Positions 1 through 64,000 of a DNA stretch of 64,000 nucleotides are shown in pieces. Both the position numbers and the translations under genes were made by a program. Positions within the stretch are counted from its first letter, which is position 1. Every line of letters begins with the position of its first letter. The notes beneath the pieces were generated by a model, which searched no databases, was not told where the DNA came from, and saw only the letters and a list, made by a program, of their open reading frames with translations. The DNA is from Oricola sp. (lineage in GTDB: Bacteria; Pseudomonadota; Alphaproteobacteria; Rhizobiales; Rhizobiaceae): contig NZ_JALEGV010000041.1 in NCBI RefSeq assembly GCF_022763245.1, positions 355,223 to 419,222 of the forward strand, in the 5' to 3' direction.

Positions 1-228
1 TCCGCCAACCTGCTGATCACCGTGGTGCGCAAGCCGGACGGCGAGGGCCATGCGGTCCTGACCGTGCGCACCGACCGCGGCGATTACGTCCTCGACAACC
101 TGACCACCAAGGTCATGCTGTGGAAGGACACGCCTTACACCTATCTGAAGCGCCAGTCGGCCCAGCATGCGGGCCATTGGGTGTCGATCGAGATGCCGGA
201 CCAGACCGTCGTCGGTTCGGTGAAGTAG
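1..228 (+). CDS. C-terminal fragment of a transglutaminase-like cysteine peptidase (BTLCP family), 5'-truncated by the window edge
   Basis: Frame is open from nt 1 (SANLLITVVRKPDGEGHAVLTVRTDRGDYVLDNLTTKVMLWKDTPYTYLK...), resembling the conserved C-terminus of periplasmic transglutaminase-like cysteine proteinases. Stop at 226-228. Confidence 0.45.
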   Translation, partial: SANLLITVVRKPDGEGHAVLTVRTDRGDYVLDNLTTKVMLWKDTPYTYLKRQSAQHAGHWVSIEMPDQTVVGSVK

Positions 229-232
229 TCGG

Positions 233-949
233 TCACGCGCGCAGAAGCGTTTCGAAACGGCGCAGCCCCTCCGAGGAAAACAACAGCGTCCGCGACCCGT
301 CGCGGCGGTGGATCCAGCCCTTCTCGAGGAAGTGCGTCAGCACCGCCGCCCCGAGGCCGCCGGCCAGATGCGGGCGGCGTTCCGACCAGTCGAGACAGGC
401 ACGGCAAAGCGGACGCCTCGCCCGTTTCAGCGGGCCCGGGTCGATGCCGAAGCGCGCGATCACCTCTTCGCCCCTCGGCGTCAGCCCGACATTGGCGTCG
501 TCTCCTGCCAGCACGCCGGATTGGCGCAGGCCGCCGAACAGGCGCACGCCCATCGCCCCGGCAAGGTGATCGTAGCAGATCCGTGCCTCGCGCAGGTGCG
601 GGTCCCGCGGGCCGGTGCTGATCGCGGCGCCTTCGGGGCTTGCTGCCAGCACGCTCAGCGTCTCGACCAGATGCGCCGCTTCCGCGCTGGCGATGCGGTA
701 GTAGCGATGACGCCCCTCGCTCGCGACGGCGAGCAGCTTTCCGTCGATCAGCTTGGCGAGGTGCGAACTTGCGGTCTGGGCGCTGACGCCACCCGCCCGC
801 GCCAGCTCGCCCGCCGTCAGCGCGCGGCCGTCCATCAGCGACAGCATCATCTGCGCGCGGGCCGGGTCGGCCAGCAGTGCCGCCAGTCGGGTGATGTTGG
901 GGCCTGTCGTATCGGTCATGCGCAGACGGTATCCTGATAGTCTCGCCAA
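233..949 (-). CDS. ArsR/SmtB-family transcriptional regulator with an extra C-terminal domain
   Basis: N-terminal winged-HTH motif (ITRLAALLADPARAQMMLSLMDGRALTAGELARAGGVSAQTASSHLAKLIDGKLL); 238 aa; divergent from a DUF1127 gene. Confidence 0.7.
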   Translation of the reverse strand: MARLSGYRLRMTDTTGPNITRLAALLADPARAQMMLSLMDGRALTAGELARAGGVSAQTASSHLAKLIDGKLLAVASEGRHRYYRIASAEAAHLVETLSVLAASPEGAAISTGPRDPHLREARICYDHLAGAMGVRLFGGLRQSGVLAGDDANVGLTPRGEEVIARFGIDPGPLKRARRPLCRACLDWSERRPHLAGGLGAAVLTHFLEKGWIHRRDGSRTLLFSSEGLRRFETLLRA

Positions 950-1027
950 CGCTTCGATCGGCGTCGAAACATCGAGTGCACCCTGCGGCTAGCCTGAACA
1001 GGCCAGAGCCGAAAGGGAAGCACGAAC

Positions 1028-1282
1028 ATGACCGATCTTGCCGACGATTTCCGATCCGTCCGCCGCGATGTTGTCGCTCGCAGCGTCCGGGCCTTCCGGC
1101 ATCTCCTGGCGGCTGTGCGCAGGGCGGCAGCGAGGCGCCGCACGCGCAGGCAATTGGCCGCGCTCGAGGAATTCAGGCTGGATGATGTCGGGCTCAGCGC
1201 CGCCGATGCTTCAAGGGAGATCGGCAAGTCGTTTCCCGGCCGTGCGCAGGCCGGCCGGCCGCCGATCGAAACCTGGCGGTGA
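1028..1282 (+). CDS. DUF1127 small protein
   Basis: 84 aa with an Arg-rich helix followed by RRQLAALEEFRLDDVGLSAADA, the signature of DUF1127. Confidence 0.7.
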   Translation: MTDLADDFRSVRRDVVARSVRAFRHLLAAVRRAAARRRTRRQLAALEEFRLDDVGLSAADASREIGKSFPGRAQAGRPPIETWR

Positions 1283-1293
1283 GGCCGCCGGCG

Positions 1294-1425
1294 TTAGCCG
1301 CGCATCTGCCGCTTGGCGCAGGCCGGCCCCGGTCCGCGCATGTAATGGCGCTCCGGATGATACTGTCGCCAGACGAGGCCGCGCATCGTGGCCAGCACGT
1401 GTCCGAATGACCGGATCAAGATCAT
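1294..1425 (-). CDS. candidate unannotated small ORF (43 aa: MILIRSFGHVLATMRGLVWRQYHPERHYMRGPGPACAKRQMRG)
   Basis: Not in the ORF track (<60 aa). It sits in a ~330-bp gap between a DUF1127 gene and mbfA. GC3 is very high (>80%), unlike the overlapping 76-aa listed frame, which shows mixed third positions. Function unknown. Confidence 0.25.
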   Translation of the reverse strand: MILIRSFGHVLATMRGLVWRQYHPERHYMRGPGPACAKRQMRG

Positions 1426-1610
1426 GTCCGTATTCCCGCAATGAGGCGATTCGCCTTCAGTCCCTACCGGCACAACCCTATGCCGCAGACAGTGAACCTC
1501 CTGTGAATATCCGCCGGAGACAGTATTCCAGCCGACATTTTATCGCATTGCAGCATTACTTTTTTTGGTGCGGCAGGAAATTCCGCCCGGGCCACCGGGC
1601 CACCGGGGCG

Positions 1611-2594
1611 TCAGGCGTTTCCGATCGCCATGCCGGCCGCGAACACCAGCGCGCCGCCCAGCACCACCTGGAAGATCGCCCGGCTCCAGGGCGTCTCCAT
1701 CCAGCGTTTCTGGATCCAGGCGATCGCCCACAATTCGATGACGACGACGATCATGGCGATCACCGTCGCGGTCCAGAAATGCGGGATCAGATAGGGCAGG
1801 GCGTGGCCGAGGCCGCCGACCGCCGTCATGATGCCGGTGGCAAGCCCCCGCTTGATCGGCGAACCGCGCCCGGAGATGACGCCGTCGTCGGAGGCGACCT
1901 CGGTGAAGCCCATCGAGATGCCTGCACCGACGGAGGCGGCCAGGCCGACCAGGAAGGTGGTCCAGGGATCCTGCGTCGCGAAGGCCGTAGCGAAGATCGG
2001 CGCCAGCGTGGAGACCGATCCGTCCATCAGGCCGGCCAGCCCCGGCTGGACATAGGTCAGGATGAATTGCCGCCGCTCGACCTGGTCCTCGGCCTCGCGC
2101 ACCTCTTCCGGCAGATGCTTGGCTTCCAGCTCTTCGGCGGTCGTCTGGTGGCCCGCTTCCGCCAGCGCCAGCTCGCCGAGCAACTTGCGGGTGTCGGCGT
2201 CCTCGCATTGCTGGGCGGCGCGCAGATAGAAGCGATGCGCCTGCGCTTCCATGATCGCGGCCTGCGCGCGCACCTTCTCGATGCCGAGCGGCCGCACCAG
2301 CCAGTCCGGCTTCCTCTCGTAGTAGCCGCGCACATGCTCGCGCCTGATCAGCGGAATGTGGTCGCCGAAACGCTTCTTGTGCAGGTCGATCAGCCGGGCG
2401 CGGTGCGTCGTCTCCTCCTCGGCCATTTCCTCGAAGATCTTCGCGGAGTTCGGATAATCCTCGGCGAGCCCGTCGGCATAGGCGAGATAGATGCGTGCGT
2501 CGTCCTCCTCCGAGGAAATGGCGAGCGCGAGAATCTCCTGTTCGCTCAAGGACTTGAAGTCGCGGCGCGCGGAGGGGAACAGACGTTGCAGCAT
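1611..2594 (-). CDS. mbfA: membrane-bound ferritin-like (erythrin) and VIT1/CCC1 iron-export protein
   Basis: N-terminal ferritin/rubrerythrin-like domain (EEMAEEETTHRARL...ELALAEAGHQ) fused to a C-terminal multi-TM VIT1/CCC1 domain. This is the architecture of MbfA in Agrobacterium and Bradyrhizobium. An Irr ICE box lies 17 bp upstream. Confidence 0.85.
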   Translation of the reverse strand: MLQRLFPSARRDFKSLSEQEILALAISSEEDDARIYLAYADGLAEDYPNSAKIFEEMAEEETTHRARLIDLHKKRFGDHIPLIRREHVRGYYERKPDWLVRPLGIEKVRAQAAIMEAQAHRFYLRAAQQCEDADTRKLLGELALAEAGHQTTAEELEAKHLPEEVREAEDQVERRQFILTYVQPGLAGLMDGSVSTLAPIFATAFATQDPWTTFLVGLAASVGAGISMGFTEVASDDGVISGRGSPIKRGLATGIMTAVGGLGHALPYLIPHFWTATVIAMIVVVIELWAIAWIQKRWMETPWSRAIFQVVLGGALVFAAGMAIGNA

Positions 2595-2610
2595 GGGAGG
2601 CGAATTCCAA

Positions 2611-2627
2611 TTTAGAATGGTTCTAAA
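2611..2627. promoter_or_regulatory. Irr-binding iron control element (ICE) in the mbfA promoter
   Basis: The sequence tttagaatggttctaaa is a perfect match to the ICE consensus TTTAGAA-N3-TTCTAAA. It lies immediately upstream of the mbfA start (2594, minus strand). Confidence 0.65.
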
Positions 2628-2706
2628 TTATGGAGAGTTTGCCCTTTGTCAAGAAACAGAACGCCGCACCGGCTATTGTTGCGCCAATGTCATATTTGGG
2701 GGACGA

Positions 2707-3192
2707 ATGGCTGCGATGGCCCTGGAGATCGAACGCAAATTCCTCGTCGAGAACGGCGACTGGCGTGAGGCGACGGAAACGTCGCGCCGGATTGTCCAGG
2801 CCTATCTGGCGCTGGACGGCGACGTCTCCGTGCGCATCCGCATTTCCGACGACCGCGCCGCGCGTATCGCCGTCAAGATCGGCCAGTCGGGCCTCAATCG
2901 CGAGGAGTTCGAATATCCCGTCCCGCTCGAAGACGCCCGCCGAATGATCGCCGCCAATGCCCGGCGCCTGATCGAGAAGACCCGCTACACCGTCACCTTC
3001 GAGGGGTTCCTGTGGGAGGTCGACGCCTATGAGGGCGCGCTGTCGGGCCTTGTGATCGCCGAGGTGGAGCTGGAGAGCGAAGACGACGATCCCCGCCTGC
3101 CCGCCTGGGTCGGCCGGGAAGTCACCGGCGACAATGACTGGTCGAATGCGCGGCTCGCCATTGCGGGCCTGCCGGAAGAGACGCGAGTGTGA
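2707..3192 (+). CDS. CYTH-domain protein (triphosphate tunnel metalloenzyme / class IV adenylate-cyclase-like)
   Basis: Internal ATG at 2707 (MAAMALEIERKFLVEN...). The EIERKFLV N-terminal motif and the repeated acidic EXEXK-type strands are typical of CYTH. The longer listed ORF (from 2491) overlaps the mbfA promoter. Confidence 0.75.
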   Translation: MAAMALEIERKFLVENGDWREATETSRRIVQAYLALDGDVSVRIRISDDRAARIAVKIGQSGLNREEFEYPVPLEDARRMIAANARRLIEKTRYTVTFEGFLWEVDAYEGALSGLVIAEVELESEDDDPRLPAWVGREVTGDNDWSNARLAIAGLPEETRV

Positions 3193-3202
3193 CCGTCCAC
3201 CG

Positions 3203-4117
3203 ATGAGCGACCGTATTCGGCCCGGAGAACCGCTGACCGACGAGGTCGTCCGCATTGCCGGCAAGCAGTACGGCAAGGCGATCAGGATCCTGCGTGACGA
3301 GCCGAAGGGACGTTACGAGGCGATTCACGACGCGCGCAAGCGTTTCAAGCGCCTCAGGGGCCTCTACCGGCTTGTGCGCGAGGCGGCGCCCGAATTCTGC
3401 GCCCGGGAGAACGCGCGCCTGCGCGACACGGCCCGCACCCTGTCGGCCGTGCGCGACGCGACGGCGCTGGTGGAGGCGCTCGACCGGTTGCTCGGCGATT
3501 GCGAGACTGACGAATGCCGTCAGGCGCTCACCTCGGTTCGCGACCGCCTCGCGGGCCGCCGCGATGCGATCGCCGCTAGCCAGACGGATCTCGACGCGCG
3601 GATGGTGGCGGCGATCGAGGCCTGCGAAGCGGGCCTTGCCTCTCTCTGCGACCTGAAATTGCCCGGCGGCGGCAAGACCGCCGTCGACGTCCTGGCGCGC
3701 GGGACCTCGAAGACCTACGGTCGCGCCGTCAAGGCGCTGGCCTGCGCCCGCGAGACCGACGCTCCCGCCGACTGGCACGAGCTGCGCAAGCACGTCAAAT
3801 ACCACTGGACGCACCTGCAATTGCTGCGGCCGGCCTGGCCGGGCGCGATGGACGCCCGCGCCGGTGTGGCAGATCAGGTCGCCGAAGCGCTTGGTGACGA
3901 CCATGATCTGGCCGCCCTGTCGGCACTGATCGCTGCCGAACCGGACTTGGCGGGCGACGCCGGCGAGATCGACATCCTGCGCGGTATGATGGCGGCGCGG
4001 TCCGAACGGCTGCATGCACAGGCGCGCGCGATGCTCACGCACCTCCTGCAGGACGATCCCGCTATTATTCGCAGCCGTGTCGCGGCACTCCTGCGCGCCG
4101 CCGCCGCCGCCGACTGA
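3203..4117 (+). CDS. CHAD-domain protein
   Basis: A ~300-aa all-helical Arg/His-rich protein (HDARKRFKRLRGLYRL...LRKHVKYHWTHLQLL). Start at ATG 3203, 11 nt after the CYTH stop. CYTH-CHAD adjacency and fusion is a well-known pairing. Confidence 0.75.
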   Translation: MSDRIRPGEPLTDEVVRIAGKQYGKAIRILRDEPKGRYEAIHDARKRFKRLRGLYRLVREAAPEFCARENARLRDTARTLSAVRDATALVEALDRLLGDCETDECRQALTSVRDRLAGRRDAIAASQTDLDARMVAAIEACEAGLASLCDLKLPGGGKTAVDVLARGTSKTYGRAVKALACARETDAPADWHELRKHVKYHWTHLQLLRPAWPGAMDARAGVADQVAEALGDDHDLAALSALIAAEPDLAGDAGEIDILRGMMAARSERLHAQARAMLTHLLQDDPAIIRSRVAALLRAAAAAD

Positions 4118-4281
4118 CCGGCGCGCCGGAAGCGCCCTTCACACCATTCAAATGCAACGTTTTTTCTTCGGCTTCCGGCAACCCTCCCGCTTAAGCAAGG
4201 AACAACGCTTGATGACTATCCTGCGACAGGTTGGCACAGTTGCGTGTCGACGAAGCGCTGCGGACAAGATGGGGGCGCAGT

Positions 4282-4503
4282 ATGTTTGTGCGTTTTTTAC
4301 ATGATAAGACCGGCGCGACCGCTGTCGAATACGGCGTGATCGCGGGCATAATTTCTGTTGCACTTGTAACCGGCGCGACCGCGATCGGTTCGACACTCAA
4401 TGCGAAGTTCAACCTGGTTGGCACCACGATCGGTCCCGGCCTGGATTCCAATTCCACGGGCGGTGCCGGCGGCGGCGGGGGTAGCAACTCTTCGTCCTTC
4501 TGA
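4282..4503 (+). CDS. flp: Flp/Fap-family type IVb pilin with a Gly/Ser-rich C-terminal extension
   Basis: MFVRFLHDKTGATAVEYGVIAGIISVALVTGATAIG carries the Flp prepilin motif (G/ATAVEYG plus a hydrophobic helix). The tail is GGAGGGGGSNSSSF. No tad/cpa genes are nearby. Confidence 0.7.
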   Translation: MFVRFLHDKTGATAVEYGVIAGIISVALVTGATAIGSTLNAKFNLVGTTIGPGLDSNSTGGAGGGGGSNSSSF

Positions 4504-4542
4504 TCCGGCTCGCATAACCGTTCGCCATTCGGCGGCGCGGAT

Positions 4543-7500
4543 TTACCGCCGCGTCAGCCGCCAGCTTCGCAATTCGAAGGGCATCAAGGCATGCGGGCGC
4601 TCGCGTGGCATCCGCTCCTCCAGAATGTTGATTGCGCGCCCGCCCGTCCATCCGTCGGGCAGGGTGAAATCGAATGCGCCGCGCCGTCCGGCCGGTTCAT
4701 AGACGCGCAGCACCAGGCCGTCGCCATTCTCCGCCGGCTTCAGCGCCGACAGCGCGGCCGGTATGCCCTTGAAGGAGACGAGCGACGCGCTGAAGGGCGC
4801 CAGCCCGCTGGCGAAGACCGCGACCGGCGGCTGGTTGAGCCACTCGGCCTGTTCGCGCACGCCGCCTTCGTGCCAGTCGCCCGGATGCGGGTAGAGCGAA
4901 TAGGTGAAGGTCTGCGTTCCCTCGTCGGCCTGCGGGTCCGGCCAGACGGGGCCGCGCACCAGGCTCAGCCCGAGAACGTTCTTCTTGGCGCTGTGGCCGT
5001 ATTTCGCGTCATTGAGCAAGGCGACGCCGAAGCCCGGCTCCGACAGGTCGCAGAAGCGGTGCCCGGGCACTTCGAACTGCGCCGCGTCCCAGCTCGTATT
5101 CACATGCGTCGGCCGTTTGACCACGCCGAGCGCGCATTCGAACGTCGCCTCGCGCGCCGAAACGGCAATCGGATTGACCGTGCGCACCAGGGCGCGCCGG
5201 TCGTGCCAGTCGATCTCGGTCTCGATGTCGAGGCGGCGGCCGTTGGCGCTCAGCGCATAGGTCTGCGTGATGGTCGAATTGCGCCAGGCCTTCACCACCC
5301 GGATCGCCCCGCGCTGCGCACTCGCCTCCGAGATGCCCATGCCGCGAATGTCGGTGATCTCCGCCCCGCGCAGCGCGTAGTCGTCCTCGATGTCCCAGGC
5401 GTCCCAGTAGCGCGGCTTGTCGGCGGGATAGACCCACAGCTGGTTACCGCGCCCGTCCAGCGCCTCGCGGCCGGTTTCCTTGTGGATCAGGCTGCTGATC
5501 GTGCCGTCCGCGCCGAACACGACCTTCAGATGGGCGTTCTCCAGCCGGTTCGCGGTCACGACCAGGCCGGGCGTCGGCGTCAACCTGTCGAAATCGAGAA
5601 CCTTCACGCCCAGCGCGGGCACGGTCTCGTCGGCCGCCACGCGCTGGCCGTCGGGCAGGGCGAAGCTCAGGGGGCGATCTGTCGCCGAAGGGTTGGCGAC
5701 GATCAGCGCGTTCTCGATGCCGCCCTTCGGCAGGTGCTGCTCGATCACCGCCATCGCCGCGCGATGCGCCGCCCGGGCGAGCTTCTGCACGTTGCCGAGT
5801 TCGCGTTCCGCGTCGCGCGCGGTCTCGGCGATGCCCGAGCCCGGCAGAATGTCGTGAAACTCGTTCTTGAGGACGAGCCGCCAGGCCGGCTCCAGGTTCA
5901 CGGGCTGCGGGCCGCCGAGCAGCATGGCCATCGACGCGAGCGTTTCCGCCGTGATCAGGGCGCGTTCGGCGTGGCGGTGCAGCTTCTTCACGGCACTTTG
6001 CGTCGTCAGCGTCGCGCGATGCAGTTCCAGGTAGATCTCGCCCGACCAGACCGGGTAGCCGCGATCCGGTTCGCCGGCGCGGGCGCGGTCGAAGAAGCGT
6101 CCGACGCGGCCCCATTGGGCCTGCGGCAGGGCGGGAAACTGGCGCAGCTGCGTTTCGCGCTCCACCATTTCCGGCGTCACGCCGCCCCCGCCGTCGCCAT
6201 AGCCGACCGCCAGAAGCGTCTCGTCATGCTGGGTCTTGCCGCGGAAATTTTTCCAGGTCGGCAACAGGCAGTCCGGGCGCACGAAACCGTTGTAGCCGGC
6301 CATCGGATTGTCGAATGTGTGCGTCAGCACCCGCGAGCCGTCGAGGCCCTCCCACCAGAACAGGTCGTGGGGAAAGGCGTTCGTCTCCGACCAGTTGACC
6401 TTGATGGTGAAGAAATGTTCCAGCCCGCCCTGGCGAAGGATCTGCGGCAGCGCGCCGGAAAAGCCGAAACAGTCCGGCAGCCAGCAAACCTTGTGGCGCA
6501 CGCCGAACTGCTTTTCGAAATAGCGTTGCCCGTAGAGCACCTGGCGCACAAGGCTCTCGCCGGTCGGCATGTTGGTGTCGGGCTCCACCCACATGCCGCC
6601 GATCGTTTCCCACCGGCCTGCCGCCGCCTTCTTGCGGATCATTTCCAGAAGCGCGGGATCGTCCTCTTCGAGCTGCGCGTAATAGGCCGCGGTCGACTGG
6701 TTGAAGACGAAATCCGGGGAGGCGTCGATCAGCGACAGAGCGGTGCGGAAGGTGCGCTGGATCTTGCGGCGCGTCTCTTCCCATGGCCACAGCCAGGCGA
6801 GATCGATATGCGCATGGCCGGTCAGCACCACCTGGCCCTGCGGCGGGAAGCGCTGCTTGAGAAGCGCCAGCGCCGAGACCAGGCTGTCATAAGCCGCGAC
6901 CACGCCGCGCCGCTCGTCCTCGTTCAACCCGTCCGGATCGGACTTCAGCTCCGGCAATTGCCAGATCGTCTGTTGCTGCTCGGAGCGCGAGACGCGGGCG
7001 ATGTAATTGGCCGTATCCGACGGCCAGTCGAGATTGCGCAACGCCGTTTCGGCCGCGTTGAGCATGTGCGGCACGACCTCGTGGTCGCCCAGCGCGCTCA
7101 CCGCTTCGCCGATCTGGGTCAGCAGCAGGTGCAGGCGGTGCACCGGCAGGTCGATCCAGGCCAGCCGCGCGGCGATCAGGCGTGGCTCGCGCACCGGCTG
7201 GCCGAAGGGCTTGCGCGCGACGCTCTCGGCGCGAATGTCGAGCGAGCGCCCGCGCAACGAATACTCGCGGTGATTGGGGTCATGGCCGAAGGAGACCGCA
7301 TCAAGGCCGGGCTGCGACAACGTCACGAGGCTCTCGCCGCCGAGGTCGAGGATCAGCCGCGTCGCGTCGAGCGGCCAGTGGGTGGGAACGCTCGCATGCG
7401 CCGCGAATTCCAGCACGCCTTGCGCCGTCGGCCAGGCCCCGCCCAGTTCGATCGGCGCGCCGTCTACGGTCCATCCGTCCACGGTCAGGCTTTCGCGCTC

Positions 7501-7569
7501 GCGCCACCAGACGAGTTCCGACGTCCGCTCCTGCAGGCGGTCCAGGCGTTGAGAGATGGTGAGCGGCAT
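4543..7569 (-). CDS. glycoside hydrolase family 38 alpha-mannosidase
   Basis: ~1000 aa. GH38 N-terminal catalytic region (HIDLAWLWPWEETRRKIQRTF, WLPDCFGFSGALPQIL) plus the C-terminal beta-sandwich. Start at Met 7569 (MPLTISQRL). Confidence 0.85.
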   Translation of the reverse strand: MPLTISQRLDRLQERTSELVWWRERESLTVDGWTVDGAPIELGGAWPTAQGVLEFAAHASVPTHWPLDATRLILDLGGESLVTLSQPGLDAVSFGHDPNHREYSLRGRSLDIRAESVARKPFGQPVREPRLIAARLAWIDLPVHRLHLLLTQIGEAVSALGDHEVVPHMLNAAETALRNLDWPSDTANYIARVSRSEQQQTIWQLPELKSDPDGLNEDERRGVVAAYDSLVSALALLKQRFPPQGQVVLTGHAHIDLAWLWPWEETRRKIQRTFRTALSLIDASPDFVFNQSTAAYYAQLEEDDPALLEMIRKKAAAGRWETIGGMWVEPDTNMPTGESLVRQVLYGQRYFEKQFGVRHKVCWLPDCFGFSGALPQILRQGGLEHFFTIKVNWSETNAFPHDLFWWEGLDGSRVLTHTFDNPMAGYNGFVRPDCLLPTWKNFRGKTQHDETLLAVGYGDGGGGVTPEMVERETQLRQFPALPQAQWGRVGRFFDRARAGEPDRGYPVWSGEIYLELHRATLTTQSAVKKLHRHAERALITAETLASMAMLLGGPQPVNLEPAWRLVLKNEFHDILPGSGIAETARDAERELGNVQKLARAAHRAAMAVIEQHLPKGGIENALIVANPSATDRPLSFALPDGQRVAADETVPALGVKVLDFDRLTPTPGLVVTANRLENAHLKVVFGADGTISSLIHKETGREALDGRGNQLWVYPADKPRYWDAWDIEDDYALRGAEITDIRGMGISEASAQRGAIRVVKAWRNSTITQTYALSANGRRLDIETEIDWHDRRALVRTVNPIAVSAREATFECALGVVKRPTHVNTSWDAAQFEVPGHRFCDLSEPGFGVALLNDAKYGHSAKKNVLGLSLVRGPVWPDPQADEGTQTFTYSLYPHPGDWHEGGVREQAEWLNQPPVAVFASGLAPFSASLVSFKGIPAALSALKPAENGDGLVLRVYEPAGRRGAFDFTLPDGWTGGRAINILEERMPRERPHALMPFELRSWRLTRR

Positions 7570-7762
7570 GGCCGGTGTTCCGGTTCCTCTTCGAATCGCG
7601 CCGATCATGCGGCGACGGGCCCCGTCTTGCAAAGCCGAAAACGCCGCGCGCGACCGATCGGTCCCTCCCGCGCGCAATCTGCCGCAGCGTCATCGGTCGG
7701 GCGCGCTTGACGCCGACCGGTGCGCGGGCGCATGACAAGGCATCCAGACCAGACATCCCGCC

Positions 7763-9073
7763 ATGCAACAGCACCTCTCGTCCCAGCCGGCGCGCGCGCC
7801 GCTCTTTCAGCCGAAGATCCTGACCACGCTCAGGAGCTATGATCGCGAGACATTCGTCGCCGACATCCTCGCCGGGCTGACCGTCGCGCTGGTCGCCCTG
7901 CCGCTCTCGATCGCCATCGCCATCGCCTCGGGCGCCGAACCGGGCGTCGGCCTGGTGACCGCCGTCATCGGCGGCTTCTTCATTTCGGCCTTCGGCGGCA
8001 GCCGCGTGCAGATCGGCGGGCCGACAGGCGCGTTCATCGTCGTCGTCTACGGCGTCATCGCCGCCCACGGCTATGAGGGCCTCGTCACCGCCACCTTCAT
8101 GGCCGGGCTGATCCTCATCGTGTCCGGCTGGCTGCGCATCGGCAATCTCATCCGCCACGTGCCCGAACCGGTGATCAACGGCTTCACCGTCGGGATCGCC
8201 GTCATCATCGGCGCCAGCCAGCTGCGCGACGCGCTCGGACTGCAGGCCGCGAACCTGCCGGCCGAATTCATCGCCAAGATGGAAGGCATGTGGGCGGTGC
8301 GCGACAGTTTCAACCTGACCGCGCTGGCCGTCACCGCCGGCACCGGTGTCCTGATCGTCGTGTTTCGCCGCGCCGCGCCGCGCTTGCCCGGGATCATCTT
8401 CGCCATCATCATCGCCTCGCTCGTGGTCTGGGCGCTGAACTTGCCCGTCGAGACGATCGGCTCTCGCTATGGCGGCATCCAGTCGGCACTGCCGATGCCG
8501 GGACTGCCGGATCTCTCGCCGGAGAAACTGGCCGAACTCTTCCCCTCGGCGCTGATCATCGCCTTTCTCGCGGGCATTGAATCGCTCCTGTCGGCGATCG
8601 TTGCCGACCGCATGGTCTCCGGCAGGCATCGGCCGAACGCGGAAGTCGTGGCCCAGGGGATCGCTAACACGGCCTCGGCTCTGTTTGCCGGCCTGCCGGC
8701 CACCGGCGCCATTGCCCGCACCGCGACCAATGTGCGCGCCGGCGGCCGCACGCCCGTCGCCGGTATCGCGCATGCGCTGTTCATCCTCGCCTTCATGCTG
8801 GTCGCAGCGCCTCTGGCCAACTACCTGCCGATGCCGGCGCTTGCCGCGATCCTGCTGCTCACGGCCTGGAACATGGCCGAAGTGGACGAACTCAAGCACC
8901 GGCTCTCACCCTCCGTGCGCCTGTCGGATCGGGGGCTTTTGGTGGTCACGATGCTTCTGACGGTGATCGTCGATCTCACGGTTGCCATCGGCGTCGGCGT
9001 CGCCATCGGGCTGGCGCTTCGCATCCGCCGCCGTGACATCGACCCCCCGGAGTGGAACGCGCCGAAGCATTAG
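7763..9073 (+). CDS. SulP-family anion transporter, transmembrane core only (no STAS domain)
   Basis: SulP signature region ([46 protein letters not shown]). The ORF ends after the last TM at 436 aa, and queG follows within 84 bp. Confidence 0.75.
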
Positions 9074-9156
9074 GCGCTGCGCTCAATCGCTTCCCCGCCC
9101 ATTCCAGCCACACAGGCACATTGCCGTCGAGACCCCATCGCGGGCATGATTGCGCC

Positions 9157-10284
9157 ATGACGAACCCGGACAAGGCCAAGGCGGCGCTGATCGCCGACCT
9201 GATCGCGGAAGGCTTCGACGAAGCGCGCGTGACGCGGGCCGACGCCATCCCGCAGGCGCCGGACCGCTTGCGCGCCTTTCTGGATGCCGGCCACCACGGC
9301 ACCATGGACTGGATGGCCGAGACCGAGGAGCGGCGTGGCGATCCGACAACGCTCTGGCCGCAGGCGCGCTCGGTCGTGCTCGCGGCGATGAATTACGGGC
9401 CGGACGACGGCGACGATCCGCTCGATGCGCTTGACCGGCGCGACCGGGCGACGATCTCCGTCTATGCGCGCCACCGCGACTATCACGATGTCATCAAGGG
9501 AAAGCTGAAGCAGGCCGCCGGGCGTTTCGCGGCGAAGACGGGCGCGCAGGTGAAGGTCTTCATCGACACGGCACCGGTGATGGAAAAGCCGCTTGGTGCC
9601 GCGGCCGGGCTCGGCTGGCAGGGCAAGCACACCAATCTCGTCAGCCGCAGGCTCGGGTCGTGGTTTTTCATCGGCTCGATCTTCACCGACATGGAGCTTC
9701 CGCCGGACGAGCCGGAGATCGACCATTGCGGCTCCTGTCGCGCCTGCCTCGACATCTGCCCGACGGACGCTTTTCCCGCGCCCTACCGGCTCGACGCGCG
9801 GCGCTGCATCTCCTATCTCACCATCGAGCATGCGGGGCCGATTCCGGTCGCGTACCGCAGGCCGATGGGAAATCGCATCTACGGGTGCGACGACTGCCTC
9901 GCGGTCTGCCCGTGGAACAAGTTCGCCAGCGCGGCCTCCGAGGCCAAGTTGAAGGCGCGCGACGACCTCAAGGGCCCGGCGCTTGACGACCTGCTGACGC
10001 TGGACGACGCGGGCTTTCGCGCCCTGTTCTCCGGCTCGCCGATCAAGCGGATCGGCCGCGACCGTTTCCTGCGAAACGTGCTGATCGCGGCGGGCAACAG
10101 CGGCACGGCGGCATTGTCGGAACGGATCGAACCGCTGCTCGGCGATCCGGACCCGGTGGTGCGCGGCGCGGCGGTCTGGGCCTTGCGGGAGGTCGGGGAT
10201 GCCGGCCGCTTCACGGCGCTGCGTGATGCGCGGCTGGCGGAAGAAGACGACGAAACAGTGCAAGAGGAATGGACACGGCCATGA
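9157..10284 (+). CDS. queG: tRNA epoxyqueuosine(34) reductase
   Basis: Two 4Fe-4S ferredoxin motifs ([25 protein letters not shown]) followed by HEAT-like repeats ([11 protein letters not shown]). Start at ATG 9157 ([11 protein letters not shown]). Confidence 0.85.
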
Positions 10285-11144
10285 AGGTCTTCATTTTCGG
10301 CGCGGGCTTTTCCGGCCGCGCTTTCGGACGGTTGCTGGCCGAGAACGGCGTGACGGTCACGGGAACGACCCGCTCGCCCGAAAAGGCCGCGGCGTTGCGA
10401 GACGAGGGCATCGAACCGTGCCTGTTCGACGGCACGGCGACGCCGCAACTGATCGCGGCGCTGCAGGGAACGACGCATCTCGTCATCTCCATCGCGCCCG
10501 ACGAAGACGGCGATCCCGTGCTCGGCATGTTGCGCAACGCCATCGCCGCGCTGCCGGACCTGCAATGGATCGGCTATCTGTCCACCGTCGGCGTCTACGG
10601 CAATCATGACGGCGCGTGGGTGTCCGAGGAGACGGAATGCCGGCCGGTGTCCCGGCGCTCCGTCCAGCGGCTCGCGGCCGAAACAGCGTGGATCAAATTC
10701 GCTGCCGAGATCCGCAAGCCGCTATCGATCCTGCGGCTTTCGGGCATTTACGGACCGGGGCGCAACGCCTTCGTGAACCTCGAACGGGGCACGGCGAAAC
10801 GGCTGATCAAGCCCGGCCAGGTCTTCAACCGCATCCATGTGGACGACATCGCGGGGGCGCTCGATTTTCTTGCCCGGGGACAAGCAGACGGCATCTACAA
10901 CGTCACCGATGACGAGCCCGCGCCGCCGCAGGATGTTGTCGAATATGCATGTTCTTTAATGAAAGTTGATTTGCCGCCGGCGCTTGACTTCGCGACTGCC
11001 ACACTTTCGCCCATGGCGCGCTCCTTTTACGGCGAGAACAAGCGCGTCTCGAACGCGAAGCTCAAACAGGCCGGGTACGCTTTCGTCCACAGCGACTACA
11101 AGACGGCTCTGACAACCATGTGGACCGAAGGAAATTGGCACTGA
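10269..11144 (+). CDS. NAD-dependent epimerase/dehydratase (SDR) family protein
   Basis: Rossmann motif [12 protein letters not shown] near the N-terminus. It overlaps the queG stop, the usual partner of queG in Rhizobiales. Confidence 0.65.
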
Positions 11145-11233
11145 GAGCGGGGAACGCCCGGTCGGAACCATAACGCGCCAGAACGGCCCCGGTTCCATCC
11201 CGACGTCCCCTTGCCAAGCAACGGGGTACTGAA

Positions 11234-11593
11234 TTGAAAACGAGACTTCTTGGCGTGGCCATCGCGGCCGCGACGACTGCCGGCTGTGTGCTTACCGCAA
11301 CCACACCGGCCTCCGCGCAATGCGGAAGCGCGTCCTGGTACGCGCTTCATTCGCGCACCGCTTCGGGCGAGATGATGAACCCGGCGCAGCTGACCGCGGC
11401 GCACAAGACGCTGCCGTTCGGCACCAAGGTCAAGGTCGTCAACAAGTCGACCGGCAAATCGGTGGTGGTGCGCATCAACGACCGCGGCCCCTTCATCAAG
11501 GGCCGGATCATCGACCTGTCCAAGGCCGCCGCAAGCCAGATCGGCATGATCCGCTCCGGCCACGCGCCGGTCTGCATCGCGACCATCAGCTGA
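11234..11593 (+). CDS. RlpA-like double-psi beta-barrel (DPBB) lipoprotein
   Basis: Signal peptide, then [14 protein letters not shown]...[32 protein letters not shown] (DPBB/RlpA fold). Confidence 0.7.
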
Positions 11594-11664
11594 CGAAAAA
11601 GCCCGCTCACCGGTCGGCAATGCCGGTGAGCGGGCTCAAAGCCTGGCGTCAGCGATGACGCGTA

Positions 11665-13506
11665 TCAGGAATCCGCGCTGCCGCGCGCCTGGTGGACCGC
11701 CTTCAGCGCCCGGTCCAGATAGATGTCGCGATCATAGATGTCGGAGAAATACTCCACCTTGCCTTCGGCCGTCGGCCAGGCGGTGTAGTAGGAAATGAAG
11801 ACCGGCACCTTCTTGGCGACCTTCTCCGCCTTCTCGCCGCCGCCGGCGGCGATCATCGAGCGCACATAATCCTCGCTCTTGCCGAGCACCGCGGCGGCCA
11901 TGGCCTGCGGCTGCTGCAGGCGCACGCAACCGTGGCTGAACGCCCGAACGTCGCGGTCGAACAGGTGCCGCGACGGCGTGTCGTGCATGTAGATCGAGTG
12001 CTTGTTGGGGAAGAGGATCTTCACCTCGCCCAGCGCGTTGCTCGGGCCGGGCTTCTGGCGCACGTCATAGGGCACCTTGCCGGAATAGTTCCACCACTGC
12101 ACGCTGGCCGAGGAGACACGGCGGCCCGACGCGTTGGTGACCTCGTAACCCGCGCGATCGAGATAGCTCGGGTCGCGATAGAGCTTCGGCAGCATCTCGT
12201 TGACGATGATCGACTGCGGCACGCCCCAATAGGGGTTGTAGACCACGGTCTCGACCTCGTCGAAGAAGAAGCTCGTCTGGTTGGACTTCTTGCCGATCAC
12301 CGCCCGCGTGGACAGCTTGTCGACGCCGTTTTCCGTGTAGGTCGCGCGGAAGGCCGGCTGGTTGATCACCACGTGGCGCATGCCGAACTCTTCGGGATGC
12401 CAGCGCAGCCGCTCCATCGCCAGTTCGACGCGTTCGACCTTCGAGGCGTGACCGACGTCGCTCAGATGCGAGATGGTGTTCCGGCCGACGATGCCGTCCG
12501 GCACGAGGCCGTTCTCGCGCTGGAAATCCCTCACCAGTTCGGCGATCGCATGGGTATATTCCTCGCCGCCGAGATATTCGGCGAAGGTCGCGGCATGCTT
12601 GACGCGCGTTTCCTCGCTGACGCGCTTCCTGAGCGCCTTGACGATCAGCGGCAGCGCCGGCTCGGTCTGGCCGACCTTGACGAAGGTGCCGGAGGGGATG
12701 ACGATCTCGTCCACATCCTCGGCCCGCAATGAGGCGAGCTCGCGCTTCAGCGCGGCATATTCTTCCTGGCGCGGCTCGAGCGTCTTCAGCCAGAAGCCGG
12801 GATTCTTCGTCTTCGACAGAATGCCGATCGTCTGTTCGGCGCCGAGGCGCGGCAGCGGGAAATCGTGATAGCCCGACAGCTTGTCCGGAATGACCGCGCC
12901 GTCCTTGACGTCCTGCGCGTAGCGGATCGCGCGCGCCGACAGGGTCATCTCGAAGGCGAGCAGGTCGGCGGTGCGGCCGGCCGGATTGTCCATCGACCAG
13001 CCGTCACGCGGCACGGCGACGGCGTAATCGGCGGCTTCCAGCCCCTGGTCGGCGGCCTTTTCAAGCATGGCGGCGACGGCCTTCGCCTCGTCGGTGACAC
13101 TGTTGCCGCGCGACCAGATGAACTTCGGATTGGCCGCGTAATGCGCCTTCAGCGCGGCGGCGATGTCCTTTTCCATCGTCAGGCTGGTGTCCGGCGCGAG
13201 CGCGGTCGCTTCGGCGAACCGCCGGCTCTCGAAATCGAGGCTCGGCTCGAGCCCGCCCGCCTGCTCGGCTTCGGGCATCAGCGACGCGATCGAAACGGTG
13301 GTCATCGCTTCGGGCTTGTAGGTGTAGTAGCGAGGGCTGGAGACCGTGACGATCTTGGCCGGCGCCGCGCGGCGGACTTCCTCCTGCCGGCGCTCCTCGC
13401 GCTTCTTGCGTCCCCCGCCGAACAGCAATTCGTGCAACTGCACCTGCGCCTGCGACGGCACGGAGAAAACAGGGACCGCAGGAATCGCGATCGCTGCCGT
13501 CAACAT
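11665..13506 (-). CDS. L,D-transpeptidase (YcbB/YkuD family) with peptidoglycan-binding domain
   Basis: Catalytic motif SHGCVRLQ. Signal peptide from Met 13506 (MLTAAIAIPAVPVFSVPSQAQ). ~610 aa. Confidence 0.8.
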   Translation of the reverse strand: MLTAAIAIPAVPVFSVPSQAQVQLHELLFGGGRKKREERRQEEVRRAAPAKIVTVSSPRYYTYKPEAMTTVSIASLMPEAEQAGGLEPSLDFESRRFAEATALAPDTSLTMEKDIAAALKAHYAANPKFIWSRGNSVTDEAKAVAAMLEKAADQGLEAADYAVAVPRDGWSMDNPAGRTADLLAFEMTLSARAIRYAQDVKDGAVIPDKLSGYHDFPLPRLGAEQTIGILSKTKNPGFWLKTLEPRQEEYAALKRELASLRAEDVDEIVIPSGTFVKVGQTEPALPLIVKALRKRVSEETRVKHAATFAEYLGGEEYTHAIAELVRDFQRENGLVPDGIVGRNTISHLSDVGHASKVERVELAMERLRWHPEEFGMRHVVINQPAFRATYTENGVDKLSTRAVIGKKSNQTSFFFDEVETVVYNPYWGVPQSIIVNEMLPKLYRDPSYLDRAGYEVTNASGRRVSSASVQWWNYSGKVPYDVRQKPGPSNALGEVKILFPNKHSIYMHDTPSRHLFDRDVRAFSHGCVRLQQPQAMAAAVLGKSEDYVRSMIAAGGGEKAEKVAKKVPVFISYYTAWPTAEGKVEYFSDIYDRDIYLDRALKAVHQARGSADS

Positions 13507-13709
13507 CAAATTCAAAATACGTTTGGAAATCACGGCAAACTCCGCTTCGTTCGCTTTCCTGCCCCGACGGCACGGACAATACCCAACCGATCGTGGTTTA
13601 TAAAGAGTGAGCCGCGCGACAATCGCGATCACGTTTTCGACAACAACCCGTCACGCCGGCGCGTCGATTGGCATGGACGCGCCATGCGGTGCACGCTATG
13701 GCTTGGCCC

Positions 13710-16631
13710 ATGAACAAAGACGATCACGTGTTCCTTGTCGATGGGTCAGCCTATATTTTTCGGGCTTTTCACGCGCTTCCGCCGCTGACCCGCAAATCCG
13801 ACGGCCTTCCGGTCGGCGCCGTCGCCGGCTTCTGCAACATGCTCTGGAAACTGCTGCAGGACGCGCGCGACACCGAAGTCGGCGTCACGCCGACGCATTT
13901 CGCGGTGATCTTCGACTATTCCTCCAAGACGTTCCGCAAGGAGCTCTACCCCGAATACAAGGCGAATCGCTCCGAGCCGCCGGAGGATCTGATCCCGCAA
14001 TTCGGCCTGATTCGCGAGGCGACGCGCGCCTTCAACCTGCCGTGCATCGAGGTCGAGGGCTTCGAGGCCGACGACATCATCGCGACCTATGCCCGCCAGG
14101 CCGAGGCCGTCGGCGCGCATACGACGATCATCTCGTCGGACAAGGACCTGATGCAGCTCGTCTCCGACCATGTGTCGATGTACGATTCGATGAAGGACAA
14201 GCAGATCGGCATCGCCGAAGTGATCGAGAAATTCGGCGTCGGGCCGGAAAAGATGATCGACCTGCAGGCGCTGAACGGGGATTCCACCGACAACGTGCCG
14301 GGCGTGCCGGGCATCGGCCCGAAGACCGCGGCACAGCTGCTGGAGGAATATGGCGACCTCGACACGCTCCTGGAGCGCGCGTCGGAGATCAAGCAGAACA
14401 AGCGGCGCGAGAACCTGATCGAATTCGCCGACCAGGCGCGGCTGTCGCGCGAACTCGTCACCCTGCGCACCGACACGCCGCTCGACATCGATCTCGACGG
14501 GCTGAAGCTGGAGCCGCAGGACGGGCCGAAGCTGATCGCCTTCCTCAAGGCGATGGAATTCAACACGCTGACGCGCCGGGTGGCCGAAGCGGTCGGCGCC
14601 GATGCGAGCGAAGTGGAGGCGGCCGAAGTCGCGGTCGAGGCCGGCGCGAAGGCCCATGGTCCCGATCTGGACGAGGGCTCGGCACCGGAGCCTGACGCCG
14701 GCGGCGCGGACGAGACCGGCGATGACGCGCTGACGCCTGCCGCCTTTGCCGCCGCGCGCGCGAAAGCCGCGGCCACCGCGAAATTCGACACCGACGCTTA
14801 TGTCTGCATCCGCGATGTCGAGACGCTCGACGCGTGGGTCGCGCGGGCGCGCGAAGCCGGCGTCGTCGCTTTCGACACCGAGACGAACTCGCTCGACGCG
14901 ATGCAGGCCGAGCTGGCCGGCTTCTCGCTGTGTTCCACGCCGGGAGAAGCGGCCTATGTGCCGCTCAACCACAAATCCGGAAATGGCGACCTTCTGGGCG
15001 GCGGCCTGGTGGAAGACCAGATCCCGATCGACGATGCTTTGAGTCGGCTAAAGGAATTGCTGGAAGACCCCGCCATCCTCGTCGTCGGCCAGAACATCAA
15101 GTATGACTGGCTGGTGATGAGCCGCTACGGCATCGAGATCGCTTCGCTCGACGACACGATGCTGCTCTCCTATGTCGTTGACGCCGGCACGGGCACGCAC
15201 GGCATGGATTCGCTGGCGGAGCGCTGGCTCGGCCACACGCCGATCGCCTACAAGGACATCGCGGGAACCGGCAAGAAGGCCCTGACCTTCGACATGATCG
15301 AGCTGGCGACCGCGACGCGCTACGCCGCCGAGGACGCCGACATCACGCTGCGGCTCTGGCAGGCGCTGAAGCCGCAAGTGCTCGCCAAGGGCCTGACGAC
15401 CATCCACGAGCGGCTGGAGCGGCCGCTGGTCTCGGTGCTGGCCCGGATGGAGGCACGCGGAATCTCCGTGGACCGGCAAATCCTTAGCCGGCTATCGGGC
15501 GAGTTCGCGCAGAAGGCTGCAGCCATCGAGGACGAGATCTACGAGCTCGCCGGCGAGAAGTTCAATGTCGGTTCGCCCAAGCAGCTCGGCGAAATCCTGT
15601 TCGGCAAGATGGGCCTGCCCGGCGGCACCAAGACGAAGTCGGGACAATGGGCCACCGGGGCGCAGCTTCTCGAGGATCTGGCCGCCGAAGGGCACGAATT
15701 GCCGCGCCGCATCGTCGATTGGCGGCAGCTCACCAAGCTGAAATCCACCTATACGGACGCGCTGCCGGGCTACATCCGTCCCGAGACGAAGCGGGTGCAC
15801 ACGTCCTATTCGCTTGCCGCGACCACCACGGGCCGGCTCTCCTCGTCGGAACCGAACCTGCAGAACATCCCGGTTCGCACGGCGGAAGGCCGGCGCATCC
15901 GCACCGCCTTCGTTGCCGAAAAGGGCAACAAGCTCATTTCGGCCGACTACAGCCAGATCGAGCTGCGCGTGCTTGCCCATGTCGCCGACATCGCGCAGCT
16001 GAAACAGGCCTTCGCCGACGGCGTCGACATCCATGCGCTGACCGCCTCTGAAATGTTCGGCGTGCCGGTGGAAGGCATGCCGTCCGAGGTGCGGCGGCGT
16101 GCCAAGGCGATCAATTTCGGCATCATCTACGGCATCTCCGCCTTCGGCCTGGCCAATCAGCTCGGCATCCCGCGATCGGAAGCCGGCGACTACATCAAGA
16201 CCTATTTCGAGCGCTTCCCCGGCATCAAGGACTACATGGACGCGACCAAGGCGTTCGCGCGCGAGAACGGCTATGTCGAGACCATCTTCGGCCGCCGGGC
16301 GCATTACCCGGAGATCAAGTCCTCCAATCCGCAGGTGCGGGCCTTCAACGAGCGCGCGGCGATCAACGCGCCGATCCAGGGATCGGCCGCCGACATCATC
16401 CGCCGTGCCATGATTCGCATGGAAGAGGCGCTCGGCGGTGCGAAGCTGTCGGCGCGGATGCTCCTGCAGGTGCATGACGAACTGATCTTCGAGGCGCCCG
16501 AGGGTGAAGTCGACGACACGATCGCGGTCGTGCGCAAGGTCATGGAAAACGCCGCGCTGCCGGCGATCCAGATGGCGGTGCCGCTGCATGTCGACGCGTC
16601 GGCGGCGGACAATTGGGACGAGGCGCATTAG
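13710..16631 (+). CDS. polA: DNA polymerase I
   Basis: 5'-3' exonuclease, 3'-5' exonuclease and polymerase palm motifs (DYSQIELRVLAH, QVHDELIFE). 973 aa from Met 13710. Confidence 0.95.
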   Translation: MNKDDHVFLVDGSAYIFRAFHALPPLTRKSDGLPVGAVAGFCNMLWKLLQDARDTEVGVTPTHFAVIFDYSSKTFRKELYPEYKANRSEPPEDLIPQFGLIREATRAFNLPCIEVEGFEADDIIATYARQAEAVGAHTTIISSDKDLMQLVSDHVSMYDSMKDKQIGIAEVIEKFGVGPEKMIDLQALNGDSTDNVPGVPGIGPKTAAQLLEEYGDLDTLLERASEIKQNKRRENLIEFADQARLSRELVTLRTDTPLDIDLDGLKLEPQDGPKLIAFLKAMEFNTLTRRVAEAVGADASEVEAAEVAVEAGAKAHGPDLDEGSAPEPDAGGADETGDDALTPAAFAAARAKAAATAKFDTDAYVCIRDVETLDAWVARAREAGVVAFDTETNSLDAMQAELAGFSLCSTPGEAAYVPLNHKSGNGDLLGGGLVEDQIPIDDALSRLKELLEDPAILVVGQNIKYDWLVMSRYGIEIASLDDTMLLSYVVDAGTGTHGMDSLAERWLGHTPIAYKDIAGTGKKALTFDMIELATATRYAAEDADITLRLWQALKPQVLAKGLTTIHERLERPLVSVLARMEARGISVDRQILSRLSGEFAQKAAAIEDEIYELAGEKFNVGSPKQLGEILFGKMGLPGGTKTKSGQWATGAQLLEDLAAEGHELPRRIVDWRQLTKLKSTYTDALPGYIRPETKRVHTSYSLAATTTGRLSSSEPNLQNIPVRTAEGRRIRTAFVAEKGNKLISADYSQIELRVLAHVADIAQLKQAFADGVDIHALTASEMFGVPVEGMPSEVRRRAKAINFGIIYGISAFGLANQLGIPRSEAGDYIKTYFERFPGIKDYMDATKAFARENGYVETIFGRRAHYPEIKSSNPQVRAFNERAAINAPIQGSAADIIRRAMIRMEEALGGAKLSARMLLQVHDELIFEAPEGEVDDTIAVVRKVMENAALPAIQMAVPLHVDASAADNWDEAH

Positions 16632-16632
16632 C

Positions 16633-17307
16633 GTGTCCGGGCCGAACCCGCAGGACGATCTGCTTGCGGTTCTGACCGGCGATATCGTGCGCTCGTCCGC
16701 CCTGACCGCGGATGAGCTGGGCGCCGTCATGACGACGGTCAGGACCGGCACCGAGACCTTTGGGGCGCTCTATCCGGGCAGCGTCATCGGCGAGGCCGAC
16801 ATCTTTCGCGGCGATTCCTGGCAGGTCGCGATGGCCCGTCCGGGCCTGTCCCTGCGCCTGGCGGTCTATCTGCGTGCCGGCGTCGTCGCCGGCGGTCTGA
16901 CCGACACGCGCGTCTCGATCGGGATCGGGTCTGAGAACGCGGTGTCCGCGGACCGGATCTCGCAATCAACCGGCAAGGCTTTCCTCTCCTCCGGCCGTGG
17001 GCTGGACGATATCGGTGGCCGCCAGATGGCCCTCGCGATGCCCGACGCGCAGTCCGATACGCAGGCGCTGGCGGCGGGCCTCGTCCTGCTCATTGACCAC
17101 CTTGTGACGTCCTGGACCGTCAAGCAGGCCGGCGCGGTGCGCGACATGCTCGAGAACCCCGGCAAGCCGGATGCGGACATCGTCAATGCCCGCCTGTCGG
17201 ACAGCGACCGGCGCAACTTCGCCAAGTTGCGGAACCGCGCGCATGCGTCGCTGCTTCTCGACGTGCTCGACGCTTTCGAAGGCCTGACCTGCTGGAGCGA
17301 CTCGTGA
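16633..17307 (+). CDS. SatD-like protein (putative degenerate nucleotidyl-cyclase-like fold)
   Basis: GTG start 1 nt after the polA stop. The motifs LAVLTGDIVRSSAL / ADIFRGDSWQVAM / TRVSIGIGSE recall the metal-binding strands of cyclase/GGDEF palm domains. It is followed by a DUF3307 gene, as in the satD-satE pair of Streptococcus. Confidence 0.45.
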   Translation: MSGPNPQDDLLAVLTGDIVRSSALTADELGAVMTTVRTGTETFGALYPGSVIGEADIFRGDSWQVAMARPGLSLRLAVYLRAGVVAGGLTDTRVSIGIGSENAVSADRISQSTGKAFLSSGRGLDDIGGRQMALAMPDAQSDTQALAAGLVLLIDHLVTSWTVKQAGAVRDMLENPGKPDADIVNARLSDSDRRNFAKLRNRAHASLLLDVLDAFEGLTCWSDS

Positions 17308-17355
17308 GGCCTTGCGTCTCGGGCGTCTGGCGGAAAGGCGGTCCAACATCATTTT

Positions 17356-17402
17356 GGAACCGAAAGCGGTTCCTATCTAAAAAAGGAACCGAAATCGGTT
17401 CC
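17356..17402. promoter_or_regulatory. two tandem 18-bp palindromes GGAACCGAAAGCGGTTCC / GGAACCGAAATCGGTTCC, 11 bp apart
   Basis: Read directly from the sequence: 7-4-7 inverted repeats at 17356-17373 and 17385-17402. They lie 37 bp upstream of the DUF3307 start codon. Confidence 0.4.
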
Positions 17403-17438
17403 AGATGCCAGCAGGTTAGCGCATAAGGGGCGCATCGG

Positions 17439-18158
17439 ATGATCGAGACCTTCACGATACTGCTTCTGGCGCATCTGCTGGCCGATTTCGTGTTCCAGCC
17501 GGAACGCTTCGCCAAGCGCAAGGGGGAGGTCGGCGTCCTGACGGTGCACATCGCCATCGTCACCGTGACCGCGTTTCTTGCGCTCGGCTATTTCGCACCG
17601 ATGATCCTGGTTCCGATCGCTGTCACGCACTTCGTCATCGACCTGACCAAGTCCCGTCTCGGAACCTTCAATCTGAGATGGTTCCTGGGAGATCAGGGCG
17701 CCCATATCGCGGTGGTCGCCGCCGTGTCGATCCTGGCGCCGGCCGACCTGTCGAAATCGTTGATCTACGTGCATCTGAACGCGGCCGAGCTAGCGTCGAC
17801 ATTGTCGGCGATGATGCTCGGCTCGGGCTTCATCCTCGCCGTGCTGGCGGGAACCTACGGGGTGGAGCTCTTCGTGAAGCCCCATGCCGACACGCTTGGA
17901 GACGCCCTGAACGGGCTGCCCAAGGGCGGTCGCGTCATCGGGCAACTGGAGCGCTTTCTCGTCTTCATATTCTCCGTCACGCACAACCCGGCGGGGATCG
18001 GCTTCCTGATCGCCGCCAAGTCGATCCTGCGCTTCGGCGACATTTCCAATCACAGCCAGCGCAAGGTCGCCGAATACGTCATCATCGGAACGCTGTGCAG
18101 CTTCTCCTGGGCCATCGGCTTCAGCCAGCTCGCCATGTGGGCTGCCGGGCTGTTCTAG
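17439..18158 (+). CDS. DUF3307 (SatE-like) integral membrane protein
   Basis: N-terminal motif LLLAHLLADFVFQ is characteristic of DUF3307. Multiple hydrophobic TM segments. 239 aa. Confidence 0.6.
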   Translation: MIETFTILLLAHLLADFVFQPERFAKRKGEVGVLTVHIAIVTVTAFLALGYFAPMILVPIAVTHFVIDLTKSRLGTFNLRWFLGDQGAHIAVVAAVSILAPADLSKSLIYVHLNAAELASTLSAMMLGSGFILAVLAGTYGVELFVKPHADTLGDALNGLPKGGRVIGQLERFLVFIFSVTHNPAGIGFLIAAKSILRFGDISNHSQRKVAEYVIIGTLCSFSWAIGFSQLAMWAAGLF

Positions 18159-18162
18159 GGTC

Positions 18163-19059
18163 TCAGGCGCACATCTCGTCGAAACAGGCTGTAACGTGAT
18201 CGGCGACCGCGCTTGAGCAGCAGCCGGCGTTTTCCTTCACCCGCATGCGGATCTGGTAGGTGCCGAGCGGCGGCAGCCCCTGTTTCTCGCCGAGCGCGAT
18301 CAGCGGCTCCGCGATGAAGCTCTTCGGGAAGGGCGCGATCGCGAGGTCGGACACGATCGCCGCGAACTGGGCCTGCGTGTGCGGGGTCATGTAGGCGGTG
18401 CGGTAGCTGCGCCCGATTTCGCTGAGCGCGCGCACCGCGTCGGCGCGCCACGGGCAGCTTTCCGACCACATGGACAGGGGCAGCGGCTCGCGCTCCCAGG
18501 CGCAGCCGCCCTTGACGCCGGCCCAGACGAGATCCTCCTCCAGCAGCACCTGCGCGCCGTCCTCCAGCCCGTCGGAGTGGGCGGTATAGACCATGACGTC
18601 GAGTTGCCCGTTCTCGAACCGCTTCGTCAGCAATTCGCTGGTCTCGATGATGACGTTGACCTGGACATTCGGATGGGTCTCGGCGAAGCGCTTGAGCACC
18701 TGCGGCATGATGCGCTCGCCATAGTCGTCCGGCGCGCCGAGGCAGACCGTGCCTTCCATCTCCGGCATCACGAAGCGCGCCATCATCTCGTTCGACAGCG
18801 CCAGGATGCGTCGCGCATAACCGACCAGCATCTCGCCGCCGGCCGTCAGCTTCACGGACCGCGAGTCGCGCGCGAAGACCGAGGTGCCCAGGGCCTCCTC
18901 CAACTTCTTCACCTGCATCGACACCGCCGACGGAGTCCGAAACACACGCTCCGCCGCCTTGGAGAAGCTGCCTGTGTCCGCGATAGCGAGAAAGGTGCGC
19001 AGCAGATCAATGTCGACCGGCGTCTGGACGAGGGCCGGCTTCGCGTTCGGAGCATTCAT
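18163..19059 (-). CDS. LysR-family transcriptional regulator
   Basis: N-terminal HTH (LLRTFLAIADTGSFSKAAERVFRTPSAVSMQVKKLEEALG) plus a LysR substrate-binding domain. Confidence 0.85.
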   Translation of the reverse strand: MNAPNAKPALVQTPVDIDLLRTFLAIADTGSFSKAAERVFRTPSAVSMQVKKLEEALGTSVFARDSRSVKLTAGGEMLVGYARRILALSNEMMARFVMPEMEGTVCLGAPDDYGERIMPQVLKRFAETHPNVQVNVIIETSELLTKRFENGQLDVMVYTAHSDGLEDGAQVLLEEDLVWAGVKGGCAWEREPLPLSMWSESCPWRADAVRALSEIGRSYRTAYMTPHTQAQFAAIVSDLAIAPFPKSFIAEPLIALGEKQGLPPLGTYQIRMRVKENAGCCSSAVADHVTACFDEMCA

Positions 19060-19094
19060 GCATTCGCCTCACTTCAAGAAAACTGAATGAACAT

Positions 19095-19114
19095 ATCAAA
19101 TCTATTCGTTTGAT
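19095..19114. promoter_or_regulatory. LysR-type inverted repeat ATCAAA-N8-TTTGAT in the LysR/DUF1127 divergent intergenic region
   Basis: The sequence atcaaatctattcgtttgat is a 6-8-6 palindrome of the T-N11-A type. It sits between the divergent LysR and DUF1127 genes. Confidence 0.35.
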
Positions 19115-19197
19115 TGAAGCAAACTTCGTGGCCATTGTCCAGTCCATGGCGGAACACATGACGAAACGCCGCCGCAACACAGGAAAGGAATTGGACA

Positions 19198-19497
19198 ATG
19201 ACCACGATCGAATCATTCCATGGGCACGATGACGCCCGCTCGGGGCGCGCCGTCGCTGGGCGTATCATGGGAGTTCTCGCACAGGCCGCGCTTGTCATCC
19301 CGCGGGCGCTCGTCCGCTGGCAGCGCCAGCGCCGCGACAGGGCCGCCTTCATGACGCTGCTCGGCAAGGATGAGTGGGTCTATCGCGATCTCGGCATCAG
19401 CCGCGGCGACGTGGAATGGGCGGCCCGCCTGCCGATGCACCAGAACGCTGCCCGCGAAGTCGACAAGATCCGCGCCCAGCGTCGGCAGAGCTGGTAA
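19198..19497 (+). CDS. DUF1127 small protein (second copy)
   Basis: C-terminal DEWVYRDLGISRGDVEWAARLP is the DUF1127 signature. Divergent from the LysR regulator. Confidence 0.7.
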   Translation: MTTIESFHGHDDARSGRAVAGRIMGVLAQAALVIPRALVRWQRQRRDRAAFMTLLGKDEWVYRDLGISRGDVEWAARLPMHQNAAREVDKIRAQRRQSW

Positions 19498-19527
19498 TGC
19501 GGACGGCTGAAAGGCGAGCGGCCGGGG

Positions 19528-20421
19528 CTATCCGTCGCGCGGCGTCCACGCCACGCGATAGAGTTCCGGTCGCCGATCATGCAGATTGCGCACCGACCCT
19601 CTCTCTCGCGCTGAGTCTAGGGGCGCCATGTCGATGTCGGCGATGATCATCGTCTCGGCGTTCTCTGTCGCTTCCGCCGCGATTCCGTCGCGGGCGAAGG
19701 CGTGGTCGGATGGCGTCAGCACCGCCGACTGTGCGAAATTGATGTCCATGTTGGCGACATTCGGCACAGTGCCGACAAGGCCCGACGTCACCACGTAGCA
19801 CTGATTCTCCACCGTGCGGGCATGGCAGCAATAGCGCACCCGCAAATGGCCGTGACGCGTGTCGGTGCAATAGGGCACGAAGAAGAGCTTCGCCCCGGCG
19901 TCGGTCAGATGCCGCCCCATCTCCGGAAATTCGCTATCATAGCAGATCATAACGCCGATCGGCCCGCGATCGGTCTCGACCGGCTCCGCCGAACCGCCGC
20001 CCGAAATGGCCCAGACGGATTTCTCGTCCGGCGTCGGGTGCAGCTTGTCGCGCGCATGCAGTGTGCCGTCCCGCAGGGCGACGTAGGTGACGTTACGCGC
20101 CTTGCCGTCATCGCCGATCGTCGCATGCGAACCGCCGATGATATTGATGTCATGCGCGCGCGCCAGCGCGACCAGCCGCTCCTTCAGCGCGTCCGTATGG
20201 CCCGTGAGCCGGTGGATCGCTTCGGACGCCGGCACCATCGTTGCTTCTCCGGAAAGGAGCTGCAGCGTGAAATGCTCCGGAAAACAGACGAAATCGGCGC
20301 CGTAATCGCCGGCCGACCGCACATAGGTCGCGACGCGGTCGAAGAACACGTCCGCCGACGGTGTGAACTGCGCGGCGAACTGGACGCTAGCGACGCGAAC
20401 AGTGCCGGGCGTGGCGCTCAT
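19528..20421 (-). CDS. carbon-nitrogen hydrolase (nitrilase-superfamily) protein
   Basis: VRVASVQF... E-K-C catalytic triad context (FPEHF, KLHP, GVMICYD). 297 aa from Met 20421. Its start overlaps the msrA stop by 4 nt. Confidence 0.8.
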
Positions 20422-21074
20422 TCCGCAGCGCCGGGACAGGCGACGCCGGTGCCTCTCAGGCCGCAATAGCCGCCGGGGTTCTTCGCCAGATATTGCTGGT
20501 GATAGTCCTCGGCATAATAGAAGACGGGCGCCGGCCGGATCTCGGTCGTGATCGTCGCGCCCATGCCTCCCGCCTTCAACGCCGCCTGATAGGCGTCGCG
20601 GCTGGCCTCGGCGGCGGCGAGCTGCGCGTCGCTGGTCGTGTAGATCGCCGAGCGATAGGTGGTTCCGATGTCGTTGCCCTGGCGCATGCCCTGGGTCGGA
20701 TCGTGTTCCTCCCAGAACGTCTTCAGCAGCGCGTCGAGGCTCACCTTGTCCGGATCGAAGACGACCAGCACCATCTCGGCATGGCCGGTCATGCCTGTGG
20801 TCGTTTCCTGATAGGTGGGGTTGGGCGTGTGTCCGCCGGCATAGCCGACCGCGGTCACATAAACGCCGTCCATTTTCCAGAAAAGCCGTTCGGCCCCCCA
20901 GAAACAGCCCATGCCGAGATAGATCACCTGCATGCCGTCGGGCCAGGGTCCCTTCAACGGCTTGCCGTTGACGAAATGGTTTGCAGGGCTCGGCAAGGGC
21001 TCCGACCGGCCGGGCAGTGCCTGGGCGGGGTCGGGCATCTTTGTCTTTCTGTCGAACATGCTGGCGAGGAACAT
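20418..21074 (-). CDS. msrA: peptide-methionine (S)-S-oxide reductase
   Basis: GCFWG active-site motif ([16 protein letters not shown]). Confidence 0.9.
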
Positions 21075-21098
21075 CGCGGCACTCCCGTTTTGGCGAGC

Positions 21099-21422
21099 CT
21101 AGCGCGGCAGGCGCTTGAGACCCTTCTCCGCCGGCTTGTGGCCCAGCGCATAGAGAAGCACGGCCAGTACGGCGAACACGACAAATGTGGGCAGGGCGAG
21201 GATTGTTGCAAGCACGGTGTCGCTCACAAAAGCGGGAGCGCTTGCCGCAAGCCAGGCACGCAGGGACTCGAGCGCCTCCGGCATGGCGAGTTCCATCGTC
21301 TCGACAAACGGCGTGAAGATCATCGTCGACACGCCGATGGAGCGGGTGGCGTCGATGATGACGAACATGACGGCAATCGCGAAGGCGAGGAAAGCCAAGG
21401 CTCTGAAGATAAAACGAATCAT
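21099..21422 (-). CDS. small two-TM membrane protein (107 aa), downstream of msrA
   Basis: Internal Met 21422 (MIRFIFRALAFLAFAIAVMFVII...) gives a compact hydrophobic protein. The longer listed ORF upstream is Arg/Gly-rich junk. Confidence 0.4.
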   Translation of the reverse strand: MIRFIFRALAFLAFAIAVMFVIIDATRSIGVSTMIFTPFVETMELAMPEALESLRAWLAASAPAFVSDTVLATILALPTFVVFAVLAVLLYALGHKPAEKGLKRLPR

Positions 21423-21680
21423 GGCGAGACCGGACCGGAAGGCAAAACGGGGCGAGCCGGTCGATCCATACGAGACGCGTCGGCGCCTTGCAATGCGTCT
21501 TGCGGCCGTGCCGGCGAAAGCGTCGTGATGACCGGTGCAAAAAAGAGCGAAAATGGGAGTTGAACCGCATGGCGTTCTGACTATATTGCCGCCACCGTGG
21601 CGGGCTTGGCCGGCTGCGGGCGGGTGGGTTTGACCTTCCGCGCGACGCCCGGCTTCAACCGACCGGGCGACGACTGGTAA

Positions 21681-21770
21681 GGTGAGGTGGCCGAGTGGTT
21701 GAAGGCGCACGCCTGGAACGCGTGTAGGCGGGAAACCGTCTCCAGGGTTCGAATCCCTGTCTCACCGCCA
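21681..21770 (+). tRNA. tRNA-Ser (anticodon GGA), class II with long variable arm, CCA encoded
   Basis: Acceptor GGTGAGG/CCTCACC(U), D-arm GCC-GAGTGGTTGAA-GGC, anticodon stem CACGC/GCGTG with loop CUGGAAC, long variable arm, T-loop GGTTCGAATCC, G73, CCA, then a TTTTT run. Confidence 0.85.
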
Positions 21771-21910
21771 TTTTTCTGACTTCACGCTGTCGCCCTTCGG
21801 GCTTCGCTCCAGTCGGGCCTCGCAAAGGCTCGGACGGCCGTTTGCCTTGCGAACCCCTTGGGTTCGAATGTTCTCCTCGCCTTTCCGCCTTCGACGATGC
21901 GCACTCGGCC

Positions 21911-21942
21911 TCAAAAACGCATTCGCCGCCCGGGTGGGCGGC
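21911..21942 (-). terminator. putative intrinsic terminator of the methyltransferase gene
   Basis: GC hairpin GCCGCCC-GGGT-GGGCGGC (21925-21942). On the minus-strand transcript it is followed by a GTTTTTG run. Confidence 0.35.
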
Positions 21943-21986
21943 GAACAAGGGCGCGTCTTCGTCGAAGCGGCGGAGGCGAGGGGGTC

Positions 21987-23033
21987 TTACTCGGCCAGTT
22001 TCTTGACCTTGCCGTAGACCACGTTGCGATTGGCGCCGTAGAAGACGTCGATCTCGACCTTGTTGCGGTCGACCGACGAATTGATGATGTCGAGCATGTC
22101 GTCATCCGACCGCAGGATGAGCGGCCAGTCCATGAAGGTCTCCATGTAGCCGTCGGTCGTGATCTCGTCGCTGAAATTGGCGAAGAGGAACTCGCCGCCC
22201 GGCCGCACGAACTCAAGCGCGCGCTGCAGCAGGCGCACGCCGACATTCTTCGGCAGGTAGTCGAAAAGGCCAGACGCGTAGACCAGGTCGAACGTGCCCA
22301 GGTCGTAGGACCGGCGCAGGATGCCGCGCACCGAGCCCTCGATGGCGGTCACGGCCGTGCCGACATGGCCGGCATTGACGATCGCGACGCTCATCGGATC
22401 CTGGTCGAGACCGATCCAGCGCTTGATCGTGCCGTCCTTCACCGCCTTGGAGATCTCGGCCTCGCGCAGATGGCCGCAGGCGATTGCCAGGACTTCAGCG
22501 TCGCTGCCGACACGCTCGGCGGTTCCGTCGACGAGCTTCGCCAGGAGTTCCTTGCGCTCGCGGCCGGCCTTGGAGCTCTCTGCGTCGCTCGTATAGGCGT
22601 AGATCTCGCGACCGAGCTCGGTCGAGGAGTTGATCACGTAATCGGCGGCCGGGTGCTTGTAATAGATGTCCAGCAGGCCGGCGTCGCCGGAATAGCCGCG
22701 CGGCTTGTTGAACGACCAGGACGTGAACGGGTCCTGCATCAGATATTCGGAAACCGGATGTTGCTGGGCGATCGGAATGAGTTCGCGCCAGACCGCGGGC
22801 GCCGCCTGGTGGCGCAACAAGTGCAGTTGGCCGGCAAGCTGGTGAACCACGTCGGCAGCCGGCTCCTTCTTCGCGAAGGCCTGGCGCGCGGTTTCCAGGA
22901 TCAATGTCAGCTGCGCCGTCCTTGCCGTCAGTTCGGCCGCCTCGAAAGGCGCAGTTTCGCCAAGTGAATGGCCCTTGATCTCTTCGGGAGTGATCAGGCT
23001 GTGTGCGTCGGACTTGAACCCAATAGTCGCCAT
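21987..23033 (-). CDS. class I SAM-dependent methyltransferase
   Basis: Rossmann-type SAM motif (VLAIACGHL...LDQDP; DLVYASGLFDYL). Start at Met 23033 (MATIGFKSD). The upstream part of the listed ORF is Arg-rich junk. Confidence 0.7.
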   Translation of the reverse strand: MATIGFKSDAHSLITPEEIKGHSLGETAPFEAAELTARTAQLTLILETARQAFAKKEPAADVVHQLAGQLHLLRHQAAPAVWRELIPIAQQHPVSEYLMQDPFTSWSFNKPRGYSGDAGLLDIYYKHPAADYVINSSTELGREIYAYTSDAESSKAGRERKELLAKLVDGTAERVGSDAEVLAIACGHLREAEISKAVKDGTIKRWIGLDQDPMSVAIVNAGHVGTAVTAIEGSVRGILRRSYDLGTFDLVYASGLFDYLPKNVGVRLLQRALEFVRPGGEFLFANFSDEITTDGYMETFMDWPLILRSDDDMLDIINSSVDRNKVEIDVFYGANRNVVYGKVKKLAE

Positions 23034-23470
23034 GGGACACCTTGCTTGATTTGAGGGTGCCCCGAACCGCGATCGACCGAGAGATCGGCCGGCCTCGTCG
23101 TTCCTGTCCCTGTGAGCGCACGCCGGCCCATGATCCGGCCGCGCCACACCCGCGAAGACCCGACGAGAACGGATCATCTCTGTGCCAATCCCCATCCCCG
23201 GGGCGTCTTTTCAAATCCTAGATGAGGATCATGCCCGGGAAAAGACAATGGTTAATTCTTGGTTAACACGATTTCGCAAATGCGATCCGTCTGCCCGATT
23301 TGACCGCTTTTGGAACAGGTTTTGGCACGATTCGCGACAGCCGAAACGCCGCTGTGAACCCATCTCGCCCGCGTTTACTTTGGATTAGCCCGGATGTGCC
23401 AAGTTCAGGATAGACGTTCGAGACCCCCGTTTTTCGGAAGGTTCGGGCGCCATCGGGGCTTGCTGACAAA

Positions 23471-25549
23471 GTGGTTGTCGGGGACTGTGTGACGAAACTG
23501 GACGAAGATACCGCCGGGCGGGTAAGGGCTGCGATCACGCGCGCCTGGTGGCGGCCCCAGGATCCCGTGCTGCTCGCCATGCTTCACGAGAAGGAGGCGT
23601 CGGGTAACCGTCGCGTCATTCGCTGGGGCATGTGGGCGGCGGTCCTGTCCTACATCGCCTACGGCTTCCTCGATTATTTTCTTCTGCCTGACACGGCCAT
23701 GTCGTCGATCCTGACGCGGACGCTTGTCGGCGTGTCGTTCCTGACGATGATCGAGATCTGCATTCGCACCGGGGCGAGCCAGCAATTGCTGCATCTCGTT
23801 TCCGCGACGGCGATCGTCACCGGCGGCGTTGCCTGGCTGCTGGTCGCGGTTCACAGCGTGCACCAGGTTGCGCTGTCCTATTTCATGGTCTTCGGGATCA
23901 CCTTCATCCTCGGGTCCAACCTGTTCTTCAATTTCCGGTTCCTGCTGTCCTTCATCGCGTCGGCGACGATCACGGTGACGTTCTGCGTGGCGATCATGCA
24001 GTATCTGCAGATCGGCCTGCCCGGCCGCATCGCCCTGACCGTGTTCTTCGTCAACTCGCTCGTCCTGTCGCTCTACCTGTCCTGGCGGCTCGGGCTGGAG
24101 CGCTATCACACCTTCGTCCATTCGCTTCAGGCGAAGATCCAGGAGAAGGTAGCGATCGAGAACGGGCAGAAACTGCACGAGATCGCCAACACCGATCCGC
24201 TGACCGGCCTGCGCAACCGCCGCGCCATCGCGCGCGAATTCATGGAGATGCGCAAGAGTTGGGCGTCGGGCGAGCAGCAGATCGGCGTCATCCTCGCCGA
24301 TGTGGACTATTTCAAGCGCTTCAACGACCGGCTCGGACACCAGGCCGGGGACGATTGCCTGGTGCAGCTCGCCGAAGCGTTTTCCAAGACGGCCGACAGG
24401 TTCGGCGCGCTCGCCGGGCGTCATGGCGGCGAGGAGTTCATCTTCCTGTGCAAGGTGCGCGACGAGGAGCACCTCGCGGAAATCTCCGAAGAGCTTTGCG
24501 ACGTCGTCAAGCGGCTTGGGATCGAGCATCCGGATCGCGGTGACGGGCTTCACGTCATCACCATCTCCGTTGGTGCCTCGATCAGCCGCGCCGAGACCAG
24601 CCTGGAGCTGAGCGCGCTGCTGCAGGAGGCCGACCGCGCGCTCTACTCCTCAAAGTTCATCGGCCGTGCGACCTTCACGATCTTCGATCCGGACAACAAC
24701 GACAGCGACTTCTCGACCCAGAACCTCTCGGTTCTGTTGAAGGAAGCCCAGGCACGCGATCTCGTCTCCACCGTGTACCAGCCGATCAAGGACATGGAGA
24801 CCGGCGAGATCACCGGCTTCGAGACGCTGATGCGCCTGTGCGATTTCGATGGCAGCGTCATCAGTCCGAACGTCTTCATCCCCGAGGCCGAACGCACCGG
24901 CGCAATCGTCGAACTCGGCTACTGGGTGATCGAGCGTGCCGTCCGTGACATCAGTGCGCTGAAGAGTGACGGCGTGATTTCCGTCAACGTCTCCGGCATC
25001 CAGCTGAAGGCGCCGGGTTTCCCGCTGCGCGTGGCCGAGATCATCGCGCGGGAAGGCCTGCCGGCGCGTCGTCTGGCGCTGGAGATCACCGAGGGGATCG
25101 ACATCTTCCTGGAATCCCAGGCGCTGAAAAGCGTGGAGGAACTGCGCAGCTTCGGCGTGCAGATCTGGCTGGACGATTTCGGCACCGGCTTTGCCGGCTT
25201 GGCCTGGCTGCGCGAGATCGAATTCGACCTGGTCAAGATCGACAAGGGCTTCCTGCAGGACTGCCAATCCGAAAACGGCGTCCTGATGCTGCAGGACATG
25301 GTGAAGCTCCTACACAATCGCGGCGTCCACGTGCTCGTCGAGGGTGTCGAATCCGAGGAACAGCTGCAGCTGCTGGAGCGCCTGGAAGTCAACCTGGCCC
25401 AGGGCTTCTGGATTGGTCGGCCATCACCGCTCGAGAGCTACGAAAAAGCTGCCGCGGCCGAACCCGCAACGAAAAAGCCCGTCCAGGCCCGGGCGAAAAG
25501 CAAGGCCAGGGCCGCCGCGCAGCGCCGGGCGGCCGCCAAGGTCGGCTGA
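23471..25549 (+). CDS. membrane-anchored GGDEF-EAL (c-di-GMP cyclase/phosphodiesterase) protein
   Basis: N-terminal multi-TM sensor region, GGDEF (RHGGEEFIFLC), and an EAL domain (ETLMRL, DDFGTGFAGLAWL, EGVESEEQ). Confidence 0.85.
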   Translation: MVVGDCVTKLDEDTAGRVRAAITRAWWRPQDPVLLAMLHEKEASGNRRVIRWGMWAAVLSYIAYGFLDYFLLPDTAMSSILTRTLVGVSFLTMIEICIRTGASQQLLHLVSATAIVTGGVAWLLVAVHSVHQVALSYFMVFGITFILGSNLFFNFRFLLSFIASATITVTFCVAIMQYLQIGLPGRIALTVFFVNSLVLSLYLSWRLGLERYHTFVHSLQAKIQEKVAIENGQKLHEIANTDPLTGLRNRRAIAREFMEMRKSWASGEQQIGVILADVDYFKRFNDRLGHQAGDDCLVQLAEAFSKTADRFGALAGRHGGEEFIFLCKVRDEEHLAEISEELCDVVKRLGIEHPDRGDGLHVITISVGASISRAETSLELSALLQEADRALYSSKFIGRATFTIFDPDNNDSDFSTQNLSVLLKEAQARDLVSTVYQPIKDMETGEITGFETLMRLCDFDGSVISPNVFIPEAERTGAIVELGYWVIERAVRDISALKSDGVISVNVSGIQLKAPGFPLRVAEIIAREGLPARRLALEITEGIDIFLESQALKSVEELRSFGVQIWLDDFGTGFAGLAWLREIEFDLVKIDKGFLQDCQSENGVLMLQDMVKLLHNRGVHVLVEGVESEEQLQLLERLEVNLAQGFWIGRPSPLESYEKAAAAEPATKKPVQARAKSKARAAAQRRAAAKVG

Positions 25550-25581
25550 GCGGGCCGTTCGTCAGGCGAGGTCGTAGCCCT

Positions 25582-26271
25582 CTAGAAATCAAGATCGGAA
25601 TAATGCGACGGGGGCGGCACGCGCCGCACCCTGTCCTCCAAGAGCGGCCGGAAGGACGGGCGAGACTTGAGGCGCTGATACCAGTCGCGGGCCGCCGGCT
25701 CGCTCCCCCAGTCGATTTCGCCCAGATAGTCGAGCACGCTGACCATCGCGCCGGCGGCGAGGTCAGCCAGCGTCAGCCGGTCGCCGGCGAGCAAGTTGCG
25801 GCTGTGCGCGAGCCAGCCGAGATAGCGCATGTGCTGGCGCACATTGCCGCGCGCGGCGCGCAACACGGCCGAATCCGGCGCCCCTCCGCCTTCGGCGGCC
25901 GTCATCTGCAGCTTGAAGACCCGTTCGCGCGCGATCGGCCGCGTGGCGTCGCTCTCCGCCTTCGACAGGAACCAGTCGACCAGCCGGCGCACCTCGGCGC
26001 GCTCCAGCGGCGAACCGGGCATCAGCCGGCGCTCGCGCATGATCGGCCCGCGCGTCTCGTCGAGATACTCGGAGATCGCATAGGCGCCGACAATGCCGGT
26101 TTCCGCCTCGCTCATCAGCACCGGCACGGAGCCCGCCGGGTTGATCTGCATGAATTCGGGGCGGCGTGCCCAGGGCATCTCCTCGACCAGTTGGGGCGTC
26201 TCGCCATATTCGGCGAGCAGCAGGCGAACGAAACGGGAGGGGGCGGAAACGGTGTGGTGATAGAGCAGCAT
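25582..26271 (-). CDS. glutathione S-transferase family protein
   Basis: Thioredoxin-like N-terminal domain (MLLYHHTVSAPSRFVRLLLAEYG...SVPVL) and a helical C-terminal domain. Confidence 0.8.
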   Translation of the reverse strand: MLLYHHTVSAPSRFVRLLLAEYGETPQLVEEMPWARRPEFMQINPAGSVPVLMSEAETGIVGAYAISEYLDETRGPIMRERRLMPGSPLERAEVRRLVDWFLSKAESDATRPIARERVFKLQMTAAEGGGAPDSAVLRAARGNVRQHMRYLGWLAHSRNLLAGDRLTLADLAAGAMVSVLDYLGEIDWGSEPAARDWYQRLKSRPSFRPLLEDRVRRVPPPSHYSDLDF

Positions 26272-26338
26272 GGGAGATCGCGTTAGGCGGAGAATTTGGT
26301 CTCTATGGGGCGGAGACGGTCAGCGCAATCGCCCAGAT

Positions 26339-27310
26339 TCAAGGGGCGAACGCCGCGATGTCGGCAAGGGTCGGCAGATCGGCGCCGCGCCGCGAACAGG
26401 TGACCGCCGCCGCCTTGACCGCGAAGCCGGCCATGGCGCCGATATCGGCATCGCGCGCCTTGCCCTTGGCCGTCAGGCCCTCGGCACCCAGCCAGTGCAG
26501 GCAGGCGGCCTGGAACGTGTCGCCCGCCCCCACGGTGTCGGCGACCGAAACGGTCACGCCGGGTACCGCGATTTCGCGCCCGTCCGCCGAAAAGGCCAAG
26601 GCCCCGTTCATGCCGAGCGTCACGCAGACGAGATCGGCCCCGGAGGCGATCATGTCGGCGGCGAACTTTTCCGGCGTCGCCGAGAGGTGCTCGACGTCCT
26701 CGTCGCTCGCCTTGACGAACGCAGCCGCCCGACCCATCGCGTCGGCCCTTTCCCGCCAGATGGCGATGTCCGGTTCGACCATCAGGCGCAAATTGGGATC
26801 ATAGGACACGAAGCGGTTCTCCGCCTCGCGCGCGGCAAGCGCCGAAAGTGCCGTCGCCGTGGGTTCCATCACGGTGGAATAGGAGCCGAAATGGATGACC
26901 CGAACGGCGGGATCGAGTGTCGCGGGCAGGTCCTCCACCGTCACGGAGCAGTCCGCCGTGCCGTCGGTGTAGAACACGTAGTCTGCGCTGTTGTCTTCCT
27001 TCAGCCCGATCATGGCCAGCGTGGTGTTCTGGCGCGTCTCGACGCACGGGCTGGAATCGATGTCGTTGGCGGCCATGAAGCCGGCGATGCGGCGCCCGAA
27101 CATGTCGGTGGAGATGCGCGTGAAGAAGCGGGCGTGGTTGCCCATGCGCGCCAGCCCCAGCGCCACGTTGAGCGGCGAGCCGCCTACATGCCCGTCGATT
27201 GCGATCCCGTGCGGGTCGTCGGAGGGGCCGGTGAACATGTCGAAAAGGCTATCGCCGCAGCACAGATACATGTCGCATCTTTCGGTTCGGCCGCGGCCGA
27301 CCGCGGTCAC
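26339..27310 (-). CDS. PfkB-family carbohydrate kinase
   Basis: Ribokinase-like GG motif and the C-terminal GAGD anion-hole motif (DTVGAGDTF). The start overlaps the stop of the upstream oxidoreductase by 4 nt. Confidence 0.8.
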   Translation of the reverse strand: MTAVGRGRTERCDMYLCCGDSLFDMFTGPSDDPHGIAIDGHVGGSPLNVALGLARMGNHARFFTRISTDMFGRRIAGFMAANDIDSSPCVETRQNTTLAMIGLKEDNSADYVFYTDGTADCSVTVEDLPATLDPAVRVIHFGSYSTVMEPTATALSALAAREAENRFVSYDPNLRLMVEPDIAIWRERADAMGRAAAFVKASDEDVEHLSATPEKFAADMIASGADLVCVTLGMNGALAFSADGREIAVPGVTVSVADTVGAGDTFQAACLHWLGAEGLTAKGKARDADIGAMAGFAVKAAAVTCSRRGADLPTLADIAAFAP

Positions 27311-28401
27311 AGGGAAACGATGACGCCGTCGCGAATGGAGCGTTCGGCGGCAGCGCCCATTTCTACCGCCCTTGCGCCGTCATGCAAGGTCACCTCCGGC
27401 GTGCCGCCCTCGCGCACCAGCCGCAGGAACCGCTCGTGCTGGTAGAACGTGCCGCCATGGTGGTCGCCCGCGCGCAGCACCCGCTCGTCCACATGGATCG
27501 CCTCGCGCCTCGGCGCCTTATCGGCGCGCGGCGAGACGATGATCTCGGAAACGCGCTCCGCACCGCCCGGCCAGAACCGCGCCGGCCCGGGCACGACCGC
27601 TTCCACCTTGCCGGCGTCGCCGGTCACCGAAACCTGTTCCTGGAAATAGGCGCCTTCCGCGAACATGCAGAGATCCAGGGCGGCGCGCATGCCGTTGGCG
27701 AAGTCGATGATCACGAAGGCGTTGTCGAGGATGTCCGGTCGCTGGCCGCCGTGATCCTCGTCGAGATGATTCACGTCCTGCGCGCCGGAGGCATAGAGGC
27801 GCACGGGTTCGCTCTGGGCGATCAGCCGCATCAGGTCGAAGAAATGGCAGCATTTCTCCACCATCGTGCCGCCCGAGCGTGCGGAGAAACGGTTCCAGTG
27901 GCCGACCTTGGTCAGGAAGGGAAAGCGGTGTTCGACGATGGAGATCATCTTCGGCCGGCCCGTAGCGCCGGCGCGGACCTCTTCCACCAGCCGCGCCACT
28001 GGCGGCATGTAGCGATATTCCATCGCCACCCAGACCGGCGCGTCGCGGCTTTCCGCCCTCAATGCGAGCGTAGTGGCGCCGCTGGCGTCGGTTGCCGAAG
28101 GCTTTTCCAGCAGCACCGGCAGCCGCGTCGCCATCAGCGCGTCCATCACGGCGAAATGGGTGTCGTTGGGGCTCGCGACGACGATCGCGTCGGCCAGTCC
28201 CGCCGACAGAAGTTCGCGAAAATCGGAGAAGGCACGCAGATCGGCAAAGCCGTGCTGGCCGGCGACCGTCGTACCGGCAGCACGCATCCCCTCGTCGGGA
28301 TCGGCGATCGCCGTGATCGCGACATCGGGCAGGAGCGCGATGTTGCGGATGTGCTCCTGGCCCATCATTCCGGTCCCGATGATCGCGTAGCGCGTCGGCA
28401 T
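27307..28401 (-). CDS. Gfo/Idh/MocA-family NAD(P)-dependent oxidoreductase
   Basis: N-terminal Rossmann (YAIIGTGMMGQEHIRN) and EKP motif (LLEKP). Confidence 0.8.
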   Translation of the reverse strand: MPTRYAIIGTGMMGQEHIRNIALLPDVAITAIADPDEGMRAAGTTVAGQHGFADLRAFSDFRELLSAGLADAIVVASPNDTHFAVMDALMATRLPVLLEKPSATDASGATTLALRAESRDAPVWVAMEYRYMPPVARLVEEVRAGATGRPKMISIVEHRFPFLTKVGHWNRFSARSGGTMVEKCCHFFDLMRLIAQSEPVRLYASGAQDVNHLDEDHGGQRPDILDNAFVIIDFANGMRAALDLCMFAEGAYFQEQVSVTGDAGKVEAVVPGPARFWPGGAERVSEIIVSPRADKAPRREAIHVDERVLRAGDHHGGTFYQHERFLRLVREGGTPEVTLHDGARAVEMGAAAERSIRDGVIVSL

Positions 28402-28512
28402 GATATCTCTCCAGGGCCGAATTCCGAGGCCCGGCCTTTGCCCTTATCGCGACGCGCCAAGGACGGCAAGAGAATCTATATCAATCATGAATGAATTTGC
28501 ACGCGTGCCTGC

Positions 28513-29121
28513 TTAGCCGGGCGCATGGATGCGCAGCAGATGCGCGACTGCACGCTGTGTCCGAGCCTCGGCCTGCGCACGCGTCGGCGGTTCCATGGCC
28601 CCGATCGCGCGGCGGATCTGCCAGTCGCCGATCAGAAGGTTGATGAAGGTTTCCGCCGCCTCCTTCGGGTCGGCGATCGTCATGCGCCCGTCGCGGCCGG
28701 CGCTTTCCAGCACGTCGGCGAGGAGCGGCAGGACGGTCTCGCGGCCATGCTTTGCGATGGTGCGGCCGAGCGTTGCCGTTTCGAACACGTCGCCCGCCGC
28801 CGCCCGGTTGAGCGCCACGGCCTTTTCGCCCGTGACGATCTCGAGGAGAACCGGCCCAAGTCGGGCGAGGGTGTCGAGCGGATCGTCAGCCGCCTTTTGC
28901 GCCGATTGGAGCAAGTCACGCGCTTCGCGGGCGTTGTCCTCGACCAGGCTGGCAAACAGCGCCTGCTTGTTGCCGAACCATTTGTAGAGCGTCTCGTTGG
29001 ACGCCTTCGCCCGCCGTGCGATCTCCAGCATGGAGGCGGCCTTGTAGCCCTTCTCGGCGAGCACTTCGAATGCTGCCTGCTTGATCGCCGCGCGCCGCCG
29101 CGCCGCATAGTCACCGCTCAT
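28513..29121 (-). CDS. TetR/AcrR-family transcriptional regulator
   Basis: HTH (FEVLAEKGYKAASMLEIARRAKASNETLYKWF). Start at Met 29121 (MSGDYAARRR). Divergent from a secreted/membrane hypothetical gene. Confidence 0.8.
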   Translation of the reverse strand: MSGDYAARRRAAIKQAAFEVLAEKGYKAASMLEIARRAKASNETLYKWFGNKQALFASLVEDNAREARDLLQSAQKAADDPLDTLARLGPVLLEIVTGEKAVALNRAAAGDVFETATLGRTIAKHGRETVLPLLADVLESAGRDGRMTIADPKEAAETFINLLIGDWQIRRAIGAMEPPTRAQAEARTQRAVAHLLRIHAPG

Positions 29122-29219
29122 GACCGGTCTCCTGTCGCCTTGACAAATCCGTAAACAAATATACGTATCTGTCAAATCGTACAAAAGATTACGATTACTC
29201 TCGAGATTGGAGATTCGAC

Positions 29220-30071
29220 ATGTCCTTCCGCAAGACCCTCCTGATCGCCCTTGGCCTGACCGTCGCCGTGCCGGCCGGTTGGATCGCCTGGTCGTCCTAT
29301 TCATTGCGTGCAGAGATCGACGCGCACGAAGACGGCGTGATCGCTGACGCGGTGCGGCGCGAACCGGCCTATGACGCGGATGCCATGGCAGCGTTGCCCG
29401 CGCCGGTGCAGCGCTATTTCGATTTTGTGTTCCCCGACGGCCCGCCCCTCGACATCGCCTATGTCGAGGTGGAAATGCGCGGGAGCTTCCGACGCCCGCT
29501 GATGGAGAATTTCGAGCCGACCACGGCGCATCAGGTCGCCTCGGTGCGCAAGCCCGACCTTGTCTTTTCCGCTGACACGCCGATCTTCGGCCCGGTCTGG
29601 GCGATCGCCTATGACGTCTTTGTCGATGGCGAGATGGAGATGGGCGCAAAGCTGCTCTCGACCCTTCGCGTCGTCGACGAGACAGGCACGCCGGAACTCA
29701 ACCGGATTTCGCTGCGCCGATGGCTGTTGGAAAGCCCAGCCTATCCGATGGCCCTGCTGCCGGGCGGGCCGGTCACCTGGGAGCCGATCGACGACAGCCA
29801 TGCCCGCGCCGTCGTGCGCGCCTACGGGCTCGAAGCCTCGATGATCGCGCGTTTTCGTGATGATGGCAGCCTTGCCGCCCTGGACGCGGAGGAGGACGGC
29901 GACCTGACGACGCCTTATCACGGCTCCGGAGAACACACCGCGCGCTCCGAATACCGCCTCGTCGACGGCGTGCGTGTGCCGATGCGCTTCGAGATCGCGC
30001 GCGCCGCCGGCGGCGAGACCTATCCCTTCTGGACCGGCGACATCGTCTCCATCCGCTTCGGCAAGCGGTAA
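29220..30071 (+). CDS. hypothetical protein with N-terminal membrane anchor (possibly DUF6544-like)
   Basis: An N-terminal TM/signal segment, then LPAPVQRYFDFVFPDGPPL. No enzymatic motifs recognised. Divergent from the TetR gene. Confidence 0.45.
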   Translation: MSFRKTLLIALGLTVAVPAGWIAWSSYSLRAEIDAHEDGVIADAVRREPAYDADAMAALPAPVQRYFDFVFPDGPPLDIAYVEVEMRGSFRRPLMENFEPTTAHQVASVRKPDLVFSADTPIFGPVWAIAYDVFVDGEMEMGAKLLSTLRVVDETGTPELNRISLRRWLLESPAYPMALLPGGPVTWEPIDDSHARAVVRAYGLEASMIARFRDDGSLAALDAEEDGDLTTPYHGSGEHTARSEYRLVDGVRVPMRFEIARAAGGETYPFWTGDIVSIRFGKR

Positions 30072-30168
30072 CCGCGCACTTAACCGTGTCGCGCTGGAAA
30101 TCGGTCGTCGCTTGCGCAATAATCCCGCCGTTCTCCCGGGAGGGTTTCAGGAGGGTCTGTTGCCTCGC

Positions 30169-30546
30169 ATGACGCGAATCACACCCTTTGTGCTGACGGC
30201 CGATCTTGAGCGGTCGTTGCGCTTCTTTCAGGGTGTTCTGGGGTTCGAAACGGGTTTTCGCGCCGAGAACTACGCCTTCATCCGTCGCGACGACGTGGCT
30301 GTGCGGGTGATCGAGGTTGGTCCCGAGATCGACCTCGGCGATGAGCGCCGCCAGAATTCCTGTTACATCGACGTGGAGGGCATCGATGCGCTCTATGCCG
30401 AATTGAAGTCCGGGCTCGACACCTTGCCGCCGGGCCGCGTCCGCCCGCCATTCGACCAGGACTACGGCCAGCGCGAGTTTCATGTCATCGATGAGGATGC
30501 TCTGCTGATCTTCTTCGGCGAACCGATCAGCTTGCCGCGCGGCTGA
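30169..30546 (+). CDS. VOC-family (glyoxalase/bleomycin-resistance fold) protein
   Basis: Internal ATG at 30169 (MTRITPFVLTADLERSLRFFQGVLGFE...), a typical VOC beta-alpha-beta-beta-beta start. Confidence 0.7.
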   Translation: MTRITPFVLTADLERSLRFFQGVLGFETGFRAENYAFIRRDDVAVRVIEVGPEIDLGDERRQNSCYIDVEGIDALYAELKSGLDTLPPGRVRPPFDQDYGQREFHVIDEDALLIFFGEPISLPRG

Positions 30547-30951
30547 GGCGGCGGGCGGTCTCGCCCGTCCCGTCCGTTTGACTGCTCAGGCGAAAGCCAG
30601 TGTCCGGTTCTGCGCCTTGCAGCGGGACGCGCCATGCAGCATGTGCGCGGCCCACATAAGCAACGCCTTGTGTAACGTGCGATCGTGGTAGGAAAAGGTG
30701 GCTTTGCGCGCCTCTCATTTTCGCCTTGTTTTCGTACCGGCTTCGCCGCGAAGGCGTGACTTATTTATCACTGTGATCGTTGAGTGAAAACTCAAGATGA
30801 TTTCGCGCTTGCCTCTGCGATAAGCGTCGCATATCCGAGCGCTCCCGGTCGAATTACTGTGGCTGACGTCAACGGTTGAAGCTTTCGTCTTCACCCGCAT
30901 GGGCTTGCTTTGCTCGCACCATGTACGGATGCGGTCGCGGTGGTCGGTATT

Positions 30952-31026
30952 GCGCATGTAGCTCAGGGGAAGAGCGCCGGACTAGCCGTCCGGGCGTCGC
31001 GGGTTCGATTCCTGCCATGTGCTCCA
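30952..31026 (+). tRNA. tRNA-like gene with alanine identity pair G3:U70 but a non-canonical anticodon loop CUAGCCG (reads as anticodon AGC)
   Basis: A perfect cloverleaf can be drawn: acceptor GCGCATG/CATGTGC, D-arm GCTC-AGGGGAA-GAGC, anticodon stem CCGGA/TCCGG, T-arm GCGGG-TTCGATT-CCTGC, U73, CCA. The loop has U33 but C37 and G38. Confidence 0.55.
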
Positions 31027-31099
31027 ACTGGATAGCTCAGGCGGATAGAGCGTCAGACTGCAAATCTGATTGTCCCGGGTTCGAATCCCGGTCCAGCTC
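31026..31099 (+). tRNA. tRNA-Cys (anticodon GCA), no encoded CCA
   Basis: D-arm GCTC-AGGCGGATA-GAGC, anticodon stem UCAGA/UCUGA with loop CUGCAAA, T-arm CCGGG-TTCGAAT-CCCGG. The acceptor has one A2·C71 mismatch. It starts on the last A of the preceding tRNA's CCA. Confidence 0.65.
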
Positions 31100-31426
31100 G
31101 CAAGAGCAGCACCCTCCATACGGTGTTTCAGTAACTGGCGGTCCGGGGATTGGTATGCGGAAGGGCGGAGCTCCGTCGGCCTGCGGGTCGTGCGTGGCGA
31201 TGTCCCGATGCCTTGGCCTGGTGCCGGCTGACGGTGACGGTCGGGTTGCGCTTGCGCCGCAACGCCTGCGTTTTCGAACGCGGCGGAGCCGCGCCTGCGC
31301 CGTCCGACCCGCTCCCGAAGGCCCGCGGCGCGTCATGCCCGGTCTCCGGATTGTCGTCCGGGAAAATGAAGGAAACGAAGAAGGAAAGGACTGTCGCGTG
31401 ACATAGCACGACGAAAGGAGTTTGAG

Positions 31427-32575
31427 ATGAAGAGCCTGATAGACATTATACTTGGTCGCAGGCGCGTCCTCGTCACCGAGACGGAGCGCGTGCTGTATTT
31501 TCGAAAAGGCGAGGTCCGGGACATCTTGGGCCCGGGCGAGCACGTCATCGCGGATGACGGAAAGCGATCCGAGATCGTGCCCTACAGCGTGACCCAGCCG
31601 GATTTCACGTCGATCTATGCCAAGGCTCTTCTCGACAAGCTGCCAGACGTCGCGGCCCGTCACCTGACGGTCTACGTCACCGGCAAGTCGGAAGTCGCCG
31701 TGGTCGAGCGCGACGGACGGATCCACGCCGTCATGATGCCGGATCAGCAGCTCGTTCTGTGGACGGATGCCGGTCCGTGGTCGGCGCGCATGGTGGACGT
31801 GTCAGAGGAACTCGCCGTCGACACCGGACTGCGGCAGCGGCTGGCCCGCTCCGCGGCTGCCGGAAAGGCGATCACCCTCCACGCGGTGGGTGAGGGCCAG
31901 GCCGGCCTGCTCTACGTCGATGGCGAGCTCGCCACGACGCTGAAGCCGGGCGTGCACGGCTACTGGAACATCGGACGGGCTGTCCAGGTGAAGATCGTCG
32001 ATCTGCGTCGCCAGTCGCTCGACATCACCGGGCAGGAGCTCCTGACCAAGGATCGCGTGACGATCCGCGTCAACATCGCGGCTGAATACCGGGTCGTCGA
32101 TCCGGTGAAGGCCGCGACCGAGGTCAAGGACTATGCCGACGCCCTGTATCGCGCTCTGCAATACGCCGTGCGGCGGACGCTGGGCGCGATGACGCTCGAC
32201 CGGATCCTTGCCGACAAGGCGTCCGTCGATGACGATGCCGCCGAAAGGGTCCGCACCGAGATGGCCGGAATCGGGATCGAGGTCTACGACATCACCCTGA
32301 AGGACGTGATCCTGCCGGGTGAGATGCGTGAGATCCTCAACATGGTCGTGGTCGCCGAGAAGGAGGCCGAGGCCAACGTGATCCGTCGCCGCGAAGAGAC
32401 GAACGCCACGCGTTCGCTGCTCAACACGGCGAAGGTCATGGCCGAAAACCCGGTCATGCTGCGCCTGAAGGAGCTCGAGGCCCTGGAGGCCATCGCCGGC
32501 AAGGTGGAGCGCCTGACGGTCCACAACGGTACGGCGGGTCTCATGAACGACCTCGTCGATCTGCGGCGCGAGTGA
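31427..32575 (+). CDS. SPFH/band-7 domain protein with an uncharacterised ~180-aa N-terminal domain and no TM helix
   Basis: The C-terminal half (QVKIVDLRRQSLDITGQELLTKDRVTIRVNIAAEYRVVDP...EAEANVIRRREETNA) is SPFH/stomatin-like. RBS AAAGGAG lies upstream of ATG 31427. Confidence 0.7.
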   Translation: MKSLIDIILGRRRVLVTETERVLYFRKGEVRDILGPGEHVIADDGKRSEIVPYSVTQPDFTSIYAKALLDKLPDVAARHLTVYVTGKSEVAVVERDGRIHAVMMPDQQLVLWTDAGPWSARMVDVSEELAVDTGLRQRLARSAAAGKAITLHAVGEGQAGLLYVDGELATTLKPGVHGYWNIGRAVQVKIVDLRRQSLDITGQELLTKDRVTIRVNIAAEYRVVDPVKAATEVKDYADALYRALQYAVRRTLGAMTLDRILADKASVDDDAAERVRTEMAGIGIEVYDITLKDVILPGEMREILNMVVVAEKEAEANVIRRREETNATRSLLNTAKVMAENPVMLRLKELEALEAIAGKVERLTVHNGTAGLMNDLVDLRRE

Positions 32576-32576
32576 A

Positions 32577-32608
32577 GCAAAAAATGAAGGCCGCCCTCCG
32601 GGGCGGCC
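32577..32608. terminator. convergent-gene intrinsic terminator (SPFH gene and glcB)
   Basis: A-run, then an 8-bp GC stem GGCCGCCC-TCCG-GGGCGGCC. On the minus strand it is followed by a TTTTTT run (glcB side). Confidence 0.5.
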
Positions 32609-32624
32609 TTCGCATGTCTGGCGG

Positions 32625-34787
32625 TCAGCCTCGGCTGGCCTTCAGTTCCAGCCGGCGCTTGTGCAGGATCGGCTCGGTGTAGCCCGACGGTTGTTCGCGG
32701 CCCTTCAGCACCAGGTCGAGCGCAGCCTGGAAGGCGATGGAGCGGTCGAAATGCGGCGCCATCGGGAAATAATGCGGATCGCCCGCATTCTGCCGGTCGA
32801 CGACTTCGGCCATCTTCTTCATCGTGTCGACGATCTGGTGTTCCAAGACGACGCCGTGGTCCAGCCAGTTGGCCATGTGCTGCGAGGAGATGCGCAGCGT
32901 GGCTCGGTCCTCCATCAGGCCGACATCGTTGATGTCCGGCACCTTGGAGCAGCCGACGCCCTGATCGACCCAGCGCACCACGTAACCCAGAATGCCCTGC
33001 GCGTTGTTGTCGAGTTCACGCTGGATGTCTTCGTCCGTCCAGTTCGGCCGCCGCGCCACCGGCACGGACAGGATGTCGTCGAGTTTCGCCCGGCCGCGCG
33101 ATTTCAGTTCGTCCTGCACCGCGGCGACATCGACCTTGTGATAATGCGTCGCGTGCAGCGTCGCGGCCGTCGGCGAGGGCACCCAGGCGGTGTTGGCGCC
33201 GGCCTTGGGGTGGCCGATCTTCTGTTCCAGCATGGCCTGCATCAGGTCGGGCATGGCCCACATGCCCTTGCCAATCTGCGCATGGCCGGACAGGCCGCAT
33301 TCCAACCCGATATCGACATTCCAGTTCTCGTAGGCCTGGATCCAGGCGGCCGCCTTCATGTCGCCCTTGCGGATCATCGGGCCGAGTTCCATCGAGGTGT
33401 GGATCTCGTCGCCGGTGCGGTCGAGGAAGCCCGTATTGATGAAGACGACGCGATCCTTGGCCGCGCGGATGCATTCCTTGAGGTTCACCGTGGTGCGGCG
33501 TTCCTCGTCCATAATGCCCATCTTGATCGTGTTGCGCGCCATGCCGAGCGCGTCCTCGACGCGGGAGAACAGCTCCACCGCGAAGGCAACTTCCTCCGGC
33601 CCGTGCATCTTCGGCTTGACGACATACATCGAGCCCTCGGTGGAATTGGCCCTGCGGCCCTCCGGCCCGATGTCGTGCAGCGCGATGAGGCCGGTCATCA
33701 TGGCGTCCATGATGCCTTCCGGCACCTCGTTGCCGTCGCGGTCATGGGCGGCCGGATTGGTCATCAGGTGGCCGACATTGCGCACCAGCATCAGCGAGCG
33801 GCCCTTCAGCGAGAAGGCCGTGCCGTCCGGCGCGACATAGTCGCGATCTGGATTCATCTTGCGGGTAATCGTGCGGTCGCCCTTCTGGAAGGTCTCCTTC
33901 AGGTCGCCCTTCATCAGGCCGAGCCAGTTGCGATAGACCAGCGTCTTGTCTTCCGCATCGACGGCGGCAACGGAATCCTCGCAATCCATGATCGTCGTCA
34001 GCGCCGATTCCAGCACCAGGTCGGCGACATTCGCGGGGTCGGTCTTGCCGATCGGGTGATGCGCGTTGATCACGATCTCGACATGCATGCCGTTCTTGGC
34101 CAGCAGGATTGCCTCGGGTGAGGCCGCGCTGCCGCGATAGCCGGCGAATTGCGCCGGGTCCTTCAGGCCGACCTTGGTGCTGTCGTCGGTCTGGACCTTG
34201 AGTTCGCCGCCCTCGACGGAAAAGCCGCGCGCGTCGTTCCAGTCGGTGACAAGCGGCGCGCTGTCGTTCAGGAAGCTGCGCGCCCAGGCGATGACGCGTG
34301 CGCCGCGTTCGGGATCGTAACCGCCGCCCTGCGGCAGGTCGCCCAGCGCGTCGGTGCCGTACAGCGCGTCGTAAAGCGAGCCCCAGCGGGCGTTGGCGGC
34401 GTTCAGCGCGAAGCGGGCATTCATGATCGGCACGACCAGCTGCGGTCCGGCGACCGCGGCGATCTCCGGATCGACATTCTCGGTCGTCACCGAAAAGGCC
34501 GCGCCTTCCGGCACCAGATAGCCGATCTCTTCGAGGAAGGCCTTGTACTCCGGCATCTCGTAGCCGGCCTCGCGGTGGTCGCGATACCAGGCGTCGAGCT
34601 TGGCCTGGAGTTCGTCGCGCTTGGCGAGGAGATCGCGGTTCTTCGGCGCGAGATCATGCACGATCGCCGCGAAGGCCGGCCAGAAAGCCTCCGGCTTCAC
34701 GCCGGTGCCGGGCATCGCCTCGCTGGTGATGAAGTCATGAAGGCCCTTGTCGATCGTCAGACCGTCAATCCTAACCGTCTCGGCCAT
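32625..34787 (-). CDS. glcB: malate synthase G
   Basis: ~720 aa with typical MSG motifs. Start at Met 34787 ([20 protein letters not shown]). Confidence 0.9.
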
Positions 34788-34901
34788 GGTTTTCTCCGCT
34801 TTGTCCGTATGCGATCGGCAAAGCATGCGGGCCGTTTCCCTGTCAACTTGGCTGTAATGACTAGCTTTGTTTCCAGAATGGAAAAAATGGCCCGTATCGG
34901 G

Positions 34902-36905
34902 TTACGCAGCGGCCGTTGCGGGTCGCCCGCTGGCGATCGCCGTCACCGTCGCCGAGACGAATTGCGCGCGATCCTCGATCGTCGCTGTTCTTACGTCGCG
35001 GGTGACGCTCGCCGTCACTGCCCCCGCGCCGGCTTCATGCGCCTGGCGTTCGGCGGCACCGCGGCAGAGCGCCTCGGCGGCCGTAAGCGCCGCCTCGGCA
35101 TCGGTGAAAACCGTGCCTGCGTTGTCCGCCAGACCCGTGATCTCGAACCGGCCTTCAGTAGGTTGCACGATCTCGGCCGATACGCTGACGCGCACCTGTC
35201 CGACCACCGCGCCGACGGCATTGGCGACGTCGGCATGGTCCGGAATGAGGGTTTCGGTGGCGAGCAATGCGCCCGCTTCAGGGTAGCAGGCGGCCGCGCC
35301 GGCACCGAGACCGACAAGCGGCCGGTCGAGCGTCAACGACAAGCGCGCGATCCCGCCTTGCGCATCCATCGCGCGGCGAGCGAGTGGCGACGTGGCAAGC
35401 ACAGCCCCGTCGAGGCCGTCCTCGCACAGCGCCGTCTCCAGCACGCGCTCCGCGGACAGGCGGACGAGCCGATCGATGACGCGGCGGCTGATCGTCTCGG
35501 CGTCGGACGAAAGCGGGTTTCCTGCGCCGTCCTTGCGGCGCGCGAACAGCGCCGCTCCGAGCTCGGCGGCCCGGCGGTCCCAATGGGAAAATCGGCCCAA
35601 GACATGCTGCGCGTCGGAGGGAGTGAAGCCCGAGATCAGCACCAGCCCGCGCGCGGCCAGACGGTCGAGCGTCGCCACTAGCGCGGTTGCGGTGAGCAAC
35701 CGGTCGAGCGGCTGCGGTTTGTCAGTCAGGCGACTGAACAAGTCGCCCTCCATTCGAGAGAGACCGGCCGCGAGCGCGTCCGGCACGCCCGCCCGCAAGG
35801 CGAAGCGGCCTTCGTTGCGCGCCGGTGGGTTCGACCGCATTTGCCGTTCCAGCGTGTCCGTCACGGCTGGCCCGTACAGGTGCGATACAAGCGACAGCGG
35901 CACGAGGCGCCGAGGTCCAAGCGCCAGTTCGGGCGTCAGAGCAGATGCGCCGAGCTTCACCTCGCTGTCGCCGCCGAGCCCGAAGGTGCGCATCGCCACG
36001 GCATCAACCATGGTGCGGTGGCCGCCAACGGTTGCTCCCTGCGGGTCGATGCGCGGCCGCCCCCGGTCGAGGATCGCGATGTCGGTGGTGGTGCCGCCGA
36101 TGTCGGCGATGATGGCGTTGTCGATCCCGGCCAGGTGTCGCGCGCCGACAAGGCTTGCCGCCGGGCCGGAGAGAATGGTCTCGATCGGCCGGGCGCGCGC
36201 GAAATCGGCCGAAACGAGCGACCCGTCGCCGCGCACCACCATCAGCGGCGCTCTCACCCCGGCCTTTTCCATGCGGCCCGCGGCGGCGGTGATCAGCCGG
36301 TCGATCAGCGCGATCAGCCGCGCGTTCAAAACCGTCGTCAGCGCGCGGCGCGGCCCGTCGAGTTTGGCCGACAATTCATGGCTGGCGGTCACGGGCAGGC
36401 CGGTACGGGCGCGGATCAGGTCGCGAACGGTGATCTCGTGTTCGGGATTGCGCACCGCGAAATAGCCGGCCACGGCGGCGGCTGAAACACGGTCGGCGAG
36501 CGTCGGCATGGTCGCTTCGAGGGCGGTCAGGTCGAGTGGCCTCGCCCGGCCATGCGCGTCATGTCCGCCGGGCAGGACGATGACCGGATCGTCTCCGAGC
36601 GCCTGCTTCAGCCCCGCGCGGTCGAGATCGCTTTCCGCGAAGCCGATCATCACCAGCGCGATCCGGCCGCCCTGGCCCTCGACCAGCGCATTGGTGGCCA
36701 ATGTCGTCGAAATCGAGACGAGACCGATCCCGGCAGGCGCGACCCTGCTCGTCTCCAACACCTTGGCCATGGCTTCGCCGAGCCCGATCGCAAGGTCATG
36801 CCGCGTCGTCAGCGCCTTTGCCTTGGCGATCACGCCGCGCCGTTCGTCATGGATGACCGCGTCGGTATAGGTGCCGCCGGTGTCGATGCCGAGGGAAAGA
36901 GACAT
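34902..36905 (-). CDS. hydantoinase/oxoprolinase (HyuA-like) family protein
   Basis: N-terminal MSLSLGIDTGGTYTDAV (Hydant_A_N) plus a hydantoinase_A core. 667 aa with no adjacent HyuB-like partner. Starts 48 bp after the P450 stop. Confidence 0.7.
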   Translation of the reverse strand: MSLSLGIDTGGTYTDAVIHDERRGVIAKAKALTTRHDLAIGLGEAMAKVLETSRVAPAGIGLVSISTTLATNALVEGQGGRIALVMIGFAESDLDRAGLKQALGDDPVIVLPGGHDAHGRARPLDLTALEATMPTLADRVSAAAVAGYFAVRNPEHEITVRDLIRARTGLPVTASHELSAKLDGPRRALTTVLNARLIALIDRLITAAAGRMEKAGVRAPLMVVRGDGSLVSADFARARPIETILSGPAASLVGARHLAGIDNAIIADIGGTTTDIAILDRGRPRIDPQGATVGGHRTMVDAVAMRTFGLGGDSEVKLGASALTPELALGPRRLVPLSLVSHLYGPAVTDTLERQMRSNPPARNEGRFALRAGVPDALAAGLSRMEGDLFSRLTDKPQPLDRLLTATALVATLDRLAARGLVLISGFTPSDAQHVLGRFSHWDRRAAELGAALFARRKDGAGNPLSSDAETISRRVIDRLVRLSAERVLETALCEDGLDGAVLATSPLARRAMDAQGGIARLSLTLDRPLVGLGAGAAACYPEAGALLATETLIPDHADVANAVGAVVGQVRVSVSAEIVQPTEGRFEITGLADNAGTVFTDAEAALTAAEALCRGAAERQAHEAGAGAVTASVTRDVRTATIEDRAQFVSATVTAIASGRPATAAA

Positions 36906-36952
36906 GGGGGAGATGCCTTTTGCGAATGCGCCGGCTTACGCGCGTCCTCGCG

Positions 36953-38377
36953 TTAGGGCAAGGCCTGGCGCCGCGCCACCCGCATCGGCAGGCCGTTCTG
37001 TGCCTGCACGGTCAGCTTCTGCACCGGCCACGGGTTCAGTTCCGGCGTCGGCTCGAAGCGGAATTCCTTGAGGATCAGCGCCAGCGCGATCACGGCTTCC
37101 TGCAGCGCGAAGGTCGCGCCGATGCAGATGCGCGGGCCGGCCCCGAAGGGCAGGTATTGGAAGCGGTCGATCCGATCGCGGTTTTCCGGCCAGAAGCGCG
37201 ACGGCATGAAGGCGTTCGGATTGTCCCAATAGAGCCGGTGGCGGTGCAGCACCCATGGCATGACCAGCGTGGTCGCGCCCTTCGGGATGTCGATGCGCGT
37301 GCCGTCCTTGAGCGTCACGGTGTCGTCTTCGACCGGTTCGCGGTTGATGGAAGGGGCCGGCGGATAGAGCCGCATCGCCTCCTCGAAGGCCGCGCGCGTC
37401 TTAGGCATGCGGTCCAGCCATTCAACCGGCGGCGGGTTGTCGGCCAGCACCGCGTCGATCTCGTCCTCCACCAGGGCGCGTTCCTGCGGCGCGTTGGCGA
37501 GCAGGTAGAGCGTCCAGCCGAGCGCGCGCGCCGTCGTTTCGTGGCCGGCACCGATGAAGGTGATGAGATTGTCCTCGATCTCGGCGGCCGACAGCCCGTC
37601 CGGCCCTTCTGCCTCAAGCAGCAGCGTGACGAAATCTTGCGGTGCGCCGGCCGGGTCTTCGCGCATCCGATCGCGGCGCGCGCTGATCGTGTCGCGCACG
37701 ATGCCGCGGAACTTCTCCAGGACATGCCGGCCGCGCAGGCGCTGGATGCGGGGCAGCCATTCCGGTGCCTTCAACAGGTCGAGCGGATCGACCCGGCCCA
37801 TGGTCGACAGAAGCCGCTCGACGTCCTCCGCGAAATCGGCGTCGTCGGCGGCGATGTCTCCGGAAAACAGCGTGTAGGCCAGCACTTCGTAGGTGAGCTC
37901 GGTCATGTCGATGCCGATGTCGCGCACAGTGCCCTCGCTGGCGCGAAACCGCTCCAGGAAGATCTCGACGCGGTCCCTCATCATCTCGGCGAAGCCGTGG
38001 ATGTGGCGCGGCGTGAAGACCGGGGCCATCGCCTTGCGCGAGCGCTTCCACACCTCGCCTTCCGCCGTCAGCAGCCCGTCACGCAGGATCGGCCGCAGGA
38101 TAAGCTGGCGCACCCGCGCCATGCGGTAGTTCTTCGCATTCTCGACGAGGATGTGGCGGATCAGTTCGGGGTGGTTGGCGATGACCACGTGATCGGCGAG
38201 GAACTTCACCGAAATGAAGGGCTGGGCGTAGGACGGCTCGCCCCAGATCTCGAGCGGGTTGCGCATCGAGGTGCGGATCAGCTCCAGCCGTGTCGGCGGC
38301 CGGTTGCGCGGCGTGGGATGCGGCGGAACGAAAGGTCGGGGCTGTGTGTCCATGATCGTCATCCTGCGGTTCTGCAA
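36953..38377 (-). CDS. cytochrome P450
   Basis: Heme-binding loop FGAGPRICIGATFA and EXXR (ETTARAL). 474 aa. Confidence 0.85.
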   Translation of the reverse strand: MQNRRMTIMDTQPRPFVPPHPTPRNRPPTRLELIRTSMRNPLEIWGEPSYAQPFISVKFLADHVVIANHPELIRHILVENAKNYRMARVRQLILRPILRDGLLTAEGEVWKRSRKAMAPVFTPRHIHGFAEMMRDRVEIFLERFRASEGTVRDIGIDMTELTYEVLAYTLFSGDIAADDADFAEDVERLLSTMGRVDPLDLLKAPEWLPRIQRLRGRHVLEKFRGIVRDTISARRDRMREDPAGAPQDFVTLLLEAEGPDGLSAAEIEDNLITFIGAGHETTARALGWTLYLLANAPQERALVEDEIDAVLADNPPPVEWLDRMPKTRAAFEEAMRLYPPAPSINREPVEDDTVTLKDGTRIDIPKGATTLVMPWVLHRHRLYWDNPNAFMPSRFWPENRDRIDRFQYLPFGAGPRICIGATFALQEAVIALALILKEFRFEPTPELNPWPVQKLTVQAQNGLPMRVARRQALP

Positions 38378-38461
38378 CCTGGGGCGGAAGCGCCAAGCGC
38401 CACGCCTGACACCAATATAGGCGCCAGGCGTGGCGGTTTCACGGATGACACGCAGGCGACG

Positions 38462-39985
38462 TCAGTCTCCTACGTCTTCCTCGCGCTTTTTCATGCGGAA
38501 CAGCCGGCCGAACAGGAGCGGCGCGACGAAGCCGAGGAGCGCGAAGGCCCACAGTCCCATGGCCAGGGGCGAGGCGACCAGCGCGGTCCAGTCGCCGTCG
38601 GAGATGGTCATCGCCCGGCGCAGGTTCTTTTCCATCTGGTCGCCGAGCATCACGCCGAGGATCACCGGCACCAGCGGCACGTCGAGCTTGCGCAGGAACC
38701 AGCCGATGACACCGAAGCCGATCATCACCAGGAGGTCGAAGCTCGAACCGGAAATGCCGTAGATGCCGACGAACGAGATCATCGCCACGGCGGGCATCAG
38801 GTATTTCGGCGGGATCAGCAGCACCCGCACGAAGATCGACACCATCGGGATGTTCATCAGAAGCAGCATCACGTTGCCGATGAACAGCGCCGCGATCAGG
38901 CCCCAGACGACGTCCGGGTTCTGCTGGAAGAGAAGCGGTCCTGGCGTGATGTTGAGCGCCAGAAGCATGGCGAGCAGCACGGCCGTCGTGCCGGAGCCGG
39001 GAACGCCGAGCGCCAGCATGGGCACGAGCGCGCCGCCGGCTGCCGCGTTGTTGCCGGCTTCGGGCGCTGCGACGCCGCGCGGATCGCCGGTGCCGAAGGT
39101 GCGGTCTCGGTCGGAGATCTTCTTTTCCAGCGAATAGGACAGGAAGGAGCCGAGCGAGGCGCCCGCGCCGGGCAGGACGCCGGCAACGAAGCCGATGATC
39201 GTGGAGCGCCCCATGGCGCCGGCCGTCTTCTTCAGCATGGATATGGGCGGGGTGACGCGCCCGATCTTCATCTTGGAGGAATCGGCGTCGGCGGCGCCGT
39301 GATGATGCTCCAGGAAGACGAAGACTTCCGACAGCGCGAACAGGCCGACGATGGCGACGAGGAAGTCGATGCCGTCATAGAGATGCACCTCGCCGAAGGA
39401 GAAGCGCGGCACGCCGGTCTGGCCGTCGACGCCGATGGTGGAGATGCCGAGGCCGAGGGCGGCGGCGAAGGCCGCCTTGGCCTGGTTGCGGCTGGCGATG
39501 CCGCCGAGCGTGGCGAAGGCCAGCGTGAACAGCGCGAAATATTCCGCCGGGCCGAACAGCAGCGCGACCTTGACGAGCTGCGGGGCGAGGAAGACCAGGC
39601 CCCAGGTAGCGAAGAAGGCGCCGACGAAGGAGGCGATGCCGGAGAGCGCCAGCGCTTCGCCGGCCTGGCCCTTCTTGGCCATCGGGTAGCCGTCCAACGT
39701 CGTCATCAGCGCCGGTTCGTCACCCGGGATGTTTAGCAGGATCGACGAAATGCGCCCGCCATACATGGCGCCGTAATAGACGCTCGTCAGCAGGATCAGC
39801 GCCGGCGTCGCGGGCAGGCCCAGCGTGAAGGCGAGCGGAATCAGGATGGCGACGCCGTTGGACGGCCCAAGGCCCGGCAGGGCGCCGATCACGGTGCCGA
39901 GGAAGCAGCCGAGCAGGGCGAGCAGCAGGTTCTGCAGGGTAATGGCGACGGAGAAGCCGTCAGCGAGTGAAGAAAGCACGTCCAT
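38462..39985 (-). CDS. tctA: tripartite tricarboxylate transporter permease
   Basis: ~500-aa multi-TM protein with GLGPSNGVAILIPL and the duplicated TctA repeats. Overlaps the tctB stop. Confidence 0.85.
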   Translation of the reverse strand: MDVLSSLADGFSVAITLQNLLLALLGCFLGTVIGALPGLGPSNGVAILIPLAFTLGLPATPALILLTSVYYGAMYGGRISSILLNIPGDEPALMTTLDGYPMAKKGQAGEALALSGIASFVGAFFATWGLVFLAPQLVKVALLFGPAEYFALFTLAFATLGGIASRNQAKAAFAAALGLGISTIGVDGQTGVPRFSFGEVHLYDGIDFLVAIVGLFALSEVFVFLEHHHGAADADSSKMKIGRVTPPISMLKKTAGAMGRSTIIGFVAGVLPGAGASLGSFLSYSLEKKISDRDRTFGTGDPRGVAAPEAGNNAAAGGALVPMLALGVPGSGTTAVLLAMLLALNITPGPLLFQQNPDVVWGLIAALFIGNVMLLLMNIPMVSIFVRVLLIPPKYLMPAVAMISFVGIYGISGSSFDLLVMIGFGVIGWFLRKLDVPLVPVILGVMLGDQMEKNLRRAMTISDGDWTALVASPLAMGLWAFALLGFVAPLLFGRLFRMKKREEDVGD

Positions 39986-39988
39986 CGA

Positions 39989-40453
39989 TCAGAACCCCCA
40001 TGGCCCCTCGGCCAGCGACAGGCCGAGCACGAGATGGAAAATGGTGTAGATGCCGACGGAGATCGCGGCGCCGGCGCCCGCGGCGGCCAGCACGTGCGCG
40101 CCCAGCCGCCAGGACAGGAATGCCGCGGCCACTGCGGTGGAGGCGACGAAGCCGGCTTCCGGCAGCGCCAGCGCGTAGGCGACCATCACGGCGACGGACA
40201 CGCCGATTTCGAAGAAGCGACCGAAGACCGGCCATTGAGGCGCGGGATCGGGTTTGACGATGAAGACGAGGCTCGAAATCCCCAGCACCGTCGCGATGAT
40301 GTAGGGAAAGGCCTTCGGCCCGACCGGATCCTGGATGAAGCTTTCCTGGATCAGGGTTCCCTGCCAGGCATAGAAGACAGCGAGCAGCAGGCCGATGAGC
40401 CCGAAAATGCGATCGCTCATGATCACTCCTCCCCTCGTGATCGCGCGGAACAC
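39989..40453 (-). CDS. tctB: tripartite tricarboxylate transporter small membrane subunit
   Basis: 154 aa with 4 TM segments, between tctC and tctA. Confidence 0.7.
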   Translation of the reverse strand: MFRAITRGGVIMSDRIFGLIGLLLAVFYAWQGTLIQESFIQDPVGPKAFPYIIATVLGISSLVFIVKPDPAPQWPVFGRFFEIGVSVAVMVAYALALPEAGFVASTAVAAAFLSWRLGAHVLAAAGAGAAISVGIYTIFHLVLGLSLAEGPWGF

Positions 40454-40498
40454 CCGGCGGCGAGCCGCCGGGTGACGATAGTCAGCCGAGGAACCGGC

Positions 40499-41473
40499 TT
40501 ACTTCAGCAGGCCGATCTGCTTGGACAGGTCGGTGATGCTGTCGATCGAGCCCTTGACGAAGGCCTGGAACTCGTCGCCGGTCATGTTCAGCGGCGCGAG
40601 GCCGTTCTGGGCCATGACCTGCTTCCACTCGTCGGAAGCGTAGGTCTTGGCGACCGCCTCGGTCCAGAACGCATAGGCGTCGTCCGACATGCCGCCCGGC
40701 GCGTAGAACCCACGCCAGTTGGCGCCGATCACGTCGATGCCCTGCTCCTTGGCCGTCGGGAAGTCGGCGAAATCGCCTTCGAGGCGCTCCGGCGAAAGCA
40801 CGGCGATCACCTTGATGTCACCGGAATCGACGAAGCCCTTGGCTTCCGAAGCGTCGCCCGTGAAGGCCTGCACGGAACCGGCGAGAAGCTGCGTGACCGC
40901 CTCGCCGCCGCCGTCGAAGGCGACGTACTTGACCTGGCGCACGTCATCGATGCCCGCTTTCTGGGCGGCGATCAGCACCTTGAGATGGTCCCAGCCGCCG
41001 ACAGCCGAGCCGCCGGCCACCGACACGGAGGTCGGGTCGGCCTTGATCATGTCCATCAGTTCGGGAAGCGTGCTGATGTCGGAATCCGCCGCCACGGCGA
41101 TGATGCCGTAATCGGCGCCGACAGCGCCGACCCAGCGCATCTGGTCCATCGTGTTGCCGGGATAGGCGCCCTGCGCGAGGCGGGTTGCAGTCGCCGAGGA
41201 GGCCGCCACGATCAGGTTGTTGTCGTCGCTGCGCTTGTTGGCGACCTCGGCATAGGCCACGCCGCCGCCGCCGCCGGCGAGATTGGCGACCTGCATCGTG
41301 CCCGGCACGAGGCCCAGGTCCTGCATGGTCTTGCCGACCTGACGGCAGGTGAAGTCCCAACCGCCGCCGGGGCCGGCCGGCGCGATGCATTCGGTGTTGT
41401 TCGGTTCGAAAGCGAAAGCCGCGATCGAGGACGCGACAGTGAACGCGGCCGCAAGGCCGAGCAGTTTCTTCAT
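40499..41473 (-). CDS. tctC: tripartite tricarboxylate transporter substrate-binding protein (Bug family)
   Basis: Signal peptide plus the Bug/TctC fold. 324 aa. Confidence 0.8.
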   Translation of the reverse strand: MKKLLGLAAAFTVASSIAAFAFEPNNTECIAPAGPGGGWDFTCRQVGKTMQDLGLVPGTMQVANLAGGGGGVAYAEVANKRSDDNNLIVAASSATATRLAQGAYPGNTMDQMRWVGAVGADYGIIAVAADSDISTLPELMDMIKADPTSVSVAGGSAVGGWDHLKVLIAAQKAGIDDVRQVKYVAFDGGGEAVTQLLAGSVQAFTGDASEAKGFVDSGDIKVIAVLSPERLEGDFADFPTAKEQGIDVIGANWRGFYAPGGMSDDAYAFWTEAVAKTYASDEWKQVMAQNGLAPLNMTGDEFQAFVKGSIDSITDLSKQIGLLK

Positions 41474-41569
41474 GGATTTTCCTCCTCATGTGCCAACGGC
41501 GTTGCGCGCCGTTGCTGTCGGACCTAATAGTGCATGAAGCTGTCACTGAGCTGTCACGGCGGGAGGAGC

Positions 41570-42255
41570 ATGTGCGGCTGCTGATCGTCGAGGACGCGGA
41601 AGACGTCTGCGATGCCATTGTCGAAAGCCTGACGCGGATCGGTCACGTCTGCGACAAGGCGCGCACGCTCGGCGACGCGCGTCAGCTTCTCGCCGTCCAG
41701 CCTTTCGACCTCGTCGTGCTCGACATCAACCTGCCCGACGGCTTCGGCCATGACCTGTTGAAGGAAATCCGCGCCCGCGGCGACGCGCTTGCCGTCATCA
41801 TGCTGACCGCGCGGCTGGGCGTCGACGACCGTGTCGACGCGCTCGACGCCGGCGCCGACGATTATCTGGTCAAGCCATTCGACATCCGGGAACTGGAGGC
41901 CCGCGTCCGCGCGGTCGCCCGCCGCCGCCACGGCGAAACCGACGCCGTGCTCGAGGCCGGCGACATCAGTTTCAACACCGCCACCCGGCAGGTCACCGTC
42001 GCCGGCGAACCCTGCGAACTGACGCGGCGCGAGCAGTCGCTCCTGGAGATATTGCTGTCGTCGCGCGGCCGCGTCATCGCCAAGGAGGAACTGCATTCAC
42101 GCCTCTTCGGCCTGCAGGAGGAGGCCGGGTTGAACGCGGTCGAACTCTATGTCGCCCGGCTGCGCAAGAAGCTGCCTTCCACACGGCTTGAGATCCGCAC
42201 CCTGCGCGGCCTCGGCTACCAGGCCTTCGTCTCCGGGGTCGCGCCGCGTGCTTGA
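41570..42255 (+). CDS. tctD: OmpR-family response regulator
   Basis: Receiver (LLIVEDAEDV...DLVVLDINLPDG) and winged-helix (ELYVARLRKKL). GTG start preceded by GGAGG. Confidence 0.8.
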
Positions 42256-43666
42256 TCCGGGCAATGCGCGCGCGCTGGCGCGTGCCTCGCGCCGCCGTCC
42301 GTCGATCGCGCTTCGCCTCACGCTTGCGGTCGCCTTCATCCTGGCGCTTGCGGCCTCCGCCGCGCTGTGGTCCGCCTGGCGCTACGGCATCCAGGCGGCC
42401 AACGAGGCGTATGATCGGCTGTTGACCGGCGCGTCGCTGCAGATCGCGGAACGCATCAGCGTGGCCGATGGCGAGGTGCTGGTGGACTTGCCGTCCTCGG
42501 CCTTCGAACTCCTGTCGCTCGCCCGCAACGACCGCGTCTTCTATCGCGTCCTCGGCATGGCGGGCGAAACGTTGACCGGCTATCCCGACCTGCCGCTTCC
42601 CGACACGGATGGGTCCGGCGCCGCGCCGGTGGTCTACGACGCCGTCTATTCCGGCGAAACCGTGCGCGCGGTGATGGCCACCCGGCCGATCGCAGAACGC
42701 GGCATGAACGGCAATGTCCGCGTTGTCGTCGCCCACACCGTGCAGGAGCGCATCGGGCTGGCCCGCGACATCGCCACCCGCGCCGCGATCCTCGTCGGCG
42801 CCGCGGGGCTCGCCATCGTGCTGATCGCCTGGTTCGCCGTGCGCCATGCGCTGGCGCCGCTACGCCGCGTCGAGCGGGCGCTGCTCTCGCGCGACCCCAA
42901 CGATCTCTCGCCCTTCGAGATCGAGACGCCGCGCGAACTGGAGGCTGTCGTCGACGCCATCAACCGCTTCACCCGCCGCCTCGACCGGCGCGTCACGGCG
43001 GTCCAGTCCTTCGTCGCCGATGCCGCCCACCAGTTGCGCACGCCGATCACCGCCATTCGCGCCCAGGCGCAGATCGCCGCCAGCGAGGAATCGCCCGATC
43101 GCCTGAGACGCATCTCGCGGCGCATCCTGGACCGCTCGGTCGCGGTCAGCCGGCTGGCCGACCAGTTGCTCAGCCATGCGCTGGTCACGCACCGCACCGA
43201 TTCCGAACCGCACGCCCTGGTCGATCTGCGCCGCATCGCCATGGAGGCCGAGGAGGAAACCCGCCGGTTCGCCGACACCGCTGCCGAATTGCCGCTTCTC
43301 GACCTGCCCGAGGAACCGGTCACGGTCGCCGGCGACCGCTTTTCGTTGCGCGAGGCCGTGAAGAACCTCGCCAACAATGCGATGGAACACGGCCGCCCGC
43401 CGGTCGCCATCCGCGTCTCCACCGAGGGCGCTCTCGCCCGCATCGCGGTCGTCGATCACGGCAAGGGCATTGCCAAGGAGGAGCGCGCGTCGGCCGGAAC
43501 GCGCTTCCGGCGCAACCGCGCGGCGTCGTCCAGGGGCGCCAGTCTCGGCCTCGCCATCGCCCATGAGGTCGCCATTTCCCATGGCGGCGAATTGCAGCTG
43601 CGCGATCTCGATGCGGGCGGCTTCGAGGTAGCCCTGTCGCTGCCGCTTTCGGAGGACCGGACGTGA
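42248..43666 (+). CDS. tctE: sensor histidine kinase
   Basis: Two TM helices flank a periplasmic domain. H-box (AAHQLRTPITAI), HATPase (NLANNAMEHG, GLGLAIAHE). GTG start overlaps the tctD stop. Confidence 0.75.
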   Translation: MLDPGNARALARASRRRPSIALRLTLAVAFILALAASAALWSAWRYGIQAANEAYDRLLTGASLQIAERISVADGEVLVDLPSSAFELLSLARNDRVFYRVLGMAGETLTGYPDLPLPDTDGSGAAPVVYDAVYSGETVRAVMATRPIAERGMNGNVRVVVAHTVQERIGLARDIATRAAILVGAAGLAIVLIAWFAVRHALAPLRRVERALLSRDPNDLSPFEIETPRELEAVVDAINRFTRRLDRRVTAVQSFVADAAHQLRTPITAIRAQAQIAASEESPDRLRRISRRILDRSVAVSRLADQLLSHALVTHRTDSEPHALVDLRRIAMEAEEETRRFADTAAELPLLDLPEEPVTVAGDRFSLREAVKNLANNAMEHGRPPVAIRVSTEGALARIAVVDHGKGIAKEERASAGTRFRRNRAASSRGASLGLAIAHEVAISHGGELQLRDLDAGGFEVALSLPLSEDRT

Positions 43667-44730
43667 TCGCGCGCCTTGTCTCGTTCCTCGTCGCCGTCCT
43701 CGTGGTCGCGCCGGCATGCGCCGCCGATTTCGATTTCCCGGCGTCGGCGACGCCTGCGCGTACGCTCGTCATCGGCTCGACCACCGATATCGGCATCATC
43801 CGCCCCGTCATCGTGGCATGGCAGAAGGCCAATCCGTCCGTCGCCATCCGCTATCGCGAATTGACCACCAACGCGCTTTTCGGCGAGGCGAAGGCTGCCT
43901 GCGAAGGCGACGCGCCGGCCGACGACGTCGTGCTCTCCTCGGCAATGGACCTGCAGGCCAAGCTCGTCAATGACGGCTGCGCCGTGACCGTCGACCGGCC
44001 GGGCCTCAACGCCCTGCCGGACTTCGCCCGCTGGCGCTCGCAGCTCTTCGGCCTGACCTACGAACCAGCCGTGATCGTCTACAACCGCCGCGCCGTCGCC
44101 GCGCACGAGGCGCCGACCGACCATTTCGCCTTGCTCGACCTCCTGCGCCAACCCGGGCGTTTCGAGGGCCGCATCGGCACCTACGACATCGAGGCCTCCG
44201 GCCTCGGCTACCTCTTCGCCACGCTCGACGATCAACGCTCCTCGACATGGGGCCGCCTGATAGAGGCGATGGGTCGCAACCATGTACGGCTCTATTGCTG
44301 CACCCAGGACATCCTCGACCGTGTCGCCGACGGCCGCCTGACGCTCGGCTACAACGTGCTCGGATCCTACGCGCTCGCCGAAGCGCGGCGGAAGCCGGAT
44401 CTCGCCGTTGCGGTGCCGTCCGACTACACGCTCGTTCTCACCCGGGCCGCCTTCGTGCCCCGCCAGGCCGCCAACCGTGCCGACGCCGAAGCCTTCCTCG
44501 AATTCACGCAGGGGCCGGAGGGCCGCCGTATTCTCAACGAGGAGGCGCTGTTGTTTTCGCCAATCGACGGTGAAGACCAGCTCTTCAAGGCGCTCGACGC
44601 GAGACAGCAGGAGAAACGCGCGATCCGCCCGATCGGCCTCGGCCCGGCGCTGATCGTCGGCCTCGACCAGATGAAGCGCCGGCTGTTTCTCAAGCAATGG
44701 CGCGACTCGCTCGGCATCGGCGAGGATTGA
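43663..44730 (+). CDS. periplasmic substrate-binding protein (PBP2 fold) co-transcribed with tctDE
   Basis: Signal peptide (MIARLVSFLVAVLVVAPACAADF). GTG start overlaps the tctE stop (GTGA). Solute-binding-protein-like two-lobe sequence. No ABC permease or ATPase genes nearby. Confidence 0.55.
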   Translation: MIARLVSFLVAVLVVAPACAADFDFPASATPARTLVIGSTTDIGIIRPVIVAWQKANPSVAIRYRELTTNALFGEAKAACEGDAPADDVVLSSAMDLQAKLVNDGCAVTVDRPGLNALPDFARWRSQLFGLTYEPAVIVYNRRAVAAHEAPTDHFALLDLLRQPGRFEGRIGTYDIEASGLGYLFATLDDQRSSTWGRLIEAMGRNHVRLYCCTQDILDRVADGRLTLGYNVLGSYALAEARRKPDLAVAVPSDYTLVLTRAAFVPRQAANRADAEAFLEFTQGPEGRRILNEEALLFSPIDGEDQLFKALDARQQEKRAIRPIGLGPALIVGLDQMKRRLFLKQWRDSLGIGED

Positions 44731-44813
44731 CCGGCGCAAACTTGCGCCGCCGCGCCTGGCCCTATAGTGGTCACGAGACCCTTCCTTTCCATAATCCAAT
44801 CCGGACCGAAAAG

Positions 44814-45857
44814 ATGAAATACCGCAAACTCGGCCGCACCGGCCTGGAGGTGAGCGCGATTTGCCTCGGCACCATGACCTGGGGCTCGCAGAACACGGAA
44901 GCCGAAGCCCACGAGCAGATGGACTACGCCGTCGGCCAGGGCGTCAATTTCTTCGATACGGCCGAACTCTATCCGACGACCCCGCAGGGCCCCGAAACCT
45001 ACGGCCGCACGGAAGAGATCGTCGGCAGCTGGTTCGCGAAGCGCGGCAAGCGCGACGACATCGTGCTGGCCACCAAGATCGTCGGCGCGGGCCGTCCGCA
45101 TATCGACGACGGTGCGCCGGTTTCGGCGGCGAAGGTCCGGCTGGCCTGCGAACGTTCGCTGAAGCGCCTGCAGACGGACTATATCGACCTCTACCAGGTC
45201 CACTGGCCCAATCGCGGCTCCTACCACTTCCGGCAGAACTGGACTTGGGACCCGCAGGCCCATGACGGCGAAAAGGCGAAGGCCGATTTCCTGGAGACGC
45301 TCGAAGAGATCGGCGCGCTCGTCAAGGAAGGCAAGGTGCGCCATTTCGGCCTGTCGAACGAGAGCGTCTGGGGCACCATGCAGCATCTGCGCATCGCCGA
45401 GGAGCACGGGCTGCCGCGCGTCCAGTCGATCCAGAACGAATATTCGCTGCTGCACCGCATCTTCGACCTCGATTTCGCGGAAGTTGCCGCCCATGAGGAT
45501 GTCGGCCTGCTCGCCTACACGCCGCTCGCTTCAGGCCAGCTTTCGGGCAAGTACCGCACCGGAGAGATCCCGTCCGGTTCGCGCCTGAGCATCCAGAAGG
45601 ATCTGCTCGGCCGCCGCCACGAACGCTCGGCGCCGGCGCTCGAAGCCTATCTGCAGATCGCCGACAAGCACGGTCTCGACCCGGCGCAAATGGCGTTGGC
45701 CTTCGTCCTGTCGCGGCCCTTCACCACGGCGGTGATCATCGGGGCGACGCAGATGGAGCAGTTGAAGACGGATATCGCGGCGATCGGGATTGACCTGTCG
45801 GACGAGGTGTTCGCCGACATCGAGGACACCTTCAAGCACTATCCGCTTCCGCTCTAG
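44814..45857 (+). CDS. aldo/keto reductase
   Basis: MKYRKLGRTGLEVSAICLGTMTWG...IDLYQVHWP carries classic AKR motifs. Confidence 0.85.
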   Translation: MKYRKLGRTGLEVSAICLGTMTWGSQNTEAEAHEQMDYAVGQGVNFFDTAELYPTTPQGPETYGRTEEIVGSWFAKRGKRDDIVLATKIVGAGRPHIDDGAPVSAAKVRLACERSLKRLQTDYIDLYQVHWPNRGSYHFRQNWTWDPQAHDGEKAKADFLETLEEIGALVKEGKVRHFGLSNESVWGTMQHLRIAEEHGLPRVQSIQNEYSLLHRIFDLDFAEVAAHEDVGLLAYTPLASGQLSGKYRTGEIPSGSRLSIQKDLLGRRHERSAPALEAYLQIADKHGLDPAQMALAFVLSRPFTTAVIIGATQMEQLKTDIAAIGIDLSDEVFADIEDTFKHYPLPL

Positions 45858-45887
45858 GGGGCGTCGCCCGACGGCGGGCGGAAAGGT

Positions 45888-47771
45888 CTAGGCCCGCCGC
45901 TTGCCGACGTGGGCCCTGGCCGAGGCGCCGTCATTGACGAGCGGCAGCGTGGCGCGCAGGAGCTGCGCGGTCGTGTCGGCGTCCACCGGGCGCGAGAACA
46001 GGTAGCCCTGGCCAAATGGGCACCCCAGTTCGCAAAGCCGTTCGACCTGCGCGAAGGTTTCCACCCCTTCCGCGACGATGTCGACCCTGAGCTTGCGGGC
46101 GATGTCGATCAGCGCCTCGACGACTGCCGCGCTCGGCGGATCGGTCAGCAGTTTCTCGATGAACGACCTGTCGATCTTGATGATGTCGAAGGGCGTGTTG
46201 AGCAGGTGGGTCAGCGACGCGAAGCCGGTGCCGAAATCATCGAGCGCGATGCGCACGCCGCGTGCGCGCAGCCGGTTGAGCGGATCGACGACGCGTCCGT
46301 CCATCATCACCGTCTCCGTCACTTCCACCTGGAGATAGTGGAGCGGCAGGCCGACGCGGTCGAAGGCCTCCGACACGCGGGCCTCCAGGTTGCCGGTGCG
46401 GAAATCCGCCAGTGACAGGTTCAGAGCCAGATGCTCGATGCGCAGGCCCTGGTCGAGCCAGCCACGCAGTTCGCGCACGGCGATGTCGAGCATCCGCGTG
46501 GTCAGGCGCGCCGCGTTGCGCACGTCGGCGAAGGCCAACTGGAAATCCTGCGCACTAAAGATCCGCCCGTCGGTGGCGCGAATGCGCGCCAGCGCTTCCA
46601 CGCCGGTGATCCGTCCCGTTTCCAGGCTCACGACCGGCTGGAAATGGGCGGTCAGCCGGTCCTCGTCGAGTGCCTGCAGCAACTGGTGAGATTCCTCGAT
46701 CCGCCGCATGATCGAGGTCTTGTGACCGGGATCGAAGCGCTGGTAGCCGCCCGGATTGGTCTCCTTGCCGTGATAGAGCGCGACATCGGCGTGCTGACGT
46801 AACTGCTCGGGCGCGGCGCCGTCGCAGCCGCTGAGCACCCCGCCGATCGTCACGCTCGGCGTGATGGTGCTGCCCAATGCGGTGATTGGCTGGCTGACGC
46901 CGTCGATGAGCTTGAGGGCTGCCTTGCGCAATCCCTCGTCGTCGTGGCACGCGCGGCAAAGCACCGCGAATTCGTCGCCGCCGAGCCGGAACACCCGGTC
47001 GGGCGCGGACAACTCGTCGATGCGTGAGGCGACGACGGAGATCAGCGTGTCGCCCGCCCAGTGGCCGAGGCTGTCATTGACGATCTTCAGATTGTCGATG
47101 TCGACCAGCAGCAGGCCGAACGGCCGTTTCGAGAATTCGGGATCGTGGAACACGGTGTCGAACGAGCGGCGGTTGCCGAGGCCGGTCAACTGGTCGCGAA
47201 AGGCGAGGAACTCGTTGCGGCTATTGATCTGGATGTGTTCGAGCGCGATCGCGCAGAGATGCACGGATCGCTTCACCAGTTCGCGCTCGATCTCGGTCGC
47301 GTCGCGCTTCTTGCGGAAATAGAAGGCGAAGGTCGCAATCGTTCGGCCGTCGCGCGCCTTGATTGGGCTCGACCAGCAGGCCTTGAGGCCGTAGGGCTGC
47401 GCCAGGCCGAGATAGGGCTGCCATTTGGGATCGTTGTCGATGTCGGCCGACAGCACCGGCTCGCCCAGATAGGCGGCCGTGCCGCAGGATCCGGCTTCCG
47501 GTCCGATCGCCGCGCCGTCGAGGGCTTCGGCATAGGCGGCGGGCAGGCTCGGTGCCGACACCGGCCGGATCAGCCCGTTCTCGATGCGCACGATCGTGCA
47601 GATCGCGCCGTCTGACAGCGCCTCGGCCTTCCGGCACAAGAGGTCGGCGATCGCGGCGAAGTCATTGCCGGTGGCAAGTGCTTCCAGAATCTGGCTTTGA
47701 AAGGCGGAAAGTTCGAGTTGGTCGGCCAGTTCCATGAGTTTCGTCCGTTTTGGCAGCCGTATTGGCATCAC
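45888..47771 (-). CDS. GAF-GGDEF-EAL signalling protein
   Basis: N-terminal GAF-like sensor, GGDEF (RLGGDEFAVLC), and EAL (EALARI, DDFGTGFASL, EGVE). Confidence 0.8.
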   Translation of the reverse strand: MMPIRLPKRTKLMELADQLELSAFQSQILEALATGNDFAAIADLLCRKAEALSDGAICTIVRIENGLIRPVSAPSLPAAYAEALDGAAIGPEAGSCGTAAYLGEPVLSADIDNDPKWQPYLGLAQPYGLKACWSSPIKARDGRTIATFAFYFRKKRDATEIERELVKRSVHLCAIALEHIQINSRNEFLAFRDQLTGLGNRRSFDTVFHDPEFSKRPFGLLLVDIDNLKIVNDSLGHWAGDTLISVVASRIDELSAPDRVFRLGGDEFAVLCRACHDDEGLRKAALKLIDGVSQPITALGSTITPSVTIGGVLSGCDGAAPEQLRQHADVALYHGKETNPGGYQRFDPGHKTSIMRRIEESHQLLQALDEDRLTAHFQPVVSLETGRITGVEALARIRATDGRIFSAQDFQLAFADVRNAARLTTRMLDIAVRELRGWLDQGLRIEHLALNLSLADFRTGNLEARVSEAFDRVGLPLHYLQVEVTETVMMDGRVVDPLNRLRARGVRIALDDFGTGFASLTHLLNTPFDIIKIDRSFIEKLLTDPPSAAVVEALIDIARKLRVDIVAEGVETFAQVERLCELGCPFGQGYLFSRPVDADTTAQLLRATLPLVNDGASARAHVGKRRA

Positions 47772-47852
47772 ACGGACATTACGATTCCCTTTAGGAAGGG
47801 GTAGGAATTTCCAAAAAACGACTGGATTGCGGGCGATTCCGGTGAGTCGTGA

Positions 47853-48350
47853 CTACGCCAGCGCGGAAATTACTTCCGATGCCAGCTCTGGCGATGCGTC
47901 GTGATATCCCACCGCCGCGACGAGTTGATCCATCGGCACCTTGCCGTCGGGACCGAGAAAGAGGCCCTTGATCAGCCCATGCGCCATCAGCTTGCCGTCG
48001 CGCTCCATGCGGTGCTCCATGTAAAGCCATTTCTCGTCCCAGCCGAGAATCCGCGTCGTCAGGTCGAAACGGTCGAAGGCGTTGAGCGAGCGGCGGAAGG
48101 TGATCTTCGCCGATCCCACCACCGGATACCACTTGCGCTCGCGCATGATCGGCCAAAGCCCGGTGCGCATGATCAGGTCGAACCGGCCGAGATCCATGAC
48201 GGTCAGGTAGCGGCCATTGTTCATGTGCAAATTGGTGTCGAGGTCGTTCGGCCAGCAGCGCAGCGTCAGCCGGCTTTCGTCGAGCGCGCTCATCGGCCCG
48301 CGCCGTTTAAGCGTCAGGAGCACCTGGATCAGGCGGAACAGGAGGTTCAT
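47853..48350 (-). CDS. hotdog-fold acyl-CoA thioesterase family protein
   Basis: ~165 aa with a thioesterase-like core (WPNDLDTNLHMNNGRYLTVMDL). Confidence 0.55.
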   Translation of the reverse strand: MNLLFRLIQVLLTLKRRGPMSALDESRLTLRCWPNDLDTNLHMNNGRYLTVMDLGRFDLIMRTGLWPIMRERKWYPVVGSAKITFRRSLNAFDRFDLTTRILGWDEKWLYMEHRMERDGKLMAHGLIKGLFLGPDGKVPMDQLVAAVGYHDASPELASEVISALA

Positions 48351-48448
48351 GGGGCAGCCCTGGGTTGAGGTGCCCCTGTCTAACGTTTACGTAAAAGGAA
48401 GTCCAGCGCGAGACCGGCGGAACGCAGTGAAGCGCCGGCCGCCGACGC

Positions 48449-49759
48449 TCACACGTAGACCGGCTTATCCACCCGTTCGTCCGATCCGAAGATCTTCAGG
48501 TAACGCTCGATCTCCGACGGATCGCCGGTCGCCTTTCCGGGGTTGTCCGACAGCTTGACCGCCGGCCTGCCATTGGCGTCGGTCACCTTGCAGACAAGCG
48601 AAATGGCGCGAAGCTGCTCGTTCTTCCGCGGCGCGCAATCGACGAAGTCGTTGGTCAGGTTGGTGCCCCAGCCGAAGGCCATCCGGACACGGCCCTTGAA
48701 ATGTTCGTGGGTGCTTACGATCGTATCGACGTCGAGCCCGTCGGAGAAGATAAGGATCTTCTTCGTCGGGTCTTCGCCCTTCTCCTTCCACCAGGCAATG
48801 ATCCGCTCCCCGCCCTCGATCGGCGGCGCGGAATCCGGGCGGAAGCCGGTCCAGTCGGCGACCCAGTCAGGCGCGGTGCGCAGGAAGGCGGCCGTGCCGA
48901 ACGTATCCGGCAGGACGATGCGCAGATTGCCGCCGTAAAGCGCGTTCCAGTCCTCCAGCACGGTCAGATTGGCCTTGGCGATGCCGGCGTCGGTCTCGGC
49001 CAGCGCGGCATAGACCATCGGCAGTTCATGGGCGTTGGTGCCGACGGCTTCCAGGTCGTTGTCCATGGCCAAGAGCACGTTGGACGTGCCGGTAAACGCG
49101 TCGGGGATGCCTTCGGCCAGCGCCTGCACGCACCAGCGCTGCCACAGGAAGGAATGTCGCCGCCGCGTGCCGAAATCGGAAATCGACAGGCCCGGCAATT
49201 GCTTCAGCCGTTCCACCTTTTCCCACATCTTCGCTTTCGCCCGCGCATAGAGCACGTCGAGCTCGAACGGGCCCATGCCGCGCATCGCGGCCCGGCTGCG
49301 CAGCTCGTTGATGATGGCGAGCGCCGGGATCTCCCACATGGTCGTGTCGGTCCAGCGGCCGTGGAAATCGAGCTGGAACTGCCCGTCCCTCTGCGAAAGC
49401 TCGTAGTCCGGGAGGCGGAAATCGGCGAGCCAGGCGAGGAATTCCGGCTCGAAGATCTGCTTTCGACCGTAGAAGCTGTTGCCGGCAAGCCAGATCATTT
49501 CCTTCTTGGTCAGTTGCACGGTGCGGGCGAAATCGAGCTGGTCGCGCAATTCGCCGATGTCGATCTCGTCGGCGAGCCGGATCGAGGTGGTGCGGTTGAT
49601 CAGGGAAAAGGTCGCATCGACGTCCGGATGAAGCTTCCAGATCATCTGCAGCATCATCAGCTTGTAGAAATCCGTGTCGAGCAGTGACCGGACGATCGGA
49701 TCGAGCTTCCAGGTGTGGTCGTGGACCCGCCTTGCGATGTCGAGAACGCGAAAGACCAT
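48449..49759 (-). CDS. pncB: nicotinate phosphoribosyltransferase
   Basis: [13 protein letters not shown]-terminal motif. 436 aa. Confidence 0.9.
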
Positions 49760-49783
49760 GCGCCGTTCCTGCCTGAACCGTTG

Positions 49784-50383
49784 CTAGAGGAGATGCACAC
49801 CCGCGTCGCGCATCCTGTCCGTCATCGCCGCCAGCGATCCGTCAAGGTCGATCGCCCGGCAGGCCTGCAGAACCACCGCGGTCTTGAAACCGCATTTGAC
49901 CGCGTCGAGCGCCGAAAAGCCGACGCAGAAATCCGTCGCCAGGCCGCACAGCACGACTTCGGCGATGCCGCGCTCCTTCAGGTAGCCGGCAAGGCCGGTC
50001 GGCGTGCGATGATCGTTTTCGAAGAAGGCCGAATAGCTGTCGATCTCGGGCCGGAAGCCCTTGCGGATCACCAGTTCCGCTTTGGTCCAGTCGAGATCGG
50101 CGTGAAATTCGGCGCCCGGCGTGCCCTGAACGCAATGATCGGGCCACAGCGTCTGCGGGCCATACGCGACCTCGACTGTCTCGAAGGGGCCCTTGCCCGG
50201 ATGCTGCGAGGCGAAGGACGAATGGCCGGCCGGGTGCCAGTCCTGCGTCAGCACCACATGGTCGTGGCTGGCGATCATGTGGTTGACCAGCGGCAGGATG
50301 TCGTCGCCATTCTCCACGGCGAGCGCGCCGCCGGGGCAGAAGTCGTTTTGCACGTCGATGACGATCAGCGCCTTGTCCGCCAT
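49784..50383 (-). CDS. pncA: nicotinamidase (isochorismatase fold)
   Basis: ALIVIDVQNDFCPGGAL ... CGLATDFCV catalytic Cys context. Directly upstream of pncB. Confidence 0.8.
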   Translation of the reverse strand: MADKALIVIDVQNDFCPGGALAVENGDDILPLVNHMIASHDHVVLTQDWHPAGHSSFASQHPGKGPFETVEVAYGPQTLWPDHCVQGTPGAEFHADLDWTKAELVIRKGFRPEIDSYSAFFENDHRTPTGLAGYLKERGIAEVVLCGLATDFCVGFSALDAVKCGFKTAVVLQACRAIDLDGSLAAMTDRMRDAGVHLL

Positions 50384-50452
50384 GCCGCCCTCCCGTTTCC
50401 GGACCAGTTGCGTTTCGAGGCTTAGGGCAAGATGGCGGCGATGGGAAGGGCG

Positions 50453-51424
50453 TCAGCGGCCGGCCAGTGCGGGGCCGATCACCTCGATGCGGTTGGTCCA
50501 GACATATCCGTCGAAGCCGGCGGGGATCAGCTTCAGTTCCTCGAGACTGTCGATGCCCCGCGTGCCGGGGTCGCCCTTCGAATAGGGGCCGAACAGGATG
50601 ATGTCGCTACCCGCCGCCTCCATCCGCGCGCGGAAGCGGTGCGGCCAGCCCCAGGCGAGCCAGGCGAGATTGCCCGGCACCATCACGTGGGTGTTGCGAC
50701 AGGTCTCGGGCACATAGCCGCTCCAGCCGAGTTTCAGATAGTCCATCAGGCAGCCCTTCATTTGCCGGACGCCATAGCCGTTCAGGCCCTCGATCTGTTC
50801 GTTCGCCCTCTCTGTCGGCGCGTCGCCGCCATAGGCGGACCACACCCGGTCGCGCCATTCGGGATGTTCGGTCAGAACGGCGGCCAGCATGTCGCCTTCG
50901 CGCGCCTCGCGGCTCTTGAAGTTGACGAGGAACCGGCCGTCGGGAAAGGCCTCCAGCACCTCCTTGAGTTCCGGCATCTGGCCGACGCCCGTCCCGCGCA
51001 GTGGGAACGTCTTGCCGCCATCCGCGGTGTAGCCGTAGCCGACATCGAGCCTTTTCAGGGTGGCCATGTCGTGTTCGCGGGTCACGCCTTCGCCGTCGGT
51101 GCGGCAATCGACCGTCCAGTCGTGGATGACCGCGAACTGGCCGTCGGTGGTCGCATGCACGTCGAGCTCGACGACGTCGGCCCCGGCCTCGAAGGCGGCG
51201 CGCATCGAAGGGATCGTGTTCTCGATGAATGCGTGCTCCGGCGGGAGGATGCGCTCCGCCGTGCAGGTGTCGCTGGTCAATCCCTCGCGGCTGAAGGCCT
51301 GGTGCACGCCGCGATGCGCGATGGTCCGGATCTGCGGATCGCCCGGTTCTCCGGCGATCCATGAGGCATTCCAGAGATAGAGCGCGCCGACGATGACGGC
51401 GACGACGACCAGAACCTTGCGCAT
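50453..51424 (-). CDS. glycerophosphodiester phosphodiesterase family protein with N-terminal membrane anchor
   Basis: GDPD motifs (IAHRGV, VELDVHATTDGQFAVIHD). Confidence 0.75.
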   Translation of the reverse strand: MRKVLVVVAVIVGALYLWNASWIAGEPGDPQIRTIAHRGVHQAFSREGLTSDTCTAERILPPEHAFIENTIPSMRAAFEAGADVVELDVHATTDGQFAVIHDWTVDCRTDGEGVTREHDMATLKRLDVGYGYTADGGKTFPLRGTGVGQMPELKEVLEAFPDGRFLVNFKSREAREGDMLAAVLTEHPEWRDRVWSAYGGDAPTERANEQIEGLNGYGVRQMKGCLMDYLKLGWSGYVPETCRNTHVMVPGNLAWLAWGWPHRFRARMEAAGSDIILFGPYSKGDPGTRGIDSLEELKLIPAGFDGYVWTNRIEVIGPALAGR

Positions 51425-51490
51425 GCATTCCCTCCGTTCAGCGGGCGGGAAACTCGGTCGTGTTCATGTTGGAAATGAGGCCGCTTTTCG

Positions 51491-51949
51491 TCATTCTGCC
51501 CATGCCTTAGGGGCATTTTGGAGGGTGTCGTCGATCGCCCAGAAGGCCCGCGCGGGCTCGGGCAGGGATGCCAGCATACGCGCGAAGCGATCCGCATCCA
51601 CATGCCGGCGGAGCACCTGCGCCACGGTCAGGATCGCCCCGTCGGGCGCGAAATTGTGGTGCTGGCGAATGGTCTTCGCTTCGGCGTCCATCTCGGCGCG
51701 TGACGTGAAGGGTCGCAGCGGGGCGTGCGGATCCCAGCCGGCGACGAAGATCGCGCGCAGCACCGGCGGCAGGGCGTCCGCGAAGCGCAACCCGTCGGCG
51801 ACGCTCACGCGCCGCCGGAACACCGTCAGCACGGCCTCCACCGTCGTGTAGGTCTGGTGATGCGACTGATGGCCGAGCGCCTGCTTGGCGTCTTCCATGA
51901 AGGCGTCGAAATCCCGCGAGGCGGCGAAATATTCCTGCGGCATCGGCAT
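51491..51949 (-). CDS. DUF2267-domain protein
   Basis: Two-repeat helical protein (QTYTTVEAVLTVFRRRVS...ILTVAQVLRRHV) typical of DUF2267. Confidence 0.55.
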   Translation of the reverse strand: MPMPQEYFAASRDFDAFMEDAKQALGHQSHHQTYTTVEAVLTVFRRRVSVADGLRFADALPPVLRAIFVAGWDPHAPLRPFTSRAEMDAEAKTIRQHHNFAPDGAILTVAQVLRRHVDADRFARMLASLPEPARAFWAIDDTLQNAPKAWAE

Positions 51950-51955
51950 GGCGGC

Positions 51956-52696
51956 TCACTCTCCCGTCGATACCGTTAGTCGGCAAAGGATGACGTTGTC
52001 GCGCTCCAGATCCTTGCCCCAGATGAGTTTGGCTGACGGGTTCCAAGCGATCGCGTCGTAGCCGTCCTTCGGGCCGACCGCGCGTTGCGAATGCACCGTG
52101 GCGGACGCCCATGCGTTGTCGTCGAAATCGGGCGCCGTCCAGCCGTCGGATATGGCGGTCGTGCGGGCGGCGCAGTCGCCTTCGCCAACCGTCGGATTGC
52201 GCGCCCTTTCGCAGGCCTGCCCGCCGACCGGCGCATGCTGCACGACGAGGCATCGCCAGTTCTCGTCGGTCACCGCGACGATGTGGCCGTCGGCGTCGCT
52301 GAATTGCGCGATCGCGCCGCCGTCGCCCATCTGTTGACGCCGTGTGCCGATATATTCGAGCCCCGTCTCGTTCTCCATGAAGTCGCGGAACTCGAAGGCG
52401 AAGGTGTAGGGCGGATCGGCGCGGAACGTGAAGCGCTCGGCGTTGAAGGAGCGTTCCGTCGTGATCGGCACACTGTCCTCGATAAGTTTTTCGCCGTTCA
52501 GCCAGAGCGCGAACCAGTTGTCGACCCAGACCTCGCCGGTCAGCGACTGCGACCCGTTGGTTTGAAGCGCGGTCTCGTTCAGCGCCGCGCCGCCGCCTGG
52601 CGGAGGTGGAGGAGGCGGCGCTTGAGACAAGGCGTCTGCGGTGCCGGCGAACAGGACGGCTGCGATTGTGAGCGACGAAAGCATGCGGGTGATCAT
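51956..52696 (-). CDS. secreted hypothetical protein with poly-proline linker
   Basis: Signal peptide from Met 52696 (MITRMLSSLTIAAVLFAGTADA), then PPPPPPPGGG, then a Cys-containing ~200-aa domain. The upstream part of the listed ORF is Arg-rich junk. Confidence 0.45.
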   Translation of the reverse strand: MITRMLSSLTIAAVLFAGTADALSQAPPPPPPPGGGAALNETALQTNGSQSLTGEVWVDNWFALWLNGEKLIEDSVPITTERSFNAERFTFRADPPYTFAFEFRDFMENETGLEYIGTRRQQMGDGGAIAQFSDADGHIVAVTDENWRCLVVQHAPVGGQACERARNPTVGEGDCAARTTAISDGWTAPDFDDNAWASATVHSQRAVGPKDGYDAIAWNPSAKLIWGKDLERDNVILCRLTVSTGE

Positions 52697-52939
52697 GTCG
52701 GCTCTCCTTGCGCCGGCGCGGCCGGCGGTTCGTCTTTCATAGCACCGAGATGGCGTGCGCGCACGGAGGCACATGCGCGCGCTGGCTCTGCGATCTGAAC
52801 GAAAACGCAAGGTTTCACCCTCAATCTGCGCAGCGGTCCAATGACGGAGAAGACGGCGATGGCCGGTGCGCGAGTCAAACCGCGACGCAAGCCGCAACGC
52901 GTGGTTCCCATGAGCAGGCCTCGCAAGAGGGGTGGCGTC

Positions 52940-53461
52940 ATGCGGACCGCGATGGCGCTTGTCGCTTTCTTCGCGATCGGCGCCGGTGCGGCGCTTGTCC
53001 TGCGCCCGTCAAGCGGAGCCGGTTTGACGCGCCTGACGGGGCTGGTCGATCGCATGACGACAAGCGCCTATGCGCCGCGTGCCGGGACCGATTACCCGGG
53101 CGGCGTCGCGCCGCGCGCCATGCCGGTCTGCGGGTTCGGTCCGCGTTTCAATTGCATCGTCGATGGCGACACGCTCTGGCTGGACGGTGAAAAGATCCGC
53201 ATCGTCAACATCGACGCGCCCGAGGTGAAGGCCCGCTGCCCCGCTGAGAAACAGCGCGCGAGCGCCGCCACACGCGAACTCGCCCGCCTGGTGCACGGAC
53301 AGCCCATCCGCCTGCGTCGCAGCGGGGAGGACCGCTACGGCCGCACGCTCGCAGCCGTCTCGACGCCCGAGGGCGACGTCGGCGCAGCCCTGGTCGCGAA
53401 GCACCTCGCGGTGCGCTGGCGTGGCCGCCGCGAGCCGCCCTCGACATGGTGCGGTGCCTGA
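52940..53461 (+). CDS. thermonuclease (SNase-like) family protein
   Basis: CIVDGDTLWLDGEKIRIVNIDAPE...RYGRTLA carries the staphylococcal-nuclease fold motifs. Signal peptide from Met 52940. Confidence 0.7.
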   Translation: MRTAMALVAFFAIGAGAALVLRPSSGAGLTRLTGLVDRMTTSAYAPRAGTDYPGGVAPRAMPVCGFGPRFNCIVDGDTLWLDGEKIRIVNIDAPEVKARCPAEKQRASAATRELARLVHGQPIRLRRSGEDRYGRTLAAVSTPEGDVGAALVAKHLAVRWRGRREPPSTWCGA

Positions 53462-53466
53462 GGCGC

Positions 53467-53739
53467 CTAGTGCAGCACGATTTCGCCGTCCACGCGGCGG
53501 AATTCGCCCGGCTTGATCAGCTTCTGGTGGCTGTAGCGCACCGAATGCAGCGGCCCGTCGAGGTTCTCCTCCCAGAAATCGAGGAACCCGAACATCTGCG
53601 GGAAGTCCGGCGCGAGATCGTAGTCCTGCCAGATATAGGTCTGCAAAATCTCCTGATGGTCGGGCATGCGGTAGAGGATATGGGCGGTCGTCAGTCCGTA
53701 ACCCCGGAGTTGCAGTTCGAATGCGCTGGTGCCTTGCAT
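53467..53739 (-). CDS. usg: Usg-family protein
   Basis: MQGTSAFELQLRGYGLTTAHILYRMPDH...LQTYIWQDYDLAP matches the alphaproteobacterial Usg family. Confidence 0.55.
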   Translation of the reverse strand: MQGTSAFELQLRGYGLTTAHILYRMPDHQEILQTYIWQDYDLAPDFPQMFGFLDFWEENLDGPLHSVRYSHQKLIKPGEFRRVDGEIVLH

Positions 53740-53967
53740 CGGTGCTCCTTTCCAAGTATCGCACTGCACAACGCTACGCAGAAATCAATTTCTGTCAATA
53801 AATTCAATTTATTAGCAGCAATTCTGCCCGAGTGCTGATTGCCGGCCGCCCGACGCGAATGCGCCGGACGGGAACCCTCGCCGTGATTTTTTGTTGCAAT
53901 GCAGTATGCTCGTCCTAGCTCCGAAAGAGCTGCCACGCGCTTTTGCTGACCGCCCTGCAAGGATTCC

Positions 53968-55080
53968 ATGCCCGAGGAAATCGTCGAGACCGCCGGAGAA
54001 GCCATCACCGAAACCGTCACACTGGCGTCGCTCTGGGCCTGGCCGTTGGGCCTTGTCGGGCTTGCGATCTTTCTCGGCTATGTCGCCCATGCCGCGGCAT
54101 GGCGGGTGCTTGGCAGGATGCTGAAGGGCAGTTCCTGGTGGCGCCAGGCGCTGGCCCGCTCGAGTTCGCCGGTGCGCCTCGCAATCATCCTCCTGTCCAT
54201 GTCGCTGGCGATCTCGTCCTCCAACCTGCCGGCGGAATTCCAGGACGCGGTCGCCCACATCATCTCGGTTCTGCTGATCGGGCTGATCGGCTGGACGGCG
54301 ATCCTTCTGACCAATCTGTTCACCGACAGGATGACCCGTCGTCACCGGCTCGACATGGAAGACAATCTGCGGGCGCGCAAATTCGTCACCCAGGTGCGCG
54401 TGCTGCGCCGGACCGCCAACATCCTGATCTTCATCGTGGCCACGGCTTTCGTTCTGCTGACTTTCGACAGTGTGCGCAAATATGGCGTGAGCCTGTTCGC
54501 CTCGGCCGGCGTCGCCGGTCTCGCGGTCGGGTTCGCGGCGCGGCCGGTGCTCGCGAACCTCATCGCCGGCATCCAGATCGCGCTCACCCAGCCGATCCGG
54601 CTGGAAGACGTTGTCATCGTCGAGGGCGAGTGGGGTTGGATCGAGGAAATCGGCGCGACCTATGTCGTCGTGCGTGTCTGGGACTGGCGCCGCATGGTGG
54701 TGCCACTGTCCTATTTCATCGAAAAGCCGTTCCAGAACTGGACGCGTGACGGCGCCTCGATCATCGGCGCGGTGACTTGGCATGTCGACTATTCGGTCCC
54801 GGTGGAGAAACTGCGCGCCAAGCTGATCGAGCTGGTCCAGGCCTCGCAACGGTGGGACGGCCAGGTCGTCAACATGCAGATGCTCGACGCCAACGACAAG
54901 ACGATCGTGGTGCGGGGCCTGATGAGCGCCCGGAATTCGATGATCGCCTGGGAACTGCGCTGCGAGATTCGCGAAAAGCTGATCGTCTGGCTGCAGAAGG
55001 AATATCCAGAAGCACTGCCGCGCTTCCGCGGCGAACTGACTCGCATAGACGGCCAGCCGGAGACCTTCCCGGCGGTTTGA
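53968..55080 (+). CDS. mechanosensitive ion channel (MscS family)
   Basis: N-terminal TM helices, a TM3-like pore helix (GVAGLAVGFAARPVLANLIAGIQIALTQPI), and a C-terminal vestibule. Confidence 0.8.
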   Translation: MPEEIVETAGEAITETVTLASLWAWPLGLVGLAIFLGYVAHAAAWRVLGRMLKGSSWWRQALARSSSPVRLAIILLSMSLAISSSNLPAEFQDAVAHIISVLLIGLIGWTAILLTNLFTDRMTRRHRLDMEDNLRARKFVTQVRVLRRTANILIFIVATAFVLLTFDSVRKYGVSLFASAGVAGLAVGFAARPVLANLIAGIQIALTQPIRLEDVVIVEGEWGWIEEIGATYVVVRVWDWRRMVVPLSYFIEKPFQNWTRDGASIIGAVTWHVDYSVPVEKLRAKLIELVQASQRWDGQVVNMQMLDANDKTIVVRGLMSARNSMIAWELRCEIREKLIVWLQKEYPEALPRFRGELTRIDGQPETFPAV

Positions 55081-55140
55081 GCCTCGGACGCGCTCGAGCG
55101 GCTGTCTGCGAGGCAGGGTTCCGCGACAGTATTGTACGAA

Positions 55141-55157
55141 TTAGCCAAAATGGCTAA
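55141..55157. promoter_or_regulatory. perfect palindrome TTAGCCA-AAA-TGGCTAA 22 bp upstream of phd; likely TA autoregulation operator
   Basis: Read directly from the sequence. Located between the -10 region and the RBS AAGGAGAG of the phd gene. Confidence 0.4.
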
Positions 55158-55178
55158 ATAGCGATCAAGGAGAGCATC

Positions 55179-55415
55179 ATGAACATCTGGAACGCCTCAG
55201 ACGCCAAGAACCGTTTCGGCCAGCTTCTTGATGTGGCCCGCAGCGAGCCCGTTCGTATCCAAAAGAACGGTCGCGACGTTGCTGTCGTCCTCTCGCCGGA
55301 GGAATTTCAGCGCTTGACCGAGATGGCGCGCAGCGAGCCGAGCCCGGCAGTCAAGGCGCTGCACGAAAGAAGCGTCAAGCGCTGGGCCAAAGTCTATGAA
55401 GCGCTCGCGAAATAG
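55179..55415 (+). CDS. phd: Phd/YefM-family antitoxin
   Basis: 78 aa (MNIWNASDAKNRFGQLLDVARSEPVRIQKNGRDVAVVLSPEEFQRL). 6 bp upstream of doc. Confidence 0.8.
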   Translation: MNIWNASDAKNRFGQLLDVARSEPVRIQKNGRDVAVVLSPEEFQRLTEMARSEPSPAVKALHERSVKRWAKVYEALAK

Positions 55416-55420
55416 GGCTC

Positions 55421-55795
55421 GTGCACTACCTCACGCTGCAGGACGCGCTCTATATCCATCGTGAGCAGTTACGGCTGTTCGGCGGCGCTTCGGGCATTCG
55501 GGATGCCGGCCTCATCGAAGCGGCCCTCTTGCGACCTCAGACAGGCTACTATTCGGGTGTGATCGAGGAGGCCGCCGCGTTGTGGGAAAGCCTGGCCATG
55601 AATCACGGCTTCATCGATGGAAACAAGCGCGTGGCCTTCGCTTGCGTCGACATCTTCCTCGAACTCAACGGTCACCAGCTGCAGGCCGAGCAGGATGCGG
55701 TCATCAACTTCATTTACGGTCACCTGCAGGCAGGAACTTTCCGGAAGGATGCAGTGCAGCAGTGGCTAATGGAGAACACGGTTCCGCATCGCTGA
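55421..55795 (+). CDS. doc: Doc (death-on-curing) Fic-fold toxin
   Basis: Fic/Doc motif HGFIDGNKRVAFA. 124 aa. Confidence 0.85.
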   Translation: MHYLTLQDALYIHREQLRLFGGASGIRDAGLIEAALLRPQTGYYSGVIEEAAALWESLAMNHGFIDGNKRVAFACVDIFLELNGHQLQAEQDAVINFIYGHLQAGTFRKDAVQQWLMENTVPHR

Positions 55796-55801
55796 GCCGG
55801 C

Positions 55802-56713
55802 TCACTTCCCCATCTGTTCACGCAGCTTCGCGCAATCGTCGGTGTCGTCGCTGCGCGTGGTGAAGATCACGAAGTCGTAGGGCAGGCTTGCTTCGCCCTC
55901 GTCGATATAGTCGGCGAAGGCGGTGCCTTCTTCCGTCACCTCGAATTGCCCGATGGAGAGTACACTCCTGTCAGGGGCCTTCGCGTGCAGCACGAAGGGC
56001 ACGCCCCAATCCGTGCGGGTGTGGCCCCCACCGGCGATCAGGACGGCGCCGTCTTCATCCGATGCCAGCATCGCGTCGGCCATCGACAGGTCGCGCGCCT
56101 GCTGGACCGTGACCATCGGCGGAATTGCCTCGGCGGGCATCAGGTCGCAATGCGCGGTCATGATCTCCGCGCCGATGCGATCGCCCAGTGCTTCCGGATA
56201 GGCGACAGGATCGCCCGGCATGTCCGCACCGCGCGCGATGGCGCGGATGGTGTCCCGGTCGAGATCGCCGGAGCGCATCGGCAGGCCGGCATCGAGCGCC
56301 GCCTCGGCAATGGGCTGGTAGATCGCCCAGTCCGGCCAGCCGCGCGTCTCCCATTGCAGCGCCTCGCCGAGCGCATTTGCATCCGGCGCGTCTTGCGCGA
56401 GAAAAGCATCAAGCGCGCCCTGCAGGCCGCGCGGTACCATCTCGAAGACAATCGTCGGCGCTCGGCCTGCCTCCGCCATCGCCCGCACCAGCTTCGCCTG
56501 GGTCGCGTGATGTTCGGCGTTGCTGTGGATCTCGCCGATCAGCACGAAATCCGATTGAACGGCCGCGTGTTCGATATCGGCGAACGAGGCGGGATCGCCT
56601 CTCCCCGTCCAGACCGTTCCGACGAGCGGATGGTCTGCGGCACTTGCGGAGGAGAGCGGGAGCATCACGAGCAAGGCGATAGCGGTGTGGCGAAGATGGT
56701 TGAGTCGAGTCAT
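55802..56713 (-). CDS. ChaN-family (haem-binding/Tiki-like) periplasmic protein
   Basis: Signal peptide from Met 56713 (MTRLNHLRHTAIALLVMLPLSSASA). Contains VLIGEIHSNAEHH and GGGHTRTDWGVP motifs. Confidence 0.65.
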   Translation of the reverse strand: MTRLNHLRHTAIALLVMLPLSSASAADHPLVGTVWTGRGDPASFADIEHAAVQSDFVLIGEIHSNAEHHATQAKLVRAMAEAGRAPTIVFEMVPRGLQGALDAFLAQDAPDANALGEALQWETRGWPDWAIYQPIAEAALDAGLPMRSGDLDRDTIRAIARGADMPGDPVAYPEALGDRIGAEIMTAHCDLMPAEAIPPMVTVQQARDLSMADAMLASDEDGAVLIAGGGHTRTDWGVPFVLHAKAPDRSVLSIGQFEVTEEGTAFADYIDEGEASLPYDFVIFTTRSDDTDDCAKLREQMGK

Positions 56714-56769
56714 GGCCGGCAACCTATGCAAAACGGGCTGCCCTTCAAGGACGCGAGTGGCCGCGTGGA

Positions 56770-57672
56770 TCACTTTCGTCCCAGTTCCTCCGCCAGGATG
56801 TCGAACACTACACGCACGCGCCGACTGGTGTTCAATTCCCGATGCGTCGTCAGCCAGATCGGGAAGGTCATCGGCTGCATGTCCGGCAGCACGCGCCGCA
56901 CGCGCGGCTCCGCGTCACCGACCGATTCGGGTACGATGCCAATGCCCACCCCCGCCTTGGCCAGCTCCCAATGGACGAGATGATTGGCCGTCAGGACGGG
57001 GAAGTTCTTGCGGGTCAGCGACAGCCCCAGCCGGTTCAGGCCGTCCAGCATCGCGCCGGTCGTGTCGAAGCCGATGAAATCTGCCTGGCTCAGCGCGTCC
57101 GCGGTCTTCGGGTCGCCGAGCCCAGCCAGATACTCGACGGATGCGTAGAGCCGGGCGACGTCTTCGCCGATCTTTCGCGCGATGAGGTCCGGCTGGGTTG
57201 GCCGGAACGAGCGAATGGCGATGTCGGCCTCGCGGCGTTTCAGGTCGATCGTCGCATTGGACGCGACGATCTCGACCTCGATGCCCGGTTGCTCGCGGCG
57301 CAGCCGCGCGACGATCGGCGGCAACAGGAAGGCCGAGTAGATCTCGCTGGCGGTGATCGTGATCGACCCCTCGATCGACTGCGCCTGGCCGGAGGCCGAA
57401 AGCGACACGCGGCCGGCCGCGTCGCCCATGGCGCGGACATGGTCCAGCAGTTCCAGTCCGGACGGCGTCAGCGTCAGGCCGCGGCCGCCACGCTCGAACA
57501 GCACGACACCGAGTTCGGTCTCCAGCGCATCGACCTGCCGGCCGAGCGTCGGCTGCGCCATGCCGAGCGCGCGTGCGGCCGCCGACAGCGAGCCTTCCTC
57601 GGCCGTGACCAGAAAGGCCCGCGCCCGGTTCCAGTCGAATTTCACGGAACGCCAATCCATGCGAAAACGCAT
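56770..57672 (-). CDS. LysR-family transcriptional regulator
   Basis: N-terminal HTH (FLVTAEEGSLSAAARALGMAQPTLGRQVDALE). Divergent from an MDR oxidoreductase. Confidence 0.85.
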   Translation of the reverse strand: MRFRMDWRSVKFDWNRARAFLVTAEEGSLSAAARALGMAQPTLGRQVDALETELGVVLFERGGRGLTLTPSGLELLDHVRAMGDAAGRVSLSASGQAQSIEGSITITASEIYSAFLLPPIVARLRREQPGIEVEIVASNATIDLKRREADIAIRSFRPTQPDLIARKIGEDVARLYASVEYLAGLGDPKTADALSQADFIGFDTTGAMLDGLNRLGLSLTRKNFPVLTANHLVHWELAKAGVGIGIVPESVGDAEPRVRRVLPDMQPMTFPIWLTTHRELNTSRRVRVVFDILAEELGRK

Positions 57673-57759
57673 ATCAGATCAAGATAACTGGTCAATTCAC
57701 GCTGCGATTATGTATGGGTAGAGATGCGGCAACACTTCGATCCCGAAAGGAACCGCACC

Positions 57760-58731
57760 ATGAAAGCCGCAGTTTACGACCGCTACGGACCGGCCGACGT
57801 CCTCACCATCCGTGACATCGCCCGTCCCGAACCCGCCGCCGACGAAATCCTCGTCCAGGTCTTCGCCGCCGCCGTCACCACCGCCGACTGGCGTCTGCGC
57901 GCATCGGCCTTCCCGGGTGTCATGTGGCTTCCGGGCCGCCTGATGCTCGGCCTGCGCGCGCCGCGCAACAAGGTGCTGGGCGTCGCATTCGCAGGCCGCG
58001 TCATCGCACGCGGTGACAATGTCACCCGCTACGCGCTGGGCGACGCCGTGTTCGGCTTCTCCGGAGCCGGCGCGCATGCGCAATATCTGACGGTCAAGGC
58101 CGACGGCCCCGTTGCGCTCAAGCCGAAATCAATCACTTACGAAGAGGCGGCGGCAGTGCCGTTCGGCGGTGCGTCGGCGCTGGTGTTCCTGCGCGATTTC
58201 GCCGAGGTGAAACCCGGCGAGGCCGTGCTCGTCAACGGCGCGTCGGGCGGCGTCGGCGCCTATTCGGTGCAGCTCGCGCGCCATCTCGGCGCAAATGTGA
58301 CCGGCGTCGCCGGCGCGGACAATCTCGATCTCGTTCGCTCGCTCGGCGCTGACGATGTCGTCGATTACAGTAAGCAAACAATTACTGAATTGCATTCCCG
58401 TTTCGACGTGGTGCTCGATACGGTCGGCAAGCTCACCTATGCCACCGCTAAGCGCGTCCTGAAGCCTGGCGGACGTTATGTGCCGCTGGAATTCTCCGGT
58501 CGCGAGATGATCGAGGCGCTTCTCGCCAAGCTCACCGGCGGTCCGAAGATGATCCTGAATGTCTCGGGCGATTCGCGCGAAGACATGCAGTGTCTGGCGG
58601 ACCTGATGGAAAAGGGCGAATTGCGCGCGGTCGTCGACAGTCAGTATCCGCTGGAACAGATCGCCGAGGCTCACCGGCGTGTCGAAACCCGCCACGCGAG
58701 AGGTGCGGTGGTCGTGACGATGGGCGACTGA
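57760..58731 (+). CDS. zinc-type/quinone oxidoreductase (MDR superfamily)
   Basis: MKAAVYDRYGPADVL...GASGGVGAYSVQLA. Start at Met 57760. Confidence 0.8.
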   Translation: MKAAVYDRYGPADVLTIRDIARPEPAADEILVQVFAAAVTTADWRLRASAFPGVMWLPGRLMLGLRAPRNKVLGVAFAGRVIARGDNVTRYALGDAVFGFSGAGAHAQYLTVKADGPVALKPKSITYEEAAAVPFGGASALVFLRDFAEVKPGEAVLVNGASGGVGAYSVQLARHLGANVTGVAGADNLDLVRSLGADDVVDYSKQTITELHSRFDVVLDTVGKLTYATAKRVLKPGGRYVPLEFSGREMIEALLAKLTGGPKMILNVSGDSREDMQCLADLMEKGELRAVVDSQYPLEQIAEAHRRVETRHARGAVVVTMGD

Positions 58732-58823
58732 GGCGGCAGAGCGTACTAAGTAAATATGTAAGCATATTCTAACATTGATGCGAGCGGCCTCCGAGGGTTT
58801 CCCCGGAGGCGGCCAGGCCGCGA

Positions 58824-60209
58824 TCAGGCGCGGCCGGCGAAGATGTCCTTCCTGATGATGGCGTGCACGCCCCAGTTGCCGTCGACGACCTGGGTGATGC
58901 CGAAATCAACCCCGACCGACATCAGCGAATGCGCCTCGTCCTCGGTCAGGCCCTTCGTGGTCATCAGGAACTTGCGCATCTTGCGGAAGGCGTCGCGCAT
59001 CGCCGCGTCGATGGAGGACTTCGAGTAGATGTCGCTCTGCGCCGTCGCGCCCAGTTCCTTCAGGTAGTTCGGAACCGAGAAGCCGTGCACCAGCCATTCG
59101 CTCTGGGTCTCGAGCATCGGGTATTTCAGCTCTTCCAGCGGCGTGCCGGCAAGATCGGCCTTCTTGTGCAGGATGAGTTGGAACGTGCCGGTGAGCGAGC
59201 ACTCGATCGCCGTGCCGCACAATTCGCTGTCGCCCTGGCTGGCATGCGGATCGCCGACCGATAGGAGCGCGCCCTCCACCGAGACCGGGTAATACATCGT
59301 CGCGCCCTTGCCGATGCGCCAGTTGTCGACATTGCCGCCGGTGTAGCTCGGCGGAACCGAATCGACGAAATCCGCCTCGGCGGGGGCGACGCCCAGCGTG
59401 CCGAAATGCGGCCGGATCGGGATCCGGATGCCCTTCAGCACGTCGTAATTGCGCGTGGTCAGGGAATGATCCACGGGCACACCGGGATAGTCGATCGTCG
59501 TGTGGGTCACGCCAAAGGGGTCGGTCTGCGGCACCCATTTGAAGTTGTAGACCGCCTCGGCCCAGCTCTTGGAGCCGGAAGCATCGACTTCGTAGATGGT
59601 GATGACCTCGCGCTTGGCGTCGTTCAGCATGTCGTTGTAGTGGAAGCCCCACCACGCTGCGGCGTTCGAGCCGAAGCTCTTGCCCGCATATTTCGGGTTG
59701 CCGCTCTCGCGCGGCACGCAGTCGAGAATGCGCACTTCCAGGACGTCGCCCGGTTCGGCGCCGCGCACATGGACCGGACCCGTCATGATGTGCACGCCCT
59801 GGCCGTCACCTGAGCCGATCTTGTAGACATTGGGGTCGGTCGAGCCGGCGCCGCGCCGGTCGACGCCCTTCTTGTCCTTGGTCCACAGATAGACGCTCTC
59901 GGCGCCCTCGTCGCCCTCCACCATGCGCTCCGTGTCGTCGCCGGCATGGTGGGTCAGCGTCTCGATGGTCACGATGTCTCCGCTGTCGCACTCGACCTGC
60001 GGCTTCAGCGTCTTGGAGAAATAGCCCCAATGAACGGTGTCCGAATTGGCGGGCAGATAATGGAAAGCGCGCTTTTCGGGCTGCCGCGCCTCCGAGGCCT
60101 GCGCCAGCGTCGGCGTCACCAGCGACAGCCCGCCCGCCGCGCCGATCGCGCTCAAGCCGCCGGCCGCGAAAAGGCCGCTGCGCAGGAAGCTGCGCCGCTC
60201 GGCGTTCAT
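58824..60209 (-). CDS. Tat-exported acetamidase/formamidase (FmdA_AmdA family)
   Basis: Twin-arginine signal MNAERRSFLRSGLFAAGGLSAIGAAGGLSLVTPTLAQA from Met 60209 (RBS AGGAAG). The FmdA/AmdA-like core has ~60% identity to the C-terminal domain of the divergent AraC-fusion gene. Confidence 0.8.
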   Translation of the reverse strand: MNAERRSFLRSGLFAAGGLSAIGAAGGLSLVTPTLAQASEARQPEKRAFHYLPANSDTVHWGYFSKTLKPQVECDSGDIVTIETLTHHAGDDTERMVEGDEGAESVYLWTKDKKGVDRRGAGSTDPNVYKIGSGDGQGVHIMTGPVHVRGAEPGDVLEVRILDCVPRESGNPKYAGKSFGSNAAAWWGFHYNDMLNDAKREVITIYEVDASGSKSWAEAVYNFKWVPQTDPFGVTHTTIDYPGVPVDHSLTTRNYDVLKGIRIPIRPHFGTLGVAPAEADFVDSVPPSYTGGNVDNWRIGKGATMYYPVSVEGALLSVGDPHASQGDSELCGTAIECSLTGTFQLILHKKADLAGTPLEELKYPMLETQSEWLVHGFSVPNYLKELGATAQSDIYSKSSIDAAMRDAFRKMRKFLMTTKGLTEDEAHSLMSVGVDFGITQVVDGNWGVHAIIRKDIFAGRA

Positions 60210-60628
60210 GTCTTCCTTGAACGTCGCATAGTGTTCCTCGAAATGCGGACAGTGGACGTCATCGCCTTTGCACATCGTCATTTTCCCTTGTGTTTTGGAA
60301 GGATCAACGGCGTCAATTATTCGGGCGGGATCGACTGCTGGCAATCGGTCCGCAAAGGCGCATTGCGGCCCCAGAAGCTCTTGCGCGGGTGCGGCGGCGT
60401 GCGGATTTATCGTTCGTTTTCAATTCATTGAGCAGAGGGCTGCCGCTGCGGACGAGGCTGCATGGGACGGCTTCCTGTGGGGCAATAGTCAAGAGATTGT
60501 TCGTCTGCGTGCAAAACATTCGCAGTGTTTGTCGCTAATATGATCGGGCCCGACTAGGATCGATGCGCAAGGTGTTCGCGCCTGCCCGCCGATTGCGGAA
60601 TTGGCCGGGCGACAGCAGGGTACGTGCC

Positions 60629-62953
60629 ATGATCGACAACCCGCTCGCCATCGAAAACCTGCCCCTGGTCAAGCGCGAGGACGCCTGGCGGGCGCAGCTT
60701 GCCCGCTTCGGTCTTGAAGCCCGCATCCATGACGACCAGGCGCCGGACGGGCGCATCACATGCCGCGAATCCTCCTCGGGCGCGCGGCTGGCGCGCATCT
60801 CCGGCATCGCCCAGTCGATCATGCCTGCCCCGTCGCAGGCCAAGGACGCACCGGTGCTGCTGATGCTCGTCCTTAAGGGGCGGGGCACCTTGCGCGCCGA
60901 CGAACGCGCCACCGAACTGGCCGACGATACGCTGGCCGTTCTGGGCATGGACATGAACTGGCGTGTCGGCTTCCACGGCGACTTCGACGCGGTCCTGCTG
61001 CAGCTTCCGCGCGCGCCGCTCGCCAGCCGTCTCGGCCGCGTCGCCGTCGGCCCGCCGGTCGTGCTGGGCCACACCTTCGCGGCACTCGCCGCGCGGCCCG
61101 TCATGCGCATGCTGGCGAGTTCGCTGGACATTCTCGAACAGGCCGATCTGAGCACCGGAGAACTGACGGTGACCGAGTTCGTCGCCAGCGCCCTGCTGGT
61201 CGAATCGCGCGCGCCCAACACCGGCATGACCGAGGTGCAGGCGCTGCATTTCCGCCGTGTCGCCGCCGCCATCGACCGCAACCTGTCCGATCCCGATCTG
61301 ACGCCCGCCGACATCGCCCGCCAGGAGGGCATGTCGGTGCGTTACCTGCAGCGCCTGTTCCAGTTGCGCGACGACAATTTCTCCGCCTATCTGCGCGCCC
61401 AGCGGCTGGAGCGGTGCCGCGCCGATCTTGTCGATCCCAACCACGCCCAGGAGAGCATCGCCGCCATCGGCATGCGATGGGGATTTCGCGACCAGGCCTA
61501 TTTCAGCCGCGCCTTTTCCGCCGCCTACGGCATCAGCCCTAGCGAACTGCGCCGCTCCGCCATCGAGCCCTCGGAAGGCTACGGTCTGCGCGGCCGGCCG
61601 GCCGGGCGCGGCTTTGCGCGCGACGGCGCCCGCTCGGTTGCTCCAGCCGCGCTGCAGGCCCCCAGGCCGGATGACACGCCCCAGGCCAGCGACGCTCCGT
61701 CAGACAATCATTACCACCTGCCCGCCAGCGCCCATACGGTGCATTGGGGCTTTCTCAGCCGCGCTCTGCCGCCGGCCCTGCGCGTTGCGCCGGGCGCGAC
61801 CGTCACCATCGAGACGCTGACGCAACATGCCGGCGACGACTGGGAGCGCATGGTCGCTGGCGATCCGGGCGCCGAGAGCGTCTTTGCCTGGACGCCGGAG
61901 GGCAAGGGCGTCGACCGGCGCGGCGCCGGGCCGATGAACGCGTCGGTTTTCGGCCGCGGTGCGGGCGAGGGGTTCGGCGTGCATATCTGCACCGGCCCGA
62001 TCCATGTGCGCGGCGCGGAACCGGGCGACATTCTCGAGGTCGAGTTCCTCGACATCCGTCCCCGCCCGTCGGCCAACCCCGCCTTCGCCGGCAAGGCCTT
62101 CGCCTCCAACGCCTCGGCCTGGTGGGGCTACCAGTACAACGACCTGCTGGACCATCCCGAGCGGCGCGAGACGATCACCATCTTCGAGATCGACCTCGAC
62201 AGGCCGGATGTCGCCCGCCCGCTCTACAACTACCGCTGGACGCCGCAGACTGATCCCTTCGGCGTCGTCCACCGGACGATGGATTATCCCGGCGTTCCCG
62301 TGGATCACGCGACGATCGACAGGCAGCGCGACGCGCTGCGCGGCATCGAGATCCCGGAACGCATGCATTTCGGCTTCATCGGCGTGGCGCCGCGCGAGGC
62401 CGATGTGGTCGATTCCATTCCGCCCGGCTATTTCGGCGGCAATATCGACAATTGGCGCATCGCCAAGGGCGCGCGCATCTATCTGCCGGTCGCGGTCGAA
62501 GGCGCTCTCCTGTCCATCGGCGACGGGCATTTCGCGCAGGGCGACGGCGAGATCAACGGCACCGGGCTGGAGTGCTCGCTCACCGCCGACATCCGCATCC
62601 GCCTGCACAAGGCCGACGGCGAGACGCCGGCCTTTCTCGACGGTCTCAGCACCCCGCTGATCGAAACGCCGGACGCCTGGGTGATCCAGAGCTTTTCGTT
62701 TCCGAACTATCTGCGCGACCTCGGCAAGAACGCCCAGTCGGAAGTCTATCAGCGCTCGACCGTCGATCTGGCGCTGCGCAGTGCCTTCCGGCTGACCCGC
62801 CGTTTCCTGATGGACGCTTACGGTTTGACCGAGGACGAGGCGCTGGCGCTGATGTCGCTGGCGGTCGATTTCGGCATCACCCAGGTCGCCGACGGCAATT
62901 TCGGCGTCCATGCGACGATTCGAAAATCGGTCTTCAACGGCGGTCCGCGGTGA
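60629..62953 (+). CDS. AraC-family transcriptional regulator fused in-frame to a complete acetamidase/formamidase (FmdA_AmdA) domain
   Basis: A single 796-aa reading frame (listed from 60563; likely start at Met 60629). It has an N-terminal AraC ligand-binding-type region, an AraC HTH (ADIARQEGMSVRYLQRLF...GFRDQAYFSRAFSAAYGISPSELRR), a ~60-aa low-complexity linker, then a domain paralogous to the neighbouring Tat-formamidase (HTVHWGF...VTIETLTQHAGDD...). Confidence 0.7.
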   Translation: MIDNPLAIENLPLVKREDAWRAQLARFGLEARIHDDQAPDGRITCRESSSGARLARISGIAQSIMPAPSQAKDAPVLLMLVLKGRGTLRADERATELADDTLAVLGMDMNWRVGFHGDFDAVLLQLPRAPLASRLGRVAVGPPVVLGHTFAALAARPVMRMLASSLDILEQADLSTGELTVTEFVASALLVESRAPNTGMTEVQALHFRRVAAAIDRNLSDPDLTPADIARQEGMSVRYLQRLFQLRDDNFSAYLRAQRLERCRADLVDPNHAQESIAAIGMRWGFRDQAYFSRAFSAAYGISPSELRRSAIEPSEGYGLRGRPAGRGFARDGARSVAPAALQAPRPDDTPQASDAPSDNHYHLPASAHTVHWGFLSRALPPALRVAPGATVTIETLTQHAGDDWERMVAGDPGAESVFAWTPEGKGVDRRGAGPMNASVFGRGAGEGFGVHICTGPIHVRGAEPGDILEVEFLDIRPRPSANPAFAGKAFASNASAWWGYQYNDLLDHPERRETITIFEIDLDRPDVARPLYNYRWTPQTDPFGVVHRTMDYPGVPVDHATIDRQRDALRGIEIPERMHFGFIGVAPREADVVDSIPPGYFGGNIDNWRIAKGARIYLPVAVEGALLSIGDGHFAQGDGEINGTGLECSLTADIRIRLHKADGETPAFLDGLSTPLIETPDAWVIQSFSFPNYLRDLGKNAQSEVYQRSTVDLALRSAFRLTRRFLMDAYGLTEDEALALMSLAVDFGITQVADGNFGVHATIRKSVFNGGPR

Positions 62954-62965
62954 GGCCGTTACGTG

Positions 62966-63340
62966 TCAGGATCTGAGCGCGTAGCGGTCCGGTTCCTCAA
63001 AAATATCGATCACCTTTGAGCCGGCGGACAGCCGTGCGCTGTGCTCGACGCCGGAGGGGATGTCATAGCTCTCGCCGGGCTTGTAGACCCGCGTCTGCCC
63101 GCCAATCGTGAGTTCGAGCTCGCCCTCCAGCACGGTGCCCCACTGTCCCTTGTGCGAATGCGGCGGCACCGCAATGTCCTTGTGGGCGGAAAAGATCACC
63201 ATCAGGCCCTGTTCCGAGCGAATGGCATGGGTCGACACGGCGTCTTGCGGCATCGGCAGATCGATGCCGTGAAAGGCGCGAATGAATTCTGGCAGTTGCA
63301 TCGGTGCTCTCCTCCCGTCGATGGGATCGAACACTATCAA
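62966..63340 (-). CDS. cupin-domain protein
   Basis: 124 aa with conserved His motif (PPHSHKGQWGTVLEGELEL...YDIPSGVEH). Confidence 0.65.
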   Translation of the reverse strand: MIVFDPIDGRRAPMQLPEFIRAFHGIDLPMPQDAVSTHAIRSEQGLMVIFSAHKDIAVPPHSHKGQWGTVLEGELELTIGGQTRVYKPGESYDIPSGVEHSARLSAGSKVIDIFEEPDRYALRS

Positions 63341-63452
63341 GGAAGCTTACGTTACGACAGTTTTTGATCGCGCCACGTCGGATCCGAAGTCTCTGGACAT
63401 TTCCCCCGTCTCTCGACCACACTCGCTTCGAAGCATCTTTGGGAGGAGACGC

Positions 63453-64000
63453 ATGCTTGGACTGATGCAGGAGTGGCCGCTCGTCTGCCACAAGATCATC
63501 GATTTCGCGGCGAGGCAGCATCCGCATCGCGAGGTCGTCTCGCGCTCGATCGAGGGGCCGATCACCCGCACCACCTATGCCGGCATTCACGCCAATTCGA
63601 AGAAGATCGCGCAGCTTCTGACGCGCGAGGGTTACAAGCCGGGCGACCGCATCGCCACGCTTGCGTGGAACACAGGCCGCCATCTGGAGGCCTGGTTCGG
63701 CATCATGGGCATGGGCGGCGTCTACCATACGCTCAATCCGCGCCTGTTTCCCGAGCAGATCGCCTGGATCATGAACCACGCGACCGATCGCGCCATTTTC
63801 ACCGACCTGACATTCATGCCGCTCGTCGAAAAGCTAGCGCCGGCGGTGGAATCGCTGCGCAAGGTCATCGTCATGACCGATGCCGCCCACATGCCCGAGA
63901 CGGCGCTGACAAATGTCGTCGCGTATGAGGAGTGGCTGAAGGAGGCCGACGGCGATTTCGAGTGGGCCGATGTCGGCGAGGACGCGGCCTGTGGTATGTG
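63453..64000 (+). CDS. acyl-CoA synthetase / AMP-dependent ligase, 3'-truncated by the window edge
   Basis: Translated by hand: MLGLMQEWPLVCHKIIDFAARQHPHREVVSRSIEGPITRTTYAGIHANSKKIAQLL... with RBS GGGAGGAG upstream. It is not in the ORF track because there is no stop before the window end. The listed 63473..63928 frame is an Arg-rich alternative-frame artefact. Confidence 0.75.
   Translation, partial: MLGLMQEWPLVCHKIIDFAARQHPHREVVSRSIEGPITRTTYAGIHANSKKIAQLLTREGYKPGDRIATLAWNTGRHLEAWFGIMGMGGVYHTLNPRLFPEQIAWIMNHATDRAIFTDLTFMPLVEKLAPAVESLRKVIVMTDAAHMPETALTNVVAYEEWLKEADGDFEWADVGEDAACGM

What the first reader, a model, noticed from the sequence alone, without database searches (positions are those of the whole stretch)
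16633..18158. SatD-like / DUF3307 (SatE-like) two-gene module directly behind polA with twin palindromes between the genes
The gene starting 1 nt after the polA stop encodes a ~224-aa protein. Its conserved strands (LAVLTGDIVRSS, ADIFRGDSWQ, TRVSIGIGSE) resemble the metal-binding core of nucleotidyl-cyclase/GGDEF palm domains. It is followed by a DUF3307 membrane protein with the HLLADFxFQ start. This pairing mirrors the uncharacterised satD-satE pair of Streptococcus (Gram-positive), so the module is conserved across phyla but functionally unknown. Two near-identical 18-bp perfect palindromes (GGAACCGAAAGCGGTTCC and GGAACCGAAATCGGTTCC, 11 bp apart) sit between the genes, 37 bp upstream of the DUF3307 start. 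Together these suggest a regulated, possibly nucleotide-signalling membrane system.
Basis: partly seen in the sequence, partly recalled or inferred. Interest (0 to 1): 0.65.

Follow-up and report, generated by a model that had tools for sequence, protein, structure and literature searches.

The report
Self-regulated SatD-like/DUF3307 two-gene module
Behind polA sits a widespread but unstudied gene pair: a regulator built from a cyclase-like nucleotide-binding domain fused to a DNA-binding domain, which most likely binds the twin palindromes to control the membrane-protein gene next to it.

Summary
A 224-aa gene starts 1 nt after the polA stop. Two 18-bp near-palindromes (GGAACC-N6-GGTTCC, 29 bp start to start) follow it, then a DUF3307 gene.

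Two points need correcting:
- Pfam SatD does not hit this protein directly. The link runs only through homologues.

The new result is comparative.
- In about 85 loci across at least six bacterial phyla, the two genes were adjacent wherever the contig allowed a check.
- Arrays of 2-6 18-bp palindromes spaced 28-29 bp lie upstream of the regulator gene, between the two genes, or both.
- The half-site sequence co-varies with one residue of the predicted recognition helix (Lys with AACC, Gln with AAGC, Arg with CAGC).

The SatD-like protein is therefore most likely the operator-binding regulator of DUF3307, with a nucleotide- and metal-binding sensor domain. The polA linkage is specific to this clade.

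The pair also rides on 3.8-kb plasmids and sits in defence islands. Published Tn-seq work finds satD to be an essential accessory gene in S. pyogenes. This hints that DUF3307 is harmful when derepressed. No biochemistry exists.

The parts
13668..16631 (+). polA (DNA polymerase I), upstream context gene. Its stop codon lies 1 nt before the SatD-like start. The ORF start is as listed mechanically, and the true start is probably further downstream.
   Evidence: ORF list. Pfam 5_3_exonuc, DNA_pol_A_exo1 and DNA_pol_A on the orthologue in L004. polA adjacency was found only in L001-L006 and L069.
16633..17307 (+). SatD-like regulator gene (224 aa, GTG start).
   Evidence: Homologues of 97-26% identity. 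The family holds 4334 cluster representatives at E<=1e-3; the 150 listed are 200-255 aa. AlphaFold model pLDDT 92.9.
16633..17043 (+). Cyclase-homology (palm) domain, about residues 1-137. Invariant D17 (codon 16681-16683) and D61 (16813-16815); near-invariant R59, R93 and S120-G121-R122.
17053..17280 (+). C-terminal helical DNA-binding (HTH) domain, about residues 141-216. The predicted recognition helix is residues 190-202 (17200-17238) and K198 is codon 17224-17226.
   Evidence: Helices in the model. Family members hit GerE, Sigma70_r4/_r4_2, HTH_20, MarR and HTH_Crp_2 in this region, all below the Pfam cut-offs. Weak matches to the HTH ends of the Csa3/CasR profiles and to phage sigma factors. 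Weak PDB hits to MarR/ArsR/Cro HTHs. Covariation with the operator half-site.
17327..17344 (.). Degenerate third operator copy (CTGGCGGAAAGGCGGTCC), 29 bp upstream of site 1.
   Evidence: Alignment A3 with L004, L006 and L001, where the right half GGTTCC is intact at this position.
17356..17373 (.). Operator site 1, GGAACCGAAAGCGGTTCC.
   Evidence: The half-sites are conserved in L001, L004 and L006 while the flanks diverge.
17385..17402 (.). Operator site 2, GGAACCGAAATCGGTTCC. It ends 36 nt before the DUF3307 start codon.
17425..17430 (+). Likely ribosome-binding site AAGGGG, 8 nt before the ATG.
   Evidence: Read directly from the sequence. This is an inference.
17439..18158 (+). DUF3307 (SatE-like) integral membrane protein, 239 aa. 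Invariant intramembrane residues are H12, D16, Q20, H37, H64, D68, K71, D85, Q86 and H89. The conserved C-terminal half carries GGRxIGxLER, GIGFLIAAKSILRF and AEYVIIGT.

Best explanation
The 224-aa protein is a one-component transcription regulator. It has an N-terminal class III cyclase-type palm domain, which keeps the two metal-binding Asp and two Arg and so probably binds a nucleoside triphosphate with Mg/Mn. It has a C-terminal helix-turn-helix domain.

As a dimer it binds the 18-bp inverted repeats GGAACC-N6-GGTTCC, which are arrayed every 29 bp in front of the DUF3307 gene, and so controls that gene. The last site ends 36 nt before the start codon. The sites must therefore overlap the promoter or the early transcript, so the control is most likely repression.

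In this clade the regulator gene has no operator of its own. It is translationally coupled to polA, which gives a steady supply of regulator, and only the membrane-protein gene is the regulated target.

DUF3307 is a polytopic membrane protein with a buried cluster of invariant His, Asp and Lys. This suggests a metal- or proton-binding site, as in a transporter, channel or intramembrane hydrolase.

Shown here: the fold, the Asp alignment, the obligate gene pairing, the family-wide operator arrays, and the half-site/recognition-helix covariation.

Inferred: actual DNA binding, the direction of regulation, the ligand, and the activity of DUF3307.
For: Fold and active-site remnants.

HTH domain: sub-threshold hits of many HTH families all fall on residues about 140-205 of family members. 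UniRef names one member 'Transcriptional regulator'. JGI names a C-terminal fragment 'DNA-binding NarL/FixJ family response regulator'.

Obligate pairing:
- All 11 distinct loci reached through the SatD-like protein have DUF3307 next downstream.
- All 65 metagenome loci reached through DUF3307 with about 400 nt or more of upstream sequence have a SatD-like ORF directly upstream on the same strand.
- The same holds for four plasmids, Ignavibacterium album, and two viral contigs with a full-length DUF3307.

Operators:
- Three sites at 29-bp spacing are conserved in Oricola and Hoeflea relatives of 48-66% protein identity, while the flanks diverge.
- Family-wide, 18-bp palindromes (GCAAGC, ACAACC, ACAAGY, TCAAGC, ACAGCY and others) occur in 2-6 copies 28-29 bp apart, upstream of satD and/or between the two genes.
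- 29 of 75 loci pass a strict test of two or more like sites 27-30 bp apart. The mean was 0.0 in shuffles and 0 in a coding control.

Covariation:
- Residue 7 of the recognition helix is Lys in 13 of 15 loci with xxxACx half-sites and in 0 of 29 others. Fisher p = 2e-9, not corrected for phylogeny.
- Two cases examined after the rule was stated both fit: pEC34A has Lys with TCAACC, and I. album has Gln with ACAAGC.
- Within the polA-linked group, L069 has TCAACC sites with helix TVQNVSK, while the window clade has GGAACC with DRRNFAK.

Repressor reading: satD is the only accessory gene scored essential in S. pyogenes Tn-seq meta-analysis (PMC11323703). This is the pattern expected of a repressor or antidote for a harmful partner.
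Against: - No experiment shows DNA binding, ligand binding or regulation for any family member.
- The window protein itself hits no HTH model and no SatD model. Its recognition helix (SDSDRRNFAKLRNRA) departs from the family norm (G-[IV]-S-x-Q...).
- All HTH hits in relatives are below the Pfam cut-offs.
- No sigma-70-type promoter was found by the consensus scan, so the repression geometry is inferred from distances only.
- The covariation is confounded by shared ancestry, and there are exceptions: L001 has Gln and L016 has Asn with AAC half-sites.
- The strict paired-site test is met by only 29 of 75 loci.
- The RNA of the spacer would also fold stably, z = -4.66.
- The canonical cyclase Lys is absent. 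The Asn equivalent is read from memory only (on that reading it is not conserved), so the ligand is unknown.
Confidence: 0.6

Rival explanations
1. Toxin-antitoxin-like or abortive-infection/defence module. The SatD-like protein keeps a harmful membrane effector (DUF3307) silent. A change in nucleotide state, for example on phage infection or plasmid loss, releases it, and the membrane protein arrests or kills the cell. This extends the best explanation rather than excluding it.
For: - satD is an 'essential accessory' gene in S. pyogenes.
- The pair is the only cargo, besides rop and mobA, of the 3770-bp ColE1-type plasmid pEC34A. Six Klebsiella plasmids of 3.8-4.4 kb also match the SatD-like protein; their gene content was not examined.
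- It sits beside TA genes on a 10-kb P. fragi plasmid.
- It sits beside a TIR protein, ImmA/IrrE and a Pycsar system on a Sphingomonas plasmid.
- It lies between an MmeI-type R-M system, AAA_21+RloB and a DEAD/MZB helicase in L014.
- It lies in a Bacteroidota conjugative transposon (L012) and a P. aeruginosa island (L013).
- Two viral contigs carry the full pair.
Against: - No PADLOC model matches either protein beyond weak HTH-only hits.
- In Alphaproteobacteria the pair is a stable core-genome feature. It lies behind polA, or between Fe-S biogenesis genes whose products are about 70-80% identical across loci. This is unusual for defence genes.
- The defence-island contexts are anecdotes, not a statistical enrichment.
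- Toxicity of DUF3307 is untested.
Confidence: 0.2
2. Second-messenger system. The palm domain is an active nucleotidyl cyclase whose product acts on DUF3307, as in Pycsar or CBASS. The palindromes serve some other factor.
For: - The invariant metal-binding Asp pair and conserved Arg residues suggest catalysis rather than mere binding.
Against: - The base-specifying Lys is replaced by Ile. The GG[DE]EF motif is absent.
- No Guanylate_cyc or GGDEF Pfam hit.
- DUF3307 matched only its own Pfam family, plus one sub-threshold Pfam hit (DUF4212), so no known nucleotide-binding family was detected.
- The fused HTH and the co-varying operators point to transcriptional output.
Confidence: 0.12
3. The palindromes act as RNA hairpins (terminator, attenuator or stabiliser), or are bound by another regulator such as the neighbouring LysR. 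They are unrelated to the SatD-like protein.
For: - The spacer RNA folds well: -58.2 kcal/mol, z = -4.66.
- On the minus strand, site 2 followed by TTTTTT matches a terminator pattern.
- A LysR gene is conserved next door in the closest relatives.
Against: - There is no T-run after the hairpins on the coding strand. The minus-strand T-run is not conserved in L001 or L006.
- In close relatives the half-site sequence itself is conserved, and changes are one-sided or break pairs. The covariation score is not above shuffles, 135/500.
- The same site architecture occurs in loci without LysR and in several phyla, upstream of satD where the genes overlap.
- The half-site tracks the SatD recognition helix.
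- There is no Rfam match.
Confidence: 0.08

Closest known systems
SatD family (Pfam PF16264) with SatE/DUF3307 (PF11750); sat operon of Streptococcus mutans (Kremer et al. 2001, cited in PMC11323703)
   Same: - About 220-aa protein with the same two-domain layout, followed by a DUF3307 membrane protein.
- Homologues that pass the Pfam SatD cut-off (P0008 at 31.2 bits, P0058 at 31.6 bits; cut-off 29) match the window protein at E 2e-25 and 3.5e-9.
- Ignavibacterium album 'SatD family protein' has the same layout: a housekeeping gene, then satD, then twin palindromes 29 bp apart, then DUF3307.
   Different: - The window protein itself gets no PF16264 hit.
- Its recognition helix and half-site (GGAACC) are clade-specific.
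- The family has no established function, so membership names it but does not explain it.
- The Streptococcus genes themselves were not retrieved here.
Class III nucleotidyl cyclases (for example Ma1120, Rv1625c, Cya2, bPAC) and GGDEF diguanylate cyclases
   Same: - Palm fold.
- The two metal-binding Asp on strand 1 and on the GD hairpin, and the Arg of the RxGIH-like strand, align.
   Different: - The Lys that selects the purine is Ile.
- From my own reading of the motif GxxFxxSGR against GxxVNxAxR, the transition-state Asn is not conserved.
- No GGDEF motif and no Pfam hit. The domain is fused to an HTH. Activity is unknown.
Cyclase-homology domains used as ATP-binding sensor modules in transcription regulators (PDB 6yii, 'Class III adenylyl cyclase-like ATP-binding protein', molecule name 'Transcriptional regulator', P. 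aeruginosa)
   Different: From memory, those regulators are large multi-domain proteins. The SatD-like protein is a minimal 224-aa two-domain protein, always paired with one membrane-protein gene.
Csa3/CasR-type CARF-HTH regulators of CRISPR loci
   Same: Weak similarity of the C-terminal HTH to the HTH end of the Csa3/CasR/CARF3 profiles, E 2e-5 to 3e-3 in pEC34A and P0068. The logic is the same: a nucleotide-sensing domain fused to an HTH.
   Different: The sensor domain is a palm/cyclase fold, not CARF. The scores are weak. There is no CRISPR context.
Pycsar/CBASS (cyclase plus membrane effector defence systems)
   Same: A two-gene layout of a cyclase-fold protein and a membrane protein. 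Pycsar cyclases are structural neighbours. One plasmid copy lies beside a Pycsar system.
   Different: - No PADLOC hit.
- DUF3307 matched only its own Pfam family (plus a sub-threshold DUF4212 hit), so no known cyclic-nucleotide-binding family was detected.
- The cyclase-fold protein carries an HTH and has operators.

Membership tests
Pfam SatD (PF16264) | Score at or above the curated gathering cut-off (29 bits) | tested here: not met
   No hit for window:16633-17307 even at E<=10. Only 8 of 66 aligned homologues hit at E<=0.01. P0008 and P0058 pass. P0047, P0051 and P0053 fall short at 24-25 bits.
Pfam SatD (PF16264) | Sequence homology to proteins that are members | tested here: met
   phmmer gives E 2.1e-25 to P0008 and 3.5e-9 to P0058. 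The family profile A1 scores P0058 at 8.9e-55. NCBI names the P0058 relatives 'SatD family protein'.
Pfam SatD (PF16264) | Gene immediately followed by a DUF3307 (SatE-type) gene | tested here: met
   Window. All loci examined.
DUF3307 (PF11750) | Score at or above the gathering cut-off (23 bits), with the N-terminal HxxxDFxxQ motif | tested here: met
   63.2 bits, E 3e-17, residues 5-99. H12, D16, F17 and Q20 are invariant in A2.
Class III nucleotidyl cyclase (catalytic homology domain) | Palm fold | tested here: met
Class III nucleotidyl cyclase (catalytic homology domain) | Two metal-binding Asp | tested here: met
   D17 and D61 are invariant and align with the Asp of FTDIEES and QGDGFM in Ma1120.
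Class III nucleotidyl cyclase (catalytic homology domain) | Substrate-specifying Lys (four residues before the GD Asp) and its partner Asp/Thr | tested here: not met
   The position aligned with the Lys of VVKSQGD is Ile (DIFRGD) in the profile alignment. The partner residue was not located.
Class III nucleotidyl cyclase (catalytic homology domain) | Transition-state Asn/Arg pair | tested here: inconclusive
   S120-G121-R122 is nearly invariant. It may correspond to the Arg, but that stretch lies outside the aligned region. The Asn equivalent is not conserved by my own reading.
Class III nucleotidyl cyclase (catalytic homology domain) | Cyclase activity | not testable with these tools
   Needs an enzyme assay.
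GGDEF diguanylate cyclase | GG[DE]EF signature and a PF00990 hit | tested here: not met
   The hairpin reads FRGDSWQ. There is no Pfam hit.
LuxR/GerE, sigma-70 region 4 or MarR-type HTH regulators | HTH model at or above its cut-off | tested here: inconclusive
   The window protein has none. Relatives give GerE 6e-4, Sigma70_r4_2 2e-4, HTH_20 1.9e-4 and MarR 1.7e-3. All are below cut-off, but all fall on residues about 140-205.
LuxR/GerE, sigma-70 region 4 or MarR-type HTH regulators | Cognate palindromic operator near its own locus | tested here: met
   Operator arrays, and covariation with the recognition helix.
Known anti-phage defence systems (PADLOC v2) | Match to a system-specific protein model | tested here: not met
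   Only weak hits: one oligonucleotide-cyclase model (PDLC00822, E 0.032, 11.6 bits) on the window SatD-like protein and HTH-end matches to CasR/Csa3/CARF3 in relatives. There is none for DUF3307.
Type II toxin-antitoxin module | Autoregulating DNA-binding partner that is essential only when the toxin gene is present; a toxic second gene | not testable with these tools
   Indirect only: essential accessory satD in S. pyogenes, and carriage on tiny plasmids.

The most novel reading that the evidence does not exclude
SatD/DUF3307 is a very widespread, mobile, self-contained 'guarded membrane effector'. A minimal cyclase-fold NTP sensor fused to an HTH holds a harmful intramembrane metal- or proton-binding protein silent and releases it when the nucleotide state changes. 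It would act as an addiction or anti-phage abortive-infection module on plasmids and islands, and would have been domesticated behind housekeeping genes (polA, glnS, Fe-S genes) in several lineages.
Probability: 0.2. Interest if true: 0.8.

Novelty: new variant of a known kind. Interest (0 to 1): 0.55.

Why it matters
The pair belongs to a large family: 4334 clusters at 50% identity for the regulator and over 1700 listed relatives for the membrane protein. It occurs in several phyla, on plasmids as small as 3.8 kb, in defence islands, and in pathogens, yet I found no functional study.

This analysis turns a 'hypothetical protein + DUF' pair into a directly testable system:
- a defined operator, an 18-bp palindrome repeated every 28-29 bp;
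- a predicted specificity residue (K198 here) whose identity predicts the half-site;
- a predicted ligand pocket (D17, D61, R93, R122);
- a prediction that the membrane protein is harmful when derepressed.

The last point could explain why satD scores as the only essential accessory gene in S. pyogenes. It would also add a minimal cyclase-fold sensor to the repertoire of one-component regulators.

For this particular locus the result is a well-behaved but divergent family member. The polA adjacency carries no demonstrated functional meaning.

Tried and rejected
- NCBIfam gave nothing for either protein.
- Pfam at E<=10 gave nothing for the regulator.
- The PADLOC hit 'Cyclase' (E 0.032) lies in the C-terminal region and is too weak to use.
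- Literature: 'SatD' as a word start returned satellite-DNA papers. DUF3307 appears in one phage-genome paper only. satD+satE, PF16264, PF11750 and 'SatD family' gave no functional work. The Kremer 2001 paper is not held. The supplements of the S. pyogenes paper do not mention satD or satE. The pEC34A papers mention it only as a plasmid reference.
- The A1 alignment was too divergent to seed a locus scan. The single-protein scan of genome contigs gave only one locus.
- Consensus promoter scan: none found. Rfam: nothing relevant.
- LexA box idea: from memory, the alphaproteobacterial SOS box is a direct repeat GAAC-N7-GAAC. The sites here are inverted repeats with N8 between GAAC and GTTC, so this was rejected by inspection.
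- LysR as the binder was rejected, because the site architecture occurs in many loci without LysR.
- The minus-strand terminator reading of site 2 was rejected, because the T-run is not conserved.
- Strict AACC-N6-GGTT counting was too narrow, since half-sites vary by clade. It was replaced by a generic palindrome-pair test.
- tblastn of DUF3307 against phage genomes: no match. pEC34A satD against complete E. coli genomes: no match.
- The profile of DUF3307 against PDB sequences gave nothing.
- The AlphaFold-database fold libraries were unavailable.
- Foldseek on the whole regulator model did not surface the small HTH domain.
Full report
**1. What is in the sequence**

polA ends with TAG at 16629-16631. 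One base later a GTG at 16633 opens a 224-codon ORF (16633-17307). After a 131-nt spacer, an ATG at 17439 opens a 239-codon ORF (17439-18158). A convergent LysR-type gene follows at 18163-19059.

The spacer holds GGAACCGAAAGCGGTTCC (17356-17373) and GGAACCGAAATCGGTTCC (17385-17402).
- Their arms are 7 and 8 bp, around 4- and 2-nt centres, so they are near-palindromes and not perfect ones.
- They are 29 bp apart, start to start.
- The pattern GGAACC-N6-GGTTCC occurs nowhere else in the 64 kb and never in 100 shuffles.

The window comes from an Oricola species: the DUF3307 protein is 100% identical to an Oricola sp. record.

**2. The membrane protein**

It passes Pfam DUF3307 (63.2 bits, cut-off 23), but the model covers only residues 5-99. 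Relatives are 40-78% identical over the whole length.

Invariant residues fall in two groups.
- The first four helices carry H12, D16, F17, Q20, K28, H37, H64, D68, K71, D85, Q86 and H89.
- The C-terminal half carries GGRxIGxLER, GIGFLIAAKSILRF and AEYVIIGT.

Two HxxxD motifs plus DQxxH on neighbouring helices recall, from memory, the zinc sites of cation-diffusion-facilitator transporters. The buried polar cluster argues for a metal or proton site.

Phages carry short proteins of 110-155 aa that match only the N-terminal half. These are not paired with a SatD-like gene.

**3. The 224-aa protein**

It has no direct Pfam, NCBIfam or meaningful PADLOC hit. A word-indexed search found 81 relatives. 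A profile search of 1.8 billion cluster representatives found 4334 at E<=1e-3; the 150 listed are 200-255 aa. A few relatives pass the Pfam SatD cut-off and NCBI names them 'SatD family protein'. The protein is therefore a divergent relative of SatD, not a hit to the SatD model.

The AlphaFold model (pLDDT 92.9, pTM 0.91) has two parts: a beta-alpha-beta palm domain (residues about 10-137) and a helical C-terminal domain (141-216).

The C-terminal domain draws sub-threshold hits from many HTH families, always on the same stretch. These families are GerE, sigma-70 region 4, HTH_20, MarR and Crp-type. It also draws weak hits from phage sigma factors and from the HTH end of the Csa3/CasR profiles.

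**4. The pair is one unit**

- Every distinct locus reached through the SatD-like protein has DUF3307 next downstream.
- Of 80 metagenome loci reached through DUF3307 alone, all 65 with enough upstream sequence have a SatD-like ORF directly upstream on the same strand. The other 15 are too short to judge.
- Four plasmids, I. album and two viral contigs show the same.

The neighbours differ.
- polA lies upstream only in the Oricola/Hoeflea group and L069.
- In 33 loci a DUF59-type Fe-S assembly gene lies upstream, and in 45 loci an ErpA/HesB-type gene lies downstream. These flanks are about 70-80% identical, so this is probably one old insertion.
- In I. album the upstream gene is glnS, and satD starts 3 nt after it.

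The polA link is therefore clade-specific.

**5. The palindromes are a family-wide operator**

In relatives of 48-66% protein identity, the spacer keeps three sites at 29-bp spacing, with an invariant right half GGTTCC, while the rest diverges. The window's third, upstream copy is degenerate.

Outside this clade the same architecture recurs with other half-sites:
- ACAACC-N6-GGTTGT, three copies at 28 bp, in a Bacteroidota conjugative transposon;
- GCAAGC, ACAAGY, TCAAGC, ACAGCY and ACAGGY in many metagenome loci;
- TCAACC on plasmid pEC34A;
- TACAAGC...GCTTGTA, two copies at 29 bp, in I. album.

Where the two genes overlap, the sites lie upstream of the regulator gene. Where there is a spacer, they lie in it, sometimes in both places.

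Under strict criteria, 29 of 75 loci have two or more like sites 27-30 bp apart. The mean was 0.0 in shuffles and 0 in coding controls.

**6. Who binds**

The half-site tracks the predicted recognition helix.
- Residue 7 of the heptad S-x-Q-x-x-x-[7] is Lys in 13 of 15 loci whose half-site has AC at positions 4-5, and in none of 29 others (Fisher p = 2e-9).
- Gln goes with AAG[CT] (p = 3e-4).
- Arg goes with CAGC (p = 4e-5).

These values ignore shared ancestry. However, the Lys/AACC class spans Bacteroidota, enterobacterial and Pseudomonas elements and Alphaproteobacteria. Two cases checked after the rule was stated fit it: pEC34A with Lys, and I. album with Gln. In the window the residue is K198.

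This makes the SatD-like protein itself the most likely binder. It argues against LysR and against a purely RNA-level role. In close relatives there is no excess of compensatory change, although the RNA would fold stably. No Rfam family matches.

**7. Mechanism proposed**

A dimer, probably formed through the palm domains as in class III cyclases, reads each 18-bp site with two HTH domains. Nucleotide and metal binding at D17, D61, R93 and R122 tunes the binding.

The last site ends 36 nt before the DUF3307 start codon, so the sites overlap the promoter or early transcript, and repression is the likely sign. In Oricola the regulator is translationally coupled to polA, so only DUF3307 is under operator control. 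All of this is inference from anatomy.

**8. Hints about biology**

A Tn-seq meta-analysis found satD to be the only accessory gene that is essential in S. pyogenes (PMC11323703). That is the pattern of a repressor or antidote.

The pair also occurs in mobile or defence-rich contexts:
- as the sole cargo of the 3770-bp ColE1-type plasmid pEC34A; six small Klebsiella plasmids (3.8-4.4 kb) also match the SatD-like protein;
- next to TA genes;
- next to a TIR protein and a Pycsar system;
- among restriction and helicase genes.

This supports, but does not prove, an addiction or defence role in mobile contexts. The stable core-genome position in Alphaproteobacteria argues for a housekeeping or stress role there.

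**9. Verdict**

It is incomplete because it missed the HTH, and it overstates the direct SatD hit and the perfection of the palindromes.

The locus is a divergent member of a known but functionally uncharacterised family. The operator and recognition rule described here are new as far as the held literature shows.

Noticed in passing
L095 (NC_019077.1, E. coli plasmid pEC34A, 3770 bp): 1792-2472 and 2483-3481: This ColE1-type mobilizable plasmid carries only rop, mobA, a small hypothetical gene and a SatD-like + DUF3307 pair. Six Klebsiella plasmids of 3.8-4.4 kb also match the SatD-like protein; their gene content was not examined. TCAACC...GGTTGA-type sites lie upstream. Here DUF3307 is 332 aa, with an insertion between its two halves.
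   Followed up: partly
L098 (Sphingomonas insulae plasmid NZ_CP048421.1), locus 1953-9443: The pair lies between a TIR-domain gene, an HTH + ImmA/IrrE pair and an annotated Pycsar effector plus adenylate/guanylate cyclase, a defence-island-like setting. L014 shows the pair between MmeI-type R-M, AAA_21+RloB and a DEAD/MZB helicase.
   Followed up: partly
L007, L009, L011 and about 40 metagenome loci (for example L019 1895-2257 and 3747-4085): In many Alphaproteobacteria the pair sits between a DUF59/FeS_assembly_P gene and an ErpA/HesB-type Fe-S carrier gene. The flanks are about 70-80% identical, so this is probably one ancestral insertion. A functional link to Fe-S or metal handling was not examined.
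   Followed up: partly
L099 (Ignavibacterium album CP003418.1) 2997-3001 and 3662-3710: satD starts 3 nt after a class I tRNA-synthetase (glnS-type) gene, mirroring the tight coupling to polA in the window. The first of the twin palindromes overlaps the satD stop codon.
   Followed up: partly
L102-L114 (IMG/VR viral contigs), match at about 3001-3350: Viral contigs encode short proteins (110-155 aa; up to 251 aa as mechanical stop-to-stop ORFs) that match only the N-terminal four-helix DUF3307 domain (also phrog_2470, 'membrane protein'). None has a SatD-like neighbour. Only full-length DUF3307 genes are paired.
   Followed up: partly
window 17385-17412, minus strand: Read on the minus strand, site 2 followed by TTTTTT matches an intrinsic-terminator pattern. 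No converging gene needs it, and the T-run is not conserved in L001 or L006.
   Followed up: yes
window 19198-19497 (+): A 99-aa ORF with no Pfam match lies divergent from the LysR gene. It is conserved in position and size (97-99 aa) in L002, L004 and L006. A CN_hydrolase gene and msrA (20418-21074, minus) follow.
   Followed up: no
window 11665-13632 (-): Upstream of polA lies a large YkuD-type L,D-transpeptidase gene with a peptidoglycan-binding domain, as judged from the orthologue's Pfam hits in L004.
   Followed up: no

Follow-up and report, generated by a model that had tools for sequence, protein, structure and literature searches.

In the Oricola sp. genome, two abutting tRNA-like elements (30952-31099, + strand) lie upstream of a gene encoding a slipin, a protein of the SPFH/Band_7 type. 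In the window, i.e. the whole stretch of 64,000 nucleotides which was analysed, the neighbourhood comprises TetR, DUF6920, a glyoxalase-like gene, the slipin gene and glcB. The slipin gene (31427-32575, + strand, 382 aa) is preceded by a Shine-Dalgarno (SD) motif GGAG at 31417-31420. Its product matches Pfam Band_7 with an E-value of 1.3e-35 and stomatin in the PDB with an E-value of 1e-26; no domain was recognised by Pfam in the N-terminus. The AF2 model (pLDDT 82.8) is composed of three five-stranded beta repeats, an SPFH core and a long helix, a predicted fold which matches stomatin, HflK and the major vault protein. A syntenic ortholog at 75% identity features the order TetR, DUF6920, a 125-aa gene, leader, slipin, glcB and hydantoinase, and there the bodies of the tRNA-like elements are kept and their loops differ, while in a relative at 99% the loops are identical to those of the window copy. 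The hypothesis of a tRNA attachment site of an integrative element was rejected on the basis of these neighbours and of the shared synteny. PADLOC defence models, a tblastn search for phages and a pattern scan of viral contigs returned no hit.

ARAGORN calls tRNA-Ala(agc) at 30952-31026 and tRNA-Cys(gca) at 31026-31099, with base 31026 common to both, in agreement with the initial annotation. The Rfam model RF00005, whose gathering score is 29, assigns them 52.7 and 59.4 bits respectively (E 1.8e-8 and 2.6e-10 in the 64-kb window). The first element, hereafter domain 1, is a full cloverleaf in which the sequence provides the acceptor stem GCGCATG/CATGTGC with G3:U70, U8, the D arm GCTC-AGGGGAA-GAGC with its GG, the T loop TTCGATT, and U73 followed by CCA. 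Its anticodon stem CCGGA/TCCGG encloses the loop C-U-A-G-C-C-G, which places AGC at the anticodon and C at position 37; a possible C32-G38 pair would reduce the loop to 5 nt. The alanine-type acceptor and the aberrant loop had both been noticed in the initial annotation and are borne out. Domain 2 has D, anticodon and T arms of canonical form; its loop of 7 nt contains a rapidly changing triplet, and its weak acceptor stem (AACTGGA/TCCAGCT) shows an A2.C71 mismatch, followed by C73 without CCA, again as first described. The 3' strand of this stem overlaps a hairpin, GCTC-GCAA-GAGC, at 31096-31107. Single-sequence minimum-energy folding did not return the cloverleaves, and the corresponding z-scores are weak and uninformative (-1.1 and -1.3); support for the cloverleaves therefore derives from covariance-model scores and comparative data, not from thermodynamics. 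Within the leader described below, Rfam 15 matched the tRNA model only, on the two tRNA-like parts.

The pair is probably transcribed as, or within, a 5' leader of about 590 nt belonging to the putatively cytoplasmic slipin gene. Conservation of the region begins at a putative sigma-70-type promoter (30809-30836, + strand), with a -35 box TTGCCT at 30809-30814 and a -10-like CATATCC at 30830-30836, which aligns with TTGCGA-N16-CTATAG in Mesorhizobium and other loci; a consensus promoter scanner did not report it. The position of the transcription start suggested by this conservation would open the 5' part of the RNA (30839-30951, + strand; alignment A1), which starts GCGCTCCCGGTC and forms hairpins at about 30874-30895, 30897-30924 and 30926-30939. 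In this part, helices 2-5 of the RNAalifold structure exhibit compensatory changes, e.g. UA in 17 and CG in 16 sequences at columns 64/89. Downstream of the cloverleaves, two small hairpins can be read at 31096-31125 on the + strand, the one already mentioned and CACC-N8-GGTG at 31110-31125; aligned relatives carry equivalents (GGCC..GCC and CACC..GGTG), and RNAalifold did not call them. The 3' domain (31140-31352, + strand) is closed by a 14-bp long-range helix between 31140-31153, GGTCCGGGGATTGG, and 31339-31352, CCGGTCTCCGGATT, enclosing a multi-branched region. This helix, number 14, is paired in 99.4% of cases with 6 covarying pairs, and helices 16-20 of the same domain have many compensatory changes.

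Overall, the predicted leader structure includes 107 pairs, 55 of which have double, i.e. compensatory, changes, compared to 17-25 when the pairing partners are slid, and 96.2% of the alignment cells are paired compared to 39-46%; none of 500 shuffles reached the observed values. Pairing amounts to 100% in both D arms, both anticodon arms and the T arm of domain 2, and to 93.5% in the T arm of domain 1. A 3-bp pairing of the 5' region with the region of the mini-ORF (helix 1) was rejected as too short to be relied upon. This mini-ORF of two codons (GTG-ACA-TAG, 31398-31406) follows an SD-like GAAAGGA at 31384-31390 on the + strand, and the succession of SD-like site, start, one codon and stop is found in 74 of the 78 loci with a parsable leader. 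In syntenic and near-relative loci it reads GTG-ACT-TAG or GTG-ACC-TGA, namely synonymous and stop-to-stop changes. In divergent loci, nhmmer searches for the two leader domains, 5' and 3', gave no hit and the mini-ORF was not detectable by sequence either, so that only the pair is demonstrably family-wide, and part of the leader may represent clade-specific regulation.

The association between the pair and slipin was evaluated from both directions. Among 80 loci retrieved through the slipin protein alone, about 75 carry, on the same strand, a tRNA-like element at approximately 430-500 nt upstream, and the abutting tandem pair is present in 64. These loci are distributed over Mesorhizobium, Rhizobium, Neorhizobium, Methylocella, Nitratireductor and Novosphingobium, with proteins 62-68% identical; the genes on either side vary from genus to genus, which identifies the RNA together with slipin as the conserved unit. 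A DNA pattern scan of metagenomes, independent of the protein, yielded 24 loci, 18 of which contain a true pair according to HMM scores (59.8-97.7 bits, against at most 46 for ordinary tandem tRNAs). For 14 of these 18, tblastn detected a slipin homolog at 25-43% identity immediately downstream of the pair, in the same orientation; the remaining four loci come to an end no more than about 440 nt from it. Across classes of Proteobacteria, at 25-68% protein identity, the tRNA stems are kept with compensatory changes. The module is present in about 30% of complete E. coli genomes, and in P. aeruginosa, Burkholderia and Mesorhizobium. The annotation of E. coli shows no RNA feature ahead of the slipin gene, and a literature search for a tRNA-like RNA with SPFH, slipin or stomatin found nothing relevant. 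With the E. coli slipin protein as query, only near-identical E. coli proteins were returned.

The comparison of orthologous loci revealed that the bodies of the two domains, including the nucleotides of the invariant tertiary interactions (U8, GG, TTCGA), persist, while the "anticodon" loops vary in sequence and in length, from 4 to 9 nt. The loop of domain 1 reads CATCCG or CGTCAA in orthologs and, in Mesorhizobium, mostly TTTGGG; an NGC triplet is not conserved. In domain 2, the GCA of the window copy is replaced by CAT, GTT, TAG, GAT, ACG, TGT, TTT or TTA, and the "anticodon" of relatives reads Leu, Met, Asn, Ile, Arg, Thr, Lys or stop. Whole loops are swapped here (CTCATAA, TTGTTAA, TTTAGGT and others) within the tRNA-like frame Y32-Y33-NNN-R37-A38, and the NNN positions diverge two to three times faster than the 4-fold sites of the slipin gene, which underestimate the neutral rate in a genome of 65% GC. 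Several lineages feature tetraloops (AACC in metagenome locus L088, GAAA in Burkholderia) or loops of 5-6 nt. When k-mer complementarity was compared with that of shuffled loop assignments, in search of a sequence pairing in cis with the loops, the self-complementarity of loop 2 was the only signal; the loops do not match the codon of the mini-ORF, and neither a complementary partner nor another covarying site emerged. Comparison of the domains with the 16 array tRNAs of L088 did not discriminate a parent isotype, with all identities between 0.55 and 0.71.

In the acceptor of domain 1, G3:U70 occurs in 50 of 74 relatives, A73 in 54 and CCA in 62, and a further 8 have C.A or G.A at 3:70, mispairs which are also reported to support alanine identity. 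These features are usually kept in alphaproteobacteria and are missing from gammaproteobacterial copies, Photobacterium being devoid of both G3:U70 and CCA, and a subgroup of Mesorhizobium has a shortened T arm and ACA in place of CCA. For this reason alanylation cannot be the function of the whole family; judging from the acceptor sequence, domain 1 may nonetheless be alanylated by AlaRS in the alphaproteobacterial clade, without a role in decoding. Compared with a canonical tRNA-Ala, the window copy has G3:U70 and CCA but U73, a combination compatible with recognition by AlaRS; its loop has C37 in place of a purine, and neither loop length nor an NGC anticodon is conserved among orthologs. 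As for domain 2, its acceptor stem is shortened in relatives, where only 3-6 pairs form. This, together with C73 instead of U73, the A2.C71 mismatch, the lack of CCA and the unconserved GCA, led to the rejection of a canonical tRNA-Cys, as it was first labelled, in favour of a tRNA-like domain with a truncated acceptor.

In other lineages the module is embedded in operons for RNA repair. The gene order in Burkholderia is RtcR, a sigma-54-like promoter (TGGCAC-N5-TCGC), tRNA-like RNA, slipin, RtcB and RlaP; in Photobacterium it is RtcR, a sigma-54-like promoter, the tandem pair, slipin and RtcB; Subdoligranulum has slipin, RtcB and RlaP, and E. coli a sigma-54-like promoter, a T-arm-like element, slipin and RlaP. 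RtcB is also found beside slipin on the same strand in metagenome loci L095, L106 and L111, and the RtcR/RtcB/RlaP context extends over beta- and gammaproteobacteria, Firmicutes and some alphaproteobacteria. In P. aeruginosa, the rtc locus harbours PaFlo8 (PMC13086221). A second recurrent context is that of tRNA arrays: the pair comes straight after 16 tRNA genes in L088, L094 and L098, and partly so in L091. In Anabaena, TrcR directly targets alr0740, a gene placed in the slipin family but not at subfamily level, and translational stress induces it jointly with rtcB and the trn tRNA array (PMC10272220). RtcB, RtcR and RlaP were not found by tblastn in the 64-kb window, nor, in loci of the Mesorhizobium type, up to about 4 kb from the slipin gene; the link of the window copy with repair is consequently one of module homology, not of local context. 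For the involvement in aminoacyl-lipid or cell-wall synthesis suggested in the initial annotation, no association with such a transferase was found; the one which emerged is with RNA repair of the RtcB type.

Burroughs and Aravind reportedly described, in 2016 (Nucleic Acids Res 44:8525), SPFH/Band-7 modules of RNA-repair systems to which a tRNA-like RNA is cognate. The locus resembles these modules in having the tRNA-like RNA immediately upstream of the slipin gene on the same strand (30952-31099 before 31427), and their association with RtcB, RlaP and RtcR is reproduced in Burkholderia, Photobacterium, Subdoligranulum and E. coli. The window copy lacks Rtc genes nearby, and its two full cloverleaves, the Ala-type acceptor of domain 1, the covarying leader of about 590 nt and the mini-ORF may also set it apart. 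The Y RNAs YrlA and YrlB are likewise non-coding RNAs with a tRNA-like domain beside a ring- or cage-forming protein (Ro60/Rsr), in an RtcB operon controlled by RtcR and sigma-54, and bacterial Y RNAs mimic tRNAs (PMC4201824). However, a Y RNA joins one tRNA-like module to a Ro-binding stem, whereas here two complete cloverleaves are partnered with SPFH, not TROVE; the YrlA model (RF02553) scores 26.7 bits against a gathering score of 69, and no TROVE/Ro60 was detected among the scanned neighbours. The combination of a tRNA-Ala-like acceptor (G3:U70, CCA) with an mRNA-like part bearing a short ORF, in a context of translation stress, recalls tmRNA. Nevertheless, ARAGORN does not detect tmRNA in the window, each domain is a contiguous cloverleaf with an anticodon arm, the acceptor is not built from the 5' and 3' ends of one RNA, and in place of a tag-peptide frame there is a mini-ORF with its own start codon and SD. 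Supernumerary tRNA genes which spread horizontally in arrays are tied to translational stress, and those of Anabaena are canonical, with real anticodons and 23 of 26 aminoacylated (PMC8421152, PMC10272220). The likeness to arrays lies in the co-regulation of alr0740 with array and rtcB by TrcR, and in the arrays preceding the pair in the three metagenome loci; unlike array tRNAs, the pair is non-decoding, and ARAGORN finds no array in the window. The vault particle, composed of major vault protein and vault RNA, is also counted among the closest known systems.

On balance, the two "tRNA genes" are probably tRNA-shaped domains of a conserved non-coding RNA residing in the slipin leader, which take no part in decoding and constitute a module together with slipin. 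The RNA-plus-slipin pair is self-contained, and in this genome it stands alone. The leader would be made from its own promoter, and the intact elbows formed by D and T arms would render the domains substrates or ligands of tRNA-recognising machinery, of slipin itself, or of both; candidates are RNase P, CCA-adding and modification enzymes, and repair enzymes of the RtcB/RlaP type. A cut at the junction would release domain 1, ending in CCA and potentially chargeable by AlaRS through G3:U70 in this clade whatever its loop, and leave domain 2 on the mRNA, while the 3' domain and the two-codon mini-ORF might couple slipin translation to the status of the ribosome. The RNA could thus act as cognate partner, scaffold or bait of a slipin assembly in a response to tRNA damage or translation stress, by analogy with Y RNA and Ro60 in rsr-yrlBA-rtcBA operons. 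A bolder version, which we regard as doubtful, posits an undescribed class of large structured RNA (about 30839-31426), with two tRNA mimics, a domain of about 210 nt behind the 14-bp closing helix and the mini-ORF, acting in cis as a sensor of tRNA damage or ribosome stress and releasing an anticodon-less, alanine-chargeable mimic as partner or cargo of a cytoplasmic vault-like slipin cage.

Among the alternatives, the domains could be purely cis-acting signals for processing or stability, with RNase P and RNase E or Z setting the 5' end of the slipin mRNA and the released pieces being functionless and not bound by slipin. RNase P cleavage of operon mRNAs has precedent, the elements are located directly upstream of the gene on its strand, domain 1 has intact elbows and an acceptor stem suited to RNase P, and the clade-specific 3' domain and mini-ORF look regulatory. 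We deem this unlikely, as it leaves unexplained the retention of the RNA by one slipin subfamily across phyla and promoter types, the presence of two domains, and the conservation of G3:U70 and CCA in one clade.

A slightly less probable proposal is that the domains are baits for anticodon nucleases, whereby a ribotoxin cut in the loop would sever the leader or yield halves with 2',3'-cyclic phosphates which activate RtcR, the diversity of loops reflecting an arms race. According to Hughes et al. in 2020, RtcR is said to be activated by damaged tRNA fragments, and the linkage of the module to RtcR/RtcB fits this scenario, as do the tRNA-like form of loop 2 and the rapid change of its NNN triplet. 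Yet the excess over 4-fold sites is measured against an underestimated neutral rate, tetraloops and loops of 5-6 nt would be poor mimics of an anticodon loop, and the search for loop-complementary partners or other covarying sites was negative.

Similarly improbable, in our judgement, is a genuine alanine-accepting tRNA in domain 1, either a GCU decoder through A34/I34 or a non-ribosomal donor of alanine, next to slipin by chance. The complete cloverleaf, G3:U70 and CCA, and the frequency of the acceptor features among the 74 relatives are in its favour. Decoding is excluded by C37 in the window copy and by loops of 4-9 nt without a conserved NGC in relatives; moreover, the linkage to slipin is obligate, not incidental, the acceptor identity features are absent from gammaproteobacterial copies, and no gene for a tRNA-dependent transferase lies nearby. 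The early suspicion that this was no ordinary decoder was correct, while the notions of a stand-alone tRNA gene or of a decoding oddity do not agree with a loop which, in syntenic orthologs and in about 75 other loci, changes in sequence and length on a body kept with compensatory changes. It is highly improbable that the pair is a neutral relic, i.e. two pseudo-tRNAs decaying from a former array or operon before the gene (a recent decay had been considered at the outset): despite the canonical arrays preceding the pair in some distant loci, the unconstrained anticodon loops and the degenerate acceptor stem of domain 2, none of the orthologs carries a canonical tRNA there, compensatory changes maintain the D, anticodon and T stems across proteobacterial classes, and U8, GG and TTCGA persist where decay would hit bodies as fast as loops.

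Elements of this kind are likely annotated as odd or pseudo-tRNAs across many Proteobacteria, since ARAGORN gives them assorted or unassignable anticodons and the E. coli slipin gene lacks any RNA annotation upstream. To recognise in them a single RNA family, linked to a single protein subfamily, is to correct the counts of tRNA genes as well as apparent oddities of codon usage. In turn, an uncharacterised slipin gains a context, made of Rtc RNA repair, tRNA arrays and translational stress, as well as a candidate RNA partner. Should the bolder version hold, the RNA-slipin cage would be a bacterial counterpart of the vault or of the Ro-Y RNA ribonucleoproteins. As the module is compact, with one RNA and one gene, and occurs in tractable organisms, the existence of a bacterial SPFH-RNA particle in the response to tRNA damage is directly testable.

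At 30952-31026 and 31026-31099, ARAGORN calls a tRNA-Ala(agc) and a tRNA-Cys(gca) that abut with one base in common, as the initial annotation had read from the sequence, and the Rfam tRNA model scores the two elements at 52.7 and 59.4 bits, respectively (gathering score 29). Together with direct reading of the sequence, these tools bear out both cloverleaves and every detail listed for them: the first element (domain 1) has G3:U70, U8, GG in the D-loop, the T loop TTCGATT, U73 followed by CCA, and the anticodon loop C-U-A-G-C-C-G, with C37; in the second (domain 2), A2 and C71 are mismatched, position 73 is C and CCA is absent. When the window elements are folded as single sequences, the cloverleaves are not recovered, so their support comes from the covariance model and the comparison of relatives. 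The sole ordinary tRNA gene of the window is that of a canonical, CCA-bearing tRNA-Ser(GGA) whose variable arm is long (21681-21770).

The window is chromosomal, with a GC content of 62-70%, and the gene order around the elements is GGDEF-EAL, TetR regulator, DUF6920, a small glyoxalase/bleomycin-resistance-like gene, the two elements, SPFH/Band_7, malate synthase G and hydantoinase. The SPFH/Band_7 protein (382 aa; 31427-32575, same strand as the elements) has relatives named 'slipin family protein' by NCBI. No Pfam domain covers its N-terminal residues 1-150; an AF2 model (pLDDT 82.8) features three similar five-stranded beta repeats (11-54, 80-124 and 149-192), the SPFH core and a long helix. 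This predicted domain order is like that of the major vault protein; the resemblance is a lead and does not demonstrate that the assemblies are homologous.

Searching the slipin protein against one genome per species retained 80 loci at 62-68% identity, mostly from Mesorhizobium, but also from Rhizobium, Neorhizobium, Methylocella, Nitratireductor, Metarhizobium and Novosphingobium. In 78 of these loci, ARAGORN finds a same-strand tRNA-like element ~430-500 nt upstream of slipin, the upstream sequence being too short in the other two, and in 64 it finds an abutting or overlapping pair. The first element is mostly called with an impossible 2-nt anticodon because its loop has 6 nt, and the anticodon of the second is assigned to Leu, Met, Asn, Ile, Arg, Thr, Lys, Ala or even stop. 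The flanking genes vary from genus to genus; the conserved unit is therefore the RNA plus slipin.

The same association emerged from metagenome contigs with a protein-independent pattern (domain 1 T loop, CCA and domain 2 start), which matched 24 loci and none in viral contigs. A pair HMM split these into 18 true pairs (59.8-97.7 bits) and six ordinary tandem tRNAs (≤46 bits). In 14 of the 18, the pair is followed closely, on its own strand, by a slipin homolog detected with tblastn (25-43% identity), and the other four contigs end within ~440 nt of the pair. In 13 of the 14, the alignment begins at query residue 25-37 and so takes in the N-terminal region. Three contigs carry a row of 16 canonical tRNA genes with encoded CCA that stops ~170 nt before the pair (L088, 2314-3685; L094, 1791-3275; L098, 2351-3753), and a fourth has part of such a row (L091, 60-544). 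These dense arrays (Leu, Gly, Trp/Glu, Ala, Pro, Arg, Asp, Lys, Val, Met, Thr, Phe, Gln, Ile, Asn and His) are similar to horizontally spread L-arrays. A permuted tmRNA called by ARAGORN inside one of them (L094, 2103-2647), overlapping several tRNA genes, is probably a false call.

Both domains lie in a leader conserved without interruption from a promoter-like TTGCCT...CATATCC (30809-30836) to the slipin start codon. From 33 sequences, RNAalifold predicted 107 pairs, 55 with compensatory double changes. Standard pairs form in 96.2% of cells, against 39-46% when partners are slid by 1-3 columns; the sliding likewise reduces pairs changed on both sides from 55 to 17-25, and such cells from 284 to 36-58. 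The observed values were not matched in any of 500 shuffles. The fold includes three 5' hairpins (30874-30939) and a 14-bp long-range helix (31140-31153 with 31339-31352) enclosing a multi-branched domain. The 3' strand of this helix (CCGGTCTCCGGATT) is also able to fold locally as a CCGGA-TTGTCG-TCCGG hairpin (31339-31364), and equivalents in Mesorhizobium and Rhizobium leaders suggest a structural switch. In permissive mode, the tRNA model is the only Rfam match in the leader; identity with YrlA was rejected (26.7 bits, 69 required). Mesorhizobium and Rhizobium loci (e.g. L063, L070, L078) conserve an inverted repeat, TGTTGC-N6-GCAACA, that precedes the putative promoter and lies some 60-80 nt before the leader start; it has no evident counterpart in the window and may be bound by a regulator.

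The leader ends with a purine-rich stretch containing GAAAGGA (31384-31390) and a mini-ORF, GTG-ACA-TAG (31398-31406), followed 10 nt on by the Shine-Dalgarno site GGAG and the slipin ATG. A single codon between start and stop occupies this site in 74 of 78 parsed loci, and in three others the ORF has 1 or 4 codons. In the syntenic ortholog and a second relative at 75% identity it reads GTG-ACT-TAG and GTG-ACC-TGA; as these changes are synonymous and stop-to-stop, they suggest that the mini-ORF is translated. More distant groups lack it and have instead a hairpin sequestering the Shine-Dalgarno site, or a terminator-like hairpin with a T run. In the tRNA-array-linked lineage, a GC-rich hairpin and T5-T7 replace it just before the Shine-Dalgarno site (L088, 4215-4240; equivalent positions in L094, L096 and L097), an arrangement resembling a terminator or attenuator.

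Burroughs and Aravind (2016, NAR 44:8525) reportedly list, among the cognate partners in RNA-repair systems, SPFH/Band-7 modules and 'a novel tRNA-like molecule'. In plasmid and chromid records, tblastn finds the slipin subfamily at 35-40% identity in Photobacterium, Burkholderia, E. coli, Citrobacter and Subdoligranulum. With protein genes assigned by Pfam, the order in Burkholderia cenocepacia is divergent RtcR, a TGGCAC-N5-TCGC sigma-54-type promoter, tRNA-like RNA, slipin, RtcB and RlaP; in Photobacterium, divergent RtcR, a tandem tRNA-like pair, slipin and RtcB; and in Subdoligranulum, slipin, RtcB and RlaP. E. coli (CP061233.1; locus L112, 4640-6877) has a sigma-54-like promoter (TGGCACgcttcTCGCA), a T-arm-like GGGTTCGATTCCC, slipin and the RlaP nucleotidyltransferase, in an island between yjbD and lysC that is found whole in 1625 of 5426 complete genomes and whose annotation holds no RNA feature upstream of the slipin/RlaP genes. 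RtcB also adjoins slipin on the same strand in three metagenome loci (L095, L106, L111), and was not found beside it in the window or in Mesorhizobium-type loci. Published contexts agree with this link to RNA repair: P. aeruginosa PaFlo8 sits within the rtc locus (PMC13086221), and Anabaena alr0739-alr0740, of which alr0740 is placed in the slipin family at family level only, is a direct TrcR target induced under translational stress along with rtcB, rsgA and the trn tRNA array (PMC10272220, PMC8421152).

Across relatives, 54 of 74 copies of domain 1 have A as the discriminator and 62 continue with CCA; in one Mesorhizobium subgroup the T arm is shortened and ACA stands where CCA would be. Domain 2 forms only 3-6 acceptor pairs and never carries CCA, and its D, anticodon and T stems are invariant. 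The domain 2 loop retains the form Y-Y-NNN-R-A, its NNN diverging two to three times faster than slipin four-fold sites (0.22 vs 0.08, 0.49 vs 0.17), and the rest of the leader shows no complementarity to either loop beyond chance. Among close Mesorhizobium species, D-, T- and anticodon-loop variants of domain 2 (columns 204-275 of the leader alignment) occur in mosaic combinations, suggestive of recombination or gene conversion, not stepwise mutation. The 3:70 pair of domain 1 is G:U in 50 of 74 sequences, C.A in six, G.A in two and G:C in 12, the last often with a wobble or mismatch at 2:71 instead, and the Photobacterium copy lacks both G3:U70 and CCA.

Orthologs bear on two readings of the initial annotation. 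The loops of the window recur unchanged in a Logan assembly whose slipin is 99% identical. Contigs of marine origin at 75% identity, with a protein that NCBI places in an Ahrensia sp. MAG, share complete synteny (TetR, DUF6920, 125-aa gene, gap, slipin, glcB, hydantoinase) and retain both cloverleaf bodies, with the loops CATCCG and CTTGTAA; in a third relative they read CGTCAA and CTGTAA. In this comparison, which the initial annotation had called for, no ortholog has a standard tRNA at the site and the loops vary, so that the two elements as decoders or as recently decayed pseudo-tRNAs are effectively excluded. Of the other rivals, a pure processing signal is considered unlikely, and a bait for anticodon nucleases or an autonomous Ala-tRNA still less likely.

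The evidence supports the two 'tRNAs' being tRNA-like domains of a slipin-associated RNA from the sphere of Rtc-type RNA repair or translation stress, the function of which we infer. What is constant across the family is the tRNA elbow and body, while the anticodon and acceptor end vary, which points to the domains being recognised by tRNA-binding machinery or by slipin. Specific to the clade of the window are the Ala-type acceptor, which suggests that domain 1 may be charged, the covarying 5' and 3' domains, and the two-codon mini-ORF, which suggests translational control.

Follow-up and report, generated by a model that had tools for sequence, protein, structure and literature searches.

We analysed a 64-kb window (64,000 nucleotides) of an Oricola sp. 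contig in which two genes are transcribed divergently, one encoding an FmdA_AmdA-family amidase with a predicted twin-arginine (Tat) signal, and the other an AraC-type regulator that ends in an amidase-fold domain of the same family (Table 1).

Table 1. Coordinates of the genes, protein domains and regulatory elements of the locus within the window
Feature	Position	Strand	Basis
Amidase precursor gene, FmdA_AmdA family, predicted Tat-exported, 483 aa including signal peptide	58824..60275	-	ORF, Pfam, 3B9T, homologues
Predicted Tat signal peptide, residues 1-60	60096..60275	-	Sequence and homologue statistics
Sigma-70-like promoter of the amidase gene	60316..60344	-	Consensus match
Tentative solitary half-site-like element CAATTCATTG (CAA-N4-TTG)	60424..60433	.	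Weak PWM match, 6.3 bits
Conserved operator-like motif TCAAGAGATTGTTCGTCTGCGTGCAAAACATTC	60489..60521	+	Intergenic alignments and PWM
Putative -10 (TAATAT) of the regulator promoter	60536..60541	+	Conserved in relatives; spacing inferred from sequence
AraC-amidase fusion regulator gene, 774 aa	60629..62953	+	ORF, Pfam, NCBIfam, homologue lengths, structure model
Cupin-like AraC_binding_2 (FeaR-type) domain, residues ~5-195	60641..61213	+	Pfam, NCBIfam, model, Foldseek
AraC-type double helix-turn-helix DNA-binding domain, residues ~200-312	61226..61564	+	Pfam and model
Pro/Ala/Arg-rich linker, residues 313-358 (~46 aa)	61565..61702	+	pLDDT <50
Complete FmdA_AmdA-fold domain, 3B9T subfamily, residues 359-774	61703..62950	+	Pfam, 3B9T match, Foldseek

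The regulator consists of an entire FeaR-like AraC factor and, joined to its C-terminus by an old gene fusion, a full 3B9T-subfamily amidase-fold domain. Its open reading frame is unbroken, as the first-pass annotation had proposed, and runs from 60563 to 62953 on the forward strand; the ATG at 60629 yields a protein of 774 aa, the length backed by homologues; the 796 aa given by that annotation is the maximal reading frame. The make-up proposed there, an AraC N-terminal domain with its helix-turn-helix (HTH) and a complete FmdA_AmdA domain, is borne out by Pfam, BLASTP and a structure model. AraC_binding_2 (PF14525) was found at residues 50-185 (E 4e-10) in a cupin-like domain modelled as all-beta with pLDDT mostly >85, while HTH_18 (69.5 bits, cutoff 33.6) and HTH_AraC (46.9 bits, cutoff 26.6) both pass their gathering scores at residues 229-309, and helices are modelled at 202-311. 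Full-length Foldseek matches to the AraC-type regulators CuxR, ToxT and Rns cover this AraC module. By its HTH domain the protein is a member of the AraC/XylS family, and both DNA binding and activation are predicted. The plan of the N-terminal 312 residues, a cupin-like domain plus a double HTH, is that of FeaR, which is also the best NCBIfam match (NF007243; 119 bits, E 2.6e-34, residues 51-310); the score falls short of the cutoff of 199, and the fusion is therefore FeaR-like but not a FeaR orthologue. FeaR of E. coli, which controls tynA and feaB, is the local regulator of a periplasmic catabolic enzyme, as is proposed for the fusion; unlike the fusion, however, it has no C-terminal enzyme domain, and its operator differs in sequence from the operator-like motif described below. 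Stand-alone relatives (~310-350 aa, 30-37% identity) are abundant.

The two confidently modelled modules of the fusion are separated by a linker that is modelled as disordered and is shorter than the ~60 aa first assigned to it; its length and sequence differ between homologues, whose alignment reveals no conserved internal Met at the linker/domain boundary. The linker is also GC-rich and of low complexity. Beyond it, FmdA_AmdA scores 103.1 bits (cutoff 27), with the best stretch at residues 596-755, and BLASTP alignment with the neighbouring amidase stretches the domain to approximately residues 360-771. The likeness of these two moieties is real, although their identity is 56% over 447 aa and not ~60%. 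The fused domain matches PDB 3B9T with an E value of 2e-159 and its model superposes on that structure with a TM score of 0.94 (rmsd 2.2 Å, 55% identity); the same fold is common to 2II1, 3TKK, 2F4L and 5UBU (Foldseek TM 0.73-0.87, normalised to target length).

The divergently encoded amidase matches FmdA_AmdA with 117.5 bits (cutoff 27) and has 3B9T as its nearest solved relative (E 1e-206). We place its start at the ATG at 60275 (MCKGDDVHCPHFEEHYATFKEDMNAERRSFL...) and not at 60209, because the N-terminus from there contains a conserved MCxGDD and because nearly all homologues, more than 100 of them, are 479-486 aa long; the gap between the genes is therefore 353 bp rather than the 420 bp estimated previously. 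An identical 483-aa protein, also from Oricola sp., is present at NCBI. The signal begins with a conserved n-region of 26 aa (M-C-x-G-D-D-x-x-C-P-x-F-x-x-H; nucleotides 60198-60275), which is followed by the twin-arginine motif E-R-R-S-F-L-R-S at residues 26-33, the h-region GLFAAGGLSAIGAAGGLSLV and A-Q-A ending at residue 60. The extension is present in 109 aligned homologues, where RR-x-F-L-(K/R)-S varies little or not at all; C2, G4, C9, H15, R27 and R28 are the same in all of 105 homologues, and the RR pair lies at residues 27-28 in 101 of the 116 homologues with a detectable RR. In the model of this region residues 1-22 have a pLDDT of ~70 and residues 23-49 fall below 50. The twin-arginine motif, hydrophobic stretch and A-x-A make up the pattern of a Tat signal, which the first-pass annotation had already recognized, and export is thus predicted. 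Such a location, considered unusual for the family in that annotation, is the norm in the 3B9T subfamily as judged from the same signal in 3B9T, which is named ‘Twin-arginine translocation pathway signal protein', and in more than 100 close homologues.

By profile both proteins belong to FmdA_AmdA (PF03069), and amide hydrolase activity is predicted for the exported enzyme and putative in the fused domain. Their closest solved relative, 3B9T, is a predicted acetamidase/formamidase of Methylobacillus flagellatus from the JCSG structural genomics effort; it has the same long signal as the exported amidase, with RR near residue 31, and, unlike the fused domain, it is a stand-alone enzyme. No published function or substrate was found for 3B9T, the sole citing paper being a methods paper. 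The characterized members of the family, the formamidase FmdA of Methylophilus methylotrophus, mycobacterial acetamidase and the (+)-gamma-lactamase 2WKN, have GGNxD and GDxHxxxGDxE in common with the two proteins, but identity to them is only ~20%, and they are cytoplasmic and under other regulatory systems. The NCBIfam formamidase equivalog NF045496 scores 74 and 69.6 bits for the two window proteins, far below its cutoff of 500, and neither should therefore be named formamidase.

Within the fusion, mean pairwise identity is highest in the amidase domain (69%), compared with 60% in the HTH domain and 39% in the cupin-like domain. A set of 107 positions, each conserved to 95% or more, is the same in enzymes and fused domains. 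Consistent enzyme-to-fused switches occur at only three positions: H to Q399 in ETLT[H/Q]H, T to F602 directly before GGN, and Y to L619. Canonical members such as FmdA, acetamidase and 2WKN have a His ahead of GGN, a residue replaced throughout the 3B9T subfamily, by Thr or Phe in the proteins studied here. Wherever the six solved family members align without variation, the fused domain has the same residue, also in the GGNxD and GDxHxxxGDxE common to all of them, and its active site thus appears intact. It should be emphasized that ‘intact' refers here to motifs, since the catalytic mechanism of FmdA_AmdA enzymes is not established; that of 2WKN has been termed elusive (PMC5353710). It had been suggested that a Cys-to-Asn difference between the Tat copy (LCGTAIECS) and the fused copy (INGTGLECS) hints at a sensory rather than catalytic role. 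The difference is real, but it says nothing on catalysis because the Cys pair (C353/C359) is confined to periplasmic copies: it is invariant only in Tat-type enzymes, the two positions being Gly and Thr/Ala in cytoplasmic enzyme paralogues, and the Cys is kept in 33 of 174 fused domains.

The enzyme copies and the fused copies form two separate old clans, so that the fused domain does not stem from any recent duplication of the gene next door. Of the earlier proposal that the regulated enzyme was duplicated to build its own sensor, a recent copying of the neighbour is therefore not supported, while the reading of an enzyme-fold sensor survives. The claim that one copy is exported and the other tethered to a DNA-binding protein stands: the evidence supports paralogous moieties, one of them exported, as predicted from its Tat signal, the other cytoplasmic and tethered to DNA.

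The fusion is widespread. More than 120 full-length homologues (55-77% identity) have the same four Pfam domains, and a search of a species-genome collection found a relative encoded in 493 of 599 pattern matches, that is, in at least 493 species genomes. The architecture, which the first-pass annotation did not recognize as described, is indeed one for which no paper was found in the literature; it is not, however, rare. The homologues carry generic automatic names across hundreds of proteobacterial genomes. Of 80 related loci, 62 encode a paralogous amidase close by, with four arrangements recurring, and in 17 none is within reach; regulator and amidase are thus frequently but not obligatorily paired. 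The partner is either Tat-exported, as here, or cytoplasmic within an amino-acid-type ABC uptake operon. Neighbours in the other arrangements comprise an SBP_bac_3/ABC transporter, RidA, a polysaccharide-deacetylase-like protein and an alpha/beta hydrolase, or a TRAP transporter plus gamma-glutamyltranspeptidase, genes that fit the uptake and hydrolysis of amides or amino-acid derivatives.

Between the two genes, the operator-like motif is the sole block that alignments show to be strongly conserved among close relatives. It consists of two CAAnnnnTT(G/C) units, CAAGAGATTG (60490-60499) and CAAAACATTC (60512-60521), spaced 22 bp apart. With a PWM built without the window sequence it scores 25.7 bits, the top of the 64-kb window, against 14.9 for the runner-up and null maxima of 13.5 ± 2.6. 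In 49 of 66 non-training loci the motif is the top match heading the regulator's transcription unit, always oriented as the regulator, and this ~33-bp site accompanies the fusion-regulator family across Alpha-, Beta- and Gammaproteobacteria. The second unit overlaps the poor -35 region of the putative regulator promoter, whose -10 appears as TATGAT or TATGGT in relatives L081, L082 and L083. The predicted amidase promoter is near consensus (10 of 12 positions), with a -35 of TTGCCA (60344-60339), a 17-nt spacer and a -10 of AATAAT (60321-60316), and both hexamers are found at the same place in L081, L083, L001, L008 and L030. The motif lies ~145 bp from this -35, and direct control of the amidase from it is thus not self-evident. 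The solitary half-site-like element is 66 bp from the main operator, and its TTCAATG block occurs also in L083 and L001. In Bradyrhizobium loci the start codon of the Tat amidase is preceded, at a distance of 60-70 bp, by a second site, and operon-type loci have the motif immediately ahead of enzyme/transport genes that are followed, on the same strand, by the regulator gene. The candidate operator offered by the first-pass annotation, the inverted repeat AAACA-N7-TGTTT, is actually at 60514..60530, ~9 nt from the position given (~60505-60521). Although it overlaps the conserved, direct-repeat-like operator, it was rejected, as arms of 5 bp are expected by chance and it is unconserved even where the regulator is ~72-76% identical to the window protein.

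Several known regulators resemble the fusion in part. In MocR/GabR proteins a GntR HTH and a long linker precede a complete aminotransferase-fold domain that acts as the effector sensor of a local activator. The logic is that proposed for the fusion, in which a complete enzyme fold keeps its cofactor or catalytic residues and is flexibly linked to a DNA-binding domain, but the DNA-binding family (GntR versus AraC) and the enzyme fold (PLP aminotransferase versus FmdA_AmdA) differ, and MocR proteins are without the additional cupin-like domain. The GATase1-like AraC activators GbdR, CdhR, SouR and FtrA respond to small nitrogenous compounds and have a sensor derived from an amidotransferase/DJ-1-type enzyme fold; this domain is N-terminal and replaces the cupin, whereas that of the fusion is C-terminal and additional, and only the HTH region of the fusion matches these proteins (GbdR 16.7 bits, cutoff 480; FtrA 26.8, cutoff 425). 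In the trigger enzymes PutA, BirA and Ada, the last of which uses an AraC-type HTH, catalysis and DNA binding reside in one polypeptide and turnover sets expression; their folds are unrelated to the fused domain, whose catalysis is putative.

The locus is most economically read as encoding a one-component sensor that makes use of an enzyme fold. We consider it fairly probable that the fusion is a local autoregulated activator whose enzyme-derived domain recognizes a small amide or lactam and perhaps also turns it over. In this self-contained two-gene module, sensing and DNA binding would reside in one protein. The regulator would bind the conserved ~33-bp site between the divergent genes, whose overlap with the weak -35 of the regulator's own promoter implies positive autoregulation of the activator type, and the divergent amidase promoter may be controlled by the same site. 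The amidase-like domain would serve as the effector-recognition module, binding small amides or lactams of the kind that its partner hydrolyses, and ligand occupancy would be passed on to the AraC module.

It could be argued that the fused domain is instead a fully active cytoplasmic amidase, and that turnover or product formation regulates, for example when an acid or ammonia product is read in cis by the cupin-like domain, rather than simple ligand binding. The retention of the family-wide invariant motifs and of the 107 subfamily-conserved positions, an amidase domain more conserved than the DNA-binding domain, and an intact FeaR-type cupin domain that could read the product all speak for this trigger-enzyme explanation. 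The switches to Q399, F602 and L619 may, however, tune or abolish turnover, and a second active enzyme seems redundant where a cytoplasmic paralogue adjoins; we therefore regard the explanation as rather unlikely, though one to be taken seriously. The N-terminal cupin-like domain could also be the true sensor, with an amidase domain that is purely catalytic or structural. It is improbable that the genes are neighbours by descent and functionally uncoupled, with control by the regulator limited to its own gene or to distant ones and the amidase expressed constitutively. The operator abuts the regulator promoter region, well away from a near-consensus amidase promoter, as such uncoupling would have it, but adjacency to a paralogue is conserved in loci from three proteobacterial classes and with several different gene orders, and both the operon-type loci and the second Bradyrhizobium site place the motif close to the enzyme genes. 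Equally doubtful is the proposal that the amidase domain is an oligomerization or partner-binding module and not a small-molecule sensor, through which the regulator might associate with unexported amidase precursor and so gauge enzyme supply or Tat export. In its favour, the two moieties are closely paralogous and alike in fold, the Tat precursor has to reach its folded state while still cytoplasmic, and the unusual conserved Cys/Cys/His extension of the signal could be a binding handle; against this, 17 of 80 loci have no nearby paralogue, the paralogue of many others is cytoplasmic and without the extension, and the conserved, presumably catalytic motifs of the fused domain would be left unexplained. 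An assembly or frameshift artefact that merged two separate genes, one for an AraC regulator and one for an amidase, is conceivable a priori, and the linker is of low complexity and GC-rich, but it can be set aside: more than 120 independent database proteins, some of them from the complete genomes of Bradyrhizobium, Polymorphum gilvum and Rhizobium etli, show the same continuous reading frame, as do 79 of the 80 fetched loci, which contain the AraC N-terminal module, and no start codon is conserved at the domain boundary.

The AraC-amidase fusion is real and widespread, and it is probably a bacterial gene switch that is apparently unstudied in the literature. As all the family-invariant motifs are kept, the effector-recognition domain of the proposed sensor may also hydrolyse its ligand, in which case induction would be self-limiting.

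The fusion regulator occupies a single uninterrupted frame, in which the first-pass annotation had read a 796-aa protein; the frame stands as described, but the length does not, as the starts of the homologues, which are ~770–800 aa long, point to a protein of 774 aa. Pfam models, all above their gathering scores, place AraC_binding_2 at residues 50–185, HTH_18/HTH_AraC at residues 229–309 and FmdA_AmdA in the C-terminal part, with the best-matching stretch at 596–755. As the BLASTP alignment with the neighbouring amidase extends from residue 329 to 771, the amidase domain was set at ~360–771. The N-terminal part is FeaR-like, yet it is not FeaR, its top NCBIfam model (119 bits; cutoff 199), and the NCBIfam model of characterized formamidases scored only 74 bits against the regulator (cutoff 500). 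An AlphaFold model built with 117 homologues (mean pLDDT 85.9) contains two confident modules, residues 1–312 and 359–774, separated by a disordered stretch (313–358). Foldseek matched the N-terminal module to the AraC-type regulators CuxR, ToxT and Rns, and the C-terminal module to Protein Data Bank entry 3B9T (TM 0.94, rmsd 2.2 Å, identity 55%); this last match and that to Pfam bear out the FmdA_AmdA-like C terminus proposed earlier. In a search of 1.8 billion representatives, stand-alone FeaR-like relatives of the N-terminal module were common at ~30–37% identity, and a specific unfused ancestor of the module was not found.

Among 5.8 billion proteins searched, >120 full-length relatives (55–77% identity), all with the same four Pfam domains, were recovered from Bradyrhizobium, Mesorhizobium, Rhizobium etli, Hyphomicrobium, Maricaulis, Azospirillum, Polymorphum and Rhodobacterales, some of them from complete genomes. 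When each species was represented by one genome, a scan returned at least 599 pattern matches, with a relative encoded in at least 493; the best 80 loci from these matches, which derive from Alpha-, Beta- and Gammaproteobacteria, provide the context and motif counts reported here, and 79 of the 80 contain the AraC N-terminal module. No conserved internal methionine at the domain boundary was found among the homologues. The fusion is thus genuine and has orthologues elsewhere, and the notion that an assembly or frameshift error merged two genes can be dismissed, the continuous ORF being conserved across independent genomes. Hundreds of proteobacteria, from soil, plant-associated and marine habitats, carry a member of the regulator family.

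Features of the regulator/amidase locus and other sites in the window
Feature	Position	Strand	Remark
Maximal frame of the fusion ORF	60563..62953	+	796 aa
Fusion regulator gene	60629..62953	+	ATG 60629, 774 aa; homologues begin at same position
Tat-exported FmdA_AmdA amidase gene	58824..60275	-	Start ATG 60275; predicted export
Tat signal n-region, M-C-x-G-D-D-x-x-C-P-x-F-x-x-H...E-RR	60198-60275	-	26 aa; residues 1-26 of precursor
Cys pair C353/C359, LCGTAIEC	59199-59219	-	Exported amidase
Conserved operator-like motif, TCAAGAGATTGTTCGTCTGCGTGCAAAACATTC	60489..60521		Intergenic alignment; putative operator
-10-like hexamer, TAATAT or TATGAT	60536..60541		15 bp downstream of motif
AAACA-N7-TGTTT	60514..60530		5-bp arms; rejected as operator
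Solitary CAA-N4-TTG element	60424..60433		Between amidase promoter and motif
Inverted repeat, GGTCCGCAA-N7-TTGCGGCCC	60347-60371		9-nt arms, 89% complementary; directly upstream of amidase -35
Sigma-70-like amidase promoter, TTGCCA, 17 nt, AATAAT	60344..60316	-	Near-consensus, predicted
Runner-up matrix match, TCAAGATCATGTCCGTATTCCCGCAATG	1416-1443	+	14.9-15.2 bits; within range of chance maxima
ChaN-like haem-binding protein	55802-56773	-	Flank, appears unrelated
LysR regulator	56770-57672	-	Flank, appears unrelated
Zinc-type dehydrogenase/quinone oxidoreductase	57724-58731	+	Flank, divergent, appears unrelated
Small Cupin_2 protein	62966-63340	-	Convergent, 13 nt past regulator stop codon

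The first-pass annotation had started the divergent amidase at MNAERRSFL (60209). Upstream of this position lie 22 in-frame codons, MCKGDDVHCPHFEEHYATFKED, whose translation is conserved in orthologues; Oricola sp. has an annotated protein of 483 aa with the identical sequence, close homologues are nearly all 479–486 aa, and among 116 homologues in which an RR motif could be located the twin arginines are residues 27–28 in 101. The start was therefore moved to ATG 60275, and thus the intergenic gap is 353 bp and not 420 bp. In sequence the precursor has a Tat motif, a hydrophobic stretch and an AQA cleavage site, and its nearest solved structure is again 3B9T (E 1e-206), deposited as ‘Twin-arginine translocation pathway signal protein'. 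This deposition suggests that Tat export, previously regarded as unusual, is the norm in the 3B9T subfamily and no peculiarity of the window locus; no work on the function of 3B9T or of FmdA enzymes in the periplasm came up in a full-text literature search. An oddity separate from the regulator question is the conserved Cys/Cys/His extension of the signal, of which no published description was found. Cys2, Gly4, Cys9 and His15 of this n-region are invariant across 105 homologues; in Beta- and Gammaproteobacteria the n-region differs, with a Cys-x-x-x-Cys-x-His arrangement reading HICxPxCTHG...ARRSFL. The AlphaFold model of the precursor (pLDDT ~70 for residues 1–22, followed by disordered RR and h-region) carries no contact information, and the extension might bind metal, offer a handle to a chaperone or act as an inhibitory pro-peptide.

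The exported amidase and the fused domain share 56% identity over 447 residues, and both belong to the 3B9T subfamily, not to the characterized formamidases or acetamidases; the canonical HGGN histidine is replaced by Thr or Phe throughout this subfamily, that is, in both copies. In a neighbour-joining tree of 100 amidase-type domains the stand-alone enzymes, Tat-type and cytoplasmic forms together, make up one clan and the fused domains the other, allowing for two loci mislabelled by the ORF-length rule (L005, an enzyme, and L033, a truncated fusion). The fusion is therefore old, and probably arose once. The two clans rule out a recent local duplication: the fused domain in the window was not newly copied from its neighbour. 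Conservation within the fused family is highest in the amidase domain (mean pairwise identity 69%), followed by the HTH (60%) and the cupin-like domain (39%). When 33 enzymes were compared with 174 fused domains, 107 positions were ≥95% conserved and identical in both groups, and only three were conserved within each group yet different between them: from enzymes to fused domains, His becomes Gln399 in ETLT[H/Q]H, Thr becomes Phe602 immediately before GGNxD, and Tyr becomes Leu619. The fused family retains without exception the motifs GGNxD and GDxHxxxGDxE, which all six solved family members have in common.

It had been suggested that a Cys-to-Asn replacement may hint at a non-catalytic fused copy. 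The pair concerned, C353/C359, never varies among Tat-type enzymes; the cytoplasmic 413-aa paralogues have Gly and Thr/Ala in its place, and 33 of the 174 fused domains retain its first Cys. As this pattern follows cellular compartment, the pair is most simply read as a probable periplasmic disulfide and not as a catalytic feature, and its replacement is discounted as the mark of a dead enzyme. The mechanism of the family member 2WKN has been called elusive (PMC5353710). Since the family mechanism is unpublished, our claim is limited to the statement that nothing in the sequence indicates inactivation of the fused domain.

Neighbouring genes were identified from Pfam assignments and gene maps of the related loci. 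A divergent Tat-type amidase, as in the window, occurs in 20 of the 80 loci, and 6 have such an enzyme directly upstream on the same strand; 24 contain the cytoplasmic 413-aa paralogue, usually in an operon that encodes SBP_bac_3, a fused permease–ATPase, the amidase, the regulator and RidA, and 12 a more distant 341-aa paralogue, which is followed by the regulator and then by a polysaccharide-deacetylase-like protein, an ABC system and an alpha/beta hydrolase. The 17 loci with no paralogue within reach come mainly from Ancylobacter and other Xanthobacteraceae; here the regulator is divergent from an operon for a DctPQM TRAP transporter and gamma-glutamyltranspeptidase (loci L009, L011, L013, L015, L016, L018, L022, L024-L028 and L034; positions ~5000-9900). 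These neighbours are consistent with a system that takes up and hydrolyses small polar amides, lactams or amino-acid derivatives, an assignment that extends to the class of compound only. A bioRxiv paper on FmdA-associated SBP_bac_5 transporters concerns another subfamily, with ANTAR regulators. Terrihabitans rhizophilus (L015 and L029) and one Caballeronia MAG (L040 and L047) each encode two fusion regulators; same-genome copies have different partners, for example a divergent Tat amidase and the TRAP transporter–gamma-glutamyltranspeptidase operon, which suggests paralogous regulators of different specificity. In the window the regulator/amidase pair stands alone among unrelated genes. A cupin 68% identical to the convergent Cupin_2 protein lies at the same position in the related locus L085 and is absent there in L081 and L082; the cupin may be an accessory that accompanies the module only in some loci.

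The inverted repeat AAACA-N7-TGTTT, nominated by the first-pass annotation as the operator, is not conserved in L081, L082 and L083, whose regulators are ~72–76% identical to the window protein, nor was it found in a repeat search at 8 nt; with its short arms and its absence from close relatives it was ruled out. Intergenic alignments of the divergent-type loci instead contain one strongly conserved block, a putative operator comprising two units, CAAGAGATTG and CAAAACATTC, 22 bp apart, with a family consensus of approximately CAAnnnTTTGTGCGC-N5-GnCAAG. A 28-nt weight matrix derived from 12 loci other than the window gave the window site 25.7 bits, the top score in 64 kb (runner-up 14.9; null maxima 13.5 ± 2.6). 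In 49 of 66 non-training loci the top match in ~22 kb headed the regulator's transcription unit and was on the same strand, and in several of the remaining loci (L056, L069) the best site heads a downstream operon holding the paralogue. The distance from motif to regulator start clusters by gene arrangement: ~70–190 bp in Alphaproteobacteria (70–90 bp in the TRAP-type Xanthobacteraceae loci), ~1.3 kb or 1.65 kb across a single amidase gene, and ~4.1–4.5 kb across ABC genes plus an amidase gene. The −10-like hexamer downstream of the motif is conserved in the window and close relatives, and its spacing would place the second motif unit over a weak −35 region of the regulator promoter, an overlap typical of activator-dependent promoters. 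Autoregulation of the fusion regulator is thus well supported by the geometry of predicted site and promoter. The predicted amidase promoter, whose hexamers recur in relatives, and the motif are separated by ~145 bp; in Bradyrhizobium loci another full site precedes the start codon of the Tat amidase by 60–70 bp. For the window strain, control of the divergent amidase would rest on conserved adjacency and the shared region. No Rfam match to an RNA element was found in the intergenic region at E ≤ 1.

We consider it probable, though far from assured, that the fusion regulator is a one-component activator, in which the enzyme-derived C-terminal domain would recognize the effector, and which would bind the conserved operator, activate its own promoter and control the partner amidase or uptake genes. 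It could be argued against this that the cupin domain may be the sensor. A less likely alternative, compatible with effector recognition by the C-terminal domain, is a trigger enzyme in which the fused domain would have full catalytic activity and the regulator would sense turnover or product. Retention of all the conserved motifs favours such an enzyme, while the three group-specific substitutions beside them count against it. The close kinship and common fold of the two amidase moieties would also suit a fused domain that serves oligomerization or senses unexported amidase precursor; paralogue-less loci and cytoplasmic partners that lack a signal make this improbable. Equally improbable is that regulator and amidase are neighbours with no functional link: the operator is indeed distant from the near-consensus amidase promoter, but the adjacency is repeated in three classes and several gene orders.

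The reuse of an enzyme fold as the sensor of a regulator is known from MocR/GabR, ROK repressors and GbdR. In its general logic the one-component activator proposed here resembles MocR/GabR, in which a full enzyme fold on a linker is the sensor, the GATase1-type AraC regulators (GbdR, CdhR) and the trigger enzymes PutA and Ada. None of these, however, has an FmdA fold, a C-terminal enzyme domain added to an AraC cupin, or a paralogous enzyme as partner. Full-text literature searches revealed no paper discussing an AraC–FmdA_AmdA fusion, no description of an AraC factor with a complete FmdA_AmdA domain besides its own cupin, and none of such a factor accompanied by a paralogous enzyme and an operator shared across the family. 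The architecture thus appears to be undescribed in print, as had been supposed, but not in databases, since the automatic names of relatives (‘acetamidase/formamidase/AraC-like DNA-binding protein' or similar) already reflect the fusion. The principle is not new, and the variant is widespread and visible in databases.

A more elaborate, and rather unlikely, scheme is a hitherto undescribed ‘paralogue-sensor' class of trigger regulator, in which a catalytic AraC-tethered amidase domain would sample a cytoplasmic amide or lactam and consume the inducer, while the partner would be held silent in the cytoplasm by a Cys/Cys/His pro-peptide in its Tat signal, which would act on the active-site metal as a cysteine switch until the protein had been exported and the signal cleaved off. 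If true, it would offer a ready-made, tunable family of amide/lactam biosensors and a new role for the Tat signal n-region. More generally, the fusion regulators are candidate biosensors for small amides or lactams, and provide a clean test case of whether an enzyme-derived sensor still requires catalysis. The 3B9T amidase subfamily has thousands of uncharacterized members and one orphan crystal structure, and the fusion locus offers a handle on its function.
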